The notes beneath the pieces were generated by a model. It was not told where the DNA came from. It saw only the letters and a list, made by a program, of their open reading frames with translations, and did no database searches. Made by a program: the position numbers and the translations under genes. From positions 707 to 64,706 of the forward strand of contig JBDHWD010000006.1 of the NCBI GenBank assembly GCA_039810005.1: DNA of 64,000 nucleotides, written 5' to 3'. Of the stretch, positions 1 through 64,000 are shown piece by piece. Positions within the stretch are counted from its first letter, which is position 1. Every line of letters begins with the position of its first letter. The DNA is from Thermomicrobiales bacterium (GTDB taxonomy: Bacteria > Chloroflexota > Chloroflexia > Thermomicrobiales > CFX8).

Positions 1-216
1 CTGATGGTATGATTACGCGGTTCGCGGGAAACCGCGACAATAGTTTGGCGTTGATCGGGAGTAGTAGACCGAACGCAGCGAGTCGCCGGTGGTGTGAGGC
101 GGCAACGCGGTCGAACTCGCCCGGGAGCCGTGGACGTGAATGCAGCCGCAGTAGCGTCCGCCGGTTAGCCTCCGTTAGCAGGCCACCAAGCGGGCCAGCC
201 TCACGCATATCATCAT

Positions 217-292
217 GGGGCTGTAGCTCATCCGGGAGAGCGCAACACTGGCAGTGTTGAGGTACGGGGTTCGAGTCCCCGCAGCTCCACCA
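217..292 (+). tRNA. tRNA-Ala (anticodon GGC), CCA encoded
   Basis: 76-nt cloverleaf. Acceptor GGGGCUG/CAGCUCC with G3:U70 (Ala identity pair). D arm GCUC-AUCCGGGA-GAGC. Anticodon arm CAACA-CUGGCAG-UGUUG (U33, GGC, A37). Variable loop AGGUA. T arm CGGGG-UUCGAGU-CCCCG. Discriminator A289, CCA 290-292. Confidence 0.92.
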
Positions 293-338
293 TATGGATG
301 ACGCGGGACTGGCCAAGCAGGGTGGTACCGCGGAAGCC

Positions 339-381
339 GAGCCTTTCGTCCCTGACCGGACGGAAGGCTCGTTGTTTTTCT
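339..381 (+). terminator. Intrinsic terminator of the T-box leader
   Basis: 13-bp stem GAGCCUUUCGUCC(339-351)/GGACGGAAGGCUC(358-370) with one G:U and a 6-nt loop, followed by GUUGUUUUUCU. The 5' arm is shared with the antiterminator. Confidence 0.85.
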
Positions 382-597
382 CGCTGTCGGCAGGACGACG
401 AGGTTCTGGGAGGCGGGGCGACGAGATGCCCGGATTCACGCGCGGTAGATCTCCCACGGGGCAGGCGACCGCTCGCCCCGGCATTGTCGTGTGCATGGCC
501 CGGCGCGCCGGGTTCCTTGCCGGGCCGCTCGGGCACAACTCCCGCGCGGCGAGCATGTTTCTCCAACGCTGATGCCTCACCGAGAAAGGGACCCGAG

Positions 598-3408
598 ATG
601 ACAACGACCAGACCGACGACTGAAAGCACCGGCCGCGCCACGAGGTCCGGACGGGGTAACCCGTTTGAGATGGAGATGAAGTGGCGGAAAGTCTGGGAGG
701 AATCCGGGCTGTACCGCACCGATCTGGAGGACACCTCCCGGCCGAAGTGGTACGCGGTCACGATGTATCCGTATCCCAGCGGCGATCTGCATATCGGCCA
801 CTGGTACGCGATGACCCCTTCCGACACCGCCGCGCGCTATCGCCGCATGCGTGGCTACAATGTGTGCTTCCCGATGGGCTTCGATGCTTTCGGCCTGCCG
901 GCCGAGAACGCCGCGATCAAGCGCAATATTCACCCGACGACGTGGACGCTGTCGAACATCGAGAACATGCGCGAGCAGATGCGCAGCATGGGCACGATGT
1001 TCGATTGGGATCGCGAGGTCGTTACCTGCCTGCCGGAGTACTACAAGTGGAACCAGTGGTTCTTCCTGAAGTTCCTGGAACAGGACCTCGCCTACCGGAA
1101 GAAACAGAACGTCTGGTGGTGTCCGAATGACCAGACAGTGCTGGCCAACGAGCAGGTCGTCGACGGTAAATGCGAGCGGTGCGGCGCAGAGGTGTACCAG
1201 CGCCAGATGGAGCAGTGGTTCTTCCGCATCACCAAGTACGCCGACGAGCTGCTGGAATATCCCGGCGTTGAGTGGCCCGAGAGCGGCAAGATCATGCAGC
1301 GCAACTGGATCGGCCGCTCCGAGGGCGCGCGGGTAACCTTCACCACCGAGCAGGGCGACCCGATCGAGGTGTTCACCACCCGGCCGGATACGCTGTGGGG
1401 CGCGACCGCGATGGTCCTGGCACCCGAGCATCCGCTGGTCGATACCCTGACGACCGACGAGCAGCGCGAGGCCGTGGAGGCCTACCGCCAGCAGACGGCC
1501 CGCGAGTCGGAGATCGATCGGCAGTCCACCGAGAAGGAGAAGACCGGCGTCTTCACCGGCGGCTACGCGACCAACCCGGTCAACGGGGAGCGCGTGCCGG
1601 TCTGGATCGCTGATTACGTCCTGATCACCTACGGCACCGGCGCGATCATGTCCGTCCCGGCCCATGACGACCGCGACTTCGCCTTCGCACTGAAGTTCGG
1701 CCTGCCGATCATCCCGGTCATTCGCCGTCTGGATGGTCAGGTACGGGCTGTTGTGCCGTTTGACGCGGTGAGCGACCGCGCCAACTTCCAGCACGCGCTG
1801 GGAACGATGGCGATTACCGCGACCGAAGCTGATGGCGAGTTCCACGTGTCGCTTGGCGGCCACCAGGTAGATGATTTCGTGGCGATGGTCCGCTCTTCGC
1901 TGGCGCCAGGGCACTGGGTTGCCTACGCCGGTGCGCGCAATGGCTTCATCTTCGCCGACACGTCGATCGAGCTGGACAGCGTCGCTGCCGACCGCGAGAT
2001 CGTTGAGCGCACGGGCGCAGGCCGGACAGCGATGGAGATCCTGCACAACGTGCCGTTCTTCGTCGCCGAGCCGGATGTCACGTTCCATAGCGACTACGGC
2101 ACGATGATGAACTCCGGCGAGCTTTCCGGCACACGCGGCGATGCCGCGATCGCGACGACCATCGACTGGCTGGTCGAGCGCGGAGTCGGGACTGCTGAAG
2201 TGACCTACCGGCTGCGCGACTGGCTGATTTCACGCCAGCGTTACTGGGGCACGCCGTTCCCGATCGTCTATTGCGATACGTGCGGTATCGTGCCGGTCCC
2301 CGAGGAGGACCTGCCGGTTGTCCTGCCGGACGACTCGCAGTTCAGCCCGACCGGCGAGTCGCCGCTGAAATCCGACGAGCGTTTCATCCACACGACCTGC
2401 CCATCCTGCGGCGGGCCGGGTCGGCGCGAGACTGACACCATGGACACCTTCATGGACTCGTCGTGGTACTGGTATCGCTACCTGACACCGCACAAGGACG
2501 ATGGCCCGATCGACGTCGATCTGGTGCGCCGCTGGACGCCAGTCGACCAGTACACCGGCGGCGTCGAGCACATGACGATGCACCTGCTGTACGCGCGCTT
2601 CTTCACCAAGGCGATGCGCGACATGGGGATGCTCGACTTCGACGAGCCGTTCCTGCGCCTGTACAACCAGGGCATCATCCTGGGCGAAGACTCAGAGAAG
2701 ATGTCCAAGAGCCGCGGCAACGTCGTCGATCCTGACGAGCTGGTCGGTGAGCTGGGCGCAGATACCGTTCGGCTGTTCCTGATGTTCCTGGGTCCCTGGA
2801 ATCTGGGCGGTCCGTGGAACTCGCGCGGCATTGCCGGCCCGCAGCGCTTCCTGGATCGCGTCTGGATGGTCGTGACCGAGACAGCAGGCAATCCGGCTGA
2901 GGCCCGTGAGGACGACGCTACTCGCCACCTGCGCCGCATCACCCACCAGACGATTCGCGCTGTCACTCGCGATATCGAGTCGTTCTCGTTCAATACGATG
3001 GTTGCCCACCTGATGGAATTCGTGAACGAGCTGATGCGCCAGAAGGACAGCGATGTCGCCAGTACTGCCGCCTGGCGTGAGGCGATCGAAACGCTACCGC
3101 TGCTGCTGGCCCCGGGCGCGCCGTACATCAGCGAAGAGCTGTGGAGCCGGCTGGGCAAGCCATTCTCGGTTCACACGCAGGCATGGCCAGAGTGGGACGA
3201 AGCACTCGCAGCCGAAGACACGATCGAGATCGCCGTTCAGGTAAACGGTAAGGTCCGCGGCCACGTCAGCCTGCCGCCAGATGTCGACCAGGCAGCCGCG
3301 CTCGATGCAGCGCGCGCCAGCGACCGTGTCGCTGAACACCTGGCCGGAAAGACGGTTGTCAAGGAGATCTACGTTCCCGGTCGACTGATCAACTTTGTTG
3401 TGAAGTAG
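598..3408 (+). CDS. leuS: Leucyl-tRNA synthetase
   Basis: HIGH motif (DLHIGHWY), KMSKS, CP1 editing block TTRPDTLWGATAMVLAPEHP, and RLRDWLISRQRYWGTPFP. ATG 598 is chosen because codons 298-597 of the long ORF overlap the tRNA and the T-box terminator. An alternative start is ATG 670 (MEMKW). Confidence 0.95.
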   Translation: MTTTRPTTESTGRATRSGRGNPFEMEMKWRKVWEESGLYRTDLEDTSRPKWYAVTMYPYPSGDLHIGHWYAMTPSDTAARYRRMRGYNVCFPMGFDAFGLPAENAAIKRNIHPTTWTLSNIENMREQMRSMGTMFDWDREVVTCLPEYYKWNQWFFLKFLEQDLAYRKKQNVWWCPNDQTVLANEQVVDGKCERCGAEVYQRQMEQWFFRITKYADELLEYPGVEWPESGKIMQRNWIGRSEGARVTFTTEQGDPIEVFTTRPDTLWGATAMVLAPEHPLVDTLTTDEQREAVEAYRQQTARESEIDRQSTEKEKTGVFTGGYATNPVNGERVPVWIADYVLITYGTGAIMSVPAHDDRDFAFALKFGLPIIPVIRRLDGQVRAVVPFDAVSDRANFQHALGTMAITATEADGEFHVSLGGHQVDDFVAMVRSSLAPGHWVAYAGARNGFIFADTSIELDSVAADREIVERTGAGRTAMEILHNVPFFVAEPDVTFHSDYGTMMNSGELSGTRGDAAIATTIDWLVERGVGTAEVTYRLRDWLISRQRYWGTPFPIVYCDTCGIVPVPEEDLPVVLPDDSQFSPTGESPLKSDERFIHTTCPSCGGPGRRETDTMDTFMDSSWYWYRYLTPHKDDGPIDVDLVRRWTPVDQYTGGVEHMTMHLLYARFFTKAMRDMGMLDFDEPFLRLYNQGIILGEDSEKMSKSRGNVVDPDELVGELGADTVRLFLMFLGPWNLGGPWNSRGIAGPQRFLDRVWMVVTETAGNPAEAREDDATRHLRRITHQTIRAVTRDIESFSFNTMVAHLMEFVNELMRQKDSDVASTAAWREAIETLPLLLAPGAPYISEELWSRLGKPFSVHTQAWPEWDEALAAEDTIEIAVQVNGKVRGHVSLPPDVDQAAALDAARASDRVAEHLAGKTVVKEIYVPGRLINFVVK

Positions 3409-3410
3409 GG

Positions 3411-3450
3411 AACCTCACTCCCCTGCCCCCTCTCCCGCCGGGAGAGGGGG
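3411..3450 (-). repeat. GC-rich hairpin-plus-tail repeat element (copy 1, inverted)
   Basis: 11-bp stem CCCCCTCTCCC(3426-3436)/GGGAGAGGGGG(3440-3450). The adjacent tail reads CAGGGGAGTGAGGTT on the minus strand. Same family as 3502-3541 and 44213-44249. Confidence 0.8.
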
Positions 3451-3501
3451 AGTCATGTAGATGGCGTATTAGTTGCCAACAGCAATCGCACAAGTCAAAC
3501 G

Positions 3502-3541
3502 CCCCCTCTCCCCGCGGGAGAGGGGGTTGGGGGGTGAGGTC
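3502..3541 (+). repeat. GC-rich hairpin-plus-tail repeat element (copy 2)
   Basis: 11-bp stem CCCCCTCTCCC(3502-3512)/GGGAGAGGGGG(3516-3526) and tail TTGGGGGGTGAGGT. It lies between the convergent leuS and acs stops and probably acts as a terminator. Confidence 0.8.
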
Positions 3542-3543
3542 TC

Positions 3544-5469
3544 CTATTCCTCCAGCGTCGTCAGGTCGCCGGGATCGACGCCGAGCTCTTCGGCTTTGAG
3601 CAGGCGGCGCATGATCTTGCCGGAGCGTGTCTTGGGCAGGCGTTCGCGGAACTCGATTTCGGCCGGGGTGGCGATTGGTCCGCAGATGCGGCGGACGTGT
3701 TCGGCGAGCGCGGCACGCACCTCGTCGGTCGGTGCGTTGCCGACACGCAGCGTGACGAATGCCTTGACCGCCTGACCCTTCACCTCGTCCGGCTTGCCGA
3801 TGACCGCCGCCTCGGCTACCTGAGGGTGGCTGACCAGCGCGCTCTCGACCTCGGCCGTCCCGATTCGATGGCCAGCGACGTTGATCACATCGTCGGCACG
3901 ACCGAGGACGGTGATGTAGCCGTCATCGTCGCGCATCGCGACATCACCAGACGTATACGCTCCCGGCACGATTGACCAGTCGCGCACATACCGCTCGGGA
4001 TCGTTATAGACAGTGCGATACATGTGCGGGAACGGCTGGCGCAGGATGAGTAGTCCGCCAACGCCATCTGCCACCGGATTCCCCGCTCGATCGACGACAT
4101 CGGCGACGACCCCTGCTAGCGCCTTGCCGGCCGATCCGGGCTTGGTTGCCATGGCGGGAAGCGTCGCGATCGTCGGGCCGCCAAGCTCGGTCTGCCACCA
4201 GTTGTCGATCAGCCAGGCGTGGTCGCCGTTGCTGCACAGCTCTCGGTATGCCCAACGCCAAGCCTCGGGGTTCAGCGGCTCACCGGCACAGGTCACCAGG
4301 CGGAGCGAGCGCAGGTTGTAGCGCGCCGGTGCGTCATCGCCAAACTTCATCAGCATCCGGATCGCCGTCGGCGCGGTGAACAGCACCGAGACACCGTACT
4401 TCTCGATGACCTCATAGATGATGGCGGAGTGCGGGAAATCTGGCGACCCTTCGCGGAAGACGGTTGTTGCGCCGAGGACGAGCGGCGCGTAGACGATGTA
4501 CGAGTGCCCAACGACCCAGCCGATGTCCGACATGCACCAGAAGACGTCGTCCTCCTTGATGTCCCAGAACGTCTGCAGGTGGTAGGTCGTCCCGACCATG
4601 TAGCCGCCGTGGACGTGAACAACCCCCTTCGGTCGTCCTGTCGTGCCGGACGTGTACAGAACGTAGAGTGGATGTTCGGCGTCGACCGGCTCGGCGCGGC
4701 AGTCGGGGCTGGCGTTGTTCAACAGAGCGTAGAAATCATCCTCGCGCGGATCTGTCAGCTCGACAGCCGGCGTTTCGCGCCGCCAGACGATGATGTGGCG
4801 TACCTGCTCCAGCCCGGTGATGGCGTCATCCACCATCGGCTTGAGTGGCACCGGCTTGCCGCGGCGATAGCCAACGTCGGCTGTCACCACGACGCGCGCC
4901 TCGGCATCGACGATGCGATCCCGCAATGCTCCAACGCCGAGACCGGCGTAGACGACGCTGTGGATCGCGCCGATCCGCGCGCAGGCCAGCATCGCGATGA
5001 TGCCCTCCAGTGACAGCGGCATGTAGATGACCACGCGGTCGCCGATTGAGACACCTCGCGAACGCAGGACATTGGCGAAGCGGTTCACCTGCCGCGCCAG
5101 CTGGCGGTAGGTCACGACTCGCTCACTGCCGTCCTCGCCGAGCGCGATGTAGGCGACCTTATTGGCGCGTGGTCCGCTCGCGTGGCGGTCGAGCGCATTG
5201 ACCGTGATGTTCACCTGCGCCCCGTCGAACCAGCGGTAGTGCGGGTGCTCGCCGGACATGACCGAGCTCCACGGTCGGAACCACTCGAAGTCGTTCGCGA
5301 CCTCAGCCCAGAACGCTTCCAGATCGGCGGCGGCGCGTGCGAACTCTGCCTCGGGGTCGGGCACGGTAGCCGCTGCGCGAGTATGCGCGGGCGGTTGAAT
5401 CCGCTCATCCTCGCTCAGGACACTTTCAATTTCCATCGGCTCGTCGTGCGGGCTCTGATTCCGTTGCAT
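3544..5469 (-). CDS. acs: Acetyl-CoA synthetase (AMP-forming)
   Basis: 641 aa. Motifs YTSGTTGRPKGV, WWQTELGG and SGKIMRRLL, with a typical Acs length and N-terminal region. Confidence 0.9.
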   Translation of the reverse strand: MQRNQSPHDEPMEIESVLSEDERIQPPAHTRAAATVPDPEAEFARAAADLEAFWAEVANDFEWFRPWSSVMSGEHPHYRWFDGAQVNITVNALDRHASGPRANKVAYIALGEDGSERVVTYRQLARQVNRFANVLRSRGVSIGDRVVIYMPLSLEGIIAMLACARIGAIHSVVYAGLGVGALRDRIVDAEARVVVTADVGYRRGKPVPLKPMVDDAITGLEQVRHIIVWRRETPAVELTDPREDDFYALLNNASPDCRAEPVDAEHPLYVLYTSGTTGRPKGVVHVHGGYMVGTTYHLQTFWDIKEDDVFWCMSDIGWVVGHSYIVYAPLVLGATTVFREGSPDFPHSAIIYEVIEKYGVSVLFTAPTAIRMLMKFGDDAPARYNLRSLRLVTCAGEPLNPEAWRWAYRELCSNGDHAWLIDNWWQTELGGPTIATLPAMATKPGSAGKALAGVVADVVDRAGNPVADGVGGLLILRQPFPHMYRTVYNDPERYVRDWSIVPGAYTSGDVAMRDDDGYITVLGRADDVINVAGHRIGTAEVESALVSHPQVAEAAVIGKPDEVKGQAVKAFVTLRVGNAPTDEVRAALAEHVRRICGPIATPAEIEFRERLPKTRSGKIMRRLLKAEELGVDPGDLTTLEE

Positions 5470-5803
5470 CGCTCATCATCGTCTCTGTTGGTGCAAGTGG
5501 TTTGGTGCGACAGGATATGGGAGATGGTTGGCACGTGACAACAGCCGGGTGCGCAATGGGATGCGAGTTTGCGTGTTCGCGCGGCGTGTCACGCAGGGGT
5601 GAACGTCGTTGGCGACGTGCTTTTGGGTGAGGCACGTGGGAAGTTCTGAGGTCCGACGCTACCTCCCTATTATTGCGGACTGTAATAAGCGGGCCGTTTC
5701 GCGCGTTCTATTATCGTTTTCGGCCGAAAACTGAAATAGCGTCGCCAACAGGTGGCCACGGATATGGAGCTCGGCACGCAGCGACGTGGCGGCCAACCCG
5801 GCC

Positions 5804-5828
5804 GGGTGTATGCATTTCGCCCCTACAT
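5804..5828. repeat. Degenerate copy of the GGGCGTATGCAATACGCCCCTACAT palindromic repeat
   Basis: GGGTGTATGCATTTCGCCCCTACAT matches 22 of 25 positions of the repeat at 43999-44024. Confidence 0.6.
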
Positions 5829-5837
5829 TGCGGCCCC

Positions 5838-6770
5838 CTACAACGACGCGCGCTGGTGCGGGTCCATCAGGTCGCGGAGGCCGTCGCCGACGAAGTTGAT
5901 CGAGAGCGCCGTGATGAAGATGGCCAGGCCCGGCAGCGTCGGCAGCCAGATGTCGCTCCACGAGAACATGAACGCCTGCGACTCCTGCAGCATGTAACCC
6001 CAACTGGGTGTCGGCGGCTGGATGCCGAGGCCGAGGAAGCTGAGGAACGCCTCCGAGATGATGAGTCGCGCGACCTGTACAGTACCGATGACGATGATTG
6101 CGTTCACCAGATTCGGCATGATGTGCCGAGCCATCAGCCGCAGGTTGCTGACGCCGAGCACACGCCCGGCGTGGATGTAATCCAGCGACTTGATGCGCTC
6201 GACCTCAAACTTCACGACCCGCGTGTAGATCGGCCATGCGCCGATCCCGAGGACAAGAACAACGTTCGTGAAGCTCGCGCCAAGCACGGATATGACCGCT
6301 AGCGCGAGCAGAATGAACGGGAACGTCATCATCACGTTGACGAGTGTCGAGATGACGGCATCAATCCGACCGCCGAAAAAGCCGGCCATCACACCGAGCG
6401 CGATGCCGATTGCGCCGGATAGCAGCGTTGCCAATAAGCCGACGGCCAGTGCGATCCGGGTGCCATACATCAGGCGCGTGGCGTAGTCGCGGCCGATGCC
6501 ATCCGTGCCGAGCGGGTGCGACCAGCTGCCGCCCTGCCAGATTGGCGGCTGGAGACGATCCACGGTGCGTCCTTCTTCTGGCGTGTACGGCGACAGGATC
6601 GGCGCGGCAGCAGCGATAAAGACCAGTATGAGCAGGATAACGCCGCCGATAACTGACATCCTGAGCTTCCAGGCAGCCTGCAGGACCGAGCGCAGCGTGC
6701 GCTGACGCAGGCGCTGCTGAGAGAAGGCGGAATTAACAGAATCCTGCGTGGCGGAGCCGACCGATGCCAT
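5838..6770 (-). CDS. ABC transporter permease, DppC/OppC type
   Basis: 310 aa, multi-TM. BPD-transport EAA-like region (SLDYIHAGRVLGVSNLRLMARHIMPN). The N-terminal OppC-type helix is followed by a loop with PLGTDGIGRD. Confidence 0.85.
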   Translation of the reverse strand: MASVGSATQDSVNSAFSQQRLRQRTLRSVLQAAWKLRMSVIGGVILLILVFIAAAAPILSPYTPEEGRTVDRLQPPIWQGGSWSHPLGTDGIGRDYATRLMYGTRIALAVGLLATLLSGAIGIALGVMAGFFGGRIDAVISTLVNVMMTFPFILLALAVISVLGASFTNVVLVLGIGAWPIYTRVVKFEVERIKSLDYIHAGRVLGVSNLRLMARHIMPNLVNAIIVIGTVQVARLIISEAFLSFLGLGIQPPTPSWGYMLQESQAFMFSWSDIWLPTLPGLAIFITALSINFVGDGLRDLMDPHQRASL

Positions 6771-6828
6771 GAACCCTCCAACTGCTGTCGCCGATCAAGG
6801 TCGTTCGACAGACCCACTGCCGGTGCTG

Positions 6829-7758
6829 CTACTGGCGCAAACGTGGATCGATGAACCCGACGACAATATCGACAGACAGATTGACCAGGCTGATGATGAT
6901 CGCAAGTGTGACGACAGCCGCCTGCGTAACCGGAAAATCAGCATTTCGAATCGAGTCGATGGCCAGCAGCCCAACCCCCGGCCAGGCAAAGACCGACTCA
7001 GTGATGACCGCGCCACCGAGGAGTTGGCCGAATTGCAGACCGAGTACCGTGATGACCGGGATCATCGTGTTGCGGAAGGCGTGGCGACTGAGCACGACCC
7101 GCTCACTCAGGCCCTTTGCCCGCGCGGTGCGGACATAGTCCTGCGTCAGCGCGTCGAGCATGCCGGACCGCACCAGTCGTTCGGTGACCGGCGCGAGGAA
7201 GACACCCAGAACGACAGTCGGCAGAATCAGATGCTTGAGTCGATCAATGCCCATCTCGCCATAGCCGGATGGCGGCAACCATTTCAGGTTCACGCCGAAG
7301 ACAATGATGAGCATCAGGCCGAGCCAGAAGATCGGCATCGCCTGACCGGCAACGACGAACAGCGTCGACAGGTTGTCCCAGAGCGTGTAGCGCTTGTAGG
7401 CGGAGAGGATGCCCATCGGGATGGCGATGACGGTCGCCAGGATCGTACCCGCGACGGTCAGGAGCAGCGTGGCCGGCATGCGCTCCATCACCAGCGACAG
7501 GGCTGAGCGCTCTGTGCGGAATGAGTTCCCGAAATCGCCGCGGACCGCGCTGGACAGGAAATCGGCGTACTGTATGTACAGCGGCCTGTTGAAGCCCATT
7601 TCCTCGCGGAAGATCTCGCGCTGCTCGTAGGGGGTCTCCGGCGGCAGCAGGACGTTGACCGGGTCCCCGATCATGTTCGTGATGATGAACACGATGACCG
7701 AGATACCAAAGACCGCGATCAGCATCTGGATCACGCGGTGCATGACATATGCGCCCAT
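6829..7758 (-). CDS. ABC transporter permease, DppB/OppB type
   Basis: 309 aa. Starts MGAYVMHRVIQMLIAVFGISVIVF. Contains DYVRTARAKGLSERVVLSRHAFRN, typical of DppB. Confidence 0.85.
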   Translation of the reverse strand: MGAYVMHRVIQMLIAVFGISVIVFIITNMIGDPVNVLLPPETPYEQREIFREEMGFNRPLYIQYADFLSSAVRGDFGNSFRTERSALSLVMERMPATLLLTVAGTILATVIAIPMGILSAYKRYTLWDNLSTLFVVAGQAMPIFWLGLMLIIVFGVNLKWLPPSGYGEMGIDRLKHLILPTVVLGVFLAPVTERLVRSGMLDALTQDYVRTARAKGLSERVVLSRHAFRNTMIPVITVLGLQFGQLLGGAVITESVFAWPGVGLLAIDSIRNADFPVTQAAVVTLAIIISLVNLSVDIVVGFIDPRLRQ

Positions 7759-7832
7759 TGGCGAGAGCCTCTCCAGGGATGGCTGACGACCGGTTGTTGA
7801 CCGGGCCGCCAGCCATCCCGGCTGGAATCGGT

Positions 7833-9605
7833 TTACGCCTTCGGCTTGGCGGTGAAGTACATGTCAATCTCGTCCGCCCGGGGCTTCCAGTCGACCTTGT
7901 TGCTGACGCCCCAGACCGAGTGGAACCCCCACATGAAGATCACTGGCGCTTCGTCACGGACGAGGCGCTGTGCCTTCGAGTAGATCTCCTTGCGATGATC
8001 CTGATCGAGCGAGCTGCGGCCCTCATCGAGCAGTGCATCCAGGTCCGGGTTGTTGTAGTAGGTGAAGATCGAATCGGTGTGCAGCATGTCCCAGTAGATG
8101 CCGTCTGCATCGAACACGGAATACGAGCCCCAGTTGTATGAGCACATCGGCCCGGCGTTGCCTTCGTTGTGGCGCGTCGTGAAGACGTTGCCGTCGCTGA
8201 GTGTCTCGAACTCGACGCGGATACCAACGGCGGCGAGATCGCGCTGCATTGCCTGGTCGACCTGATCCTGGTTCGGCATCGAGGACGGCCCACGCACCCA
8301 CTTCACATCAATGCCATCCGGGTAACCTGCTTCGGTCAGCAGCTGCTTGGCTTTGTCCGGATCGTATTCGTGCGGCTCGATTGATGGATCGAAGCCGAAG
8401 TGCATCGGGTTCAGCATGGCCGGTGTGCGATCGCCGCCTGGTTGCAGCGCATCGATGTAGCCCTGGATATCGCACGCATGGTTCGCGGCGTGACGGACCT
8501 TCACATCCTGGAACGGATTCGGGCCGGAGCGCCCCATCGCGTCGAGGCGCGTAATGCCAACGCGCAGAATCGCTTGCGTGATCGGCGTCGCGACGCCCGA
8601 ATTCTCAACCGCTTTCATCTGGTCGAACGGGACGACGCGGACGATATCGACGTTGCCGGCCAGCAGCTCAGCGAGCTGCGTCGGAACGCCCGGCACGAAG
8701 CGCAGAATCAGATCTTTGTATGCGGGCTTGACGTCCGGATTCCAGTAGTCGTCGTTGCGGGTGAGAACAAGCTCCTGGCCGTGCTTCCACTCAACAAACT
8801 TGTACGGGCCGGAGCCGACAGCGTTCTCTGCCAGCCACTCATCGCCCTTCTCCTGCGCCAGCTTCTCGGGGATCATCTGGAAGTTCTGCAGGCGCTCAAC
8901 GAAGATCGGATAGGGCTCCTTCGTGTTGACGTGGACGGTGTAGTCATCGACGATATCGACGCCGGCGATCTGGGCATGGTTGCCCAGCTGCGGGCTCTTC
9001 TGGTCAGGGTTGATAACGCGGTCCCAGTTCCACTTGACCGTCTCAGCAGTGAAGTCGTCGCCGTTGTGGAACTTCACGTCCTGGCGGAGCTTGATCTCCC
9101 AGACGGTCGGCTCGATGTTCTCCCAGCTCTCGGCGAGCCACGGCTCGATCAGGTTCGTTTCCGCGTTGCGCTCTCCGAGGTTGTCGTGGGTGTGATAGAA
9201 GGCGATGATGCCGGTGCGCAGGTTGTGCATGTGCGGATCCATCGTCGGCAGGTCGGACTGGTCGAGGATGACCCGCAGCGTCCCGCCTTCGCCGCCAGCG
9301 TCGGTGCTGCCTTCGCTCTCGCCGGTCGTTGCCTCAGCTGGCGCGTCTGTCGCCCCAGCTGGCGCGTCCGTCGCCTCCGCGGGGGCACTGGTTGCCGCCC
9401 CGCCGCCGGTAGTGCCGGAGTTGGCGGAATTGCCGTCATCGTCGTCGCCACCGCATGCTGCCAACAGGCCAGCGACTGAGCCTGCGCCAGCCCAGACCAT
9501 CATGGCCCTCATCAATGTGCGTCGGTCGATTCTGCCTTCGCGATAGAAGCGCTGCCAGTTTGCATAGATTTTGTCATTGATCTGCTGGCCAGTCAGGTCG
9601 CTCAC
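7833..9605 (-). CDS. ABC transporter substrate-binding lipoprotein, family 5 (peptide/nickel type)
   Basis: 590 aa. Twin-arginine-like RRTLMRAMMVWAGAGSVAGLLAACGG lipobox, a low-complexity linker, then an SBP_bac_5-like body. Confidence 0.8.
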   Translation of the reverse strand: MSDLTGQQINDKIYANWQRFYREGRIDRRTLMRAMMVWAGAGSVAGLLAACGGDDDDGNSANSGTTGGGAATSAPAEATDAPAGATDAPAEATTGESEGSTDAGGEGGTLRVILDQSDLPTMDPHMHNLRTGIIAFYHTHDNLGERNAETNLIEPWLAESWENIEPTVWEIKLRQDVKFHNGDDFTAETVKWNWDRVINPDQKSPQLGNHAQIAGVDIVDDYTVHVNTKEPYPIFVERLQNFQMIPEKLAQEKGDEWLAENAVGSGPYKFVEWKHGQELVLTRNDDYWNPDVKPAYKDLILRFVPGVPTQLAELLAGNVDIVRVVPFDQMKAVENSGVATPITQAILRVGITRLDAMGRSGPNPFQDVKVRHAANHACDIQGYIDALQPGGDRTPAMLNPMHFGFDPSIEPHEYDPDKAKQLLTEAGYPDGIDVKWVRGPSSMPNQDQVDQAMQRDLAAVGIRVEFETLSDGNVFTTRHNEGNAGPMCSYNWGSYSVFDADGIYWDMLHTDSIFTYYNNPDLDALLDEGRSSLDQDHRKEIYSKAQRLVRDEAPVIFMWGFHSVWGVSNKVDWKPRADEIDMYFTAKPKA

Positions 9606-10009
9606 ATCGACACCTCCTACCGTTGTGCGTCACAGGCTGGTGCGCCACTCACTATGAGTCGACGCCCATGACTGCTGGCGGATCGTGGATTTGCGGATTG
9701 CCCCGATGCTACGAGTGATTGAGAAATCCGTCAACATCGAAAGATAACGTTCGCGGCAATGCTGATATCCGCGTAAGAGGATGCCGCATATCGCAAGTGC
9801 GAGCAGCATCTAACTGCCTTGCAATGTGCGTTGGGAGGGTGATTCGTATGCGCTTGCGGAACAGGTCGTGATTGCAGGCGACGCACGTGTATATGGTCGC
9901 CGTGCGCTCTGCGTCAACGGACTGCCGCACCAACAGTGTCTGGGGCGTGGGGCTTCCGCCGATGGACCTTCAATGAGGGATGTTCGATGTGCCGGTGTGT
10001 GGGATGGCT

Positions 10010-10040
10010 GGTGCGCAGGCGGACTAGCCGCCTGCGCACC
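10010..10040 (-). terminator. Terminator-like hairpin after the D-aminoacylase gene
   Basis: Perfect 13-bp stem GGTGCGCAGGCGG/CCGCCTGCGCACC with a 5-nt loop, 7 nt downstream of the stop at 10048-10050. No clear U tract. Confidence 0.5.
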
Positions 10041-10047
10041 CAATCAG

Positions 10048-11694
10048 TTAGCGTCGACCAGGGCCGTCGACGATGCGGCCCGGCATTGCGCCGGTGTGCT
10101 CGCTGTCCTTGAGGACGCGGCCACCGTTGACCCAGACATCGCGGATGCCGGTCGAGAGCTGGTGTGGATCGGTGAACGTTGAGTTGTCGCGCACCGTCTC
10201 CGGATCGAAGACGACGACATCAGCCAGCATGCCCTCGCGCAGTAGACCGCGATCGCGCAGGCTCAGCCGGTCGGCGACCGACGACGTCATCTTGCGGATG
10301 GCGTCCTCTAGCGTGATGACACCCTCGTCGCGGACGTAATGACCGAGAACACGAGTGTAGGTGCCGTAGGCGCGTGGGTGGGTCGGGTTGGTCTGGCCGG
10401 TCGGGTCGATGCCTCCGGCGTCGGTGCTGATCTTGATCCACGGCTGCTTCAGCTGCCGGCGGACGTTCTCCTCGCTCATCATGAAGAAGATCGTCGAGAT
10501 GCGGTGCCCCTCGGACAGCAGCAGCGCGCGGACAGTATCCGGCCACTCCTCGCCGCGCATTTCGGCAATCTCCGGCAGGCGCTTGCCGATGTACTGACGG
10601 TTCTCTTCCTTCACGAAGCCGACCGGCATGACGCCTTCGAGATTCTGCGAGCGCGACATCGACGGTGCCTCGCGCGGCGGGTCGATCATCTCGGCGCGCA
10701 TGATCGCCCAGGTGCGCTCATCGGCGAGATTGTCGAAGAGCTTGCCGCCTTCGGACGCCCAGTTCGGGACGAGCGTCGTTAGTCCAGTGCCGCTGGCGAC
10801 ATACGGATACATGTCCGACGTGATGTCGATGCCCTCGGCGCGTGCCTCGTCGATCATTTCCATCGCGCGCGGCATCAGCTCCCAGGTCTGCTTACCGGAT
10901 GCCTTCAGGTGATAGACCTCGACCGCGACGCCTGAGCGGCGACCGATCTCGATTGCCTCGGCCATGCCTTCCAGCAGCAGGTCCGCCTCGGAGCGCAGGT
11001 GCGTGATGTAGACGCCACCATGTGAAGCGATCACCTTGCAGACCTCAACCAGCTCGTCGGTCGTGGCGTACGAGCCCGGCGGGTAGATCAGCGCAGCCGC
11101 GATGCCGAATGCGCCATCGCGCATGCACTCGTCCATGACCTTCGTCATCGTCGCGAGCTCGTCGCTGGTCGCCTCGCGCATGTCCCAGCCCATGGCGTAC
11201 TCGCGGATTGTCGCGCCGCCGACGAACGAGCCGATGTTGACCGAGACCCCGCGCTGCTCGATCGCTTCAAGCCAGGCGCGGAAGTTTGACCAGCCGCGAG
11301 CCCGTTCGGTCCACTCGTCGGTCACCTCGGACGCGACGATCGACGAGCGCAGCGGGCTGGTGATGCGTCCGCCAAATGGCGATGGCGTCCAGCCTTCACC
11401 CATGATCTCTGTCGTGACGCCCTGGGTGACCTTGGAGAGCGATCGGCCCTCGGCGAAGAGCGGCATGATCGAATGCGACTGGATATCGATGAAGCCGGGG
11501 CAGACGACATGGCCGGTCGCGTCAACAACCTCGGCCGCGCTGGTTGGATCAATGTGGCCGGCCGGGGCGATTGCGGCGACCTTGTCGCCGGCAAGCGCGA
11601 CATCGCCGTAGAACCACGGGTTGCCGGTACCATCGATAATCCTGCCGCCCCGGATCAGTACGTCATAGGTCGAAGCCACCAGATTCCCCTTCAC
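10048..11694 (-). CDS. N-acyl-D-amino-acid deacylase (D-aminoacylase) family amidohydrolase
   Basis: 548 aa. N-terminus DVLIRGGRIIDGTGNPWFYGDVALAGDKVAAI...PGFIDIQSHS, typical of D-aminoacylases. Metal-binding amidohydrolase fold. Confidence 0.7.
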   Translation of the reverse strand: MKGNLVASTYDVLIRGGRIIDGTGNPWFYGDVALAGDKVAAIAPAGHIDPTSAAEVVDATGHVVCPGFIDIQSHSIMPLFAEGRSLSKVTQGVTTEIMGEGWTPSPFGGRITSPLRSSIVASEVTDEWTERARGWSNFRAWLEAIEQRGVSVNIGSFVGGATIREYAMGWDMREATSDELATMTKVMDECMRDGAFGIAAALIYPPGSYATTDELVEVCKVIASHGGVYITHLRSEADLLLEGMAEAIEIGRRSGVAVEVYHLKASGKQTWELMPRAMEMIDEARAEGIDITSDMYPYVASGTGLTTLVPNWASEGGKLFDNLADERTWAIMRAEMIDPPREAPSMSRSQNLEGVMPVGFVKEENRQYIGKRLPEIAEMRGEEWPDTVRALLLSEGHRISTIFFMMSEENVRRQLKQPWIKISTDAGGIDPTGQTNPTHPRAYGTYTRVLGHYVRDEGVITLEDAIRKMTSSVADRLSLRDRGLLREGMLADVVVFDPETVRDNSTFTDPHQLSTGIRDVWVNGGRVLKDSEHTGAMPGRIVDGPGRR

Positions 11695-11773
11695 TCACTC
11701 GACTGCCTCGCCGGGCATTATCGACGATGGCATCGTATTCGCAACTGGAGAAGAGATCGTTGGAGGTGACCGA

Positions 11774-12502
11774 GTGACCGATAACCCACGTCCGTGGCCC
11801 GTGCCCAACCGCCCGTGGCTGATGCGACAGAACTGGCACGACATCCTGTTCATGCACTGGTCGGTGCCGCTCGCAGACCTTCGGAGGGTGGTGCCGCCGC
11901 AATTGCCATTGGATGTCTATGACGGCTCTGCCTGGATCGGCATTGTGCCGTTTCGCATGTCCGGCGTGCGTCCGCGGCTCGTACCGCCGATGCCACTGAT
12001 ATCGGCCTTCCCTGAGCTGAATGTGCGGACCTACGTGACGATCGACGACAAGCCGGGCGTCTACTTTTTCTCGCTCGATGCAGCGAATCCGCTTGCTGTC
12101 GTTGCAGCCCGGCGGCTTGATCTGCTCTATCAGTACGCCCGCATGTCGTGCGAATGGCGCGACGGCTGGGTGGAGTACGACAGCGAACGGTTGGGTAATG
12201 CGGCTGTCCCGGCGCGTCTGTCAATGCGCTACCAGCCGGCTGGTGACGTCTTCATCGCCAAGCCCGGCAGCCTTGAAGACTTCCTGACACGACGTTACTG
12301 CCTCTATGCCGTCGGTCGACATGATGAGGTCAGTCGGCTGGAGATCGACCACGTCCCCTGGCCACTGCAGCCGGCGCGCGCCGAGATCCGGCTCAACACG
12401 ATGGTTAAGCCGCTTGGCTTGCAGCTCCATGGTGATCCGCTGCTCCACTTCGCGCGCCGGATGGAGATGGTTGCCTGGTGGCCGCAGGCGATCGAGGTCT
12501 GA
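11774..12502 (+). CDS. DUF2071 (YqjF-like) family protein
   Basis: GTG start 7 nt after GGAGGTGA. W-x-M-x-Q-x-W-x-D-x-L-F-x-HW and FPELNVRTYV motifs. Confidence 0.65.
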   Translation: MTDNPRPWPVPNRPWLMRQNWHDILFMHWSVPLADLRRVVPPQLPLDVYDGSAWIGIVPFRMSGVRPRLVPPMPLISAFPELNVRTYVTIDDKPGVYFFSLDAANPLAVVAARRLDLLYQYARMSCEWRDGWVEYDSERLGNAAVPARLSMRYQPAGDVFIAKPGSLEDFLTRRYCLYAVGRHDEVSRLEIDHVPWPLQPARAEIRLNTMVKPLGLQLHGDPLLHFARRMEMVAWWPQAIEV

Positions 12503-12505
12503 GCC

Positions 12506-13483
12506 TTACCGCCGCCGCAGGCCGCGCAGAAGGAACAGCACGTTCGCCGGCCGCTCTGCCAGGCGGCGCATCAGGTAGAAGTACCACTCCGAGCCATACG
12601 GCGTCGCGACAAGCACCCGCTGCCCTCGCTGAACCAGATCCAGCTGGTACTGGCTGCGGATGCCGTAGAGCATCTGAAGCTCGTACTGCTCGTTCGTCAG
12701 CTCATGCTGCCTCGCGAAGGCGATGACGTGATCGATGATGCGCTCGTCGTGCGTAGCGATTGCGGTGAAGCTGTTGGCGGTCAGCATTCGTTCGGCGAGC
12801 TGAATGTAGGCCGCGTCGACATCGGCCTTCTTCTGGTGCGCCACCGTCGCCGGTTCCAGATACGCGCCCTTCACCAGCCGCAGGTTCGGCTTCAGCGGCA
12901 GCAGCGACTCCAGATCGCCCGGTGTCCGGAACAGCGCCGACTGCAGGACGGTGCCGACGTTCTCGTGGCCGGCCTCGCGTAGCCGTCGATAAATCCGGAG
13001 CGTCGGGTCGACGCGCGCCGACTCTTCCATGTCAATGCGAATGAAGTTGCCGAGCGTGGCCGCGTGCCTGACCAGCTGCTCGACGTTGGCGTAGGCAATG
13101 TCCTCTCCCAGGTCAAGACCGAGATGGGTGAGCTTCAGCGCAATGTTCGTCTGCAGCCCTTCGGCGGCGATCCGATCGAGGACCGCTTTGTATTCGGCTA
13201 CGACCGCAGCGACCTCGCGTTCGTCGCGGACTGCCTCGCCGAGCAATGTCGTGTTGGTGCGCAACCCCTGCTCGTTCAGTCGCCGCAGCACCGGCACCGC
13301 CGCGTCGAAGTCCTCACCCGCAACGAAGCGTGACCCGCCAAGCTGCATCCCATAGCGGCGAACGCCACTGGCAACCAGCCGATTGTGCGTCGCGGCGAGG
13401 ATGCCTTTGCGGAACAAGGGATTGGCGACCGACGAGAGCCTGGTTGCGATCGGATCGAACATCGTCGTGACCACAGACGCCAC
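12506..13483 (-). CDS. Proline dehydrogenase (monofunctional)
   Basis: 325 aa, PRODH TIM-barrel pattern (LKLTHLG, IRIDMEES, VKGAY, ATHD, FQMLYGI-like ELQMLYGI). Confidence 0.8.
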   Translation of the reverse strand: MASVVTTMFDPIATRLSSVANPLFRKGILAATHNRLVASGVRRYGMQLGGSRFVAGEDFDAAVPVLRRLNEQGLRTNTTLLGEAVRDEREVAAVVAEYKAVLDRIAAEGLQTNIALKLTHLGLDLGEDIAYANVEQLVRHAATLGNFIRIDMEESARVDPTLRIYRRLREAGHENVGTVLQSALFRTPGDLESLLPLKPNLRLVKGAYLEPATVAHQKKADVDAAYIQLAERMLTANSFTAIATHDERIIDHVIAFARQHELTNEQYELQMLYGIRSQYQLDLVQRGQRVLVATPYGSEWYFYLMRRLAERPANVLFLLRGLRRR

Positions 13484-13550
13484 TTCGGAGTGTCCCTTTC
13501 AATGCTGGTCGGTCAGTCGCCGAAGCAACCGACCGACCACGTTCTGCCTG

Positions 13551-15107
13551 CTACAGCAGCTCACCGATCGACTTGGCCTCGACGAAGGCCATCAGGTAAT
13601 CCGGACCTCCACCCTTGGTGTTGGTGCCGCTCAGCTTCATCCCGCCGAACGGGTGGACGCCCATCATCGCGCCGGTGGACTTGCGGTTGAGATAAAGGTT
13701 GCCGACCTCGAACTCCTCGCGCGCCTTCTCCAGCTTGGCGCGATCCTTCGCGTAGACTGAGCCGGTCAGCCCGTACTCGGAGTCGTTGGCAACCTCCAGC
13801 GCGTGGTCGAAGTCGCGCACCTTGACCAGTGCCAGCACCGGTCCGAAGACCTCCTCGCAGGCAATCCGCGAGTCTGGCGCGGCGTCAGCAATGATCGTCG
13901 GCTCGATGTAGTAGCCCGCATTATCCAGCGCGCTGCCACCGAGAACGAGACGACCCTCGTCCTTGCCGATCTCAATGTACTTCAGGATCGACTCATACTG
14001 GCGCTTGTCGACGACGGCACCCATCGTTGCCGTGCCTTCAACGCCGGAGCCGACCGAGACGGTCTCCTTCGCGCGGGCGACGATGCGATCGACCATCTCA
14101 TCGTAGACATCCTGATGGATCAGGGCGCGCGAGCAGGCCGAGCACTTCTGGCCGCTGAAGCCGAACGCCGACGTGACGATGCCGGCCGTGGCTGCATCGA
14201 GATCAGCGTCAGCATCGACGATGATCGCGTCCTTGCCGCCCATCTCGGCCGTCACACGCTTCAGCCAGCGCTGGCCGGGCTGCACCTTCGCGGCGTTCTC
14301 ATAGATGCGCACGCCGACATCCTTCGAGCCGGTGAAGGCGACGAAGCGCGTCTTCGGATGCTCAACCAGCGCGTCGCCGATATCCGACCCACTACCGGGC
14401 AGGAAGTTGACGACGCCAGCCGGTACGCCGGCCTCCTCCATCGCCTCAACCATCTTGTAGCCGATGACGGGCGTGTTGCTGGCCGGCTTCAGGATCACGG
14501 CGTTGCCTGCTGCGACCGGAGCCATCGTCATACCGGTCAGAATCGCGCAGGGGAAGTTCCAGGGCGGAATGATGACGCCGACGCCGAGCGGGACGTAGAC
14601 CATCTCGGTCGCTTCGTCGGGCAGGTGCGCCAGCGGCACCGGCTGGGCGAGCTCAAACGCCTTGCGGCCGTACCACTCCAGGAAGTCGATCGCCTCGCAG
14701 ACCTCGCCATCGGCCTCGTCCCAGGGCTTGTCGAGCTCGAAGACCATCCATGCAGCCAGCTCCAGCTTGCGGCGGCGCAGGATAGCAGCCATCTTGAACA
14801 GCGTGCTGGCGCGGCCCGTCGCCGACATCTTCTTCCATGACTGGAACGCACAGGTCGCGGCTTCGATCGCGTCTTCAACGTCCTGCGGTCGCGCCTTCGC
14901 GACCTCGCCGACGACCTCGTCCGGCTTACCAGGATTCGTCGATGTAATCCATTCGCCCGTCTCGCGGCGCTCCCCACCGATAACCAGTGGGTAGCGCTTC
15001 CCGAGTTGCGAGCGAACATCATCCAGCGCGGCCTTCATCGCCGCGCGGTTTTCCTCGATCGAGAAATCGGTAGAGGGTTCGTTATGAAACGCTGCACGAA
15101 GTGCCAT
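13551..15107 (-). CDS. L-glutamate gamma-semialdehyde (1-pyrroline-5-carboxylate) dehydrogenase
   Basis: 518 aa aldehyde dehydrogenase. Motifs FTGS, EMGGKD and GQKCSACSR (catalytic Cys). Adjacent to PRODH. Confidence 0.85.
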
Positions 15108-15186
15108 AGTGATCTGGTGTCCCTTTCACGCCACCAAGTGGCTCACCGGCGAGCCACTTTTCCACCTCTAAGCGTACGTCGGGCTG

Positions 15187-18100
15187 CTAGTCTCCGACGA
15201 CTCGAACCCTGGATGACGCAATTGCGTCGTTCAGCGCTCGCACCTCAGTATCCCGAATAGCTGCAAGGCGGGCTTTCGCCGATTCAAGCTGCTCGCTCAG
15301 CTCCGCGAATACGTCGCGTGCTTGTTGGGGCGGAGCGTAATCTGCTCCGTCGACAGAGTTGAATAGCGCATTCAGCTTCTCATGAAGTCCGCTCGGCCAA
15401 AGCTGTGCTTGATGGATGTTGACATCGATCAGGGTCGGCAGGATTTCGCGAAGCTGTTCCTCTACAGAATCAGCGGCCTGGCGGACAGTCTCATTGGATG
15501 TTCGCCGCTGCCAGATGGCTGTCTGGTCGAGCAGCGCGTCAATCTCATTGATTGTCCGATTCGTCTCGCTCAGTCGGTCGCGCAACTCTCGCAGCATATC
15601 CCGCTGGGCGGCCAGGTCAGCGTCGCTTGACTCAATGCGCGGATCGCGCACTACTTCAAATCCTTGCAGGTGGTCGGCACCATCGACCGTCAGCCGTACC
15701 TGATACTGGCCGGGCAAAACGGTTGGGCCGTCGGGCTGGTCCCACGCTTGCAATGCGGCGGTGACTGACTCGGCTCCCATCTCCCGCATGTTCCAGACGA
15801 AGCGGTTGAGGCCGACTGACGTTGTTGGGCGGGGGGCGTGCTCGTCATCACTCCGATAGGTGCGGATCTCGCTGCCGTCACTGTCAAGGATTGAAAGCGC
15901 CAACGGCTCAGTTTGTGTCTCAGCAAGATAGTAGTGGATGGCGACACCTTCGGGCGGATTCTCGCCTGCGGTAAGGAGTTGTCTGCCCGTTGTTCCGTCT
16001 GGTTGGTCGACTGGGTCAAAGAGCACCTGACTTGTGCCGGCCGAGCCGTAATTCACAACACCCTTGACGGGCGCACCGCCAAACCCGCGATAGCGCCGCA
16101 AACGGACGCTGGGCTTCGGCGCAAAGAGCCGTGCTGCCTCAGTGCCTGACTCCTGCGCGAGCTGCCGCAGGACGGTGACGTCATCAAGAATCCAGAATGA
16201 GCGTCCGTGAGTCGCGATTACCAGCTCGTCACCCTTCACGACCAGATCGTGAACCGGTACGACTGGGAAGTTCCCACTCACGCGCTGCCACTGCCCGCCG
16301 TCATCAAACGAGACGTACAGGCCCGATTCGGTGCCCGCGTAAAGCAGGCCGCGCACCTGTGGATCTTCGCGGATCACACGGGTGAAGTCGTCCGCCGGAA
16401 TCCCGTTTGTGATGAGTTCCCAGGTTTCGCCGTAGTCGCTGGTCTTGTAGAGATAGGGCTTCGTGTCGTCGAGCTTGTATCGCGTAGCCGCCAGGTAGGC
16501 GATTCCGTCTTCGTGCGGCGAGAGCTCGATGATGGAGATGAGCGCCCACTCGGGAAGATCGCTCGGTGTAATGTTCTGCCAGTTCCGACCACCATCTTCC
16601 GAGATATGGACCAGCCCGTCGTCCGAGCCTGCCCAGAGCATTCCCGGCTGAGTCGGTGATTCGGCTAGCGCGAAGATTGTGCAGTACACCTCCGCGCCGG
16701 TGTTGTCGCGAGTGATTGGGCCGCCCGACGGAACCAGCTTTTCCGGATCGTTCCGTGTCAGATCTGGACTGACCACTTCGAAGCTTGAGCCCAGGTCGCG
16801 CGAGCGGAACAGCTGATTGCCCGCGACATAGAGGTCGTGCGGGGGATGCTGAGAGAACATAATGGGAAAGGTCCACTGCAGCCGATACTTCAGGCTTTCC
16901 GCTCCGGCCCCCCAGCCATACAGCTCTGGCCAGACGGTAATGTTGCGGATTTGGCCGGTGCGATGGTCGTAATGCGTCATGATGTCGTTGTAGGCGCGTC
17001 GGCCGGCCGGGCCGGAGGCGATGACGTGCCAGGGCTCGTCTGGCTTGATGGCGATATAGCCACTCTCGCCACCACCCGGCGCATACCAGCCGCGCTCGTG
17101 GATGGCACCGTCGGTTGTCGAGCTCGGAACGCTGATCGCGCTGTTATCCTGCTGCGATCCGTAGACGCGATACGGAAACTGGTCGTCGGTTATGACGTGG
17201 TAGAGCTGCGCCGTTGGCTGGTTGTAAATGCTCGACCAGGTGGCACCACCGTTGAACGATACACAGGCGCCGCCATCGTTTCCTTCAATCATGCGCTGGT
17301 TATCGAGCGGATCGATCCAGAGCGCATGGTCGTCGCCGTGTGGCGTGGGGATGCGGTCGAAGCTGGCTCCGCCGTCGATCGATTTCCAGAGGCTGTAGTT
17401 CTGGACGTAGACCGTGTCCGGGTCCTGCGTGTCAGCCGTAATGTGCATGTAGTACCAGGGACGGGTGCGCAGCAGTGCCTGCTCGCTGAGGCGAATCCAG
17501 GTGTCGCCATAGTCGTCGGAGCGGAATACAGCACCGTCTTCGGCCTCGACCAACGCCCAGACACGGCCCGGCTTCGCTCGTGAAGCAACGACGCCGATCT
17601 TGCCCAGCAAGCCCTGGGGCAGGCCGGAGTTGCGGGTGATCTCCTCCCACGTATCTCCACCGTCGAAAGAGCGCCAGATTCCCGAATCTTCTCCGCCATT
17701 GACCAACGTCCATGGATAGCGTTGGACCTGCCAAACGGCGGCGTAGAGGATGCGCGGGTTGGTCATGTCCATCGAGACGTCGTGTGAGCCGGCGCGATCG
17801 CTCTTATAGAGAACCTTCTCCCATGTCTCACCGCCATCGGTTGTCCGGTAGACGCCGCGTTCCTCGTTCGGTCCGTACGCATGACCGAGTGCGGCGGCGT
17901 AGGCGACATCAGGGTTTGTTGGGTGGATCTGGATCTTGCCGATGTGGCGCGTATCAGCCAGGCCGACATTTCGCCAGCTCCGCCCCGCGTCAGTCGACTT
18001 GTAGATTCCATCGCCGTGGACGACGTTGCCGCGGATACTCGTCTCGCCCATGCCGGCGTAGATCACGTTCGGGTCCGACTCGGCGACAGCCAGCGCTCCG

Positions 18101-18333
18101 ACGGCTGCTGTATTGAAAAAGCCATCCGAGATGTTGCGCCAGGTCAGACCGCCATCCGTGGTCTTCCATACCCCGCCCGCACATGCTCCGAAGTAGAAGA
18201 CCTGTCGATCGCTCGGATCCCCTGCGACAGCCACGACACGGCCACCGCGATGCGGCCCGATCAAGCGGAATTCCAGCCCGCTAAGCGTACGTTCTACGAT
18301 CGCCGACGATTGTTCCGATTGCGTACTTGACAC
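15187..18333 (-). CDS. Large Asp-box (BNR) / sortilin-VPS10-like beta-propeller protein
   Basis: About 10 S-x-D-x-G-x-T-W Asp boxes (TTDGGLTW, STDAGRSW, TTDGGETW, SFDGGDTW, SDDYGDTW, SEDGGRNW, TSDYGETW, SFDDGGQW...). The GTG start at 18333 lies 9 nt after GGAGG. The upstream part of the long ORF overlaps the peptidase gene. Confidence 0.6.
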   Translation of the reverse strand: MSSTQSEQSSAIVERTLSGLEFRLIGPHRGGRVVAVAGDPSDRQVFYFGACAGGVWKTTDGGLTWRNISDGFFNTAAVGALAVAESDPNVIYAGMGETSIRGNVVHGDGIYKSTDAGRSWRNVGLADTRHIGKIQIHPTNPDVAYAAALGHAYGPNEERGVYRTTDGGETWEKVLYKSDRAGSHDVSMDMTNPRILYAAVWQVQRYPWTLVNGGEDSGIWRSFDGGDTWEEITRNSGLPQGLLGKIGVVASRAKPGRVWALVEAEDGAVFRSDDYGDTWIRLSEQALLRTRPWYYMHITADTQDPDTVYVQNYSLWKSIDGGASFDRIPTPHGDDHALWIDPLDNQRMIEGNDGGACVSFNGGATWSSIYNQPTAQLYHVITDDQFPYRVYGSQQDNSAISVPSSTTDGAIHERGWYAPGGGESGYIAIKPDEPWHVIASGPAGRRAYNDIMTHYDHRTGQIRNITVWPELYGWGAGAESLKYRLQWTFPIMFSQHPPHDLYVAGNQLFRSRDLGSSFEVVSPDLTRNDPEKLVPSGGPITRDNTGAEVYCTIFALAESPTQPGMLWAGSDDGLVHISEDGGRNWQNITPSDLPEWALISIIELSPHEDGIAYLAATRYKLDDTKPYLYKTSDYGETWELITNGIPADDFTRVIREDPQVRGLLYAGTESGLYVSFDDGGQWQRVSGNFPVVPVHDLVVKGDELVIATHGRSFWILDDVTVLRQLAQESGTEAARLFAPKPSVRLRRYRGFGGAPVKGVVNYGSAGTSQVLFDPVDQPDGTTGRQLLTAGENPPEGVAIHYYLAETQTEPLALSILDSDGSEIRTYRSDDEHAPRPTTSVGLNRFVWNMREMGAESVTAALQAWDQPDGPTVLPGQYQVRLTVDGADHLQGFEVVRDPRIESSDADLAAQRDMLRELRDRLSETNRTINEIDALLDQTAIWQRRTSNETVRQAADSVEEQLREILPTLIDVNIHQAQLWPSGLHEKLNALFNSVDGADYAPPQQARDVFAELSEQLESAKARLAAIRDTEVRALNDAIASSRVRVVGD

Positions 18334-18409
18334 GAATTCGGTTCCTCCCCTGAGAATCGTTTCGTCGATTCCTGACGAGTGTTCGCTCAATCTGATCTGA
18401 CGACACTGT

Positions 18410-20722
18410 TCAGGCGTTTTCCTCACCAGAGATGCGGTAGCCCTGCGGAGGTGTCGCGCCGAGCAGGTGGGTGACGAAGTAGTCCCACCGCCGCCGCACG
18501 AAATACGGGTCGTTCCCGCACGCATGGCTGCGGTTCGGCATGATCAGCAGGTCGAAATCCTTGTTTGCCGCGATGAGCGCATCAACGACCACGAGTGTGG
18601 ACGCAATGTGAACGTTCTCATCCATATCGCCATGAATGAGCAGCAACTTACCTTCCAGATTCTTCGCTGATGTCTGATTCGCTTGCGCTCGATAGTGATC
18701 TTCAACCGGCAAGCCCATGTAGCGTTCTACCCACGTTGCTTTGTCGAGACGATGATCATGATTGCCGGCTGATGAGACACAGACCTTGTAGAACTCGGGG
18801 TGAGTGAAGATTGCTTGTGCCGAGGCATAGCCGCCAGCCGAGTGGCCAAAGATACCGACGTTGCTGAGATCGAACGATGGATATCGATCTGCCAACTGCT
18901 GGATCGCCGTGATGTGATCGGGGATACCGCCGTCGGCGAGGTTGCGATAGGAGACATCGTGGTAGGCCTTTGAGCGGCCTGGCATCCCGAGTCCATCGAT
19001 CATGACGACCATGAAGCCAAGCTCGGCCAGGGCTTGCGCATGCCAGAATCCGGTAGCTCGACCACGAGCGACATCCGCGAACGATGTCGGAGCCTGGTTC
19101 ACCTGTGGGCCGCCGTAGATATAGTCGACGACCGGGTAGCTCTGATTTGGGTCGTAGGTTGAGGGTCGATAGATCACCCCATAGATGTCGGTGACACCAT
19201 CGCGCGCTTTCGCGGTGAATCGCTCGGGCAATTGCCACCCGGCGGCCAGGAGCAGCGACGCGTCCGCCTCTTCCAGATGAGCTACGTCACGTCCTTCGGC
19301 GGTGCGAAGGACGGAAACAGGCGGGGTAGCCACAGTGGAGTACGTATCGATGAAGTACGCGCCGCCGGGCGCGAACGTGATCGTATGGTCCGCATTCTCC
19401 GGAGTCAGTAGCGTCGGTGTGCCACCGTCGAGGCTGACGCTATAGAGATGCGTGAAGTATGGATCACGACCGGCTTCGCGTCCGAGCGCGGTGAAGTAGA
19501 CGATGCGCTTTGCCGTGTCGACGTGCAGCACTTCGGCAACCGTATACGCCCCATGCGTTAACTGACGCGTTGGTTCAGACTGGCCCGCGTCGTATAGATA
19601 CAGGTGTCCCCAGCCATCCTGATGTGAATACCAAATGACTTGCTCACCGTTGCCGAGCACCCGCGGAATGACGCTCGCCCAGTGAAGATACGGATCGATT
19701 CCGCGGGTGCTCGATTCCTCAGCGATCTGCGTCGCCTCGCCTGAGCGGGCATCAATCGCTGTCATGCGATACGCCTGGAAACCTCGATCGCGGGTAATGA
19801 TGGTGTACTGGCTACTGTCGTCTGACCATTGCACCCAGGGCGTATTTAGCGGCGAGCCGTAGTAGAGCATCGGCAGCGGATCGATCTGTGCCGCAGTGCT
19901 CTCACCTTCCAGATCGAAGCACCACGTCTCCGCGTGTGGGATCTCGTCATCAGCGTCGCCAGGCAGCGGGTATGCATAGGAGTGCAGACGAGGACGAATG
20001 CTTCCATCGAGCGGAACAGATTGCACAAGGTGATACTGTTTCGCGTTCGTCGCATCAAGACGACACGTCAGCAGGCGCTGACTATCGGGCGACCAGATGA
20101 CTACGGGAGCGTCAGGCTCGTCAAGCCCGCCCGCGATGAGTGGCGACGGCAGACGTTTGCCGACTGGCTTGTCCGCATCTCCATTCGTTGAGAGTTGACG
20201 CTCCTTGCCCGTTTGAACCGAACGGACCCAGAGATTGTCGTTGCGGACGAATGCGTCCCATTTCCCATCAGGCGATCGCACGACCTCCGGGTCTGGAGCG
20301 ATAGCGCTGCCCCTCTGCTCACACGCATATGTGTTCAGATCCAGTGTCCAGCGAGACCCGTCGAACGTGAAGTCGACCGCTGTTCGATCGTCATCCAGAT
20401 GCAGGTCAGCGAGTGGAAGCGCTGTTGGGTCAACCGGGATCCCGGAGGAACGCGATAGCTCGGCTGCCAATCGCTCGTGGTCGAACGCTAGTTCCCGGGT
20501 GCCGCTCTTTGCATCGACAAAGATGACCTCTTTGCCATTGCGCGACGTTCGCCAGTACCAGAAGGCGTCACCAGGGGTATTCCAGTGTGGCACGACTTCA
20601 GCGCCGAACAGGCGCTGATTCGCGTTCCAGGGCAGGTATCGTTCGGCACGAGCGTAGTCTTCAGGGGTTAGCGCCACTGGGCGCTGATGCGTGTTTCCTG
20701 GTTGTTCGTTGACACGGGTCAC
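18410..20722 (-). CDS. S9 family serine peptidase (DPP-IV / prolyl tripeptidyl peptidase-like)
   Basis: Catalytic triad context GHSAGGY, HGDMDENV and NRSHAC, with an N-terminal propeller region. The GTG start at 20722 lies 5 nt after GGAGG. Confidence 0.8.
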   Translation of the reverse strand: MTRVNEQPGNTHQRPVALTPEDYARAERYLPWNANQRLFGAEVVPHWNTPGDAFWYWRTSRNGKEVIFVDAKSGTRELAFDHERLAAELSRSSGIPVDPTALPLADLHLDDDRTAVDFTFDGSRWTLDLNTYACEQRGSAIAPDPEVVRSPDGKWDAFVRNDNLWVRSVQTGKERQLSTNGDADKPVGKRLPSPLIAGGLDEPDAPVVIWSPDSQRLLTCRLDATNAKQYHLVQSVPLDGSIRPRLHSYAYPLPGDADDEIPHAETWCFDLEGESTAAQIDPLPMLYYGSPLNTPWVQWSDDSSQYTIITRDRGFQAYRMTAIDARSGEATQIAEESSTRGIDPYLHWASVIPRVLGNGEQVIWYSHQDGWGHLYLYDAGQSEPTRQLTHGAYTVAEVLHVDTAKRIVYFTALGREAGRDPYFTHLYSVSLDGGTPTLLTPENADHTITFAPGGAYFIDTYSTVATPPVSVLRTAEGRDVAHLEEADASLLLAAGWQLPERFTAKARDGVTDIYGVIYRPSTYDPNQSYPVVDYIYGGPQVNQAPTSFADVARGRATGFWHAQALAELGFMVVMIDGLGMPGRSKAYHDVSYRNLADGGIPDHITAIQQLADRYPSFDLSNVGIFGHSAGGYASAQAIFTHPEFYKVCVSSAGNHDHRLDKATWVERYMGLPVEDHYRAQANQTSAKNLEGKLLLIHGDMDENVHIASTLVVVDALIAANKDFDLLIMPNRSHACGNDPYFVRRRWDYFVTHLLGATPPQGYRISGEENA

Positions 20723-20763
20723 AAATGCCTCCCCATATTCAGCGCGTTCGACTCTTTGCTGGC

Positions 20764-20803
20764 TCAACTCGCATGACAGTTGCGCTACTGTCATGCGAGT
20801 TGA
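20764..20803 (-). other. Intercistronic stem-loop between the SBP and peptidase genes
   Basis: Perfect 16-bp inverted repeat TCAACTCGCATGACAG(20764-20779)/CTGTCATGCGAGTTGA(20788-20803) with an 8-nt loop. Confidence 0.6.
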
Positions 20804-20845
20804 ATGTCCGCTGTGTCCCACGGTTCTGCGATCCAACGCAGTCGC

Positions 20846-22615
20846 TCAGGCCAGAGACGCCTTGTCGAGCTCGATGATTCGACCGGCGTGACTCAGCGTA
20901 TATCCAGTGAGCTTTGGCTGAATCGCCATGAGCGATGCGCCATGCCACAGCCAGACGGTGAGCTGGTTTTCCTGGAACAGCATCTGGGCCCGCTTGGCAA
21001 TATCTTTACGCTTGTCAGAGTCAAGTTCCATTTCGAAATTGTCTGACAGCGTCTGCAATTCGGTGGCAATCTGCTGGAGCTCTGGAGTCGTCGCATCATC
21101 AATCTGTGTAATGGACCAGTAGGACTCAGGCGCCCACGAAGCCTGAATGGCGCTTGCTGAGGCGATGACTGATCCCTGAGAATGGTAGGTGACGTTCCAG
21201 TCTCCCTGGTTCTCGCGCCACTGATCAAGGTAGGCATTCCACTCCAGGGTGGAGATCTCCGAGTCGATTCCGACCTTCTTCAACTGTTCCTGGATGATCT
21301 GATTGTAGAGACCCCATCCTGCGAAATCACTGGAGAGTATGCTGACAGAGAGCGGCTTGCCGTCCTTCTTGCGGATCCCTCCGTCACCTTTTGTCCAACC
21401 TGCGTCTTCAAGAATCTGCTCGGCCTTGTCCGGGTCGTAGTCAATCATCGGCACGTCTTCAGTGTAGAACGGTGAGTTGGAATTGACGCCGGCTCGCGAC
21501 TTCTCTGCATACCCAAAGAGCACTTGATCGATGATCGTGTCACGATCAATGGCGTAGGCAATTGCTTGGCGCACAGCCAGGTCAGACGTTGGCTCGCGCG
21601 AGACGTTGATGCTGATGAACTGGACTCCCGGAGCGGTCGTGGTCTCAATCGTAGCTCCGGCGTCCTTTGCGGTGCCCACATCTTTGGCATCAAGGCCGAT
21701 AACCTCGATGGTTCCCGCTTGCAATTCGACGAGCTGGACATTTGTCTCTGGAATGATCCGAACCTCGATACCATCCAGAAGCGGCGCGCCGTTCCAGTAG
21801 TCGTCGTTGCGGACGTATTTGATGCTGCTTCCGGGTTCGTACGAGTCGAACTTGAATGCCCCGGTGCCGATCGGATGATCATCGAAGCTCCCGGAACTAG
21901 CAGCCTTTGGACTGATCTGCATCGCTCCCCAGAGCGCGAGGCCGTTGTAGGCAAAGAACACCTTCAGTTCGCGGAGGACGATCTTGGCGGTGTAATCATC
22001 AACGACTTCGATATGATCAACCGGTTCGTACGTGGTATAGGACGCCGAGTCTCCCGACTCAATGTGGCGCTCAATGTTAAATTTGACCGCCTCGGCATTG
22101 AACGGCTCGCCGTCGTGGAATGTGACGTCATCGCGGAGATGAAGCGTGTACTCCATGCCGTCTTCAGAGATTTCCCAGTCCGTCACGAGACACGGTTGAA
22201 GCTCTTCATCTTCGTCTAACACCAGCAGTCGATCGACCATGAAGTGGACTGATTGCCAGGTTGGCCAAGTGGACTTTGTCAGATCCCAGCTGGCCGGGTT
22301 TGCCGCGACAGCCACGCGGGCTGTACCGCCAGTCTTGCCGGAGCCTTCTGTCGTCGTTGTCGTGGACTCTGATGCGCCTGTTGTTTCGGTCGCCGATCCG
22401 GAGCCACTGTCGCTGGTTGCTGCTGGAGCGGTTGGCTCGGTCGATCCGGAAACCGTCGTGCTGGTTGGATCGCCTTCGTCATCGCTGCCGCAGGCAGCAA
22501 GAAGCGTTCCGACTGTCGGCAACGCAATACCGACGGCGGCCGCACGGCGAAGCATGGTGCGCCGGTTCAGTCGCGAGGAAAGGGCCTTGGCCGTGAGATC
22601 GTTAAGCCGTGTCAT
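20846..22615 (-). CDS. ABC transporter substrate-binding lipoprotein, family 5
   Basis: Start ATG 22615 after GAGAGGAA. RRTMLRRAAAVGIALPTVGTLLAACGS Tat/lipobox signal, S/T-rich linker, SBP_bac_5 body. Confidence 0.8.
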   Translation of the reverse strand: MTRLNDLTAKALSSRLNRRTMLRRAAAVGIALPTVGTLLAACGSDDEGDPTSTTVSGSTEPTAPAATSDSGSGSATETTGASESTTTTTEGSGKTGGTARVAVAANPASWDLTKSTWPTWQSVHFMVDRLLVLDEDEELQPCLVTDWEISEDGMEYTLHLRDDVTFHDGEPFNAEAVKFNIERHIESGDSASYTTYEPVDHIEVVDDYTAKIVLRELKVFFAYNGLALWGAMQISPKAASSGSFDDHPIGTGAFKFDSYEPGSSIKYVRNDDYWNGAPLLDGIEVRIIPETNVQLVELQAGTIEVIGLDAKDVGTAKDAGATIETTTAPGVQFISINVSREPTSDLAVRQAIAYAIDRDTIIDQVLFGYAEKSRAGVNSNSPFYTEDVPMIDYDPDKAEQILEDAGWTKGDGGIRKKDGKPLSVSILSSDFAGWGLYNQIIQEQLKKVGIDSEISTLEWNAYLDQWRENQGDWNVTYHSQGSVIASASAIQASWAPESYWSITQIDDATTPELQQIATELQTLSDNFEMELDSDKRKDIAKRAQMLFQENQLTVWLWHGASLMAIQPKLTGYTLSHAGRIIELDKASLA

Positions 22616-22765
22616 ACTGGTTCCTCTCACCTCAGAAAAGTTGCCGAGTCGGTTCACAAACGCTCTTCTCGATGTCACTGATCGTTGATCTAGCCTGATG
22701 CCACTCTCCTCCCACTCGTTATTAATGGGACCTATGTCGGACGATGGATCAGCCTTCGGCGCGGT

Positions 22766-23731
22766 CTAGCGAAGGTGCGGATCGAGCGCGTCGCGTAATG
22801 CATCGCCAATCATGTTTAGTGAGATCACCGTGGCGAAGATAAGCAGGCCCGGGAAGATCATCAGATGCGGAGCTTCGCGAAGATAGCCACGACCCACACT
22901 CAACATCGCGCCCCACTCGGCTGTCGGCGGCTGTACGCCGAGGCCAAGAAACCCGAGGCCGGCAGCAGTGAGCAGTGAGCCAGCGATTCCCAGCGTGGCG
23001 TAAACGATAATCGGGGCCATGCTGTTGGGCAGTAAATGGATGTACATGATCCTGCTGCGACTGGCACCCATGGCGCGAGCAGCCTCAACGAATTCCTGCG
23101 ATTTCAGCGCGAGAACACCGGATCTGACGATGCGCGCGAGCGTTGGCGTTCCCCAGATCGTCAATGCGACGACGAGGTTCAGAATGCCGGGGCCAATCAC
23201 CGCAACAATCAGGATCGCCATCAGGATGCCCGGAAAAGCGAACATGATGTCGATGAGGCGCATTACCAACGTATCGGTCCAACCGCCGAAAAATCCGGAG
23301 ATCAAGCCCAGGAATGTTCCCAGGATCACCCCCCCGGTAGTGCCGACGAGCCCGATGAACAGTGAGATGCGTCCTCCGTATGCGAGCCGCGAGAACACGT
23401 CTCGTCCCAACTCATCGGTTCCGAGCCAATGCTCGGACGAAGGTGACTGGAGTCTCGAAAGGAGAGATTGCTCATTCGGGTCCTGTTGGGCAATGACAGG
23501 CGCCATCAGTGCGATGGCGACAATCAAAAAAAGGAACGCCGCGCCGGCCATTGCAAACCGGTTGCGCACAAGCTCGCGGAGAACCCGACGGCGCCGACCT
23601 TGTGAACTGTTGTCGGACTGGTGGAGCGTTATCGTTGCGTTCTTGTTTGGCTGAGACTCTTGCAAGGGTGCTTCAGATGCACGATTGACTGACAAGACCA
23701 TACTCCCCATTCTTCTCGCAGCAGACAGCAA
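22766..23731 (-). CDS. ABC transporter permease, DppC/OppC type
   Basis: Multi-TM. HWLGTDELGRD loop and EFVEAARAMGASRSRIMYIHLLPN EAA region. Start uncertain (ATGs at 23731, 23710 and 23701). Confidence 0.8.
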   Translation of the reverse strand: MLSAARRMGSMVLSVNRASEAPLQESQPNKNATITLHQSDNSSQGRRRRVLRELVRNRFAMAGAAFLFLIVAIALMAPVIAQQDPNEQSLLSRLQSPSSEHWLGTDELGRDVFSRLAYGGRISLFIGLVGTTGGVILGTFLGLISGFFGGWTDTLVMRLIDIMFAFPGILMAILIVAVIGPGILNLVVALTIWGTPTLARIVRSGVLALKSQEFVEAARAMGASRSRIMYIHLLPNSMAPIIVYATLGIAGSLLTAAGLGFLGLGVQPPTAEWGAMLSVGRGYLREAPHLMIFPGLLIFATVISLNMIGDALRDALDPHLR

Positions 23732-23743
23732 GTATCGGCACGA

Positions 23744-24697
23744 TTAGCTGAAGCGGATTCGCGGGTCGATATAGGCAAGCAACAGGTCTGTGATGAGGTT
23801 GCTGAACACAAATCCGATCGCGATCAGCAAAACTGTTGCTTGAACGACAGGGAAGTCCCGACCGTTGACACCATCGATCAGGTAGCGCCCGATGCCGGGC
23901 CAGGCGAATACCGTCTCGACGATCACAGTGCCGCTGAGGATGTAGCCGAAACTCAGTCCCAGGAGCGTCACGATCGGGATCAGCGCGTTGCGTAACGCGT
24001 GTCGGATTATGACGACGCGTTCATGAACGCCCTTCGCGCGAGCCGTGCGCACATAATCGTCATTGATTACCTCGAGCATGCTTGAACGTGTGTACCGGGC
24101 GAGGCCTCCAGCGCCGCCCAGCCCCAAAACCAGAACTGGAAGCACCATGTGCGTCAGCCCATCGATGCTCAGAAACGGTCCGCCAAGCCCGGATGGAGGA
24201 AGGATGGGGATCCGGACTGAAAATAGGAGAATCAGCATTAACGCGAGCCAGAAGCTCGGCACGGAAATGCCGAACAATGCTACGAACATCGAGACGTTGT
24301 CGATCCAGCGCCCGCGATACACCGCGGATATGACGCCAACTGAAATCCCGATGACTGCTGACAGCAGCAGCGACACTAATCCCAGGCGCAGTGTATGAGG
24401 AACACGGCGCTTCAAGTCTGCCGTGACTGAACGTCCCTCGCGAAGTGATTCGCCAAAGTCAAAGCGCGCTAATTTCCCAACATAGTCGACATACTGGATG
24501 TAGATGGGTTTGTCGAATCCATACTTTGCATTCACCTGGCGCTCAAGCTCTGCGCTCTTATCCGGCGGAATATCGGGAGGGATGAACAACGCCACCGGAT
24601 CACCGGGTGCCATGTGCATCGCAAAGAAAACCAGGGTGATAGCGCCGAGAATGGTCGGCACAGCGAGGGCTAGCCGCTTCAGTACGTATGTGCGCAT
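23744..24697 (-). CDS. ABC transporter permease, DppB/OppB type
   Basis: MRTYVLKRLALAVPTILGAITLVFF start chosen at 24697. Contains DYVRTARAKGVHERVVIIRHALRN. Confidence 0.85.
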   Translation of the reverse strand: MRTYVLKRLALAVPTILGAITLVFFAMHMAPGDPVALFIPPDIPPDKSAELERQVNAKYGFDKPIYIQYVDYVGKLARFDFGESLREGRSVTADLKRRVPHTLRLGLVSLLLSAVIGISVGVISAVYRGRWIDNVSMFVALFGISVPSFWLALMLILLFSVRIPILPPSGLGGPFLSIDGLTHMVLPVLVLGLGGAGGLARYTRSSMLEVINDDYVRTARAKGVHERVVIIRHALRNALIPIVTLLGLSFGYILSGTVIVETVFAWPGIGRYLIDGVNGRDFPVVQATVLLIAIGFVFSNLITDLLLAYIDPRIRFS

Positions 24698-25174
24698 CTC
24701 GCAGGTACTCTTCCCCTCGATATCTCGCCTATTGACTCGACACGGCTGCGCCATCGCGAAGCGACGGGTGGCATCGCGCTGATACCAGCGCCTGCACGAC
24801 ATTCGCCAGAGTCGGACGAGACGGCGGTGTCCAGTCCTGATCCTGAGATGTGTCCAACAGGGTCAGCCTCTTGAGATTTCATCTCCAGCAGTTTCCTGCC
24901 GAACCTGAGTGCTGACTTGATGCCTGTCGATGATGTGCAACTGAGTCGATCCAGGGTATTGAGGGCAAACCTAGCAGTTCCAGAATGCTGTGTCAATAAT
25001 CTCAGGCGTCTGATAATCATGTTACAGTATGCTGAACTGCTCAAAAGTACGATCCAGCCAGCACGATCCTGATGGCTGCGCGCCCGATGGCACGCTTGAT
25101 CGGCGGTCAGGCACAATGAACTTTTCGCATAGCGGTTGACATAGCATGTCGTACAGAGAGGCGGGGCTGGGGAG

Positions 25175-25897
25175 ATGGCGATGATGGTGGACGATACGCA
25201 CGAAAACGGCCGTCATCGAGCCGAGGCGGCCTACGATCAGATCAAAGCGTCAATCATTCGTTGCGAGTTGCAGCCCGGTCAGCAGGTGACCGAAGAGCAG
25301 TTAGCGGCACAATATGGAGTCAGCCGGGGGTCAATCCGGCCGGCACTGAAGAGGCTGTATCAGGAGCAATTCATCCAGCTGGCAACACGCAATCGCTATT
25401 TCGTCGCACCGATTACCCTGAAAGATGCGAATGACGTCTTCGAAATGCGCCTGCTTGTGGAGCCTCATGCTGCTCGTCAGGCAGCCGGTCGCATCGACGT
25501 GGACACTCTCGCGCGATTGAGAGAGTTGAGCGTCGTCCACTACATTCCAGGTGATGCCAGTAGTGCCGAAGCATTTTTGCGCGCGAATACCGAATTCCAC
25601 GTGACCATCGCCAGGGCGACCGGAAATGCTCTACTCGGCGAGTTTGTCGCTACGCTGCTCGATCGGGAGGAACGCATCAACAGGTTGGCCCACCTGATTG
25701 GCGACCGAAACCGAGACGCCCATAATGAGCATCGTGATCTCGTTGAGGCACTGTCGGACCGTGATGGCGAACGCGCAGCCGCCGTTATGGCTGATGGAAT
25801 CATTTCAGCGCGCGGGTTTGTGATCGACTCAATGCTGTCGAGCCCTGCACTGCTGACAACCAACCTGGCCGGCCCGCCAGCCCAGTCCCCTCACTGA
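25175..25897 (+). CDS. GntR family transcriptional regulator (FadR/FCD subfamily)
   Basis: N-terminal wHTH (EEQLAAQYGVSRGSIRPALKRL) with a C-terminal all-helical FCD-like domain. Divergent from the ABC operon. ATGs at 25181 and 25184 are alternative starts. Confidence 0.8.
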   Translation: MAMMVDDTHENGRHRAEAAYDQIKASIIRCELQPGQQVTEEQLAAQYGVSRGSIRPALKRLYQEQFIQLATRNRYFVAPITLKDANDVFEMRLLVEPHAARQAAGRIDVDTLARLRELSVVHYIPGDASSAEAFLRANTEFHVTIARATGNALLGEFVATLLDREERINRLAHLIGDRNRDAHNEHRDLVEALSDRDGERAAAVMADGIISARGFVIDSMLSSPALLTTNLAGPPAQSPH

Positions 25898-26700
25898 TCC
25901 TTCTCGGGTGCCCCAATTCGGACGACTGAGCGCTGAATATTGGCGGTTGAGAGGTTGGAGACGCGGGCGAGCTGGGTGAGGCCTTCGATGCCTTCGGGGG
26001 AGAGGGTCCATTCCTGGTCGGCCAGGACTTCGACGAGCAGGTCGCGGTCGATGCCGTGGTCGCGCGAGAGGTTGCGGCGCAACTCGCGGCCGCGCTCGAC
26101 GCCGATCTCCATTGCCCGCGCCAGCCGATTCAGCGCTGCCGAGACGGACGCCGGGTCGCGGGTGAGGTGCGCGCGGCGCGCGAGACAGAGATGGCTGACG
26201 AACGGTGTGTTGGTCATCAGGAACCAGGCGCGGCCGAGGTCTTCCTGGTAGATGTGGTCGCCCTCAAGCGGGATCAGCCCGGATGGCCCGTCGCTAACGA
26301 TCGCGTGCAGATCATCGACGTGCGCGGGCTCCTCGGTCCACTCCGCTACGCTGATGCCGTAGAACGAGCGCAGCGTTGCCAGGGCGACGGCGCGTCCAGC
26401 CGGCGCGACGCCAGTGACCGAGACGCTGACGTTGTCAACGTCGTCCGGGCGCGTGTGGGTGGCCAGCGTGAGCATCGAGGCGCGACGGGCGGCGACGGCA
26501 TAGTCGGCGACGATGGCCCACGAGTCGAGCATTGTCAGTCCGGAGATGCTGTCGATCAGGACGACGTCGGCATCGGATGCGCGCGTGGAGGTCATTCCCG
26601 GAACGAGATCGACGTCTGTCTGATCGGCCCAACCCGCCGCGAACGGGTAGGCCATTCTGGCTGTTTCCAGTCGATGATCGATTGCAATCCGTAGCGTCAC
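25891..26700 (-). CDS. MqnA/MqnD-family (periplasmic-binding-protein fold, DUF178-like) protein
   Basis: 269 aa. Pattern LRIA...YPF..G, DLG..WF..T..PFVSHLCLARR and a C-terminal helical region resembling chorismate dehydratase MqnA. Assignment is from memory only. Confidence 0.4.
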   Translation of the reverse strand: MTLRIAIDHRLETARMAYPFAAGWADQTDVDLVPGMTSTRASDADVVLIDSISGLTMLDSWAIVADYAVAARRASMLTLATHTRPDDVDNVSVSVTGVAPAGRAVALATLRSFYGISVAEWTEEPAHVDDLHAIVSDGPSGLIPLEGDHIYQEDLGRAWFLMTNTPFVSHLCLARRAHLTRDPASVSAALNRLARAMEIGVERGRELRRNLSRDHGIDRDLLVEVLADQEWTLSPEGIEGLTQLARVSNLSTANIQRSVVRIGAPEKDQ

Positions 26701-26763
26701 GCGCCCTCCCTCATGCCCTCTATTGGCCGGATCGAAGTGTACGCGGCGCGTCGTTTCCCGTCG

Positions 26764-27774
26764 TCAGGCAGCCGGTTTGTGGGCGATCGCGACCATCTGC
26801 GAGCCACGATGGAGCTTGCGGATGGCGAACGATGCGGGGAGGGTCACGAGGAAGAACGGGATGACGCCGGCGGGCTTAGTGATGACGGGTACTACGGTTC
26901 GATTTACAACCCTGCGCATGCCTCTACTGGAGTCGCTATCGTTTATCCAGAGTCCAATACTGCTGACCAAGAAAATGATCTCGTTATGCATCGCTCCGAG
27001 CCGGCCCCGCTGGCTCATGATCTTTGGTCCGATAAATCCGGCCGTCCGAAGAGCTTGTCTCATATGGCGTGGTGAGAAAACGGAGTAGTGGCGTGGGAAG
27101 TCATTGCCGATCCAGTACGTGCCGAACACCTTTGACTGGATGGAGTTTCGGTTTGGCACCGAAAGCACGACCGCGCCTCCCGGCCTGAGTAGGTCGTAAA
27201 CATGACGCAAGGTGTCGAGCGGCTGTGGGGTGTGCTCCAGAACCTCCCACATCGTCACCGCATCGAACGATCCAGGCTCGAATGACGCATCCTCAACGAA
27301 GCCGTTGTATATGTCGAGTCCGTGACGCTCGGCGGCGTAGGCGGCGGCGCAGCTGTTTGGCTCAACGCCCCGCGCATCCCACCCTTTGCCCTTCATCGTC
27401 GCGAGAAAATCGCCGACGGCGCAGCCGATATCCAAGACGTTGCGGCCGTCGAGTGCAGCGTTGATAACAGTCTCGCAACGCTTGTCAAAATCATATTCGG
27501 CGATCGATCTAACATAGTCTGGCTGATCGAAGACGGAATTATAGACAGGATAGTTTTCGGGATAGTGGCGTTTGATTTCCTCGGCGTCGGGACGCGGAGA
27601 GAGAAAGAGAAACCCACAGTTGGCACACTCGGAGAGGGTGTACTCGCCCTCGACGCCACACATCCGGTCCCAGCCCCGGACGCGAGGCGTGCTCTTATCG
27701 TGCCCACACAACAGGCAACGAACGGTCTCCATCTCTGCGGTCCCTTCTGTGGCAGTGGTTCCTGCCGCGGTCAT
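26764..27774 (-). CDS. Class I SAM-dependent methyltransferase with N-terminal Cys4 zinc ribbon
   Basis: CLLCGH...CANCGF followed by SAM motif I VLDIGCAVGDF. Its ATG overlaps the upstream gene's stop (ATGA at 27771-27774). Confidence 0.7.
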   Translation of the reverse strand: MTAAGTTATEGTAEMETVRCLLCGHDKSTPRVRGWDRMCGVEGEYTLSECANCGFLFLSPRPDAEEIKRHYPENYPVYNSVFDQPDYVRSIAEYDFDKRCETVINAALDGRNVLDIGCAVGDFLATMKGKGWDARGVEPNSCAAAYAAERHGLDIYNGFVEDASFEPGSFDAVTMWEVLEHTPQPLDTLRHVYDLLRPGGAVVLSVPNRNSIQSKVFGTYWIGNDFPRHYSVFSPRHMRQALRTAGFIGPKIMSQRGRLGAMHNEIIFLVSSIGLWINDSDSSRGMRRVVNRTVVPVITKPAGVIPFFLVTLPASFAIRKLHRGSQMVAIAHKPAA

Positions 27775-30728
27775 CCGCCGGTTACGTCGGCGGAGAGCAA
27801 CGGCCCACGGAACGTGACGTGGGCGGGGAGCGTCGGCGGCTCCAGCAACGAGAGTTCCCAGCGCGCCGGTTCCGTCTCGCTGAACCCGCTGCGCCGTAAG
27901 TAGTCGAGCACCATCGCGTTGCGCTTGCCTTCAATATACGGCGCGACGAGGCGAGTCGCGCCCTGTGACACGGCGAGGTCGGCGATGCCGGCCAGGAATG
28001 CGTCCTCGACGCCGCGCCCGAGCGCTCGACAGCTCATCAGCAGCGTGTCGATTTCGGCTACGCCGTCTCCGTCTGGCGGACAGACAAAGACGACGCCGAC
28101 GAGCCCATAGTCGCCGAAGCGGTCGGCTGCGTTCAGCACAAGCACGGCTGCATTCTGCGAGAACGCGCGGACTTCCTCAACAGTTCGGCGCTTGAGCGAG
28201 AGGTTGAACTGATTAGTGCGCTGGGTGAGCTGCGCGACGCGCGCCCACTCCTGATCGTCCGGTCGGTGCAGGTCGACGTGCAGATCGAGGCTGGCGAGGA
28301 AGTCTTCGAGGCTAGCGGACTTGGTCGACTCGCGTCGCCGCCGTCCTTCTTCCTGCATCATGCGGGTGCGGGCAGCATCGACTGCCGTGGCCTGCGCGCC
28401 GTCGAAAATCCAGAGCCGCGCCAGGGTGTCGGCGTAGGCGGTCGGCTGCGTTGGCATCGGAACGACGTGTACCTCCGGCACGCGCGTCGCCACTTCGAGC
28501 CGCACGGCCGGGTCATCGTCGAGGAAGACGAAGGCATCGAGGCCGAGGTTCATCTCGTCGGCCAGCGCCCGCAGGTTCTCCGACTTGTGGTTCCAGTTCA
28601 CGCTCCAGGTCGCGATGTCCTCGGGCCGCAGAATCATGCCCGGGTGGCGCTCGAAGACCTCCAGAACGTCCGCCTCCTCATTGCGGCTGACGACCGCGAG
28701 GAGAACGCCGCGTTCCTTCAGGCGCTTGAGCTGCATCTGGAAGAGCTGATAGGCGCGACCGGGACCGTCCGGACCCAGCTCGATGCCGTCCATGCCGACC
28801 TCGCCGATAACGCCACCCCAGAGCGTGTTGTCGCAGTCGATCGCAATCGCCTTGGCCGGAGAGCGACGACGTCCGCGAATGGTGCGCGCCAACGCGATGC
28901 CCAGCTCCTGGTATGCGCGTGGCGAGTATGGCGCGCGCGAGAGCATCTCGCCCGCGTCGTCGCGCGCGCGCTCGATGCCGATCTCCTCGATGACTGTTGC
29001 GAAGTCGAAGAGTGTGATGCCGGCGATGTCGGTCATCTTCCGCGACCACGTCCGCCGGATCGACTCGGCTGTAGCACGGTCGATCGGCGCTGCTGAAGAG
29101 ACGAGCGGCGGGAGTGTGCCGACCAGCAGCTCGCCGGCCATCGAGCCGATCGAAACAAAGTGCTGCAGCGCGTCAGCGATCTGCTCGATGCGTGCTTGCG
29201 TGGCTGCGTTCGAGCCGGCCCAGAGGTCTTCGGGCCGCGTCAGCACGACCTTCACCCCGGCCCGGTTTGCTCCGAACGGTCCGTGCTCGTCGAGCAGCGT
29301 CTGAATGATTTGATCGTAGTCGGCGAAGGAGCAGGGCAAGTCGAATCCGAAGGCCGCACCCCAGAGGCGCAGCGACGACGCGAGCGGCTGGGCGGTGAAC
29401 GACGCGGCGATGGTGACCGGCACCACGAGCCGTTCATCGGGTCCTGTGGGTGGCTGGGCGGCCAATGCGCGCGTCGCCTCCTGATGGTCGAGCAGCGGGA
29501 GCATGTCGATATCGTCCGGCAGGTCAGACGTAGTCGGAGCGGGCGCGTGAACCACGGCGCCGTTGGTTGCGCCGATTGCTTGCGCCGGCAGAGTGCCGAG
29601 GCGGTTATGGATCGCGTCGTCGATGTCGCGCAGCGTCTTGAGCCGATAGATGTCCTCCTCATCGACCGAGACGCCGTAGCGGTCGAAGATGGCGGCGGCA
29701 ATCGCAAGCTGGCCCAGCGAATCCCACGAGGAGCAGGTATCGCTGCTGAGGTCGTCCGGCGCGGCGTCTGGCGCGATGTCGAGCGCCGTCAGCACGAGCC
29801 GCCGAAGGTCGGCCTCGGCTTCGGTCGGTGCCCCTTCGACGACGTTGGCCGGGATGGGAGGCTGCGGCGCTGTGTCGGCGCGATCGACGAATTCGTCGCG
29901 GGTGCGCCGGTATTGCGCCGGGTTGCCGCCCCAGACCTGTCCGGCCGGGATGTGGGTCATTGCTGCGACGACCGCGCCCGGCTCGACGATCGCGTCATGC
30001 TCGATGACGGTTCCCAGACCGACGCGCGACTCACCGCCGATAGTGGCGCGATCTCCGATGCGGATCGGTGAGCTGAGGTAGACGAGGCTGCCGTCGGCGC
30101 GGATGGAAACGCTGTGCGCAACCAGCACCGCGCCGCCACCGATGACGACCTGGTTGCCAATCTCAGTCAGGTCGGGGTCGTAGATCCGGCCCCAGTTGGT
30201 GACATCCTGACCGATCGAGCTGGATGGCGCGTAGGCACGCAGGACCAGGCGGCTGAACGTGGCCACCGAGCCGAGAAGCTGGACCAGTGGCAGGCCGGAA
30301 ATCAGCGCCAGGCGGCGGTAGCAGACGATCGCCGTGACGACGTTGATGTCGTCCTTCACGACCTGCTTGAGCTCGGTGTTCTTGGCGACGACGCGGAAGC
30401 GCGGCTTGGGGTAGCGTCCGCCGATCGAACGGACGATGGCCGCCGAGATAGCCAGGAAGATGGTGAGCCAGATGACGTACAGGACTGGCGCAAGGATGAC
30501 CGCCAGGTACCACGACCACGGGATCACCAGGCCGGAGAGCGCGATCAGACCGACAATAGCGGCAGCCGCAACAATCATTGGAGCGATCAGGAAACCGACC
30601 CCCACCAGATCAGCGGTGGCCGCAGCAGCAGACGGACCGGAGAGGCGAAGACGCATAGCAGTTCTCCCGGAAAGACCAGTTCGGGTGTCAGACAAGGCCA
30701 GAATAACAGGCGCAACCTGCATCAGCAA
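27771..30728 (-). CDS. Multidomain membrane protein: TM helices, hexapeptide (LbH) acyltransferase, acyl carrier domain, FkbH-like HAD-IIIC phosphatase, GNAT-like domain
   Basis: Hydrophobic helices at aa 41-100. Hexapeptide repeats at aa 186-275 (VVIGGGAVLVAHS..IRIGDRATIGGESRVGLGTVIEHDAIVEPGAVV). ACP-like SSWDSLGQLAIAAAI (Ser337). HAD motif I AIDCDNTLWGG (aa 629-639) and FLDDDP. C-terminal MSCRALGRGVE GNAT-like region. Confidence 0.7.
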   Translation of the reverse strand: MLMQVAPVILALSDTRTGLSGRTAMRLRLSGPSAAAATADLVGVGFLIAPMIVAAAAIVGLIALSGLVIPWSWYLAVILAPVLYVIWLTIFLAISAAIVRSIGGRYPKPRFRVVAKNTELKQVVKDDINVVTAIVCYRRLALISGLPLVQLLGSVATFSRLVLRAYAPSSSIGQDVTNWGRIYDPDLTEIGNQVVIGGGAVLVAHSVSIRADGSLVYLSSPIRIGDRATIGGESRVGLGTVIEHDAIVEPGAVVAAMTHIPAGQVWGGNPAQYRRTRDEFVDRADTAPQPPIPANVVEGAPTEAEADLRRLVLTALDIAPDAAPDDLSSDTCSSWDSLGQLAIAAAIFDRYGVSVDEEDIYRLKTLRDIDDAIHNRLGTLPAQAIGATNGAVVHAPAPTTSDLPDDIDMLPLLDHQEATRALAAQPPTGPDERLVVPVTIAASFTAQPLASSLRLWGAAFGFDLPCSFADYDQIIQTLLDEHGPFGANRAGVKVVLTRPEDLWAGSNAATQARIEQIADALQHFVSIGSMAGELLVGTLPPLVSSAAPIDRATAESIRRTWSRKMTDIAGITLFDFATVIEEIGIERARDDAGEMLSRAPYSPRAYQELGIALARTIRGRRRSPAKAIAIDCDNTLWGGVIGEVGMDGIELGPDGPGRAYQLFQMQLKRLKERGVLLAVVSRNEEADVLEVFERHPGMILRPEDIATWSVNWNHKSENLRALADEMNLGLDAFVFLDDDPAVRLEVATRVPEVHVVPMPTQPTAYADTLARLWIFDGAQATAVDAARTRMMQEEGRRRRESTKSASLEDFLASLDLHVDLHRPDDQEWARVAQLTQRTNQFNLSLKRRTVEEVRAFSQNAAVLVLNAADRFGDYGLVGVVFVCPPDGDGVAEIDTLLMSCRALGRGVEDAFLAGIADLAVSQGATRLVAPYIEGKRNAMVLDYLRRSGFSETEPARWELSLLEPPTLPAHVTFRGPLLSADVTGG

Positions 30729-30802
30729 TCCGGCGCGAGCAGCGCATTTCTACCGCATACTGTGGCGGGAGACAGCAGGCTTAGAGAGAGGATCGTGGGG
30801 AC

Positions 30803-31783
30803 ATGACGACGTTACTGACCGGTGGGAACGGCTGGGTGCCGAGTTTTGTCATGCGCAAGCTGGCGCGCTCTGGTGAGCGGGTCATCTCCTACGATCTGAT
30901 GCCGGTTGATGACATGTTGCGCGAGCATCTGGGGGATGCGATCTCCAACGTTACGTTCATCCACGGTGACGTTACCGACGTGGATCATCTGCTCGCTATC
31001 GCCAGGAACACCGGTGTCAGCCGGATCATTCACGCGGCGGCCATCACGCCGCGCCTCTGGCGCGAGCAGAAGGAGCCGCGGCGGATTCTCGATGTCAACC
31101 TCGGTGGCACTATCAACGTCCTCGAAGTGGCGCGGGCGCTGCCGAAGTTTGAGCGCATGGTCTACATCGGCTCCGGCGCAGCCTGGGGCTCGGGGCACAC
31201 CGGCGAGACGATCGACGAGGACGCGCCGAGCCTGGCGACCGGCCTCTACGGCATCACCAAGCACACGAGCGAGCGTGTGGCCCTGCGGTACAAAGAACTG
31301 TTTGGCCTTGATATCGTGTCGATGCGTCCGGCAAATGTCTACGGCCCGATGGAGCGCGACACACCCGGCTACGTCGGCGCGACCGAGCTGCGCGAGATGC
31401 TTCGCGTGCTGGTAACCGGCGAGGAGCTGCGCGTGGCCAGCCTCGACGGCCCATACCGCGACTGGACCTATGTTGAGGACATCGCCGAGGGGATCGTCCG
31501 GGCCTGGGCCACGCCGCATCTGCCGCATGACGTCTATTCGATCACCGATGGTCGGCAGTATTCGATTGGCGAGATGCTGGAGGCGTTCAAGCGCGTCTGG
31601 CCGGAGATCGAGTACCGGCTCGTCCCGGAAGGTGAGGCGAATACTCCCCTGCGCGATGAGCCGCGCGGGCCTCGTCCGAAGAATGACCGTCTGCGGGAAG
31701 ACTTCGGCTGGGTGCCAGACACTCCGCTTGATGTCGGCGTAGCCAAATATCTGGACTGGATTCGCGAAAACGGACCACAATAA
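30803..31783 (+). CDS. NAD-dependent epimerase/dehydratase (extended SDR)
   Basis: LLTGGNGWVPSFV Rossmann motif and YGITK (YxxxK). 326 aa. Confidence 0.8.
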   Translation: MTTLLTGGNGWVPSFVMRKLARSGERVISYDLMPVDDMLREHLGDAISNVTFIHGDVTDVDHLLAIARNTGVSRIIHAAAITPRLWREQKEPRRILDVNLGGTINVLEVARALPKFERMVYIGSGAAWGSGHTGETIDEDAPSLATGLYGITKHTSERVALRYKELFGLDIVSMRPANVYGPMERDTPGYVGATELREMLRVLVTGEELRVASLDGPYRDWTYVEDIAEGIVRAWATPHLPHDVYSITDGRQYSIGEMLEAFKRVWPEIEYRLVPEGEANTPLRDEPRGPRPKNDRLREDFGWVPDTPLDVGVAKYLDWIRENGPQ

Positions 31784-32056
31784 CCCGTGGTAGGATGATT
31801 CTTGGCTACTCCAAGCGAATGGACGCGCTACGAGGCAACTGCTGTTTGTCATGCGCATGATCTCGCTGCATTCAATATGCAGCAGTTCGTTTGTGCTTGC
31901 ACGTTTCGTGAGAGCTGGATTCTTCCGGTTCTCGTGTTGCGGTGACCTGTCGCGCGCAGTTGCCCCTGCTGCTCTGACATGGCCTGACGGCGACTCTTCG
32001 CGCCGTAGCGATGCAGCCAGTGAGGCTCGTTCGCTACGTCCAGGCTGAGCGACCGG

Positions 32057-32980
32057 ATGGGTCGGGTGGCTTTGGCCAATATCGCAATTCAAACGGAAAG
32101 CGCCTCATCAATGGCAACAATCTCACACGGCGAGCAGACTCAACCCCGACGCTTCCGCCCGTTTGCCGCGCTCGCCAACACGACCTTCCGGATTGCGCCA
32201 GGCCTGAAGCCGCGCGCGCAAAGGACGATGACGAAGTTGACCTACGAGTACCTGAACCGGCGCGGAGTTGAGACAGGTATCTCGTTCATGAATTACGGAT
32301 ATGCACTCCTGAGCGACGAGCCGCGTCTGCCGCTCCCTCCAGAGGACGAGGACCAGCGCGCCGGATTCCAGATGTACAACGCGGTCGCCGGCGCGATCGA
32401 CCTGACGGGAATGGACGTACTTGAAATAGGATGCGGGCGTGGTGGCGGGGCCGCGTTCGTCGCGCAGCATCTCGCGCCGCGCAGGGTGACCGGAATAGAT
32501 CTGGCGGAACGAGCGATTGAGCAGTGTGTCGCGAACCATCGCGATGATCGGCTGCGGTTCAAGCAGGGCGACGCCGAGAATCTGCCGTTCCGAGAGCCGG
32601 CCTTTGACGCCGTGATCAATATCGAATCGTCGCACGCGTACCCCGACTTCGATCGCTTCTTGCGTGAGGTCCACCGTGTGCTGCGTCCTGCTGGCCATCT
32701 GCTCTTCGCAGACTTCCGCGAAGTCGAAGCGATTCCGCACCTGCGCAGCCAGCTTGCGCAGGCCGGCTTCACGATTGTCGAAGAAGAGGCGATCACGGCG
32801 AACGTCCTGCGCTCGCTGGACGAGAACGCCGGTCGAATGGCCGATGTCGTGCAGCGGTCGGTTCCGAAGCCGCTGCACGGTCTGGCCCGCGAATTTCTGG
32901 CCTCCGAGGGCAGCGTGCTCTACAAGGGCTTCCGCAACGGCGAGCTTGAATACGTCCGCATCGTCGCGCAGCGCGACTGA
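32057..32980 (+). CDS. Class I SAM-dependent methyltransferase, Rv2952-like (lipid O-methyltransferase family)
   Basis: [50 protein letters not shown] and C-terminal [13 protein letters not shown]. These parallel the remembered sequence of the mycobacterial phthiotriol/phenolphthiotriol dimycocerosate methyltransferase. Start uncertain (32057, 32111 or 32228). Confidence 0.7.
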   Translation: [307 protein letters not shown]

Positions 32981-32992
32981 TGGCGGCGCTGG

Positions 32993-33835
32993 CTACTCGG
33001 TGGCTGCTTCGTCGACGAACGCGGGATAGGAGCCGAACACCTTGAAGATGTCGCTCTTGGCGCGCATACGCTCCAGCGCCGCGGCAATCGGCGCATCCAG
33101 CCGGTGGCCCTCGATGTCGATCAGGAAGTAGTACTCGCCGAGGACGTTCTTGGCCGGTCGGCTCTCCAGACGCGTCATCTGGATCGTGTCGGCGGCCAGC
33201 TCTTCCAGGACGGCGAACAGCGAGCCGGGCACATTGCGGCGCACGGCGATGGCCATTGAGGTCTTGTCGTTGCCCGTTTGCGGATGGTCGCGGCTGGACA
33301 GGGCGACGAAGCGCGTCGCGTTCAGGTGGTTGTCCTCGATGTTGCGCGCCAGAATCTCTGCGCCATACAGTTCCGCCGCGCGCGCTGTGCCGATGGCCGC
33401 GACGGTTGGATCGCCGCCCTTGACGACGGCTTCGACCGCGCCGGCTGTCGAGAGCGCGGCCGTCTGGTTGGCGTTGGGCAGGCAGCGCTCCAGAAAGCGG
33501 CGGCATTGCCCGAGCGCCTGCGGGTGGCTATGCACTGTTTTGATCTGGGTGATCGATGCCCCGGGGGCTGCCGAGAGGCAGTGGCGCACCGGAACGACAA
33601 CTTCTCGCGAGATTTGCAGCGCCGTCTCGTGGATCAGGAGATCGAGCGTGCCGGAGACGGAACCCTCGATCGAGTTCTCGATCGGCAGTACGGCGGTGTC
33701 AGCGACATCGGCTTCAACGGCAGAGACAAGGGCCGGAAACGATGTAAACGGTATGAGGGTGTCGCCCTCGTTCGCGACCATCATGGCCGCCTCTTCGCTG
33801 AACGTTCCGATTGGCCCCAGAAATGCTATTCGCAT
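32993..33835 (-). CDS. pheA: Prephenate dehydratase
   Basis: MRIAFLGPIGTFSEEAA start, TRF motif (NATRFVAL), ESRP motif (LESRPA) and a C-terminal ACT domain. Confidence 0.85.
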   Translation of the reverse strand: MRIAFLGPIGTFSEEAAMMVANEGDTLIPFTSFPALVSAVEADVADTAVLPIENSIEGSVSGTLDLLIHETALQISREVVVPVRHCLSAAPGASITQIKTVHSHPQALGQCRRFLERCLPNANQTAALSTAGAVEAVVKGGDPTVAAIGTARAAELYGAEILARNIEDNHLNATRFVALSSRDHPQTGNDKTSMAIAVRRNVPGSLFAVLEELAADTIQMTRLESRPAKNVLGEYYFLIDIEGHRLDAPIAAALERMRAKSDIFKVFGSYPAFVDEAATE

Positions 33836-33951
33836 CCCACTCCGCCTCTGCTGCAGACTTCGCAAAACCCGTCCTTGCGAGTATACGTGACCTGCTCGGA
33901 CAGCCCTGTGGTGGGGCAGCAGCGGCGCAACAATTTTGGCAGGGTGCAGGC

Positions 33952-34470
33952 ATGAGTGAAGCCATCGGACAGGAGAGTGCTTATCGCGTGCGCAGTCGTC
34001 GACTCCACGTCGTCGTTCGTACGCTCTACGGCGGATCGCGCCCGGATGCGCCGATCGGCTCGGTGATCGACACGGCGGCGTGGCAGCGCCTCCGTCCCGT
34101 GATCGTTGCGCGTGGGTGGGAGCAGCGGGTCATCATCAGCGTCAAGCTGGCTCACACGCTGATATTCCTCGTTCTCTCCAGTGTCATCGTCCGGTTCGCC
34201 TGGTCGGGAGTGCATGGGAGGTGGGCACGCTGGATGGGGCTGACGCTGGCGGCCGTCGGCATCGAGACTGCGGTGATCATCGCCAATGGCGGGCGCTGTC
34301 CGCTGTCCGGCATCGTCGAGGACCTGGGGGCCGAGAGCGGGACCGTTTCGGACATCTTTCTGCCCGGCTGGATTGCCCGTCGTATCCCGCACGTTTCGAG
34401 CGCCCTGATCGCCGCCGGACTGCTCGGCCTGCTCGTCCGGCGGCTGATACGTCGCTACTCTCCGGCGTAG
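33952..34470 (+). CDS. Small integral membrane protein, function unknown
   Basis: 172 aa from ATG 33952. Three or four hydrophobic segments, plus the GGRCPLSGIVEDLG motif. Confidence 0.45.
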   Translation: MSEAIGQESAYRVRSRRLHVVVRTLYGGSRPDAPIGSVIDTAAWQRLRPVIVARGWEQRVIISVKLAHTLIFLVLSSVIVRFAWSGVHGRWARWMGLTLAAVGIETAVIIANGGRCPLSGIVEDLGAESGTVSDIFLPGWIARRIPHVSSALIAAGLLGLLVRRLIRRYSPA

Positions 34471-34919
34471 GCGCGCTCGATGGTCGCGATGTCGATCTTT
34501 TGCATCTTCAGCATCGCCTGCGTCGCGCGGGAATTGCCTTCGGGATCGCCACTGGAAACCAGCTCAAGGAGCCGGGTCGGCGTGATTTGCCACGAAACGC
34601 CGTACTTGTCCTTCAGCCAGCCGCACTGGCTCTCCTCGCCGCCGTCTGCCGTCAACGCATCCCAGAGTCGGTCGACCTCCTCCTGAGATTCACAGCGCAC
34701 CATGAACGACGTTGCCTCGGTGAACTGGAATTCCGGCCCGCCGTTGATCGTCATGAACTGCTGGCCGCAGATCCGGAACGACGTCGAGATGACGTTGCCG
34801 GTTTGTGGATCGCGCATTCCACTGAGGATTTCGGAATCCTCAAAGAGCGAGACGTAGAACTCGGTTGCTTCCTCGGCCGTTCCATCGAACCACAGGCAGG
34901 GGACGATCTTCTGTGTCAC
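34455..34919 (-). CDS. VOC/glyoxalase-superfamily protein (PhnB-like, 3-demethylubiquinone-9 3-methyltransferase domain)
   Basis: MTQKIVPCLWFDGTAEEATEFYVSLF start and GWLKDKYGVSWQI motif. Confidence 0.7.
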   Translation of the reverse strand: MTQKIVPCLWFDGTAEEATEFYVSLFEDSEILSGMRDPQTGNVISTSFRICGQQFMTINGGPEFQFTEATSFMVRCESQEEVDRLWDALTADGGEESQCGWLKDKYGVSWQITPTRLLELVSSGDPEGNSRATQAMLKMQKIDIATIERAYAGE

Positions 34920-35179
34920 GGTTCTGCTCCTTCATCACTGGCCCCGGCTCCGCTGCCGGTGCCGTATCCGCTCCGTTGTAACCTGGTCGAACGAGCGCGA
35001 CCGAATTCGACAAGGACAACGACAGAGCCGCTTTCCGTGTCGGTGCGTGGCGGTATGCATCAGCATCCACGCCCGATATGATCTCGCGGTGTGCAGGCCT
35101 CATGCACGTTGACGCGGCGCTCGAAGTCAACGTGCCAGCCACAGGCCGCGCGGTGCGGCGATACGAGGGTGAGGGATCG

Positions 35180-36406
35180 ATGGCAAATCAGGCGGATCGC
35201 AGGCTCCTCGCAGCAGCGCGCTGGCTCGCCAACACGGCCCGGATCGTGCCGGGGCGCGAGGACGTTCAGGATCCATACCGCTACCCCGTGCCGCAGGGAG
35301 GCTACCTCGGTGCCGTGCGCAACGAGTACGACACGCGAACCGGAGTCTGGTACCTGAACGGGCCCGTCTGGCACACGGGCCAGTCTATTCGGGCTGTTCT
35401 GATTGCCTGGCGGCGCACCGGCGACCCGGCGCTGTTGAAGGCCGCGCTGGCGATGGGTGAGTACATTGCTCGAAACGTCGTCAGCGATCCTGACGACCCC
35501 GACTACGGGCTGCTGCTGGCCTACGAGGGGGACAACGTCACCGTCAACAACCAGACGGTGCTGGAGACGCTGCCGGGACTCCTCGATCTTGCTGACGCGA
35601 CTGATGACGAGAGCTGGCTCGATCTGGCCCGCCGCGCTGCGGACGTCGTGCTGCGGGGCTTCCTGCCGGACGAAGGGCTCGTCGTCGACCACTACCACGT
35701 CGCCGAACGCCGCTTCTTCCACGATCGTGACAATCCATTGCCGGGCCGCATCATGCTCGACGACGCAGCGCTCGTTATGCTGACGGAGCGCACCGGCGAT
35801 GCTCGCTATCGCGACGCGTTCCTTGCGATGGCCGAACGCGGGCTACGCGAAGAGGACCCGCCGGGAACGTGGATCGTCTTCCCGCCGTGGCACCGTGACA
35901 CGGGCCGGCAACATATCCGCTGTAGCTGGTGGTGGGGCCGACCGATGCTGACCGCATATGATCTGACCGGCGATCGTCGATTCCTCGACGCGGCTGTCCG
36001 GGCGGGCACGTGGTATCTGGACAACCAGAACCTCGATGGTGGCTTCTATTACGCGACGTTACGCGATGGTCGTCACGGATCCTTCGCGCTGGCGACGAGC
36101 GGCGCGGCGGTCGCGGCCATCCTGTGGGCCGATCTCCACGCTCGCACGAACGATCCGGTCTATCTCGAGGCCATTGGCCGCAGCCTGCGCTTTCTCGCTG
36201 CGGCGCAGTTCAGCGATGAGGCCGACGATCCAAGCGTTCGCGGCGCGCTCTGGGAAACGCTCAACGTCCCGGATGGAACAACGAGGCCCGGATTCCGGGT
36301 ACGCGACATCGCCTCCATCTTTGCTGTGCGCGCCTGGGATCGACTGATCACGGACCAGCTGATTCCCGACGAGATCGCGCCGCTCAACAACGCCATGCCC
36401 TGGTAG
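35180..36406 (+). CDS. Putative (alpha/alpha)6-barrel, six-hairpin glycosidase/AGE-like protein
   Basis: 408 aa from ATG 35180 (RBS GAGGGTGAGGG). Repeated helix-pair periodicity with W/Y-rich loops. No specific family recognised. Confidence 0.3.
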   Translation: MANQADRRLLAAARWLANTARIVPGREDVQDPYRYPVPQGGYLGAVRNEYDTRTGVWYLNGPVWHTGQSIRAVLIAWRRTGDPALLKAALAMGEYIARNVVSDPDDPDYGLLLAYEGDNVTVNNQTVLETLPGLLDLADATDDESWLDLARRAADVVLRGFLPDEGLVVDHYHVAERRFFHDRDNPLPGRIMLDDAALVMLTERTGDARYRDAFLAMAERGLREEDPPGTWIVFPPWHRDTGRQHIRCSWWWGRPMLTAYDLTGDRRFLDAAVRAGTWYLDNQNLDGGFYYATLRDGRHGSFALATSGAAVAAILWADLHARTNDPVYLEAIGRSLRFLAAAQFSDEADDPSVRGALWETLNVPDGTTRPGFRVRDIASIFAVRAWDRLITDQLIPDEIAPLNNAMPW

Positions 36407-36426
36407 GCCCGTTCCGGAGTACAGGC

Positions 36427-37860
36427 TCAGTGCCGCGTCAGGCGCTCAACGAGCGACGTGCCGTCCGGCGCGACGCCGGTCGCTTCGGCCCTGCGGTCGA
36501 TCTGGGCGAAGCCGCGCTGTACGAAGCGCACGCCGAGGAAGCGCAATGGCTCCGGCTCCCATTTTCGGCCCGTGCGGTTGATGAACGGCAGATGTGTGAT
36601 GTCGCTGTCGGTCTGCGTGATCATGTCAGCCAGAATGCGGCCGAACAGGTTGGACGGTCCGACGCCGGTGCCGGTGTACCCATAGGCGGCGGCCAGGCCA
36701 TCCTTCGGGTCGTAACTGACGGTCGGAACGTAATCTCGCGGCCAGCCCAATGGGCCACCCCAGCTATGGGTAAACCGCACATCCTTCAGCATCGGAAACC
36801 ACGCGCGCACGTCATCCTGCAGCATCCCGAGCGTCGGTCTGTGGCGGTCATACTCGTCGCGGATGCGTGAGCCAAGGTGATACGGCGCGCCGCGGCCACC
36901 AAACAGCACCCGGCCATCGGCAGTATGCGTCAGGTACTTCACCATGTTCGTCGCCGACGAGAGTCCCTCACGCGCCTCCCACCCAATCTGCTGCCAGTCA
37001 GTCTCGGAGAGCGGCTCGGTGAGCGTGATTAGCGAGTAGACCGGCATCACCTTGCGCCGCATCTCCGGGAAGCGCGATAGATACGACTCGCCGGCCAGCA
37101 CGATTGTCTTCGCCCGCGTGTGGCCGCCTGCGGTGTGCAGTGCCGGATAGGCGCCGGTCGTCCAGCCGACGACTGGCGACTGTTCGTAGATTGTCGCGCC
37201 ATGGCGCTCAACGGCGCGCGCCAGCCCGCGGGCCAGCTTGGCTGGATGGATCTTCGCGCCGTGGCGCTGATGGTGCCCGCCGAGTGCGCCGGCGACAGCA
37301 ACGCGCTCTGCCACCTGGTCGGCGTCGAGCACGACCGAGTCGTCGCCGAAGCCGAATTCTTCAAGCGTGCGTTGCTCGCCACGCAGCAGGTCCAGCTGGT
37401 AGGGACTGCGCGCCACGCGCGTGTAGCCACCATGCACGTAATCCATGTCGATGCCTTCGCGTTCGGCGACACCGGCGATCTCGTCGAGGACCGTTCCGAT
37501 CGCACGCTGCACGTCAATGGCCGGCTGCCGCCCGAAGAGCTGCGCCATGCGCCGCAGGCCGACTGGAAAGCGGTTGCCCACGGTGCCGCCGTTGCGCCCG
37601 GATGCGCCGAATCCGGCGATCTCGCTCTCCAGAATCGCCACCTTCAGCGACGGCTCGCGCTGCAGAAGATAATAGGCCGTCCACAGGCCAGTGAAGCCGG
37701 CCCCGAGGATAGCCACATCGACATCGACCGTCCCGCGCAGCGATGGCCGCGGCGTGAGATCGTCGCCACAGGTCTCGAGCCAGAAGCTATAGGACGCGTA
37801 GTTCTTCCCCACGCCACCCTCCCCGTTCGCGCGAATGCGCTGCAGTCGATGTCGGACCAT
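36427..37860 (-). CDS. FAD-dependent oxidoreductase (DAO family, PuuB/DadA-like)
   Basis: DVAILGAGFTGLWTAYYL dinucleotide-binding motif. 477 aa. Confidence 0.7.
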   Translation of the reverse strand: MVRHRLQRIRANGEGGVGKNYASYSFWLETCGDDLTPRPSLRGTVDVDVAILGAGFTGLWTAYYLLQREPSLKVAILESEIAGFGASGRNGGTVGNRFPVGLRRMAQLFGRQPAIDVQRAIGTVLDEIAGVAEREGIDMDYVHGGYTRVARSPYQLDLLRGEQRTLEEFGFGDDSVVLDADQVAERVAVAGALGGHHQRHGAKIHPAKLARGLARAVERHGATIYEQSPVVGWTTGAYPALHTAGGHTRAKTIVLAGESYLSRFPEMRRKVMPVYSLITLTEPLSETDWQQIGWEAREGLSSATNMVKYLTHTADGRVLFGGRGAPYHLGSRIRDEYDRHRPTLGMLQDDVRAWFPMLKDVRFTHSWGGPLGWPRDYVPTVSYDPKDGLAAAYGYTGTGVGPSNLFGRILADMITQTDSDITHLPFINRTGRKWEPEPLRFLGVRFVQRGFAQIDRRAEATGVAPDGTSLVERLTRH

Positions 37861-37884
37861 GTCACGCGCGGTCCGGCACTGACG

Positions 37885-38328
37885 CTACTTGGCCGGGATC
37901 GGTGTGAGGACGAAGACCGGAATCTCCCGCGTAGTCTTCGCCTGGTAGTCAGCATACGGAGGATAGGCGGCAACGGCGCGTTCCCACCACTGGGCCTTTT
38001 CCTCTCCGGTGACTTCGCGAGCCAGATAGTCCCGCTTGACCGGGCCATCCTGCAGTTCGACGTGCGGGTTGGCAACGAGGTTGTAGTACCAGACGGGATG
38101 TTGGGGTGCACCGCCGCGCGAGGCGACGACCGCGTACTCGCCCTCGTGCTCGACGCGCATCAGCGGCGTCTTGCGCAGCTTGCCGGTCTTTGCGCCCACA
38201 GAGGTCACGACGACGACCGGCAAGCCGTTCAGCGTCGTCCCCTTGATGCCTCCCGACCGCTCGTACAGCTCGGCCTGCTCACGTGCCCAATCGGACGTAC
38301 TCGGCGCGTATTCGCCCTTGAGTGGCAT
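37885..38328 (-). CDS. Deazaflavin (F420)-dependent nitroreductase family protein (Ddn-like)
   Basis: 147 aa. Motifs [38 protein letters not shown] and W-W-ERAV-AYP-YA-YQ. Confidence 0.75.
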
Positions 38329-38651
38329 ATTCGTACTCCTTTGTTCCGTGATGCGTCGACCGCGCCTGCACCTGGCTCGCCCGCGCAGGTCAGGGCGGGC
38401 GACGCCGGTTCAGTGTTCATCGTATCCACCGGCGATGCTCCCGCAGACACCATACCGACTATACCCGCACACGCGTGGTCTGATTGCTCTGTCTCACAGA
38501 CGACCGCGACTCGTACGTTCGTCGCGGAGATGCTCACGGAGGCGGATCACCTGGTCATGGTCGCCATCCGTGGTGTCAAGGCGCTGGAACAATTGGCGAC
38601 CAGCTCGCCCAACTTCCTGGTTCGTCCCGCTCTGGGCGAGCGCGCTGGAGG

Positions 38652-39214
38652 CTAGCGCAGGAAGTCGATGCCGTATTTGTTGAACAGGCAGTCGACGATG
38701 TCATTTGACACCTGCGAGACAACGGCGTCCTTCTGTGCGCTGTCTGAGCCGGAGAGGACGATTAACTCGCTATGGGTGAGGGTCTTGCTGACGTCGATCT
38801 CGCACAGGCTGGCGTCTTTGATGATCGGGTCGAGCAGGAAGACGATCGGTCCAGGTATCTGCGTCTCGAGGCAGGTACGCATCACCGCCTGGGTGAACGA
38901 CGTGTCGTCCATCGACAGACTGATCAGCAGCGCTGGCGTCAGTCTGCCCTCCAGGCGGCCCTGAACCGAGTACCCGTCTCGACCGCGACGGTCGGCGGAA
39001 TGAACGGGATCGGCGCAGGAGTTGGACGTGGTATCGGCGTTGACGTGGGGGCGGCGTCGGTGCCGAGGCTGCTCAGCGGCGAACGGGCTGCAAGCAACAG
39101 CAGCGCGATGCTGGGAGTCAGGCCGGGGATGTACGACGGGCGATCCCTCAGCACCCCCAGTCGCTGACTGCAACGCGACGCCCGGTCAGGGCGTCGCGCG
39201 GCGGGTATCGGCAC
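38652..39214 (-). pseudogene. Frameshifted paralog of the adjacent lipoprotein gene
   Basis: The C-terminal 100 aa (frame of ORF 38652-39173) align with the neighbour (CLETQIPGPIVFLLDPIIKDASLCEI vs CLETALPASLVAQAEPIIQQTADCGV). The signal-peptide-like PSIALLLLAA and T/P-rich linker lie in a different frame (ORF 38939-39214). Confidence 0.5.
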
Positions 39215-39223
39215 GTCGTGAGG

Positions 39224-39730
39224 TTACTGCAGTGGGACGCCGAGCTGGTCGGAGACACACGCCAGGGTCGACTGTGTCAGCGTCTGGATCGTTTCCTGGT
39301 CCCCGCTCTCGATCTTCTGGACGTCAGCATCGGTCAGATCCTTACTGGCGGTCACGCCGCAGTCGGCCGTCTGCTGGATGATCGGCTCGGCCTGGGCGAC
39401 CAGGCTAGCCGGTAGCGCTGTCTCGAGACAGTCACGATAGACGCCGGTGGCGCTGTCGGTCTTGCCGTCGCGCAGCTCCTGGACCATCGCCGGCGTTGTC
39501 TTTTCTTGCAGGCAGGTTCCGATCGCGCCTACCTCACCCATGCCAGTGGCTGGAGACGCAGTCGTGCCGGCCGGGCTGGTCGTCGCGGTGCTGCCGGTCG
39601 TGACGCTGGTCGCTGTCGCATCGTCAGTGCTATCGCCCCCGCAGGCGGCCAGCACCGCGATCAGTAGTACGGCGACTGCGCTCAGGAGCAGCATGGACCA
39701 GATCGAGTGGTTGGCGGTTCGAGTGGACAT
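39224..39730 (-). CDS. Lipoprotein of unknown function (Cys-rich C-terminal domain)
   Basis: ATG 39730 after AAGGGAGA. Signal and lipobox SMLLLSAVAVLLIAVLAACGG, T/S-rich linker, and 4 Cys in the C-terminal domain. Confidence 0.7.
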   Translation of the reverse strand: MSTRTANHSIWSMLLLSAVAVLLIAVLAACGGDSTDDATATSVTTGSTATTSPAGTTASPATGMGEVGAIGTCLQEKTTPAMVQELRDGKTDSATGVYRDCLETALPASLVAQAEPIIQQTADCGVTASKDLTDADVQKIESGDQETIQTLTQSTLACVSDQLGVPLQ

Positions 39731-39799
39731 TCTCGCGATCTCCCTTGTCTCTCCGGTGATTCCCCGTGGTCGTATGGATCCCTTCGCGCCACGGTAGCG

Positions 39800-40140
39800 C
39801 ATTCAGGGTCCTGCTCACGCACGAGCGGGGCCACGCGCGGCCAATCGGGTGAGAGGTTTCGGCTCAGATGGCGTTGAGGGCGGCGATGGGGAGGGGGATG
39901 TCGCTGGTCGAGCCAGCGATGGTCGCCGCCCGGCTCGACCTGGCTGGCGCGATGCGCGACAACCTTCAACGCCGCCTCATTGACGAGGTTGGTCAGGTCG
40001 GCCCCGGCGAAGCCGGACGTCACCGTGCTGACACTCGCGTTCGGCGCTGAGTTTTGAGACGATGGTGCCATTCAGGTTGAGGTGATGCTGGTCATCGATC
40101 CCGTGACGCTGAGCCACAGGCTCGATCGAAATCTCCGATC
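39800..40140 (-). pseudogene. Decayed fragment of an FtsH-like AAA+ protease gene
   Basis: Contains [16 protein letters not shown] (AAA lid, FtsH-type [16 protein letters not shown]). The preceding R-x-x-I-x-x-x-H segment is in another frame. The HEXXH position is degenerate (PRVAPLV). There is no Walker A/B region and no start. Confidence 0.4.
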
Positions 40141-40242
40141 GACTGTATCATCGGCTGGTCCATCCCGATCGCCCGCCGTTCACCTTCACTGGTGCGCTAC
40201 AGCATGACCTCAATGTGATTACCGAAGGGGAGCTACACAGGC

Positions 40243-41805
40243 ATGGATCTCGCACTGGTCAACGGCAACCTGCTGACGATGGAGGATGCGCAGCCGACCG
40301 CCGAGGCGGCGCTCGTTCGCAATGGCCGGATCGCCCGCATCGGCACGTCGAGCGAGATCCGTCAGTCGGCAGGTGATGCGCACGTATTCGACTGTGACGG
40401 ACGAACGGTCGTTCCCGGGCTGATCGACGGCCACGCGCACTTCGAGATGACGTGCTGCGCGCTGACGCACTGTCTCTCGCTCACGACGCCGCCATACAAC
40501 AGCCTCGCCTCGATCGCCGACATGATTCACGAGCGCGCCAGCACGACCCCGCCCGGCGAGTGGATTCTCGTCCGCGGGTCGTTCAATCTCTACGCCCGCG
40601 TCGACGAGGGACGGCTCTTCACCCGCCAGGAGCTCGACGCCATCTCGGACCAGCACCCGATCGTCGTGTATTCGTCGCTGCACGTCACGATGCTCAACAC
40701 CCTTGCGTTGCAGCTGCTCGGCCTGTGGGATCGCGAGCCACCAATGGGCGTCGTCCTGCATCGCGCTGAGGATGGCACTCCCACCGGTGTCGTTACCGAG
40801 GCCTGGGACCTGGTCCCGCCCTTCACGGTCGCGCAAGTTACAACGGCGATTCGTGCCCGTATGACCGACCTCTTCCTGGCCAATGGCGTGACGACGATCC
40901 ACAACCTGCCGTACTCGGCAGAGGACATCCTCGCCGTCCAGGATCTGCAGGCGTCGGGGGAGCTGCCGATTCGCTTCCGCATGTACTATCACGTGCCGCA
41001 CCAGATTGACCTCGATGGCCTGCTGGCTATGGGCCTGCGGCCGGGCTTCGGCGACGATCGCCTGCGTTATGGCGGAGTCAAGATCTTCGTCGACGGGGTT
41101 GGGCACGATGGCTACGGCAACCGCGTTTGGGACGTGAAGTGGGATCCGGCCGACCTCACCGAGTTCATCTGCCGTGTGCATGCCGCCGGCCAGCAACTAT
41201 GGATGCACGTCTGCTCGCAGCCCTCCATTCACCTGGTGGCCGATGCCGTTGAGGAGGCGCTGCGCCGCCATCCAGCGCCGCACCGCCATCGCATCGAGCA
41301 CGCCGCCGACTACCTTATCGACGAGGCGGACATGCGGCGACTTCGCGATCTCGGCATCCGCATCGTGACGACGCCGCAGTTCATCTACGCCCAGGGCGAC
41401 GTGCTGTCGCTGCCGAACAGCCAGCGCTACCCGCGCAAGTTCCGGTTGCGCACCCTGATCGACCACGGCTTCGAGGTGATCGGGTCGAGCGATACGACCG
41501 GCAGCGTGCCGGACGGCATCGCGCCGCTGTTCAACATCGCCTGCGCCGTCACGCGCCGCACGCTCTCCGGCCGGCAGTACGTCCCGGAAGAGGCCATCAC
41601 GGTCGAGGAAGCCTTCAAGCTCTTCACCCGCTGGCCGGCGGCCGGCACGTTCGAGGAGCGCGACAAAGGCTCGATTGCCGTCGGCAAGCTCGGGGATTTC
41701 ACCGTCCTCTCCGACGATCCGCGGCGGGTCGCGCCGGACGCGCTCTTCGATCTGCGCGTCGAGGCGACGATCATCGGCGGCGATGTTGTTTGGAGGCGGG
41801 GGTGA
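40243..41805 (+). CDS. Amidohydrolase family protein (amidohydrolase 3 / YtcJ-like)
   Basis: 520 aa. VVPGLIDGHAHFEM metal-binding motif and a C-terminal GKLGDFTVLS..D motif. Confidence 0.7.
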   Translation: MDLALVNGNLLTMEDAQPTAEAALVRNGRIARIGTSSEIRQSAGDAHVFDCDGRTVVPGLIDGHAHFEMTCCALTHCLSLTTPPYNSLASIADMIHERASTTPPGEWILVRGSFNLYARVDEGRLFTRQELDAISDQHPIVVYSSLHVTMLNTLALQLLGLWDREPPMGVVLHRAEDGTPTGVVTEAWDLVPPFTVAQVTTAIRARMTDLFLANGVTTIHNLPYSAEDILAVQDLQASGELPIRFRMYYHVPHQIDLDGLLAMGLRPGFGDDRLRYGGVKIFVDGVGHDGYGNRVWDVKWDPADLTEFICRVHAAGQQLWMHVCSQPSIHLVADAVEEALRRHPAPHRHRIEHAADYLIDEADMRRLRDLGIRIVTTPQFIYAQGDVLSLPNSQRYPRKFRLRTLIDHGFEVIGSSDTTGSVPDGIAPLFNIACAVTRRTLSGRQYVPEEAITVEEAFKLFTRWPAAGTFEERDKGSIAVGKLGDFTVLSDDPRRVAPDALFDLRVEATIIGGDVVWRRG

Positions 41806-41914
41806 GCGCGGTGCCGGTGCCAGAGTTCTGACGTACCTGAGGTCCGGATCGCGTGAGTTGATCGGGCCGGTCTATTCCAAGCCCGGCCAGGGTGGTGGAC
41901 TATACTTAAGCGTT

Positions 41915-42550
41915 ATGGTGACGAACCGGCTGCGACGAACCAGCACGACGAAGCACGAGACCGCCGCCTGGCGCGTCTTCGCTGCTGTGCCGGTCAGCGA
42001 CGCTGTCCGTGGGCAGATGCGTGACATCCAGAGCGCGCTCGCGCCACAGGGCTGGCCGATGCGCTGGGTGCGGCCGGAACTGGCTCACCTGACGCTACGG
42101 TTCTATGGCAATGTTGCGAGCGATCGAGTGCCAGACCTGGCATCGCAGATCGCGCCGGTCGCGCAGGCCGCTCGACCATTGAGGCTGGAAGCGTCGACAA
42201 TTGGCGCGTTCCCGTCCGAGCATCGCCCGCGTGTTATCTGGCTCGGATTGGTGGGCGACGTCAAGCCGCTCGAAGCGCTCGCCGGAGCAGTGACGTCCGC
42301 AACGAGTGCCTTCGGTCCGCCGGAGCGTCGCCCATTTGCGCCACACATTACGTTGGCGCGTCTGCGTGATGGCGCTGCCGCTCCGTCCGACTTCCGTGCT
42401 GTGGTGGATCGAATTACCCGCTGCGCTGTACCGTTCGTGGCCGACAGGTTGCAGCTCATTCGGAGTGAGCTGGGGCCCGGCGGACCGACCTACACAACGA
42501 TTCACGAGTGGCAACTGGGCGCACTTCCGGAGATTGACGATCACGGTTAG
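41915..42550 (+). CDS. thpR: RNA 2',3'-cyclic phosphodiesterase (2'-5' RNA ligase, 2H superfamily)
   Basis: Two H-x-T-x motifs (HLTL and HITL) at typical spacing. About 211 aa from ATG 41915. Confidence 0.65.
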   Translation: MVTNRLRRTSTTKHETAAWRVFAAVPVSDAVRGQMRDIQSALAPQGWPMRWVRPELAHLTLRFYGNVASDRVPDLASQIAPVAQAARPLRLEASTIGAFPSEHRPRVIWLGLVGDVKPLEALAGAVTSATSAFGPPERRPFAPHITLARLRDGAAAPSDFRAVVDRITRCAVPFVADRLQLIRSELGPGGPTYTTIHEWQLGALPEIDDHG

Positions 42551-42626
42551 CGACCGCAGACATTGACGACAGAACGACATTCATTTCCGGCATCATGCCG
42601 CTGACCTGCAGATCAGGAGTCTCCCA

Positions 42627-43706
42627 ATGACCGACATGTTTGACCGCCTCAAAGAGCTGGAGCGCCGCTACGACGAGCTGACCCAAATGCTCGGCGATCC
42701 GGCTATCGCGACCGATCCCGACAAGCTGATCGAATTCGGCCGCGAGCGCTCCGATATCGAGGATGTTGTCGTTGCCTATCGCGACCTGCGCGCGCTCGAC
42801 GACCAGATCGCCGACGCCGAGCTGATGGCGAACGACAGCGACGCTGACATGGCCAGCATGGCGCGCGAGGAGCTCGACATCCTGCGCTCCGACCGCGAGC
42901 CGCTGATCTCACGGCTGCGCGGCCTGCTCGTCCCGAAGGACCCCAACGACGAGAAGAACGTTATCGTCGAGATCCGGGCCGGCACCGGCGGCGATGAGGC
43001 CGCCCTGTTTGCAGCCGAGCTGGTGCGCCTCTATTCGCGCTACGCCGAGCGGCAAGGCTGGAAGACCGACATCCTGAACCTGAACGAGACTGGCATCGGT
43101 GGCATCAAGGAAGCCGTGCTGGAGGTGCGTGGGCGCGGCGCGTATAGCCACCTGCGCTACGAGAGCGGCGTGCATCGCGTCCAGCGTGTGCCGGTGACGG
43201 AGTCCAGCGGACGTATCCACACGTCGGCTGCAACCGTCGCGGTGCTGCCGGAGGCCGAGGACGTTGATATTCAGATTGATGAAAACGACCTGCGCGTCGA
43301 TGTGTTTCGCTCGACCGGCCACGGTGGCCAGAGCGTCAACACGACCGACTCGGCGGTACGCATCACCCATCTGCCGACCGGCATCGTTGTGAGCTGCCAG
43401 GACGAGAAGTCGCAACTGAAGAACCGCGCCAAGGCGATGGCTGTCCTGCGCGCGCGCCTCTACGATCTGGAGCAGCAGCGGCTCGATGAGGAGCGCGGCG
43501 GCATGCGGCGCTCGCAAGTTGGCAGCGGCGACCGCTCGGAGAAGATTCGCACCTACAACTTCCCGCAGGACCGCGTCACCGATCATCGCCTGAAGATGAG
43601 CCTTAGTAATCTGCCGAGCGTGATGGACGGCAACATCGAGGCGTTCGTCCGCGAGCTGCAAGCCCTTGACCAGGCCGAGCGCCTCCAGCTCGCCGGCATG
43701 GCGTAA
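42627..43706 (+). CDS. prfA: Peptide chain release factor 1
   Basis: 359 aa. GGQ motif (HGGQSVN) and PVT tripeptide (QRVPVTES). RBS AGGAG 7 nt upstream. Confidence 0.95.
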
Positions 43707-43733
43707 GCACGACAGCAGATGATTTCGTCTCTC

Positions 43734-43783
43734 CGTAGGGACAGGACCCGGCCTGCCCATCGCGGGGTGCCCTCTGGGCCATG
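43734..43783 (+). repeat. 50-bp inverted repeat, arm A1
   Basis: CGTAGGGACAGGACCCGGCCTGCCCATCGCGGGGTGCCCTCTGGGCCATG. The reverse complement of 44112-44161 matches 49 of 50 positions. Confidence 0.9.
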
Positions 43784-43864
43784 GCGACGCCCCCACGCAG
43801 ACCGTCTCCCCGTTGGGTCACTGCGGTTCAGCCAACGGCATGCTGCGAGGCAGACAGGCGATCG

Positions 43865-43890
43865 ATGTAGGGGCGTATTGCATACGCCCG
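43865..43890 (+). repeat. 26-bp inverted repeat, arm B1 (itself palindromic)
   Basis: ATGTAGGGGCGTATTGCATACGCCCG is the exact reverse complement of 43999-44024. Internal hairpin GGGCGTAT-TGC-ATACGCCC. Confidence 0.9.
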
Positions 43891-43998
43891 GCCAGGCCTC
43901 ACCACCGCGTCGGTGCGTGCTGATCGGTCGGGTTGGCGTATTCACGGCCAGCCCCCACCACCTCGGCGTGTGCCATTCATCAGGGTCGACCTTTGCAA

Positions 43999-44024
43999 CG
44001 GGCGTATGCAATACGCCCCTACAT
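43999..44024 (-). repeat. 26-bp inverted repeat, arm B2
   Basis: CGGGCGTATGCAATACGCCCCTACAT, a perfect inverted copy of B1. Confidence 0.9.
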
Positions 44025-44111
44025 ATACGATGCGCGTCGCACCAGATTTCCCTTGTCCCCGCACAGATGCGGAGCCGATCGGGATGCATTTCATCGACCC
44101 CGGGAGGTCGA

Positions 44112-44161
44112 CATGGCCCAGAGGGCACCCCGCGATGGACAGGCCGGGTCCTGTCCCTACG
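44112..44161 (-). repeat. 50-bp inverted repeat, arm A2
   Basis: Inverted copy of A1 with 1 mismatch. Contains the perfect internal hairpin GGGACAGG-CCGGGT-CCTGTCCC. Confidence 0.9.
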
Positions 44162-44212
44162 AAGCGATGTGACGCCTACATCCCGGCACCCAACCGCCCC
44201 AGCCCCAGGACA

Positions 44213-44249
44213 CCCCTCTCCCCACGGGAGAGGGGCCGGGGGTGAGGTC
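44213..44249 (+). repeat. GC-rich hairpin-plus-tail repeat element (copy 3)
   Basis: 10-bp stem CCCCTCTCCC/GGGAGAGGGG with tail CCGGGGGTGAGGTC. Same family as 3411-3450 and 3502-3541. The tail's GAGG lies 7 nt before the prmC ATG. Confidence 0.8.
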
Positions 44250-44254
44250 CCCTC

Positions 44255-45118
44255 ATGACCCGCACCCACCTGTCGGCGCTACAGCATGCGACAGTCCAAC
44301 TATCCAGCATTAGCGACTCGCCACGGCTGGATGCCGAGGTGCTGCTGCGTGAGGTGACGGGACTAGATCGTGTCGGCTTACTGCTGCGCTTTGCGGAGTT
44401 GTTGCCGGACGAGCAGGGTGCGACCTTCAACGCACTCATCGAGCGTCGCCGTGCCGGCGAGCCAATCGCCTACATCATCGGGCGACGCGGATTCCGTTCG
44501 ATCGAGCTGGCAGTCGATGAGCGCGTGCTGATACCACGCCCCGACACGGAGTGGATCGTCGATCTGGCACTGACGTGGCTGGCACAGCACAGAGGGCCGC
44601 GACGTGTCGTCGATGTCGGGACCGGCTCGGGCGCGATTGCGCTGGCGCTGGGGAGTGAGCTGGATGCCGGGCGGTCTGATGTCCAGATCGTCGGGGTCGA
44701 TGTCTCGCGAGATGCGCTGGCTGTCGCGCGTCTGAATCGCGAACGGCTTGGGCTGCAGCGGCGGGTTGATCTCGTTGCCGGCGATTTGCTGTCGGCGATT
44801 AGCGGCTCGTTCGACCTCATCCTCGCCAATCTGCCCTATCTGCGACCGGGCCAGATGCACCCATCGACTGATCGCGAGCCGCGATTGGCGCTCTTCGCCG
44901 GCCCGGATGGCTTCTCCCTGTATCGAGAGCTGCTGCGGCAGGCAGCCGCCCTGCTCACGCCCGATGGCATGCTGGTTGGCGAGATCGATCCGGCGCAGGC
45001 GGAGCTGGCCGTCGATGTCGCACAGCAGACGATGGGCCGAGCAGCCGTCGTTCGCCGGGATCTTGCCGGAGATGCACGCTATCTCATTGTCGGCGACACT
45101 GGTGTCCTGCAACGATAA
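44255..45118 (+). CDS. prmC: Release factor glutamine N5-methyltransferase
   Basis: 287 aa HemK/PrmC pattern. VVDVGTGSGAIAL SAM motif. Motif IV reads NLPY. Lies downstream of prfA. Confidence 0.85.
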   Translation: MTRTHLSALQHATVQLSSISDSPRLDAEVLLREVTGLDRVGLLLRFAELLPDEQGATFNALIERRRAGEPIAYIIGRRGFRSIELAVDERVLIPRPDTEWIVDLALTWLAQHRGPRRVVDVGTGSGAIALALGSELDAGRSDVQIVGVDVSRDALAVARLNRERLGLQRRVDLVAGDLLSAISGSFDLILANLPYLRPGQMHPSTDREPRLALFAGPDGFSLYRELLRQAAALLTPDGMLVGEIDPAQAELAVDVAQQTMGRAAVVRRDLAGDARYLIVGDTGVLQR

Positions 45119-45162
45119 GTGCAAACACAGCGATTGGTGGTCGTGCGTTGGGAGGCGAGCGA

Positions 45163-46290
45163 GTGAGCGAGTCATACGATGTCATCGTGATCGGCCTTGG
45201 CGGTATGGGCAGTGCCGCTGCGGCGCACCTCGCGACGCGCGGTTTGCGCGTGCTGGGGCTGGAGCAGTTCGGCAGGCTCCACAAGCTGGGTTCATCTCAC
45301 GGGCATAGCCGGATCATTCGTGAGGCCTACTTCGAGGCGCCGGAATACGTGCCACTTGTTCAGCGTGCCTATGTGCTCTGGCGTGAGCTGGAGGCGGCGA
45401 CCGAGCGCGACCTGCTGACAATTACTGGTGGGCTCACGATCGGAGCGCCCGATTCGAACTTCATCGAGGGCGCACTGGAAAGCGCAAAGCTCCACGGATT
45501 GCCCTACGAGCTGCTGGATTATCAAGCCGCTGAGCAGCGATTCCCCGGTCTGGCGCTGGGCGACGGGCTGATGGCGGTCCACGAGCCGAACGCCGGCTTC
45601 CTGCGACCGGAGGACTGCATCGACGCGCACCTCACCGTCGCCGAGCGACATGGCGCGGAGCTGCGCTTCGAAACGGGCCCGGCGCGTTGGGCTGCCGATG
45701 GCGACGGAGTGTCAGTCACGACCGCCGCCGGGACGTACCATGCGGATCGTCTTGTTATCGCGGCCGGGCCCTGGTCGGCCGAGGTCATCCCTGATCTCGC
45801 GCTGCCGCTGGCGGTCGAGCGCATCGTCAATATCCACGTCGAGCCGACGCAGCCGGAGCTGTATGGCGCCGATCGTTTCCCGGTCTACCTGTTCCAGGTG
45901 CCGGAAGGGCAGTATTACGGGTTCCCGGCGTTGCCGGGGCAGGGCGTGAAGATTGGTCGCCACGAGGGCGGCGAGATCACCAACGCGCACGACATCCGTC
46001 GTGAGGTCGATGAGGGCGAGATCGCGACGCTGCTGGCTGCGCTGGCCCGCTATCTGCCGGGTGCGGCCGGCAAGGTGACGTCGAGCCTGACCTGCATGTA
46101 CACGAATACGCCGGACGAGAACTTCATCATTGACCATCATCCGGCAGCCGAGCAGGTCACGATCGCCTGTGGGTTCTCCGGGCATGGCTATAAGTTCGCC
46201 AGCGCCATCGGCGAGGTATTGGCCGATCTGGCGATCGACGGCGCGTCGCGCCACGACATCGACTTCCTCGCGCTGTCCCGCTTTGCCTGA
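45163..46290 (+). CDS. Monomeric sarcosine oxidase / N-methyl-L-tryptophan oxidase family flavoprotein
   Basis: YDVIVIGLGGMGSAAA, HGHSRIIREAY, YYGFPALPGQGVKIGRHEGG, CMYTNTPDENFIIDHHP (covalent-FAD Cys position) and GFSGHGYKFASAIGEVLADLA. The GTG start at 45163 lies 7 nt after GGAGG. Confidence 0.75.
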   Translation: MSESYDVIVIGLGGMGSAAAAHLATRGLRVLGLEQFGRLHKLGSSHGHSRIIREAYFEAPEYVPLVQRAYVLWRELEAATERDLLTITGGLTIGAPDSNFIEGALESAKLHGLPYELLDYQAAEQRFPGLALGDGLMAVHEPNAGFLRPEDCIDAHLTVAERHGAELRFETGPARWAADGDGVSVTTAAGTYHADRLVIAAGPWSAEVIPDLALPLAVERIVNIHVEPTQPELYGADRFPVYLFQVPEGQYYGFPALPGQGVKIGRHEGGEITNAHDIRREVDEGEIATLLAALARYLPGAAGKVTSSLTCMYTNTPDENFIIDHHPAAEQVTIACGFSGHGYKFASAIGEVLADLAIDGASRHDIDFLALSRFA

Positions 46291-46300
46291 CGTACAACAG

Positions 46301-46328
46301 AAGCGGGCTCCCAAACGGGAGCCCGCTT
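46301..46328. terminator. Bidirectional terminator-like hairpin between convergent genes
   Basis: Perfect 12-bp stem AAGCGGGCTCCC/GGGAGCCCGCTT with loop AAAC. Confidence 0.5.
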
Positions 46329-46351
46329 ACAACGGTCTATGGTGGTGTTGC

Positions 46352-46576
46352 TCAGGCGCGCTGGCGGCGTGCCTTGTTGAGGTCGAGCTCGATGCCCGGC
46401 TTCGCTAGTGTCTTGATGCAGCGCGTGCAGGCGTTCACCTGGCGGAGCGTGCCGCTGTCAAAGACACGAGTCTTCTGAATATTCGGCTTGAACGGGCGGT
46501 TGGTGCGTCGCTTCGAGAAGCTGACGTTGCGTCCGAAGGCGACAGTCTTACCGCAAATCTCGCATGTCCCGGCCAT
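46352..46576 (-). CDS. rpmB: 50S ribosomal protein L28 (Cys4, zinc-ribbon form)
   Basis: MAGTCEICGKTVAFGRNVSFSKRRTNRPFKPNIQK...CTRC. 74 aa. RBS GGGAGA. Confidence 0.85.
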   Translation of the reverse strand: MAGTCEICGKTVAFGRNVSFSKRRTNRPFKPNIQKTRVFDSGTLRQVNACTRCIKTLAKPGIELDLNKARRQRA

Positions 46577-46921
46577 GACGTTCTCCCTGCTCCCTGTCCG
46601 GTTGTCCTTTTCCTCGAACCGACGGCCCGAACACGGGCGGGAAGTGACGTCGGCCACAACCCGCAATGATACAGGAGTCTACCGGGAACCGGCAATCCGT
46701 CGATGTTGGATAGCAATCGAGCCTGTCGGCCACCGATTGACACCAGTCTAGCGGAACGCTACATATCCGACCTGGCTATGGCTGTGAGCGCGGAGTGAAT
46801 TATGGGGACGGCTTTCGCCCGCGTCGCTTGCGCATGGCTTCCGCACTGGAATACTCGCCACTACGGCGTTGACGATCTACTGAGGTAATAGGGCTAGCCG
46901 TCGTTTGGCGGCCGCTCATAT

Positions 46922-47929
46922 TCAGTCGGACGATGCGTTCGCTGGTGGGGCGGCGAGCTTGAGGTAGCGGCGGACGCTCATGCGATTGCGTGAGTCGTCG
47001 GCGAGCCCCAGCAGCAGGAGCAGCTGCTCCTCCTCTGCGCCATCGCGGGCCTGCTCGACGGCGTAGGTGTCGCGCAATGTCTGCGGCGAGATCTGCTTGC
47101 TGATGCCGGCCGACCGCGCTACCCGCTCGACGAGCTTGTTGACCGATTGCGGCAACAGCTCAAAGAGGCGGTCTTCTGGCGCGTAGTCCTCGATGTAGCG
47201 GTCATAGAGCGCCGTTAGCTCCGGGCCGGCGGCGAGCTTGCGCTCCTTGGCCGCCCAGCGCGGGTTCTCATAGAACACGTAGACGATTGGCGCGTCGGGA
47301 TCGCTGAAGTCGATATGGTCGCGGCGCAGCGCCAGAAGCTCGCCGCGCGACAGCCCCAGGTTGAGCAGCAGCCAGACAATCAGCGCCGAGCGCGACGAGT
47401 CGTTCGCTGCCGCGTCGAGGATCGCCTGCTGCTCGGCCTCGAAGAGCGGGCGCGGGGTCTTTAGCGGGATGTGGTCAGGATAGAACGACTCGGTCGGGTC
47501 GGTTTCGAGCATCTTCGCGCTCTGCACCAGCCACTTGAACAGTTGGCTGACTGAGGTGAGTCGTCGCTTGCGCGTCGAGCGCGTCTGCGCCTCGCCGAGG
47601 TAATGTGCGATGTCGCGCGCCGTGACGGCGTCGATCGCCTTGGGTCCAACGACCTGCTCAAAGATCGCCAGGTCGTAGATGTAGGACTCGACCGTGTTCT
47701 TCGGATGCTGGGCCTGCTCAAGCGCACGCCGGAACCAGAAGCGGGCGATTGGCAATGACGCCTGCGGCGTCAGCGGCGCGACGGCGGCGATTTTCGGGGC
47801 ATAGGTACTGCGGCCAACAACATCAAACAGCGGTGGCTGTGACGATCCCACCGGCTGGTCAGTGTCGTGTGCGTTATCGTGCTGGTCAGCCATCGCAGTT
47901 CCATTCGGCGGCATGCCCGACGCGGCCAC
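46922..47929 (-). CDS. Tyrosine recombinase-like protein with degenerate active site
   Basis: SAM-like N-terminal core-binding domain. Box I GLSRGEL (Arg present). Box II reads SPQTLRD instead of xxHxLRH. The final motif reads LGLADDSRNRMSVRRYL (Tyr present, His absent). Confidence 0.55.
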   Translation of the reverse strand: MAASGMPPNGTAMADQHDNAHDTDQPVGSSQPPLFDVVGRSTYAPKIAAVAPLTPQASLPIARFWFRRALEQAQHPKNTVESYIYDLAIFEQVVGPKAIDAVTARDIAHYLGEAQTRSTRKRRLTSVSQLFKWLVQSAKMLETDPTESFYPDHIPLKTPRPLFEAEQQAILDAAANDSSRSALIVWLLLNLGLSRGELLALRRDHIDFSDPDAPIVYVFYENPRWAAKERKLAAGPELTALYDRYIEDYAPEDRLFELLPQSVNKLVERVARSAGISKQISPQTLRDTYAVEQARDGAEEEQLLLLLGLADDSRNRMSVRRYLKLAAPPANASSD

Positions 47930-48034
47930 TGTAACGGAACATGTGTTCGACTGTCAATCGCTCCGGCAACGCATGCCTGGGCGGTTCCAGCCGCGGACGA
48001 CGTTCGATCTACGAGAGGACTTGAGAGCATCCTG

Positions 48035-49681
48035 ATGACGACGCGGCGAACATTTCTGAAGCGGACGGTTGCGGCAGGCGCGGTTGTGGCGCTGGGTGGG
48101 AAGTTCGGCTTCCCCCGACTGGCGCAATCGCCTGCGACAGCGCGATCCACCTTTTCTTCGACGCAGCTGGCAGGCCAGCGGGTTATCTTCTCCTATCCGG
48201 GCACGACCGTGCCGGAGTCGCTGCTGGCGCAGATCCGTGCTGGGGCAGCCGGCGGCGTCATCTTCTTTGGCGAGAATATCGTTGACCATGACCAGATCGC
48301 TGGCGTCGTCGCGCAGCTCGCCGCAGCGCAGCAGGCGAGCCCGATGACCGCGCCGCTGCTGCTGATGACCGATCAGGAGGGTGGGCTGGTCCGGCGCCTG
48401 CCTGGCCCGCCGGACGAATCGGCGCGTGACATCGGCCTCTCAGGCGATCCGGCCGGAGCGGCGAGCGCGGCCGGTCGTGCTGCCGGCGAAAATCTGGCCG
48501 GTGTCGGGATGAATGTGAACCTCGCGCCGGTTCTGGACGTCTTCCGCGAGGAGGGTGGGTTCGACGATCAGTACGGTCGCTCGTTCAGCAACGACCCGGG
48601 CGTCGTCGCAACCTGCGGCGCGGCGTTTATTGCGGCGCAGCAGGCGGTCGGCGTTGCGGCGACGGCCAAGCATTTCCCGGGTTTGGGCGCAGCGAGCGCC
48701 GACGAGAACACCGATCTCCGCTCGGTGACTTTGTCGGTGAGCCTCGACGATCTGCGCTCGATCGACGAAGCGCCATATCCGGCAGCGTTTGATGCCGGCG
48801 CGAAGCTCGTCATGCTCTCGTGGGCGATCTATCCGGCGTTGGACGGCTCGCGCCCGGCCGGCCTGTCTGGTGTCATCGCGTCCGACGAGCTGCGTGGCCG
48901 ACTCGGGTTTGCGGGCGTGACGATCACCGACGCGCTGGAGGCCGGCGCGGTGACGGCCTTTGGCTCGCAGGAGGAGTGCGCCGTGCTGGCCGCCGAGGCT
49001 GGCATGGACCTCATCCTGTGTTCGGGGCGCGATGTCGGGCAGGGGCAGCGCGTTGCGGCCGCGTTGGCGAGCGCGCTCGACTCTGGTCGGCTGGATGCCG
49101 GTGCCTTCGCGACGGCAACTGGCCGCGTCGATACGCTCCGCGCGTCGCTGTCGGCGGGTCGCATTTTTCCGGAGACTGGCTACACGGTCCGTGGGCCATT
49201 CCTGCAGTACTGGAACACCTTTGGCGGTCTGGCCGTCTTCGGCTTCCCGATCACCGAAGAGTATGTCGACGGCTCGACCGGCTATCTGACTCAGTACTTC
49301 GAGCGTGCCCGGCTGGAGTGGCACCCGGGCGACTGGGCCGAGCGCTTCGACATCGAGCTTGGCTTGCTGGGCGTCGAGATCGCCGAGCGCCACGGTCTGC
49401 TCGGCACGCAGCCGTTCCTGCCGGTCGATGGTCACAATGACGCCAACTGCACGTTCTTCCCGGAGACGGGCCACCGGCTCTGCTTCGGCTTCCGCAGCTT
49501 CTGGGAGGCGCACGGCGGCCTTGCGATCTTCGGCTTTCCGATCAGCGAGGAGTACGCCGATTCCGAAACGGGCTATACGGTGCAGTACTTCGAGCGCCAG
49601 CGGTTTGAATACCATCCCGAAAACCCGCCGGAGTGGCAGGTGCTCGGGGGATTGCTCGGCAGCGAGGTGCTTGAGTCCTGA
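48035..49681 (+). CDS. Glycoside hydrolase family 3 (NagZ-like beta-N-acetylhexosaminidase domain) with two C-terminal repeat modules
   Basis: Tat-like signal MTTRRTFLKRTVAAGAVVALGG. Motifs MTDQEGGLVRRL and KHFPGLG. Two ~70-aa repeats begin with FPETG (aa 434-504 and 531-600 of the long ORF). Confidence 0.7.
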   Translation: MTTRRTFLKRTVAAGAVVALGGKFGFPRLAQSPATARSTFSSTQLAGQRVIFSYPGTTVPESLLAQIRAGAAGGVIFFGENIVDHDQIAGVVAQLAAAQQASPMTAPLLLMTDQEGGLVRRLPGPPDESARDIGLSGDPAGAASAAGRAAGENLAGVGMNVNLAPVLDVFREEGGFDDQYGRSFSNDPGVVATCGAAFIAAQQAVGVAATAKHFPGLGAASADENTDLRSVTLSVSLDDLRSIDEAPYPAAFDAGAKLVMLSWAIYPALDGSRPAGLSGVIASDELRGRLGFAGVTITDALEAGAVTAFGSQEECAVLAAEAGMDLILCSGRDVGQGQRVAAALASALDSGRLDAGAFATATGRVDTLRASLSAGRIFPETGYTVRGPFLQYWNTFGGLAVFGFPITEEYVDGSTGYLTQYFERARLEWHPGDWAERFDIELGLLGVEIAERHGLLGTQPFLPVDGHNDANCTFFPETGHRLCFGFRSFWEAHGGLAIFGFPISEEYADSETGYTVQYFERQRFEYHPENPPEWQVLGGLLGSEVLES

Positions 49682-49693
49682 TCGGCTGAGCTC

Positions 49694-51319
49694 TTAGACA
49701 ATCGGTGTGAGCGCGTGCTGCGGTTGACGTCCGTGGGAGTCCAGCCGGTCGGCCAGGCGGTGGACGGCGACCGACAAGCGCCGCACGCCTTCGACGATCT
49801 CGTCGTCGGTTGGCAGCGTGAAGTTGAGACGCATGTCGAATCGTCCGCGACCCGACGCACCATCGGCGTGGAACGACTCGCCGGGGGCGAAGACGACGCC
49901 CTCGCGAGCCGCCTCGGGCAGGAGGTCGCGAACGCGGATGCCTTCAGCGAGGCGACACCAGAGGTAGATGCCGCCCTCGGGCCGGTTCGCGGTGACGAGG
50001 TCGCCGCAGTATTCCTCCAGCGCTGCCAGCATGCGGTCGCGCCGTAGCGGGTAGGCGGCGTTGACCCGCGCGAGGTGCATTTCGATCAGCCCACGGGCGA
50101 AGAAGGCCCAGACGACGCGCTGGGCGAGCGCATTCGTGTCCAGATCGACGAGCTGCTTCATCAGCGTCAGGCGCTCCGCGACCGGCTTCGGCGCGGCGAC
50201 CCAGCCGATGCGGAAGCCGGGGAAGAGCATCTTCGATACGGTCGAGAGGTAGATGACGTTTGAGCGCCCCTCGGCCTGGTCGATGGCGACGAGCGGTGGC
50301 AACGGGCGGCCATCAAAGCGCAATGCGCCGTACGGATCGTCCTCGACAATCGGGATCTGGTAGCGCGCCGCGAGATCGAGCAGCCGTAGCCGGCGGCCCA
50401 TCGACATCACCGCGCCACTCGGATTCTGGAATGTCGGCAGCGTATAGATGAGCTTTGGCTGGCGACGCGGCAGAATCTCCTGCAGGAGATCAACCTGCAT
50501 GCCATCCTGATCGACCGGGATCGACATCAGTCGCGCGCCGGCTGCGCGGAAGACCTGCGCCGCGCCGAGATAGGTCGGCGACTCGAGAATGACCAGATCG
50601 CCCGGGTCGATCAGCGTCCGAGCCAGGAGATAGAGTCCCTGCTGCGAACCGGCTGCGACGACGATGTGCGCTGGGTCGACCTGTGCGTTGACCCCCGCTC
50701 CGGCCGCCGTCCGCGCCATCCAGCGCGACAGCTCATCGCGCAGGGGCGGGTAGCCCTCGGTCGGCGTGTGCTGGAGGAGCGTCTGCCCGGCATCGCCGAG
50801 CGCCTCATCGAAGAGCTCGCGAATGTCGGCGATGGGGTACAGCTCCGGCGACGGGATGCCGGTCGCCAGTCGGATGACGTCTGGCCGGGCCGAGACGGTC
50901 ATCGCGTCACGCAGGAGCGCGTCGTCCATGACATCGGTGGTCGGCGTGAACAACTGCGCCCACGGGATCGGCGTCGAGCGTGAGCGGGCGCTGTCGATCG
51001 TCGTGCTTGCCGCACCATCGGACGTGTGCGTGCGGGACGACCAGGCGCTCGCGCCGAAGGCCTCCGGCTCTTCGTCCGGAGATCCGTGGATCACGATCGT
51101 GCCGCGGCCGACCTGTCCCGACACCAGCCCGTCTGCCGCGAGCTCGCGATAGGCGTTCACAACCGTCGTGCGGTTGACGCCGAGCAGCTTGGCCAGCCGT
51201 CGCTCCGGCGGGAGTCGCCCTCCGGTGGGTGGATCACCGTCCAAAATGGATTGGCGGAGCTGTTGAGCGATCTGCAAATAGATCGGCACGGCGCATTCGC
51301 GATCCAGAGTGACGTGCAT
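49694..51319 (-). CDS. MocR/GabR-type regulator (GntR wHTH fused to PLP aminotransferase-like domain)
   Basis: N-terminal PIYLQIAQQLRQSI...LPPERRLAKLLGVNRTTVVNAYREL. C-terminal fold-type I domain with STVSKMLFPGFRIGW (PLP Lys). Confidence 0.8.
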   Translation of the reverse strand: MHVTLDRECAVPIYLQIAQQLRQSILDGDPPTGGRLPPERRLAKLLGVNRTTVVNAYRELAADGLVSGQVGRGTIVIHGSPDEEPEAFGASAWSSRTHTSDGAASTTIDSARSRSTPIPWAQLFTPTTDVMDDALLRDAMTVSARPDVIRLATGIPSPELYPIADIRELFDEALGDAGQTLLQHTPTEGYPPLRDELSRWMARTAAGAGVNAQVDPAHIVVAAGSQQGLYLLARTLIDPGDLVILESPTYLGAAQVFRAAGARLMSIPVDQDGMQVDLLQEILPRRQPKLIYTLPTFQNPSGAVMSMGRRLRLLDLAARYQIPIVEDDPYGALRFDGRPLPPLVAIDQAEGRSNVIYLSTVSKMLFPGFRIGWVAAPKPVAERLTLMKQLVDLDTNALAQRVVWAFFARGLIEMHLARVNAAYPLRRDRMLAALEEYCGDLVTANRPEGGIYLWCRLAEGIRVRDLLPEAAREGVVFAPGESFHADGASGRGRFDMRLNFTLPTDDEIVEGVRRLSVAVHRLADRLDSHGRQPQHALTPIV

Positions 51320-51505
51320 TCGAGCGCTCCTCGTTGTTCCCCATCTGAATGGGGGAGTCCAATGTCGGCCATTGTGGCATGCGAGACACCCGCCTGACCA
51401 GTCGAAGTGCCGGTCGGAGCGTGGATTTCGTCATGCTTGTGCGCTGCGCACAGTTGGGTTGTATATTCGTCACGACGAGACAGTACGGACACGACGGGCC
51501 TGCGC

Positions 51506-53104
51506 ATGGCGGACATCACGATCGACGACATCCTGCACTGGCAACGCGGCCTGACCTATCGCGCGCCACTCGGTCGCGCAACTGGTGACGGCATTGACAG
51601 CAGTGTCTCCTGGGCTGTGACGATCCGCGCCGCTGCACCGATCCTTCCGCCATTGCGCGGCGGCGAGATTGTTGTCGCGCCGCCGCGCCTGCTGGAGCAG
51701 GTTCGCGAGTCGGAGATGGTCGATAGCGCGACACTGGTGCGTGCGCTCGCGGGGCAACCGATCGCGGCGCTGATGGTCGATCCCACGTTCAGTGAGGTGG
51801 CCGTTGATGTGCCGCTGCTAGTCAGCAGCAGCGCGTTTCCGCAAGCTGCCGAGGCGACGCTGAATCGCCTGATCATCGAGCGCCGCGCCGAGCTGTATCG
51901 CATCGGCTCAGACCTTTCGCGGGCGCTCTCAACCGCGACCGTCTCCGGCGCGGGGTTGGACCAGCTGCTCGACACGGTCCGCGACGTTATCAGTCGCCCG
52001 CTTATGCTGATTGAGGCGAACGGTGCGATTTCAGCACGCTCGGACGACGCGCCGGATGAGGCGCCACTGGCGAGCGATGACCTCGCGGCAGCGCTGCGCG
52101 TCGGTGGTCAACGGCGGGTGCTGGATGCCACCGGCAGATCGTGGCTGATCCAGCCGCTACGTCCGAGTCGGGACGACGGCCGACGTGAGATGGCGCTCCT
52201 CGTCGGGCTGGCCCCGGACACATCGACCGAGCCGGAACGGCTGGCGGCCACGCAGAGCGCGGCGACGCTGGAGCTGGTGCTGACCCGCGCAATTGAGGCT
52301 GGAGGCAAGGGACGTGAGTGGAGCGGACGAGAGCCGCTCGTCGCAGAGCTGCTCACTGGTCGACTGACAAACCGCGTCGCCGCCGAAAGCCGTGCCCGCC
52401 TGATCGGGCTGGACCCCGCCGAACCATTGCGTGTTGCGCTCTTCAGCTCGCCATCGTCCGGTCTGCCACACCGGGTCCGCTCGGCGCTCTCCGATCAGCG
52501 CGGCCGGGCGACGGCAGCGCTGGGTGAGCATGAGTTCGCCGTTCTCTCGACCAACGAAGCGCGGCTGGGTGTCCTGCTGAGCGACCTGACGGTGGCAATC
52601 CATCGCGTGCAGCGCGGCGATGCGGATGCACGCGTCGTTATCAGCGAGCCGGTGGTGTCGGTTGGGCAGGCCGAGACGGCGCTTGCTCAGGCACGCGTGC
52701 TGTCACGCCTGACTCGTGATGCCGGGCTTGCTGGTGAGGTGGTCCGGGCGGACGAGCCGGAGCGGCTGGGCCTTTTCGGTCTGCTGCTGCCGATTGCCGC
52801 CGGTACCGAGACGACCGCCGCCGATCTGCGCGTGCGCCTGGAGCGCTTCGCCGATGCGGTGATCGGCCCGCTGGAGCAGCAGGACGACCGACGCCACAGC
52901 CATCTGGTCGAGACGGTCGATGCCTGGTTGGCGCACGCCGCCATGCTCGCGCCGACCGCCGATGCGTTGGGCATTCACCGCAACACGCTCGCCTACCGAC
53001 TGCAGCGCGTCGCCGATGTCACCGGCTATGATCTCGACGACGCTCAGATTCGCTACACACTGCGACTCGCGCTGGACGTGCGGCGGCTGCTCGCAACTGA
53101 GTGA
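51506..53104 (+). CDS. PucR/CdaR family transcriptional regulator
   Basis: C-terminal HTH LGIHRNTLAYRLQRVADVTGYDLDD, typical of PucR_C. Start ATG 51506. Confidence 0.7.
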   Translation: MADITIDDILHWQRGLTYRAPLGRATGDGIDSSVSWAVTIRAAAPILPPLRGGEIVVAPPRLLEQVRESEMVDSATLVRALAGQPIAALMVDPTFSEVAVDVPLLVSSSAFPQAAEATLNRLIIERRAELYRIGSDLSRALSTATVSGAGLDQLLDTVRDVISRPLMLIEANGAISARSDDAPDEAPLASDDLAAALRVGGQRRVLDATGRSWLIQPLRPSRDDGRREMALLVGLAPDTSTEPERLAATQSAATLELVLTRAIEAGGKGREWSGREPLVAELLTGRLTNRVAAESRARLIGLDPAEPLRVALFSSPSSGLPHRVRSALSDQRGRATAALGEHEFAVLSTNEARLGVLLSDLTVAIHRVQRGDADARVVISEPVVSVGQAETALAQARVLSRLTRDAGLAGEVVRADEPERLGLFGLLLPIAAGTETTAADLRVRLERFADAVIGPLEQQDDRRHSHLVETVDAWLAHAAMLAPTADALGIHRNTLAYRLQRVADVTGYDLDDAQIRYTLRLALDVRRLLATE

Positions 53105-53192
53105 TCGCCATCTGGTTGCATGCTACGATGCGTCGATGTGGCACGGTGCCTGAGAGTGTTTCCGGGATTCACAAACATACTGGAGGAGATGC

Positions 53193-54254
53193 GTGAAGAG
53201 CGAGACGCGAGCATTTCTCGATCGGCTGCTGGTAACCGCAAGCCCATCCGGCTTCGAGAATGAGGCAGCGCGGGTCTGGCGTGCCGAGGCGGAGACGTTT
53301 GCCGACGAGGTCATCGTCGACGCGATGGGGAACTCCTTCGCGCGCCTTAAGGGCGACGGGCCGACCGTCATGATCGAGGGGCACATCGACGAGATCGGCG
53401 TGATGATCTCGCACATTGATGACAACGGCTTCCTCTGGTTCCAGCCCATCGGTGGCTGGGACGATCAGGTGCTGGTCGGACAGCGCATCCGCATCCTCGG
53501 GAGCGGCGGCCCGGTCGTCGGCGTGATCGGCAAGAAGCCACGCCACCAGATGACCGAAGAAGACATGAACCGCGTGTCGAAGATCCGTACCCTCTGGATC
53601 GATATTGGCGCGCGCGATGCTGACGACGCGCGCTCGAAGGTGTCGGTCGGCGATGCCGGTGTCATCGAGCAGCCACTCATCGAGCTGGGCGATGACCTGA
53701 TCGCCTCGCGCGGTCTGGATAACCGGGTCGGTGCGTTCGTCGCGCTCGAGGCGCTGCGGCTGCTCTCGGAAGGGGAGCGGCCTGCCGCCGATGTCTGGGC
53801 AGTTGCTGCGGTACAGGAGGAGATCACCTTCGGCGGCGCGCACACGAGCGCATTCCATCTCGATCCGGCGGTGGCGATCGTGCTCGACGTAACCCACGCG
53901 ACCGACCACCCCGACGCCGATATCCGCGGCAACGGTATCTGCAAGATCGGTGGTGGCCCGGCGCTGGCGCGTGGTTCGGCAGTGCATCCGATCGTTCACC
54001 AGCGGCTGGTCGAGGCGGGCCGGGCGGAGAACATCCCGCACAGCATCGAGGCGACGCCGCGCCGCACCGGCACCGACGCTGACGCAATCTCCTACGAGCG
54101 CGCCGGTATCCCTTGCGGCCTCGTGTCGATCCCGAACCGGTACATGCACTCGCCGAGCGAGATGGTGAGTTTGACCGATCTGGACAACTGTGCCGCGATC
54201 ATCGCGGCCTTCACCCGTCGGTTCAACGCCGACGTTGATCTGCGTCGCGTCTGA
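53193..54254 (+). CDS. M42 family metallopeptidase (glutamyl aminopeptidase/FrvX-like)
   Basis: PSGFE, MIEGHIDEIG, LDNRVG, QEEITFGGA and RYMHSPSE motifs. The GTG start lies 6 nt after GGAGG. Confidence 0.8.
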   Translation: MKSETRAFLDRLLVTASPSGFENEAARVWRAEAETFADEVIVDAMGNSFARLKGDGPTVMIEGHIDEIGVMISHIDDNGFLWFQPIGGWDDQVLVGQRIRILGSGGPVVGVIGKKPRHQMTEEDMNRVSKIRTLWIDIGARDADDARSKVSVGDAGVIEQPLIELGDDLIASRGLDNRVGAFVALEALRLLSEGERPAADVWAVAAVQEEITFGGAHTSAFHLDPAVAIVLDVTHATDHPDADIRGNGICKIGGGPALARGSAVHPIVHQRLVEAGRAENIPHSIEATPRRTGTDADAISYERAGIPCGLVSIPNRYMHSPSEMVSLTDLDNCAAIIAAFTRRFNADVDLRRV

Positions 54255-54262
54255 TGGAGTCA

Positions 54263-54287
54263 GGGGGCGGTCGTTAGCGCCGCCCCC
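54263..54287. terminator. GC-rich hairpin at the convergent gene ends
   Basis: 8-bp stem GGGGGCGG(54263-54270)/CCGCCCCC(54280-54287). The loop includes the stop codon (54274-54276) of the minus-strand gene. Confidence 0.35.
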
Positions 54288-55749
54288 GTGTCGCCTGCGC
54301 GAGCGCTTCGGCAAGCTCGTCGTCCGGGTCGCTGATCCAGGCGCGGGCCAGTGTTTCGGCTGTGTCGCGATCGCCGATCGCCAGCTCGCCGTCGATCACC
54401 AGCTCGCGCAGGCGCTCTTTCACATGCTTGATCCAGATGCCCGGCGGCAGGTCGAACATCGCCATCAGCTCGTCGCCGTCCAGTGGCGATTGCAGTTGGG
54501 CGAGTGATGCTTCGGCTTCGAGCCGCGCCGCGTGCTCGCGCAACCCGGCGACTCGCCGGGATGCGGCGGCCTGCCGGTCGGCGCGGGCGCTGGTGACATC
54601 GGCAGCAGCCAGGTCGAGCAGATCCTCGAACGCGTCGCCGGCCTCCAGGGCCAGACGACGGACAGCCGCGTCGGTCCAGCCCGGATCGTAGCCCGCGCCG
54701 CGCAAGTGCATGGCGACGAGGAGCGCAACGCGCTGCTCCAGCCAGCGCTCCTGCTTCAGCCGCCGCAGCGCACGCCGCGCCAGGTCTGCGCCGGCGATCT
54801 CGTGGCCGAAGAAGTGGACCTCGCCACTCGGATCGACTGATCGGGTCATCGGCTTGGCGGCATCATGCAGCAGCGCTGCCCAGCGAACGGCCAGCCGCGG
54901 TGGCGTCTGGGCAACGACGCGGACGGTATGATCCCAGATGTCCTTGTGGCGCGCGCCGATCGAATCGCGGTCGTCCTCGGCCATCGGCTGGGCCTCCGGC
55001 AGCACCCAGCGAATGAGGTCGGCCTCGTGGAGCGCCCAGAGACCATCGGCGACGTGGTCGCTGGTCAGCAGGCGGTTCAATTCGGTCGCGATCCGTTCGC
55101 GGCTGATGCGCTCGAGCGATTGGCCTTGTGCCCGCATGGCGTCGAGTGTGTCGGGCGCGATGGTGAAGCCAAGCTGAGCAGCGAAGCGGGCCGCGCGCAG
55201 GATCCGCAGCGGGTCCTCGCGAAAGCGCTCGGCAGCATCGCCGACAGCGACGATCTCCCGGTGGCCCAGATCGGCGATCCCGCCGAACGGATCGATCAAC
55301 GCGCCATCGCGCGGGTCGAGCGCCATCGCGTTAATCGTGAAGTCGCGCCGCGAGAGATCGTCGCGCAGCGTCACGTCGTGCGAGACAGCCGGTCGGCGGT
55401 CGGGCGTCGGGTAGGTTTCGCTGCGATAGGTCGTGACCTCAACAACGATGTCCGGTAGCCCGTCCTGCTGAAAGACGAAGCCGATCGTCCCGAACTGCTC
55501 ACCGACGTTGAACGTTGCGCTCGGCTTCGCAGCCGCACCGGCCTGCTTGGTCTGGTCCGGCGTTGCCGAGGTTGTGAAATCCAGGTCCGCCTGCCCTCGC
55601 CCGAGCAGCAGATCGCGAACGATCCCGCCGACGAGATAGAGCTCGTGGCCGGCTTTGTCGAATGCGTCGGTCAGGCGCAGCACGATGTCGTGCTCACGGG
55701 CCGGCAGCCGCTCAATCAGTTCAGGCAATCGCACGCGGGCATCACTCAC
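54274..55749 (-). CDS. Class II tRNA nucleotidyltransferase (CCA-adding enzyme type) with HD domain
   Basis: LYLVGGIVRDLLLGR..DLDFTT PolyA_pol head and RDFTINAM, with a C-terminal HD-domain region (HD..K). CCA-adding versus poly(A) polymerase activity cannot be separated by eye. Confidence 0.65.
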   Translation of the reverse strand: MSDARVRLPELIERLPAREHDIVLRLTDAFDKAGHELYLVGGIVRDLLLGRGQADLDFTTSATPDQTKQAGAAAKPSATFNVGEQFGTIGFVFQQDGLPDIVVEVTTYRSETYPTPDRRPAVSHDVTLRDDLSRRDFTINAMALDPRDGALIDPFGGIADLGHREIVAVGDAAERFREDPLRILRAARFAAQLGFTIAPDTLDAMRAQGQSLERISRERIATELNRLLTSDHVADGLWALHEADLIRWVLPEAQPMAEDDRDSIGARHKDIWDHTVRVVAQTPPRLAVRWAALLHDAAKPMTRSVDPSGEVHFFGHEIAGADLARRALRRLKQERWLEQRVALLVAMHLRGAGYDPGWTDAAVRRLALEAGDAFEDLLDLAAADVTSARADRQAAASRRVAGLREHAARLEAEASLAQLQSPLDGDELMAMFDLPPGIWIKHVKERLRELVIDGELAIGDRDTAETLARAWISDPDDELAEALAQATRGRR

Positions 55750-55818
55750 TCAGGCCACGCTCCTCTCCGCGCCCAAGTCTAAAGGACACAGCGGGAGGGC
55801 GGGATGCGAATCGCACCG

Positions 55819-56292
55819 TCAGTGGATCGTCAGCGGCGGACCGATCAGTGCGAGGTCATAGCGCTGCCAGAACGTTGGCTCCTGCGGACCCATCGCGCCG
55901 GCCTGGCCCAGCGCCAGAAAGAAGTCCTCAATCTCTCCCGCCGGCGTGATGACGAAGATGATCCGGCCCGGCTCGCCACCCAGATAGGCCCAGGTGTGCG
56001 GGATTCCGCGCGGCCCGAAGAGGCTGTCGCCCGGTCCCAGGTCGAACTGCTGGTCACCGGCCTCGATGCGGTAGCGACCGGCAATAACCGAGAACCACTC
56101 GTCCTGATGCGGATGAACATGGCGTGGCGGGCCGCCCGGCGCGTGGTGAGCGATCTCGGCAATGACGATCGCCCCCTGGCTCTCGGCGGCCGTGACCTTG
56201 ATCTCGAGCGTGCCGATCCCCAGGTTGTGGATCTGGCCTCGACGATCGCTCCCATGCGGAAGAAAGAATGGCTGAATCGGGGTTGCTGCCAT
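55819..56292 (-). CDS. Cupin domain protein
   Basis: 157 aa. Cupin motifs PRHVHPHQDEWFSVIAG and PRGIPHTW. Confidence 0.7.
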   Translation of the reverse strand: MAATPIQPFFLPHGSDRRGQIHNLGIGTLEIKVTAAESQGAIVIAEIAHHAPGGPPRHVHPHQDEWFSVIAGRYRIEAGDQQFDLGPGDSLFGPRGIPHTWAYLGGEPGRIIFVITPAGEIEDFFLALGQAGAMGPQEPTFWQRYDLALIGPPLTIH

Positions 56293-56592
56293 GCTCTGCC
56301 TCCATCACCCGATTGCGCAGTGCCGTGTTCCGTCGATGCTACTGTAGCGCTGTCCCGCAAGTGGCTCTATGCGCCACTCAGGCTACATCTACGAAGCCGA
56401 GAGGCGACTTCGGGTTGGTGGTGTTCTCGAAGGTGTATCCGGGAAACTGGGGCGGGCGTGGAGGTTGGCCGGTTATGGATGGGCGGTGCGCAGCTATAGA
56501 TTGACGCGAGGGTGCTTAGCCAGCGCGTCAGGCACGATACCGCTTTGCGTGGCGCACGACTAGCGGTCCGATTCTGGTGAGAGGCTGACGCT

Positions 56593-57453
56593 TCAGGTCG
56601 TCTGGCTGGCCGGCGTCGTGATATTCGCCTGTTGCGTCTCGGTCCAGCGGCCCATCGCGCGGTACTTCGCGTAGCGTGCCTGGAGCAACGCGTCCGGTCC
56701 GTCGGCGGTGAGCTCGATGAGCGTATCGAGATGGCGCTCGATCGCATCGCCAACGGCGACGATCGTCGCTGCCGGGTCTTCGTGAGCCGGCGTCGGCTCC
56801 GGGATGATGTCATCGACCAGACCGAAGGAGAGCAGGTCTGGCGCTGTCACCCGCATCGCCGCTGCGGCCTCGGGAGCGCGCGCGGCGTCCTTCCAGAGGA
56901 TCGCGGCGGCAGCCTCGGGGGACGCGACGGAGTAGACCGAGTTCTCCAGCATCAGTACCCGATCGGCGACGCCGATCGCCAGCGCTCCGCCGCTGCCGCC
57001 CTCGCCGATAACGACCGAGACGATCGGCGTCTCAAGCGTCGCCATCGCGTAGATGTTGTCGGCGATTGCGAACGCCTGTCCACCCTCTTCAGAGGTCAAG
57101 CCGGGATCAGCGCCGGGGGTATCGACGAAGGTGATGATCGGAAAGCGGAACTTCTCGGCGTGGCGCATCAACCTGAGCGCCTTGCGGTAGCCGGTTGGCT
57201 TCGGCATGCCGAAATTGCGGGCGATGTTTTCCTTTGTGTTCTCGCCCTTCTGGTGGCCGAGGATCATGACGCTGCGACCACGGAAGTGAGCGAGCCCGCC
57301 AACGAGCGCCTGATCGTCGCCGGCCGCGCGGTCGCCGTGCAGCTCAACGAAATCGGAGCAGAGCTGGTTGACATAGTGCAGCGTGTGCGGTCGCGCCGCG
57401 TTGCGCGCGATCTGGACGCGATCCCACGGCGAGCGCTCGTTCGACTCAGGCAT
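56593..57453 (-). CDS. accA: Acetyl-CoA carboxylase carboxyltransferase subunit alpha
   Basis: RPHTLHYV, FVDTPGA and IGEGGSGGALA motifs. Overlaps the accD stop by 8 nt. Confidence 0.9.
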   Translation of the reverse strand: MPESNERSPWDRVQIARNAARPHTLHYVNQLCSDFVELHGDRAAGDDQALVGGLAHFRGRSVMILGHQKGENTKENIARNFGMPKPTGYRKALRLMRHAEKFRFPIITFVDTPGADPGLTSEEGGQAFAIADNIYAMATLETPIVSVVIGEGGSGGALAIGVADRVLMLENSVYSVASPEAAAAILWKDAARAPEAAAAMRVTAPDLLSFGLVDDIIPEPTPAHEDPAATIVAVGDAIERHLDTLIELTADGPDALLQARYAKYRAMGRWTETQQANITTPASQTT

Positions 57454-58354
57454 CTGCGACTCCAGCGACGAGACGCTCGGGCGGGACGAGGCAGCCGGCG
57501 GCCTGCTGATAGATGTTCATCAGCAGGCTGATCGATGCCTTGAGTGCCGACCGCGGGACGACCTGGTCGATCATGCCGTGCTCCAGAAGGAACTCGGCGG
57601 TCTGAAATCCCTCCGGCAGCTTCTGGCGGATCGTCTGCTCGATCACCCGTGGCCCGGCGAATCCGACGAGCGCGCCCGGCTCGGCGATGATGACATCGGC
57701 GACGGTTGCATAGGACGCGGTCACGCCGCCATAGCACGGGTCGGTCAGAATCGCGATGTGCGGCAGCCGCTGCTCGGAGAGCTTGGTAAGCGCCGCAGTT
57801 GTCTTGGCCATCTGCATCAGCGAGAACAGCCCCTCCTGCATACGAGCGCCGCCCGATGCCGAGACAGTGATGAGCGGATAGCAGCCGGCGGCAGCCCGCT
57901 CGGATGCGCGGGACAGCTTCTCGCCATAGACTGAGCCCATGCTGGCACCCATGAACGAGAAATCGGTCACGACCAGGGCGGCCGGCCGACCGCCAATGGT
58001 GATTTCGCCCGAGATCACGGCTTCCGTGACGCCGGACTTGGCCGTTGTCTTGTGCGCCTTCTCGGCGTACGTCTCGCCGTCGACGCTAAAGCCGAGCGGA
58101 TCATTCGGCACCAGCTCAACGTCCCACTCAGTGAAGCTCTCGGGATCAGCGAGGAGGGCAATGCGCTCGCGCGCGTCGAGGCGGAAGTGGTAGCCGCAGC
58201 GCTGGCAGACGCGGTGACCGTGGAGGTGCTCCTTGTTGTACGCCAGCTCGCCGCACTTGGGGCACTTGACCCAGAGGTCGTTCGGCACCTGCGAACGGAC
58301 GTCCTCTTCGTCGGAAGTTGTAAATCGTGGCTGGCGTCGAAAGAGTTCTCTCAT
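57446..58354 (-). CDS. accD: Acetyl-CoA carboxylase carboxyltransferase subunit beta
   Basis: N-terminal zinc ribbon CPKCGE...CQRCGY and SGGARMQEG motif. Start ATG 58354 (MRELFRRQ). Confidence 0.9.
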   Translation of the reverse strand: MRELFRRQPRFTTSDEEDVRSQVPNDLWVKCPKCGELAYNKEHLHGHRVCQRCGYHFRLDARERIALLADPESFTEWDVELVPNDPLGFSVDGETYAEKAHKTTAKSGVTEAVISGEITIGGRPAALVVTDFSFMGASMGSVYGEKLSRASERAAAGCYPLITVSASGGARMQEGLFSLMQMAKTTAALTKLSEQRLPHIAILTDPCYGGVTASYATVADVIIAEPGALVGFAGPRVIEQTIRQKLPEGFQTAEFLLEHGMIDQVVPRSALKASISLLMNIYQQAAGCLVPPERLVAGVADA

Positions 58355-58535
58355 TGTGGTCCCGGGATATCCTTGCCGGAGCACGGTGGCACGCAAATCG
58401 CCTCCCGTTGTCCGGGTGTCGGCGGGCGGCAGTATAGCATAGCATCGGATTGATCCCCGTCCGAGTATCGCGGCACGGCCAACAATCGTCTATCCTCGTA
58501 CCAGGTGGTGCGGCTGGGGCGAAGGGAGAGCAGAG

Positions 58536-59828
58536 ATGGCGGCGCTCGAACGGGAAAAGACCGTTGCGATGATCCTCGCCGGTGGTCAGGGAGAGCGTCT
58601 GAGCGTGCTTTCGCGCCAGCGTGCCAAGCCGGCGGTGATGTTTGCCGGCAAGTACCGGATTATCGACTTCGCCCTGTCAAACTGCGTCAACTCCGGGATC
58701 TACGATGTCGCTGTCCTGACGCAGTATCGTCCGCACTCACTCAACGACCACATTGGACACGGGCGGCCATGGGATCTGGACCGCGCGACCGGCGGCGTCC
58801 ATGTCCTTCAGCCATATCTTGGGCGTGCGCGCTCGGACTGGTATCGCGGGACGGCGGACGCGATCTACCATAATCTGTTCTACGTGCAGGAAACCCGCGC
58901 GACCGATGTGCTGATCCTCTCCGGCGATCACGTCTACGCGATGGACTATCGCCCGATGCTTGCGCGCCACCGGGAGCTGAATGCCGACGTGACCGTCGCA
59001 GTCCAGCCGGTGCCGTGGGAGGACGCCAGCCGGTTCGGCGTCATGACGACCGATGACGAGGATCGCATCATCGACTTTGATGAGAAGCCGGCCCAGCCGC
59101 GCTCCAATCTCGCCTCGATGGGCGTCTATGTCTTTCGCGCCGAGGTGCTGCTGGATGTCTTCCGGCGGCCTGACAGTAACCTCTCAATGATCGACTTCGG
59201 CCACGAGGTCATTCCGTTCCTGATTGGTGATGGCAACGTCTTCGCCCACCGGTTTGCAGACTACTGGCGCGATGTCGGGACGCTGCAGTCCTACTGGGAA
59301 GCGAACATGGAGCAGCTGGAGGATGTGCCGGGCCTGAATCTGTATGATCCCGACTGGCGCATTCACACGCGCAGTGAGGAGCGGCCGCCAACCAAGATCA
59401 TGGATGGCTCGCATGTTTCGCGCGCGCTGCTTTCAAACGGCTGCATCGTGATTCGCGGCGAGGTGTATCACTCGGTGCTGTCTCCGGGGGTGATCGTCCA
59501 TGAAGGAGCGATTGTCCGCGATTCGATCATCATGACCGACACCGTTATTGGACCCGGAGCAGTCATTGACCGCTGCATCATTGACAAGGCCGTGACCATC
59601 GGCGCTGGAGCGCAACTTGGCGTTGGCGATGACTACGCGCCAAACTGGCTGGAGCCGTCGCGCCTGAACACCGGGCTGACGATCGTTGGTCGGGGTGCCA
59701 GCGTCCCGGCGAAGGTGACAGCCGGCCGCAACGTGCTTGTCGCGCCGGATGTCGATGAGACCGCATTCGAGTCGCTTGAGATCGTCAGCGGAGAGACGAT
59801 CGACCCGAATGTGCCAATCTGGTCGTGA
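58536..59828 (+). CDS. glgC: Glucose-1-phosphate adenylyltransferase
   Basis: ILAGGQGERLSVLSRQRAKPAV, YRIIDFALSNCVNSG and WYRGTADA, with a C-terminal LbH domain. 430 aa. Confidence 0.9.
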   Translation: MAALEREKTVAMILAGGQGERLSVLSRQRAKPAVMFAGKYRIIDFALSNCVNSGIYDVAVLTQYRPHSLNDHIGHGRPWDLDRATGGVHVLQPYLGRARSDWYRGTADAIYHNLFYVQETRATDVLILSGDHVYAMDYRPMLARHRELNADVTVAVQPVPWEDASRFGVMTTDDEDRIIDFDEKPAQPRSNLASMGVYVFRAEVLLDVFRRPDSNLSMIDFGHEVIPFLIGDGNVFAHRFADYWRDVGTLQSYWEANMEQLEDVPGLNLYDPDWRIHTRSEERPPTKIMDGSHVSRALLSNGCIVIRGEVYHSVLSPGVIVHEGAIVRDSIIMTDTVIGPGAVIDRCIIDKAVTIGAGAQLGVGDDYAPNWLEPSRLNTGLTIVGRGASVPAKVTAGRNVLVAPDVDETAFESLEIVSGETIDPNVPIWS

Positions 59829-60029
59829 GTAGCCGTCGGCGGGGTGTCCATCGCCGGCGTTATGGCTTGAGACAACGGGGCCAGCGTGGCACAGTTGTCG
59901 ATGTGCTGCGCTGCCACATGATCCGGTGCGCCATTCCATGACGCGTGCGACCTGACATGAACAACGGACACGTGCTGATATTGCGCAAGTAGCACTCTCG
60001 GTGCGCCAGTCCGCAGCGTACGTACCAAC

Positions 60030-61166
60030 ATGATGGGGGAGTTGTTGGTGGCCGAATCCGCTTTTCTATCTGACTCGCAGCTGGAACAGCGTCACATCGT
60101 TGATCTGGAGCGCATCCTGATGACGGTGCCGGAGTCGGACCGTGCTCGCTTTGCGCGGCTCTACGAGGTGCTGGCGTCGGTGGGGCGGCTGGTGCCGCCA
60201 GAACACATGCTGCGCTGGATCGATCGATATTTTGGCAGCGCCAAGGCTGTCTCCGAGCAGAAGATCATGCGCGTCACCAACCGCTGGACGCTCGAAGGCT
60301 CGCTGTTTAACGAGCTGCGCGCCCGGCGTCCGCTGGAAGCACGCATCCCGGCTGACCTGGCCGACGAGATCGCGCGGACAGCGCCCGATCCGTTCTGTGA
60401 GCCGGAGCTGAATACGCCGGCCGATGTCTTTGGTCGGATCGAGGGCAAGTACTCGATCAGCGCCAGCAACATCGCCAAGTACGATGGCTATCACGGCGTC
60501 GTCATCTTCCGCGAGCACGATCCGCTTGCGTTCACCGAACCGTCGGTGCAAGACGCCTTCGACGTCGCGATGCGCTGGCAGGAGGCATGTCACAGTATTG
60601 ACGCCGAGGCCATCTATCCGCTGATCATGTGGAACTGCCTCTGGAAGAGTGGTGCATCGATCCCGCACGGCCACATGCAGGTCAGCCTGACCAAGGGCAT
60701 GCACTACGGTCACATTGAGCGCCAGCGACGCGCCGGTGTTGCCTACGCCGACGCGCACCACGCGAACTATTACGATGATCTCTATCGCGTCCACGAGTCG
60801 CTCGGCCTGGGCCGCACCTATAACGACGTCCGCGTGATGGCACATGTCACTCCGCTAAAGGAGAAGGAGTGCATGCTGTTTGGCAACGCGCTGGACGAGC
60901 AATTCACCCGCACGGTTTATCAGGTGCTGAACTGTCTCACCGACCACCTGAACGTGGTGTCGTTCAACCTCGTCATCTGGCGACCACCGCTGACTGAGAC
61001 GGACGAGGATTGGACCGACTTCCCGGTCATCGCGCGTATCGTCGATCGCGGCGACCCGCTGAACCGCACCGCCGATTTCGGCGCGATGGAGCTGTACGCG
61101 GCCAGCGTCGTGTCGAGCGACCCGTTCAAGGTTGCCGGCGCACTCTGGAACTGCCTCGATAACTAA
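60030..61166 (+). CDS. GalT-like (HIT superfamily branch III) nucleotidyltransferase/phosphorylase
   Basis: RARRP...DPFCEPE (GalT RxxRP...CPFC position) and IPHGHMQV (H-x-H-x-Q nucleotidyl-His motif). 378 aa. Confidence 0.5.
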   Translation: MMGELLVAESAFLSDSQLEQRHIVDLERILMTVPESDRARFARLYEVLASVGRLVPPEHMLRWIDRYFGSAKAVSEQKIMRVTNRWTLEGSLFNELRARRPLEARIPADLADEIARTAPDPFCEPELNTPADVFGRIEGKYSISASNIAKYDGYHGVVIFREHDPLAFTEPSVQDAFDVAMRWQEACHSIDAEAIYPLIMWNCLWKSGASIPHGHMQVSLTKGMHYGHIERQRRAGVAYADAHHANYYDDLYRVHESLGLGRTYNDVRVMAHVTPLKEKECMLFGNALDEQFTRTVYQVLNCLTDHLNVVSFNLVIWRPPLTETDEDWTDFPVIARIVDRGDPLNRTADFGAMELYAASVVSSDPFKVAGALWNCLDN

Positions 61167-61247
61167 ACCTCTGCCTCCCCGGATCTCCTGTGCGCCCCGT
61201 ATCATGGGCGCGGCCATTGGTGGTGAGACGAGGGGATGGTATCGGGA

Positions 61248-63350
61248 ATGGCGACAGGGGACCTGCGGGTCGGGGTTGATATTGGCGGGACGTTCACTGA
61301 CCTGCTGGTGTTCGATCCCGAGCATGGCCGCTTCCAGATTGGGAAGACGCTAACGACGCCGGACGATCCGAGTCAGGCGGTCACCGACGGGCTCGTCGCG
61401 ACGCTTGCTGAGGCCGGCATCACTCCGGCGGCGGTGCGCGGCATCGTTCACGGTACAACGCTCGTCACCAACGCGATTATCGAACGCAAGGGCGCGCGGA
61501 CGGCGCTGCTGACGACGCGCGGCTTTCGGGATGCGATTCAGATCGGTCGCGAGCATCGCTACGATCTCTACGATCTGTTCCTGGAGATGCCGCAGCCGCT
61601 GGTTCCGCGGCATCTGCGACTGGAGCTGGACGAACGCATTCTCGCTGATGGCACTGAGGTGACGCCCGTCTCGCCTGCGCAGGTGAGCGAGCTGGCCGAC
61701 CAGCTCGCCGCTGAAGGTGTCGAAGCAGTCGCGATTGCCCTCATCCACGCCTGGCGCGATCCCGAGCATGAGCGGCAGGTCGAAGCGCTTCTCGCGGAGT
61801 ACGCGCCCGATCTGATCGTCTCGACCTCATCAAGCGTCGTCCCGGAGATTCGCGAGTACGAGCGCGTATCGACAACGATCGCCAACGTCTACGTCCGCCC
61901 GATCGTCTCGCGCTATCTGAGCCGCCTGGAGGCATCGCTGACTGAGCTGGGCGTCGGAGGACGACTGCTGATCATGCTGGCGTCCGGTGGAACCTGCACG
62001 GTCGAGACGGCGCAGACATTCCCGATCCGCCTGATTGAGTCCGGGCCGGCGGCCGGAGCCCTGGCTGCGGCTGAGTACGGCCGCCTCTCGGGCACGCCGG
62101 ACGTGCTGTCGTTCGACATGGGCGGCACGACGGCGAAAGCCTGCCTGATCGACGACGGCCAGCCGCTGACGACGGCCGATTTCGAGGTCGGGCGCGTCTA
62201 TCGCTTCAAGAAGGGCTCCGGTCTGCCGATCAAGGTGCCGGTCATCGAGATGATCGAGATCGGCGCTGGCGGCGGATCGATTGCCCGCATCGATGCACTG
62301 GGTCTGCTGAAGGTCGGGCCGGACTCGGCTGGTTCGGATCCCGGGCCGGCCTGCTACGGGCGCGGAGGCGCTGCGCCAACGGTCACCGATGCTGACCTCG
62401 TTCTCGGCTACCTCGATCCTGAGTATTTCCTCGGTGGGCGGATGGCGCTTGATGTCGCAGCCGCCGAGGTGGCGATAGCTCGCGACGTTGCCGAACCGCT
62501 GGGAATCGACGTGCTGCAGGCGGCCTGGGGCATCCATCAGGTTGTCAACGAGAACATGGCCAACGCCGCCCGGATTCACGCCATCGAGCGCGGCAAGGAT
62601 CCGCGCGCCTATCCGGTGTTCGCGTTTGGCGGAGCCGGGCCGGTGCACGCCTGGCGCGTCAGCCGCATCTTGCAATCCCCGCGTCTGATCGTGCCGCTCG
62701 GCGCCGGCGTGATGTCGACCGTTGGCTTCCTGGCCGCGCCACTGGCGTTTGACTTCGTGCGCTCGTACTACGGACGCCTCGACGCGCTCGACTGGGCGCA
62801 CGTCAACGCGCTGCTGGAGGAGATGGAAGCCGAAGGTCGCCAGATCCTCGGCAGCGCCGGCGTCGCGGAGTCGGCCATCACCGTGACGCGGACAGCCGAA
62901 CTGCGCTATGCCGGACAGGGACATGAGGTGTCGGTGCCTCTGCGGGACGGATCGCTTGGCGATGCGGACGTCGCTGATCTGCAGCGTGCATTCGAAGCGG
63001 TCTATCGGTCGCTCTTCGAGCGCATCCCGCAGGGGAATCCGGTCGAGGCGCTCTCGTGGCGGGTCGGGGTAGCTGGGCCGCGCCCCGATCTGCCGCTGCA
63101 TCAGCTCGCCGGCGCGATTGATAGCGCCGCAACGGCGGAAGATGCGATCAAGCGCGAGCGTCCTATCTACCTGCCGGAAGCCGGGGAGCGCGTCTCCGTG
63201 CCGGTCTATGACCGCTACCGGCTCGGGCAGGGCGCGACGTTTAGCGGGCCGGCGGTCGTTGAGGAACGCGAATCGACCTTCATCGTCGGGCAGGATGCGC
63301 GTGTGACAGTTGATGAGCTGATGAGCCTGGTCGTGGAGGCAGCTGAATGA
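61248..63350 (+). CDS. Hydantoinase A / 5-oxoprolinase family protein (ATP-dependent, A subunit)
   Basis: LRVGVDIGGTFTDL, HGTTLVTNA and SFDMGGTTAK motifs. About 700 aa. Confidence 0.85.
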   Translation: MATGDLRVGVDIGGTFTDLLVFDPEHGRFQIGKTLTTPDDPSQAVTDGLVATLAEAGITPAAVRGIVHGTTLVTNAIIERKGARTALLTTRGFRDAIQIGREHRYDLYDLFLEMPQPLVPRHLRLELDERILADGTEVTPVSPAQVSELADQLAAEGVEAVAIALIHAWRDPEHERQVEALLAEYAPDLIVSTSSSVVPEIREYERVSTTIANVYVRPIVSRYLSRLEASLTELGVGGRLLIMLASGGTCTVETAQTFPIRLIESGPAAGALAAAEYGRLSGTPDVLSFDMGGTTAKACLIDDGQPLTTADFEVGRVYRFKKGSGLPIKVPVIEMIEIGAGGGSIARIDALGLLKVGPDSAGSDPGPACYGRGGAAPTVTDADLVLGYLDPEYFLGGRMALDVAAAEVAIARDVAEPLGIDVLQAAWGIHQVVNENMANAARIHAIERGKDPRAYPVFAFGGAGPVHAWRVSRILQSPRLIVPLGAGVMSTVGFLAAPLAFDFVRSYYGRLDALDWAHVNALLEEMEAEGRQILGSAGVAESAITVTRTAELRYAGQGHEVSVPLRDGSLGDADVADLQRAFEAVYRSLFERIPQGNPVEALSWRVGVAGPRPDLPLHQLAGAIDSAATAEDAIKRERPIYLPEAGERVSVPVYDRYRLGQGATFSGPAVVEERESTFIVGQDARVTVDELMSLVVEAAE

Positions 63351-64000
63351 TTGATGCCATAACGCTCGAAGTCATGTGGAACCGACTGATTGCCGTCGTC
63401 AACGAGCAGGCTGCCGCGCTGATGCGCACATCGTTCACGACGATCGTGCGCGAGTCGGGCGATCTTTCGGCAGGGGTGTTCGATCGGCGCGGCAACATGA
63501 TCGCGCAGGCCGTCACCGGCACGCCGGGGCACATCAATGCTATGGCGACCTGTATCCACCACTTCCTCGCCGTCTATCCAGCCGAAACGCTCGCACCGGG
63601 CGATGTGCTCATCACGAACGATCCGCAGAAGACATCGGGGCATTTACACGACTTCACCGTCATCACGCCGATCTTCCGCTCCGCCACCCAGCCGACGCTC
63701 GTCGGATTCTTCGGCAACACCTGCCACGTGCTGGACATTGGTGGTCGCGGCCTGGGTACTGACGCGCGTTCAGTCTACGAGGAGGGGCTGTTCGTTCCGA
63801 TCACCAAGCTCTATGACCGCGGCGTCGAGAACAGCGAGCTGGTGAAACTCCTGGCGGCGAACGTCCGCACGCCGGAGCCGGTGCTGGGCGACATCCACGC
63901 GCAGGTGGCAGGCAACGATGTCGGCGGTCGGCGACTGCTGGAATTCATGGATGAGTTCGCGCTGGATGCGTTGGAGCCGCTGGCCGATGCCATCATCGAG
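63347..64000 (+). CDS. Hydantoinase B / oxoprolinase family protein (partial, runs off the window)
   Basis: The ATG overlaps the upstream stop (ATGA at 63347-63350). The hand translation MIDAITLEVMWNRLIAVVNEQAAALMRTSFTTIVRESGDLSAGVFD...ITNDPQKTSGHLHDFTVITP matches the HyuB N-terminus. The frame is open to the window end. Confidence 0.8.
   Translation, partial: MIDAITLEVMWNRLIAVVNEQAAALMRTSFTTIVRESGDLSAGVFDRRGNMIAQAVTGTPGHINAMATCIHHFLAVYPAETLAPGDVLITNDPQKTSGHLHDFTVITPIFRSATQPTLVGFFGNTCHVLDIGGRGLGTDARSVYEEGLFVPITKLYDRGVENSELVKLLAANVRTPEPVLGDIHAQVAGNDVGGRRLLEFMDEFALDALEPLADAIIE

Follow-up and report, generated by a model that had tools for sequence, protein, structure and literature searches.

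A tRNA-Ala(GGC) gene carried on Stem III of a predicted leucine T-box leader upstream of leuS

T-boxes are among the best-studied riboswitches. The leuS leader of a Thermomicrobiales bacterium raised the question of how such an element can contain a complete tRNA of another identity than the one it senses. Is the T-box intact around this tRNA, is the tRNA a gene in its own right, and does either part depend on the other? We analyzed the window, that is, the whole 64,000-nt stretch of DNA under study (contig JBDHWD010000006.1 of assembly GCA_039810005.1, positions 707 to 64,706), together with related loci from other genomes. An initial annotation of the window had proposed that a canonical attenuating Leu T-box upstream of leuS holds a complete tRNA-Ala(GGC) gene where Stem III is expected. 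The reading that we consider probable, judging from sequence comparison, is that a genuine tRNA-Ala(GGC) gene rides in the Stem III loop of a functional Leu T-box, shares its promoter and terminator and is excised after the riboswitch has made its decision.

The Rfam T-box covariance model (RF00230) aligned end to end (model positions 1-219) with positions 42-356 of the forward strand, on which all features described here lie, at 86.9 bits (E value 1.9e-19). The alignment extends across both sides of the tRNA, as the initial annotation had anticipated, and the T-box parts that it had named were recovered at or within 1-2 nt of their proposed positions. Stem I occupies 48-128 and presents the specifier loop GAA-CUC-G at 113-119; the specifier itself, CUC (116-118), encodes Leu and matches the regulated gene, leuS. 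Stem II (131-160) is followed by the IIA hairpin (162-174), the F-box CCGUUA (172-177) and the purine string AAGCG (188-192), an RRRNG motif that was also supported by folding. The antiterminator lies at 319-353 and starts with the T-box core AGGGUGGUACCGCG (319-332), inside which the bulge UGGU occupies 323-326. A UGGN bulge is complementary to the NCCA end of the cognate tRNA; the discriminator base of bacterial tRNA-Leu is A73, which fits UGGU. A terminator scan identified an intrinsic terminator at 338-381, composed of a 14-bp hairpin (338-371; 13 bp in the initial annotation) followed by the U tract TTGTTTTTCT. The antiterminator and the terminator overlap at 338-353 and are thus mutually exclusive, as had been claimed, with folding energies of -13.0 and -26.4 kcal/mol, respectively. 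The regulated gene, leuS (598-3408), encodes a leucyl-tRNA synthetase of 936 aa with the Pfam domains tRNA-synt_1, tRNA-synt_1_2 (the LeuRS editing domain) and Anticodon_1. A leuS gene of equal length was called on the metagenome contigs L323 and L324, and an exact-protein look-up with the LeuS of the window returned no match. The 216-nt spacer before leuS showed no excess structure (z = 0.02).

The sole irregularity of the RF00230 alignment was that the apical loop of Stem III contained an insertion of 108 nt. ARAGORN called a complete tRNA-Ala(GGC) at 217-292, exactly where it had been proposed, and the Rfam tRNA model gave it 61.1 bits (gathering score, 29). Its GGC anticodon occupies 250-252, and G3:U70, A73 and an encoded CCA are all present. 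The T-box score falls about 6 bits short of the curated gathering score of 93 bits because the 108-nt insertion is penalised. This shortfall explains why a search with default Rfam thresholds reported the tRNA alone; permissive filters are needed for the T-box to appear. By every sequence test at hand, the element in the window is a member of the T-box family and its insert is a tRNA-Ala.

The manner in which the two are joined differs from the initial proposal. The tRNA does lie at the Stem III position, as had been said, but it does not replace Stem III. Both the RF00230 alignment and folding retained the helix formed by GGCCAG (193-198) and CUGGCC (309-314), and the tRNA lies in the loop of this helix. 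The arrangement RRRxG-Stem III-AA is the signature of the T-box discriminator domain (PMC7583486, PMC7778990), and the window matches this frame with AAGCG, the strands 193-198 and 309-314, and the conserved AA at 315-316 found in the RF00230 alignment. Stem III is therefore kept and bears the tRNA at its tip. This element is indispensable for T-boxes, but it varies in both stem and loop and accommodates insertions there (PMC7583486, PMC7778990). In the window, the folded helix runs on with interruptions up to the tRNA (193-213/294-314). The flanking pairings that had been described as closing the tRNA (204-206/303-305 and 210-214/297-301) do extend the Stem III helix, but in the window only and in a slightly different predicted register. 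In this predicted fold, the extended helix could hinder the access of RNase P to the tRNA.

The same arrangement was found in other genomes. Among the 80 loci encoding the closest LeuRS relatives, the nearest of which is from a Thermomicrobiales genome (74% identity), 10 carried a tRNA-Ala(GGC) between Stem II and the T-box core. The tRNA was 13-40 nt upstream of the core in nine of these loci and 76 nt upstream in the tenth (L048). The alignment of the leuS upstream regions of relatives, a check that had been suggested with the initial annotation, revealed that the insert is conserved in many, that others have a plain Stem III and that the T-box is absent in some. An end-to-end RF00230 alignment that spanned the tRNA was obtained for 9/9 of the Chloroflexota loci examined (50-118 bits) and for 8/8 loci from Bacillota, Atribacterota and Armatimonadota (57-133 bits), five of the latter scoring above the gathering score (114-133 bits). 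Nine of these loci, which share the insertion with the window, scored 96-133 bits.

We also scanned 185,579 species, one genome each, for any tRNA T-loop located 26-56 nt before GGGTGGTACC; neither the tRNA identity nor the downstream gene was constrained. At least 119 loci were obtained. A tRNA-Ala(GGC) was present 14-44 nt before the core in 95 of the 119 matches listed, and three more were linked to leuS with the tRNA region cut by the end of the locus. Among the matches listed, leuS was downstream in nearly all of those with enough downstream sequence. Altogether, at least 99 distinct nested loci were identified in Chloroflexota, Bacillota, Armatimonadota and Atribacterota, the last represented by a single-cell genome. 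The Chloroflexota carriers comprised Thermomicrobiales, Sphaerobacter, Chloroflexia, Ktedonobacteria, Anaerolineae, Caldilineae and Limnocylindria, and the Bacillota carriers comprised Syntrophomonadaceae, Thermosyntropha, Peptococcaceae, Desulfotruncus, Desulfitispora, Thermacetogeniaceae and Thermoanaerobacteraceae. Cultured carriers include Thermosyntropha lipolytica DSM 11003, Desulfitispora alkaliphila DSM 22410, Desulfotruncus alcoholivorax DSM 16058 and Tengunoibacter tsumagoiensis Uno3. Many carrier loci came from metagenome-assembled genomes, in which a few labels (Proteobacteria, Bacteroidales) are probably the result of mis-binning. By these sequence matches, the nesting is conserved in about 100 species of at least four phyla. 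The same scan listed seven loci with other tRNAs (Pro, Tyr, Leu, Glu and three Ser) as candidates for further nesting, and none of them was a T-box; this test covered the seven loci, with 14 listed matches without a tRNA call set aside.

We made several observations on the selection that acts on the T-box. The specifier was CUC in 94/96 related leaders, and the bulge was UGGU in 99/99 related loci. In a sequence-only alignment of 96 leaders, the helices of Stem I, Stem II, IIA and the antiterminator (A1 and A2) showed 80-100% pairing and many kinds of compensatory pairs; pairing amounted to 80-99%, with many pair types, in the sub-helices of Stem I, to 95%, with 5-7 pair types per position, in Stem II, and to 98-100% in A1 and A2. 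A strict test for a hairpin followed by a U tract was passed by 83/99 loci. These patterns indicate that the T-box is under selection. They also bear on the view that the T-box is a decaying relic, split by the insertion of a tRNA, and that leuS is read through from the tRNA gene with no sensing of tRNA-Leu. The score of 86.9 against 93 bits in the window and the relatives that lost the T-box and kept the tRNA-leuS linkage would fit such decay. However, the insertion by itself accounts for the shortfall, relatives that carry it reach 133 bits, and the specifier, bulge, purine string, all helices and terminator are conserved with covariation over 96-99 loci. We therefore regard a relic as extremely improbable and continue with a T-box that probably functions.

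Stem III was assessed separately in 91-96 loci, and this test was anchored on the flanking motifs without the use of complementarity. An RRRNG-type motif was present in about 90/96 loci, and AA followed Stem III in 92/96. The mean run of contiguous pairs was 4.6, compared with 2.3 +/- 0.13 when the partners were shuffled. In a spliced alignment, 78% of the Stem III cells were paired, compared with 58% in the shuffles and 25-44% in slid registers. Cells with double changes numbered 177 against 69 +/- 11, and the covariation score was 0.591 against 0.242 +/- 0.018, a value that 0/500 shuffles reached. The covariation thus indicates that Stem III closes around the tRNA.

The insert, in turn, is conserved as a tRNA. 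G3:U70, A73 and the GGC anticodon were present in 99/99 loci, and the stems, including the acceptor stem, showed compensatory changes. Bacterial RNase P prefers U at position -1, and a U preceded G1 in 67/99 loci, compared with a background of 21%. These features point to selection on the insert as a tRNA, and the core of the initial reading, a tRNA-Ala(GGC) inside a Leu T-box, is borne out by the covariance models in the window and by the 99 related loci. Could the insert nevertheless be an unreleased tRNA-like element, for instance a scaffold for folding or a module that binds a protein? A helix encloses it, its 3' end continues directly into structured RNA, and tRNA-like modules that are never released are known in other RNAs. 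But the invariant features, which stay fixed although the stems undergo compensatory changes, are relevant solely to decoding and to charging by AlaRS, and U(-1) is enriched. In addition, the same tRNA occurs as an ordinary gene, alone upstream of leuS in eight genomes and elsewhere in the genome in Dehalococcoidia. An unreleased element is consequently very unlikely, and we treat the insert as a genuine tRNA gene.

The two parts also appear separable. Related leuS T-boxes without the tRNA have a plain short Stem III hairpin in the identical RRRNG...AA frame. Conversely, the eight genomes just mentioned, which belong to Thermomicrobiales/Chloroflexia and include Nitrolancea hollandica, have tRNA-Ala(GGC) directly upstream of leuS and no T-box. 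Some genomes carry both tRNA-Ala(CGC) and tRNA-Ala(GGC) upstream of a complete T-box. The linkers between Stem III and the tRNA ranged from 8 to about 70 nt, a range that the Chloroflexota span; those of Bacillota were short and narrowly distributed (9-13 nt between the base of Stem III and G1, and 10-15 nt between the 3' end and AA). The CCA was unencoded in 22/99 loci. The plain Stem III leaders, the T-box-free tRNA-leuS linkages, the variable linkers and the missing CCA together argue that the tRNA is an ordinary gene. The same observations further argue that the riboswitch depends neither on a fixed geometry of the insert nor on the pairing of the tRNA ACCA with the bulge in cis.

These data also weigh on whether the nested tRNA is more than a passenger, that is, an integral working part of the switch. 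It could be a co-transcriptional spacer or timer that lengthens the time for tRNA-Leu binding. Alternatively, once the decision is made, an RNase P cut could divide Stem III, take the discriminator apart, free tRNA-Leu and leave a leuS mRNA protected by a 5' hairpin. A third version, close to an idea of the initial annotation, is a cis mimic, in which the 3'-extended ACCA competes for the UGGU bulge. An identical tRNA identity at an identical site in four phyla goes beyond what a neutral passenger would strictly require, the Bacillota linkers are tightly distributed, and ACCA and UGGU are complementary in the window. Condon, Putzer and colleagues reportedly found that, in B. subtilis, a cut in the thrS leader upstream of the terminator stabilises the read-through mRNA, a precedent for control coupled to processing. 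Yet the plain Stem III leaders and the T-box-free tRNA-leuS linkages indicate that each part works alone, and the range of the Chloroflexota linkers argues against a fixed geometric role of the tRNA. The cis pairing is no general requirement and was rejected as a conserved feature on account of the 22/99 loci without CCA and the linker range. Overall, an integral role seems unlikely, and a tRNA gene that is carried by the T-box remains the preferred reading.

We next consider how this arrangement is transcribed. A predicted leader promoter has its -10 hexamer, TATGAT with an upstream TG, at 8-13. Its -35 element TTGACT lies 16 nt upstream, just beyond the left edge of the window (TTGACT-16 nt-TGgTATGAT), and was seen on metagenome contig L323, the same locus extended leftwards, which was located through the neighbouring permease gene on metagenome contigs. 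This was the lone promoter-like site (10/12, extended -10) in 750 nt of L323, where 0.1 were expected. The scans of the window and of L323 found no promoter-like site between Stem I and the tRNA. In 53 of about 91 related loci, matches of at least 10/12 occurred upstream of Stem I, and 17 of about 91 had a perfect TTGACA-17-TATAAT there; the best matches between Stem I and the tRNA were mostly 7/12 or lower. By these predictions, the T-box, the tRNA and leuS form one transcription unit that starts from a promoter upstream of Stem I.

The following sequence of events would fit these observations. Transcription from one strong promoter upstream of Stem I would yield first Stem I and Stem II, then the tRNA flanked by the 5' and 3' arms of Stem III, and last the antiterminator/terminator. 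At the tip of Stem III the tRNA would fold independently, as a separate domain, and the discriminator would still form around it because only its variable loop is lengthened. Since the tRNA is placed on a tip that tolerates insertions, the CUC specifier and the UGGU bulge should still allow the T-box to read uncharged tRNA-Leu(GAG). The choice between termination and read-through would fall in the stretch of about 90 nt downstream of the tRNA. RNase P would then cut at G1 and 3' processing would free tRNA-Ala(GGC) from terminated and read-through transcripts alike, with exonucleolytic trimming where the CCA is encoded, and RNase Z and the CCA-adding enzyme where it is unencoded. In the 77/99 loci with an encoded CCA, the 3' trailer is paired in Stem III and followed by the stable terminator hairpin, and therefore the route to the mature 3' end is not obvious there. 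Every transcript would carry the tRNA, whether terminated or read through, so that the abundant terminated leader would double as a tRNA precursor. Meanwhile, leuS would be expressed by regulated read-through from a promoter of stable-RNA strength. The use of terminated leaders as pre-tRNA and the coupling of leuS to such a promoter may be the benefit of the arrangement.

A more integrated device is possible, although we hold it as tentative and rather doubtful. It would combine a stable-RNA-type promoter under growth-rate control, a T-box throttle and an RNase P split of the discriminator. Excision by RNase P would divide the discriminator irreversibly after each decision and recycle the bound tRNA-Leu; tRNA-Ala would come from every transcript, and the read-through leuS mRNA would keep a protective 5' hairpin. 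If true, tRNA maturation would here be coupled to the action of a riboswitch for the first time.

We compared the leader with known systems. It shares all defining elements with the canonical transcriptional T-boxes (RF00230; B. subtilis tyrS, glyQS and leuS): the specifier loop of Stem I, Stem II/IIA-B with the F-box, the RRRNG-Stem III-AA frame, the UGGN bulge, the competing antiterminator and terminator, and the location upstream of an aminoacyl-tRNA synthetase gene. Unlike these T-boxes, its Stem III loop holds a whole tRNA gene of another identity (Ala), and the leader is about 90-110 nt longer and is proposed to double as a tRNA precursor. Insertions in the discriminator are known from stem Sa of staphylococcal glyS and from Stem III/helix A2 of translational T-boxes (PMC9177973, PMC7583486). 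As in these lineage-specific cases, extra RNA is tolerated here in the variable parts of the discriminator; however, the known insertions are simple helices with no known independent function, whereas the present one is an autonomous gene with identity elements. For a tRNA within a larger structured non-coding RNA, the closest precedent is the GOLLD RNA, a large RNA with no known function that often occurs in prophages and whose embedded tRNA lies in a single-stranded junction (PMC12990946). In contrast to GOLLD, the host RNA here is a well-understood riboswitch that itself binds another tRNA; the Rfam search gave no GOLLD match in the window, the host being a T-box.

Excision of tRNAs from longer transcripts is familiar. 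RNase P and 3' processing excise the tRNAs in rRNA operon spacers and in the E. coli tufB tRNA-mRNA co-transcripts. These tRNAs are cut from a transcript with a second product, as proposed here, but they lie between functional units, whereas the nested tRNA is one around which a helix of a regulatory RNA must close. The leader of B. subtilis thrS resembles the envisaged scheme in that the cut upstream of the terminator follows the decision and the read-through mRNA starts with a stabilising hairpin. It differs in that RNase J/Y-type enzymes cut thrS at an unstructured site, while the tRNA maturation machinery would cut here and release a useful product.

The initial annotation had remarked that no T-box with a tRNA gene in its leader was known. 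Our search of the full-text literature agreed and turned up no publication that describes a tRNA gene within a T-box, although an earlier remark in the early comparative papers is possible. The new element is the nesting; T-box and tRNA-Ala are themselves of known kinds. A whole clade of T-boxes, several of them above the Rfam threshold, carries a second, unrelated tRNA within its fold, apparently without comment. The arrangement suggests that a stable RNA gene can be nested in a regulatory RNA and that the two can share one promoter and one terminator. Terminated leader transcripts, which are usually deemed waste, would gain a productive use. The loci also constitute a natural experiment on the amount of cargo that can be accommodated in the discriminator's Stem III loop. 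Testable questions arise on the order of the riboswitch decision and RNase P cleavage and on the coupling of leuS to stable-RNA promoter control. For annotation, T-box finders that limit the length of the element will miss or split such leaders.

Finally, we examined the copy number of the tRNA. In a scan for tRNA-Ala(GGC) copies with an anticodon-arm pattern, Proteobacteria dominated among the matches listed. A narrower, clade-specific tRNA pattern matched at least 118 loci, about 90 of which were covered by a comparison by assembly; among the roughly 90 matches listed, one assembly occurred twice, with both copies at contig ends.

In the relatives L011, L157, L123, L149, L158, L159, L163, L164 and L171, which are comparison loci from other genomes, a gene for an ilvE-like class IV aminotransferase stands between the tRNA-containing Leu T-box and leuS. 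The aminotransferase of L011 (2022-2969) matches Pfam PF01063 (E 1.5e-54). At these nine loci, the leader controls a two-gene operon comprising the aminotransferase and leuS. The locus from Desulfotruncus alcoholivorax DSM 16058 (L093) carries an intact Leu T-box (130.7 bits) with the tRNA nested in it. The next gene, standing in place of leuS, is an AMP-dependent ligase-like ORF (L093 6055-8000) that runs off the locus; either this leader was re-used or leuS moved elsewhere.

Other arrangements of tRNA, T-box and leuS were also observed. At L014, L049, L050, L055 and other Anaerolineae/Ktedonobacteria loci, Stem I is preceded, at a distance of 19-107 nt, by a second tRNA gene, tRNA-Ala(CGC). 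In L014, the gap between this gene (2559-2631) and Stem I is too small for a promoter; the T-box is thus flanked by a tRNA on either side, in an apparent tRNA operon that reads into leuS. At L009, L012, L017, L026 and L041, tRNA-Ala(CGC)/(GGC) precedes a leuS T-box that is complete and has a plain Stem III. Finally, tRNA-Ala(GGC) is located approximately 140-240 nt upstream of leuS in Nitrolancea hollandica Lb (L356) and in L330, L332, L335, L362, L373, L406 and L426, and no T-box was detectable at these eight tRNA-leuS loci. They have lost the T-box and retained the tRNA-leuS adjacency.

Comparison of the leader promoters of 40 Bacillota/Armatimonadota loci revealed a TGT conserved 7-9 nt beyond the -10 hexamer; its middle position, at 8 nt, is G in 29 of the 40. 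The G of this TGT is likely the start site of the Bacillota/Armatimonadota leaders. Firmicutes possess stable-RNA promoters that sense GTP, and one may speculate that the G start of these leaders recalls such promoters.

In the window, the GC-rich spacer from the T-box terminator to the leuS start (382-597) is unusually long (216 nt), and its fold stability showed no excess over that of shuffled sequences (z = 0.02). A 92-aa ORF (294-572), annotated as a gene on the metagenome contig L324, overlaps the antiterminator, and this gene call is therefore likely spurious. Elsewhere in the window, ARAGORN called a 94-nt tRNA-Leu(CAA) at 59403-59496. The Rfam tRNA model gave zero matches there, even with E <= 1, and the call is probably a false positive. 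The genes neighbouring leuS, on the minus strand of 3544-20000, encode an AMP-binding enzyme resembling acetyl-CoA synthetase, an oligopeptide-type ABC transporter (SBP_bac_5 and two permeases), an amidohydrolase, a DUF2071 protein, a proline dehydrogenase and an aldehyde dehydrogenase. L323 and L324, the metagenome contigs carrying the window's locus, have these genes in the same order.

Follow-up and report, generated by a model that had tools for sequence, protein, structure and literature searches.

A 2TM-LbH – ACP – FkbH fusion protein in Thermomicrobiales and its possible role in acyl transfer

A single minus-strand gene in the window (the whole stretch of 64,000 nucleotides that was analysed) encodes a membrane hairpin, an acyltransferase domain, a carrier domain and an FkbH-type enzyme on one chain, which raises the question of what such a protein might make and on which molecule it would act. 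Here, we address this question through the reading frame, the individual domains, the gene neighborhoods across the family and the comparison with known systems.

Reading frame, domain order and family

The open reading frame at 27771..30728 (−) was confirmed to be present and unbroken, and its mechanically called start is a TTG codon. Eight nucleotides upstream of the ATG at 30656 lies GGGAGA, and the MR(L/H)R that follows from this ATG is also where the closest homologues (P0001, P0002 and P0004, 960-961 aa) start. From these two observations, the ATG at 30656 is almost certainly the true start, which gives a protein of 961 aa in place of the 985 aa assigned in an earlier note on this DNA, and lowers the residue numbers of that note by 24. 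The six segments that the note had read from the translation were all recovered by domain models, an alignment of 27 homologues, AF2 modelling and Foldseek. The features of the gene, with the evidence for each, are as follows:

27771..30656 (−): complete gene, 2TM-LbH – ACP – FkbH (N-domain, HAD-IIIC, GNAT-like end), 961 aa; ORF, translation, ATG with GGGAGA, collinear homologues
30414..30629 (−): predicted transmembrane hairpin, aa 10-81, N-in/C-in; Kyte-Doolittle profile, charge distribution, AF2 helices, invariant residues
30219..30413 (−): juxtamembrane region, aa 82-146, with a PKPR motif (K84), a strand at 87-90 and two helices; alignment, AF2, order of elements as in a PosA repeat
29895..30218 (−): left-handed beta-helix (LbH) acyltransferase domain, aa 147-254, carrying a hairpin insert (181-195) and, C-terminally, the motif VWGGNPA; domain models, AF2, Foldseek, alignments to Pls/PosA repeats
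30114..30116 (−): codon of His181, candidate catalytic base of the LbH domain; codon checked, invariant in 27 sequences
29592..29828 (−): carrier (ACP/T) domain, aa 277-355, between disordered linkers 255-276 and 357-375; PP-binding 4e-3, AcpM 2e-3, AF2
29718..29720 (−): codon of Ser313, predicted phosphopantetheine site in WDSLGQ; D312-S313 invariant, codon checked
28857..29510 (−): alpha/beta N-domain of the kind found in long FkbH-like proteins, aa 383-600; Foldseek to 3slr, stand-alone FkbH-like matches
28392..28856 (−): HAD-IIIC phosphatase core, aa 601-755; TIGR01681 9e-14, 3slr by sequence 3e-35, invariant residues
27807..28391 (−): helical linker and GNAT-like C-terminal half of the FkbH domain, aa 756-950, with S875-C876-R877; TIGR01686, Foldseek GNAT matches

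The protein belongs to a family of more than 120 collinear homologues (counted as clusters) with 38-98% identity over 93-100% of its length, spread through at least six phyla. Their occurrence in independent assemblies and phyla refutes an assembly or frameshift artefact joining two or three genes, a possibility that the earlier note had named, for two genes, near 29.4-29.9 kb; 98%-identical copies on 13 contigs also stand against it, no support was found beyond fragmentary or frameshifted database entries of some relatives (e.g., L111), and its probability is practically negligible. The architecture is thus common, as that note had allowed for, but not functionally annotated, the homologues being named only "HAD-IIIC family phosphatase" or "FkbH-like protein". 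Nor was any paper found describing a 2TM-LbH – ACP – FkbH architecture.

Loader, carrier and membrane acyltransferase

The FkbH assignment proposed beforehand is borne out by the TIGR01686 (FkbH) match over aa 601-926 (E=1e-84), whose 284 bits lie far over the cut-off of 147, and the HAD-IIIC and GNAT-like calls stand on the TIGR01681 and Foldseek matches listed above. All HAD motifs are invariant, comprising motif I D607-x-D609, S657, K691 and D713-D714. The N-domain and HAD core together superpose on PDB 3slr, the N-terminal part of BF1531 (Foldseek E=4e-23, target-normalised TM 0.78), and stand-alone FkbH-like proteins align from about aa 385-414 onward. Within the GNAT-like end, Cys876 is invariant, and of 17 other FkbH-like loci examined, 16 have the SCR(A/V)LGR motif. 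Homologues of FkbH form glyceryl-S-ACP from 1,3-bisphosphoglycerate in vitro (PMC3625739), D-1,3-bisphosphoglycerate being the glyceryl source for the characterised enzymes, and occupy the place of A domains in NRPS modules (PMC8949500).

By sequence alone, the carrier domain falls under the Pfam and NCBIfam thresholds; its earlier identification is nevertheless upheld by D312-S313, invariant in 27 homologues, and by the AF2 model, a four-helix fold whose helix II begins at Ser313. This residue is the predicted carrier serine previously numbered Ser337, and only its number has changed. Low-pLDDT linkers of about 20 residues flank the carrier on both sides in the AF2 model.

The N-terminal module begins with a pair of hydrophobic helices, aa 10-40 and aa 49-81 (AF2, Kyte-Doolittle), followed directly by 7 Lys/Arg in 32 residues, a topology from which the LbH and ACP domains are predicted to lie on the cytoplasmic side. 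Conserved residues occur both in helix 2 of the hairpin (P57, Y60, W63) and in the juxtamembrane region, where Y113 and P123 are invariant. The LbH domain matches Hexapep (1e-4) and, at 1e-7 to 1e-5, the models of WcaF and of maltose and galactoside O-acetyltransferases; the Pls/PosA terminal-domain model TIGR02353 matches it with 1.7e-10, its 40 bits lying under the cut-off of 423. Among solved structures, aa 147-254 are matched best by the acetyl-CoA-dependent maltose/galactoside O-acetyltransferases. His181 is retained in some repeats of Pls/PosA proteins and, in a weak alignment (E 0.09), pairs with the His of YHP in 3srt, a maltose O-acetyltransferase.

The likeness to Pls/PosA suspected in the earlier note gains support from three sides. 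A profile search with the 2TM-LbH module recovered, after the family members, proteins with three 2TM-LbH repeats (E 1e-49 to 1e-41) and also true A-T-(2TM-LbH)x3 Pls/PosA synthetases (~1e-22); TIGR02353 was the best NCBIfam match in 9 of the 10 stand-alone 2TM-LbH proteins scanned, covering the whole repeat in one; and the AF2 order of elements (hairpin, strand, two helices, LbH with hairpin insert) equals that of the published PosA model. On the strength of these profile and model matches, the module is one repeat of the Pls/PosA polymerisation domain. By analogy with LbH enzymes in general and with the PosA model, it probably works as a homotrimer.

Gene neighborhood, proposed function and alternatives

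Three further genes surround the fusion gene:

26764..27774 (−): SAM methyltransferase (Methyltransf_23); domain model, start codon overlapping the main-gene stop (ATGA)
30803..31783 (+): divergently transcribed SDR of the NAD-dependent epimerase/dehydratase type, with weak similarity only, to GalE, LegB and HpnA; conserved beside the gene in Thermomicrobiales relatives
32057..32980 (+): second SAM methyltransferase, most similar to lipid O-methyltransferases (phthiotriol dimycocerosate methyltransferase, Mtf2); NF045823 6e-73 and NF045825 2e-66, both under their own cut-offs

Methyltransferases recur elsewhere in the family, the Methyltransf_23 type at L025, L031 and L001, and the type of 32057..32980 at L025, L031 and L030; across phyla, no other neighbor of the family genes is conserved, so the case for a lipid or glycolipid acceptor draws on scattered associations. 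These comprise a GT1 glycosyltransferase adjacent to the family gene (L027, L028, L042) or fused to it (P0155/L111), a highly reducing PKS at L050, a MacB-type exporter at L037, an MMPL protein at L029 and the PDIM-type lipid O-methyltransferase of the window itself. Fusions also extend the C-terminus of relatives with a methyltransferase (P0032, P0013) or with a MaoC dehydratase and an SDR. The P0032 methyltransferase shares 23% identity (E 6e-5) with that of the window, and the fusion therefore links methyltransferases to the protein at the family level only. The parts occur separately as well: a stand-alone 2TM-LbH protein at L030 (43% identity over 246 aa), apparently complete 2TM-LbH-ACP proteins, and split ACP+FkbH pairs accompanied by a DltB-like MBOAT and a protein of weak SGNH likeness in Devosia sp. 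Root635 (L022) or by a PglD-like LbH acyltransferase (L002).

Taken together, we consider it slightly better than an even chance that the protein is a self-contained membrane-anchored enzyme for a small hydroxy-acyl group, which, as we infer for every step, it would load, modify and hand on. The FkbH part, through its HAD-IIIC core and the GNAT-like end with Cys876, would draw a glyceryl unit from a glycolytic intermediate that carries phosphate, strip off this phosphate and bind the unit in thioester linkage to the phosphopantetheine arm at Ser313 of its own carrier. The carrier-bound unit may then be O-methylated, for which the translationally coupled methyltransferase is the candidate, possibly along with the second one nearby; the ATGA overlap and the C-terminal methyltransferase or MaoC and SDR fusions of relatives point to such tailoring. 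Swinging on its two flexible linkers, the carrier would reach the N-terminal LbH domain, a Pls/PosA-type repeat probably trimeric on a six-helix membrane base, where His181 would activate a hydroxyl or amino group of the acceptor at the cytoplasmic membrane face for transfer of the acyl group. The load-and-transfer idea had already been put forward from the DNA, and the split systems with a DltB-like MBOAT or PglD-like LbH lend it independent support. For the family as a whole, small hydroxy-acyl groups are probably put on a membrane-bound acceptor, with a lipid or glycolipid favored by the gene neighborhoods. Against this reading stand the acetyl-CoA dependence, rather than use of a carrier, of the closest solved LbH enzymes, and the sub-threshold sequence scores of the ACP.

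A different outcome would be a Pls-like polymerase, in which glyceryl-S-ACP, or in variants its methylated or lactyl form, is attacked in the trimeric LbH by the hydroxyl of glycerate or of the growing chain, and the resulting polyester or oligoester, for example poly(glycerate), leaves at or through the membrane, much as in polylysine or polyornithine synthesis but with FkbH replacing the A domain. Glycerate combines an activatable carboxyl with nucleophiles, like the diamino acids that are polymerised, and is the oxygen analogue of 2,3-diaminopropionate, which counts for this outcome, as do the homology of the module to the Pls/PosA polymerisation domain, the same three functions (loader, carrier, 2TM-LbH), the many family members that stand alone without obvious acceptor-making genes and the known replacement of A domains by FkbH (PMC8949500). 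We nonetheless judge it unlikely: the two methyltransferases beside the gene at the Thermomicrobiales locus weigh against it because double O-methylation would remove both glycerate nucleophiles, the GT1, PKS and lipid-exporter neighbors better match the decoration of another molecule, ester formation by this domain type is without known precedent, and many stand-alone members of this LbH class have no carrier or loader nearby.

Rather improbable, too, is that FkbH and ACP merely supply glyceryl-ACP to a ketosynthase, PKS or NRPS, while the LbH is an ordinary acetyl-CoA O-acetyltransferase tailoring the ACP-bound unit or an unrelated substrate and the hairpin an anchor. Characterised FkbH-ACP pairs do feed polyketide and tetronate pathways (PMC3625739, PMC8949500), the nearest solved LbH structures are of the acetyl-CoA-dependent type, and one locus has an adjacent type I PKS and another a FabH-like gene; yet no PKS, NRPS or ketosynthase occurs in the window, in its closest relatives or at most family loci. 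Moreover, the LbH falls in the 2TM-LbH/Pls class and not among soluble acetyltransferases, the invariant residues in hairpin helix 2 would be needless in a mere anchor, and the domain order and flexible linkers suggest that the ACP visits both neighboring domains. The name "HAD-IIIC family phosphatase", assigned by NCBI, together with the intact HAD-IIIC motifs, would suit a phosphatase with non-catalytic accessory domains, but that name is a general label for the family, the match extends over the entire FkbH model and so takes in the GNAT-like half and its invariant Cys, and neither the carrier serine nor the LbH His varies between phyla, leaving this reading very improbable.

Comparison with known systems

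The Pls/PosA synthetases (epsilon-poly-L-lysine synthetase and the delta-poly-L-ornithine synthetase PosA; TIGR02353) come near the protein in joining a loader, a carrier and a membrane 2TM-LbH transferase on one chain, and share with it the homologous 2TM-LbH, the DPDLTxIG and VWGGNPA motifs and a His before the hairpin insert. The acyl donor of their 2TM-LbH domain is carrier-bound. They bear three repeats in tandem, whereas the protein has one, so that a homotrimer is implied in place of their pseudo-trimer; the module is N-terminal here and C-terminal there, an amino acid is loaded there by an adenylation domain whereas a glycerate unit would be loaded here by FkbH, without ATP, and the product may not be a polymer. 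With the FkbH/OzmB/Tmn16-type enzymes that form glyceryl-ACP in methoxymalonyl-ACP and tetronate pathways, and with FkbH domains of PKS/NRPS modules, the protein has in common the FkbH domain, the HAD motifs, the conserved Cys and a phosphopantetheinyl carrier, but its carrier lies ahead of FkbH on the same chain and adjoins a membrane LbH acyltransferase, where those systems have a ketosynthase, a condensation domain or the FkbI/K/G tailoring set.

In the DltABCD system (loader DltA, carrier DltC, MBOAT DltB, DltD), a small acyl group likewise passes from a dedicated carrier to a membrane acyltransferase. There, the transferase is an MBOAT and the acyl group D-alanine; the protein has no MBOAT, its LbH active site is predicted to be cytoplasmic, and all parts, with a putative hydroxy-acid acyl group, reside on one chain. 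The maltose/galactoside O-acetyltransferase class, to which WcaF and heptaprenylglyceryl phosphate O-acetyltransferase also belong, shares with the protein its LbH fold, its C-terminal GNPA and a His where the catalytic His lies, but its members are soluble, use acetyl-CoA and have neither membrane hairpin nor carrier domain. Finally, the pseudaminic acid of Campylobacter jejuni NCTC 11168 with its 2,3-di-O-methylglyceroyl group provides a precedent for O-methylated glyceroyl on a bacterial surface molecule. At its locus, a HAD-IIIC protein encoded on its own is presumably accompanied by ACPs, a methyltransferase and an LbH N-acetyltransferase, a set that the split L002 genes with their PglD-like LbH resemble; unlike in the protein, the genes are separate and the putative transferase would be soluble, acting on a nucleotide sugar.

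Gene structure and domains of the window protein

The reading frame singled out by the earlier note exists on the minus strand at 27771-30728 and is unbroken within the window. Its mechanical start, a TTG at 30728, and an ATG at 30722 were both dropped in favor of the ATG at 30656, because the latter has a suitably spaced GGGAGA upstream and the nearest homologs (98%, 83%, and 66% identical; 960-961 aa) begin at the same MR(L/H)R. The resulting 961-aa numbering, used here throughout, replaces the 985 aa originally assigned and turns Ser337 into Ser313. A two-gene fusion or frameshift artifact, which had been considered, was ruled out by collinear full-length homologs and by the invariant residues in their alignment. 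The main gene and its associated genes are the following:

26764-27774, minus strand: SAM methyltransferase, its start overlapping the main gene's stop in an ATGA
27771-30656, minus strand: main gene, encoding a membrane hairpin plus left-handed beta-helix (2TM-LbH), a carrier domain (ACP), and an FkbH part (N-domain, HAD-IIIC core, and GNAT-like end)
30803-31783, plus strand: epimerase/dehydratase-type SDR, divergent from the main gene
32057-32980, plus strand: second methyltransferase

All the domains previously read from the translation were recovered with NCBIfam/Pfam, a 27-sequence alignment, AlphaFold2, and Foldseek. The FkbH model TIGR01686 matched aa 601-926 with 284.4 bits (cut-off 146.65) over model positions 3-320 of 323, and the HAD-IIIC model TIGR01681 matched at 9e-14 in NCBIfam; on all sequence criteria tested, the window protein is an FkbH family member. 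The LbH region (aa 158-254) was matched by hexapeptide-repeat acetyltransferase models of NCBIfam and Pfam at 1e-7 to 1e-4 and by the Pls/PosA terminal-domain model at 1.7e-10. The carrier domain was weak by sequence, its PP-binding match (4e-3) being below threshold.

Across the alignment of 27 full-length homologs, with identities down to 38%, the carrier pair D312-S313 (in WDSLGQ), the HAD-IIIC motif residues D607, D609, S657, K691, D713, and D714, and the S875-C876-R877 triad were all invariant. The conserved Cys of the GNAT-like half, here C876, we take to be the acyl-enzyme site of FkbH enzymology. Invariance extended to the membrane module, comprising P57 and Y60 in the second membrane helix, K84 in the PKPR motif just past it, Y113 and P123 in the following helices, and H181 along with the W242-G244-P246-A247 stretch in the LbH. 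Of the 17 further FkbH-like loci inspected, 16 had the motif SCR(A/V)LGR and 16 had IDCDNTLW; the search for the former gave no match in the BryA region (L023).

In the AlphaFold2 model (mean pLDDT 82.7), two long helices (10-40 and 49-81), a short strand (87-90), and two further helices (96-120 and 125-140) precede a left-handed beta-helix (147-252) broken by a hairpin at 181-195. These are followed by a four-helix bundle (279-353), whose second helix starts at Ser313, an alpha/beta domain (383-600), the HAD core (601-755), and a helical segment with the GNAT-like domain extending to residue 950. Disordered linkers of about 20 residues each (255-276 and 357-375) flank the bundle, locating the carrier domain between the two catalytic parts. 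On the strength of the modeled four-helix fold and the invariant D312-S313, this in-cis carrier is predicted to be the acceptor of the FkbH glyceryl unit. In Foldseek searches against the PDB, aa 383-755 matched 3slr, the N-terminal part of the uncharacterized B. fragilis protein BF1531 (E 4e-23; TM 0.78 normalized to target), and the C-terminal end matched GNAT enzymes. The loop connecting the membrane hairpin is devoid of charged residues, and seven Lys/Arg lie within the 32 residues past helix 2. Hydropathy and charge predict both hairpin ends to be cytoplasmic, which would put the LbH and the carrier in the compartment that allows phosphopantetheinylation.

A widespread architecture with a single Pls-type repeat

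A protein search retrieved 129 clusters at E ≤ 1e-5, and about 100 of the best 120 of these span at least 90% of the query; the window's own cluster (98% identical) has 13 members, and the single named one, from a Thermomicrobiales bacterium, assigns the window to that order. Named members of the family belong to Thermomicrobiales, Chloroflexota, Bryobacterales, Gemmatimonadota, Planctomycetota, Thermoguttaceae, Verrucomicrobiaceae, Nostoc, and Anabaena. A scan of species-representative genomes yielded a single full-length relative, from a Chloroflexia MAG; the others, FkbH-only or ACP-FkbH proteins, served as split versions and were not used for context statistics. In the open-access literature linking FkbH to polylysine, polysaccharides, lipopolysaccharide, or transmembrane acyltransferases, and likewise in that on HAD-IIIC and acyl carrier proteins, no description of the 2TM-LbH-ACP-FkbH order was found. 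The earlier note had allowed that the architecture might prove both common and functionally annotated; it is indeed common, but its members bear only the generic names "FkbH-like protein" and "HAD-IIIC family phosphatase". The protein is a widespread, undescribed combination of known parts. A separate metagenome scan with this motif of the LbH retained 80 loci (L054 onward), most of which had LbH-only matches and were set aside; the 16 of these examined had no hairpin, ACP, or FkbH, and their LbH proteins measured about 120-250 aa, apart from two of about 1450-1490 aa.

A 2TM-LbH profile (A2, from aa 1-258 and the corresponding parts of 19 homologs) was searched against 1.84 billion representative proteins, which gave 92 proteins below 1e-30 and 1510 below 1e-10. 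Next after the family itself came proteins of 650-960 aa with three separate matched stretches (E 1e-49 to 1e-41), and further down proteins of 1350-1730 aa, likewise with three stretches (about 1e-22). NCBIfam assigned the long proteins to true Pls/PosA synthetases, mostly well over the TIGR02353 cut-off and carrying an adenylation domain (P0253, P0254, P0261, and P0275), and those of 650-700 aa to stand-alone triple repeats; one of the matched proteins has an SDR ahead of the repeats. Five of these stand-alone proteins (P0213, P0219, and P0223-P0225) have six membrane helices and no adenylation or carrier domain. Nearly all the 215-265 aa proteins in the A2 list open with a two-helix hydrophobic hairpin, and TIGR02353 was the best NCBIfam match in nine of the ten scanned; in one of these, P0273, residues 19-218 matched a complete repeat (model positions 499-695). 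The likeness to Pls/PosA enzymes proposed at the outset is thus borne out by the triple-repeat proteins, the true synthetases, and the stand-alone units alike.

Residue-level alignments revealed a pre-LbH helix, DPDLTxIG, and VWGGNPA common to the window module and the Pls/PosA repeats, and each Pls-type protein retained the His before the hairpin insert in some of its repeats. The published PosA model gives each repeat a membrane-helix pair, two helices plus a strand, and a five-turn LbH, and the elements of the AlphaFold2 model follow the same order. On the window protein, TIGR02353 scored 39.9 bits against a cut-off of 423, aligning aa 158-247 with model positions 611-695 only, and Pfam and NCBIfam gave no AMP-binding/adenylation match. 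By these sequence comparisons, the window protein is outside the Pls/PosA family as defined, and its transferase module is homologous to the Pls/PosA repeat. Sequence, profile, and fold searches of the PDB found no solved structure with a 2TM-LbH or Pls terminal domain. LbH enzymes are trimeric, with active sites between subunits; since the window protein has one repeat only, its module would be expected to trimerize, and by analogy we infer that such a trimer should rebuild the Pls-type assembly.

Split relatives, candidate tailoring genes, and the acceptor

We lean, with modest confidence, toward a mechanism in which the FkbH part would load Ser313 and the LbH would then transfer the acyl group. 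FkbH homologs have an established role in glyceryl-S-ACP formation from D-1,3-bisphosphoglycerate and replace adenylation domains in NRPS modules (PMC3625739; PMC8949500). The linker-flanked carrier, the module combinations among relatives, and the split systems lend computational support to this load-and-transfer reading, which the earlier note had already put forward. Some proteins of about 350-375 aa, which appear to be complete, consist of 2TM-LbH-ACP, and ACP plus FkbH also occurs without LbH. At L030 6985-7782, immediately upstream of the full-length member P0020, a stand-alone 2TM-LbH paralog of 265 aa is encoded. It shares 43% identity with the window's module across 246 residues, hairpin included, and mixed trimers of both forms are conceivable.

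In Devosia sp. Root635 (L022; NZ_LMGZ01000019.1, 8956-14995), a Dlt-like cassette around FkbH includes an MBOAT matching the DltB model at 1e-59. Its order is a divergent methyltransferase, a small ACP reading frame, FkbH (10205-11947), a glyoxalase-fold protein, the MBOAT, and a 406-aa protein showing a faint SGNH signal; these genes suggest that an extracytoplasmic polymer is modified with a glycerate-derived ester. The ACP-FkbH pair of a proteobacterial MAG (L002) follows a gene for a PglD-like LbH N-acetyltransferase. Because split ACP-FkbH pairs adjoin an MBOAT in one case and a PglD-like LbH in the other, FkbH-loaded carriers appear to deliver recurrently to acyltransferases, not ketosynthases, the window protein representing the all-in-one form. 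A Glyoxalase_4 (methylmalonyl-CoA-epimerase-like) gene adjoins FkbH at L029 7543-7968, L002 12064-12540, and L022 11944-12423; its product may epimerize the hydroxy-acyl thioester on the carrier at the alpha-carbon.

Relatives such as P0032 and P0013 have a class I methyltransferase fused at the C-terminus, matching the gene order of the window, where the methyltransferase is translationally coupled. Orthology of the coupled enzyme and the P0032 fusion is not supported (23% identity, E 6e-5), so that the fusion argument is valid only at the level of class I SAM methyltransferases. The second methyltransferase, two genes off and separated from the main gene by the SDR, is nearest to PDIM lipid O-methyltransferases and Mtf2 (6e-73, below cut-off). 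The five-gene block (25891-32980) is syntenic in Thermomicrobiales relatives of 65-66% identity (L025 and L031). After the coupled methyltransferase, there and in the window (25891-26700, minus strand), comes a gene for a 269-aa protein with a weak MqnA/VitK2_biosynth match (6e-9), either a block member or a housekeeping neighbor; in the clustering of 23 loci, synteny of the PDT and MqnA-like genes was confined to Thermomicrobiales.

In P0027, P0015, and P0025, a MaoC-type dehydratase and an SDR are fused at the C-terminus (the family member at L028 8001-12512 belongs to this set). From this domain content, the carrier-bound glyceryl could be converted to lactyl, glyceryl-S-ACP being dehydrated and then reduced to lactyl-S-ACP. 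For the bryostatin loading module, the same conversion has been put forward. O-methylated glyceroyl also has a precedent on bacterial surface molecules, as 2,3-di-O-methylglyceroyl decorates pseudaminic acid in C. jejuni (PMC3068675; bioRxiv 10.64898/2026.04.20.719630).

In the 23-locus clustering, methyltransferases alone recurred beyond close relatives. GT1 glycosyltransferases adjoin family genes in L027, L028, and L042, and the P0027/P0015/P0025 loci hold two GT1 genes, a methyltransferase, an SDR, an alpha/beta hydrolase, and two phosphodiesterase-family genes, hydrolases and phosphodiesterases being found near family genes in both L027 and L028. In P0155 (L111 8001-12258), a GT1 is fused ahead of 2TM-LbH-ACP and the FkbH part follows in shifted frames, reflecting either a pseudogene or an assembly error. 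At L050 1896-9623, a single-module highly reducing type I PKS of 2575 aa (KS-AT-DH-cMT-ER-KR-ACP) is divergent from the family member. Other scattered neighbors are a MacB-type ABC exporter (L037), an MMPL protein (L029), and a sulfotransferase (L045), and the Anabaena lutea gene is essentially solitary. Contexts of the stand-alone and triple-repeat modules (L112-L116) gave no clear acceptor clue; the neighbors at L116 3511-5562 are a FemAB-like/Acetyltransf_6 protein, two EamA half-transporters, and a glyoxalase-fold protein. Considering the scattered neighbors, the membrane anchor, and the conserved helix-2 residues, we tentatively favor a lipid or glycolipid at the inner leaflet as acceptor. 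The long-chain 1,2-diol lipids of Thermomicrobia were dropped as product, since some family members come from phyla that are not known to contain them.

The remainder of the window is devoted to housekeeping and transport, with no PKS, NRPS, or GT1 among the annotated reading frames. Its 18001-26000 stretch has a G+C of 0.57-0.59 against about 0.64 elsewhere and encodes a DPP-IV/S9 peptidase, a family-5 solute-binding protein, two Opp-type permeases, and a GntR/FCD regulator. Four reading frames of 173-511 aa had no Pfam match:

34080-35081, plus strand: NCBIfam match also absent
37120-38655, plus strand: overlaps an opposite-strand DAO-family gene and may not be real
38652-39173, minus strand
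39224-39802, minus strand

Alternative readings and comparison with known systems

Pls-like polyester synthesis, in which one glycerate unit would be esterified onto the next as in Pls relatives, seems unlikely, and in the window locus the paired methyltransferases count against it because they would cap the nucleophiles. Similarly unlikely, in our view, is a reading of the whole family as membrane polyester synthases organized like Pls/PosA, in which FkbH would replace the adenylation domain to give oligo- or poly(glycerate). Its product would be formed at the membrane, with O-methylglycerate as monomer in relatives with a fused methyltransferase and lactate in those with a fused dehydratase and reductase; if true, this would be a new natural polyester class and a new route, unrelated to PHA synthases. 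Also unlikely, we consider, is a supply module with an acetyl-CoA-dependent LbH. The window protein has the LbH fold and the C-terminal GNPA motif of the maltose/galactoside O-acetyltransferase class, and these enzymes are the Foldseek matches of its LbH in the PDB. His181 aligned with the YHP His of 3srt, but in a weak alignment (E 0.09); the maltose O-acetyltransferase equivalog model gave 23 bits against a cut-off of 314, and the curated equivalog models were all far below their cut-offs.

Under the favored loading of Ser313 and transfer by the LbH, bacterial envelopes are predicted to contain a modification not yet seen, in the form of esters or amides of glyceryl, O-methylglyceryl, or lactyl groups, or else a polymer, with Chloroflexota, Acidobacteriota, Planctomycetota, Verrucomicrobiota, Gemmatimonadota, and cyanobacteria as predicted carriers. 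One expressed protein should suffice for testing, because loader, carrier, and transferase share one chain, and hundreds of database entries now called "HAD-IIIC family phosphatase", a misleading label, would be renamed.

Dlt-type systems share the carrier-dependent acylation but not the acyltransferase: no MBOAT is among the annotated reading frames of the window, and a DltB-like one was seen only in the split relative from Devosia. To our knowledge, the Pls-type polymerization domain has been known solely with amino-acid adenylation loaders and solely as a triple repeat, whereas in this family the single repeat appears as a free-standing, widespread membrane acyltransferase module, offering a simpler, presumably homotrimeric model for how Pls-type domains work. 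In Pls/PosA synthetases, an A domain serves as loader and three tandem 2TM-LbH repeats lie at the C-terminus; the window protein, without an A domain, carries one repeat at its N-terminus, joined to a wholly different loader that would draw a three-carbon hydroxy acid from glycolysis.
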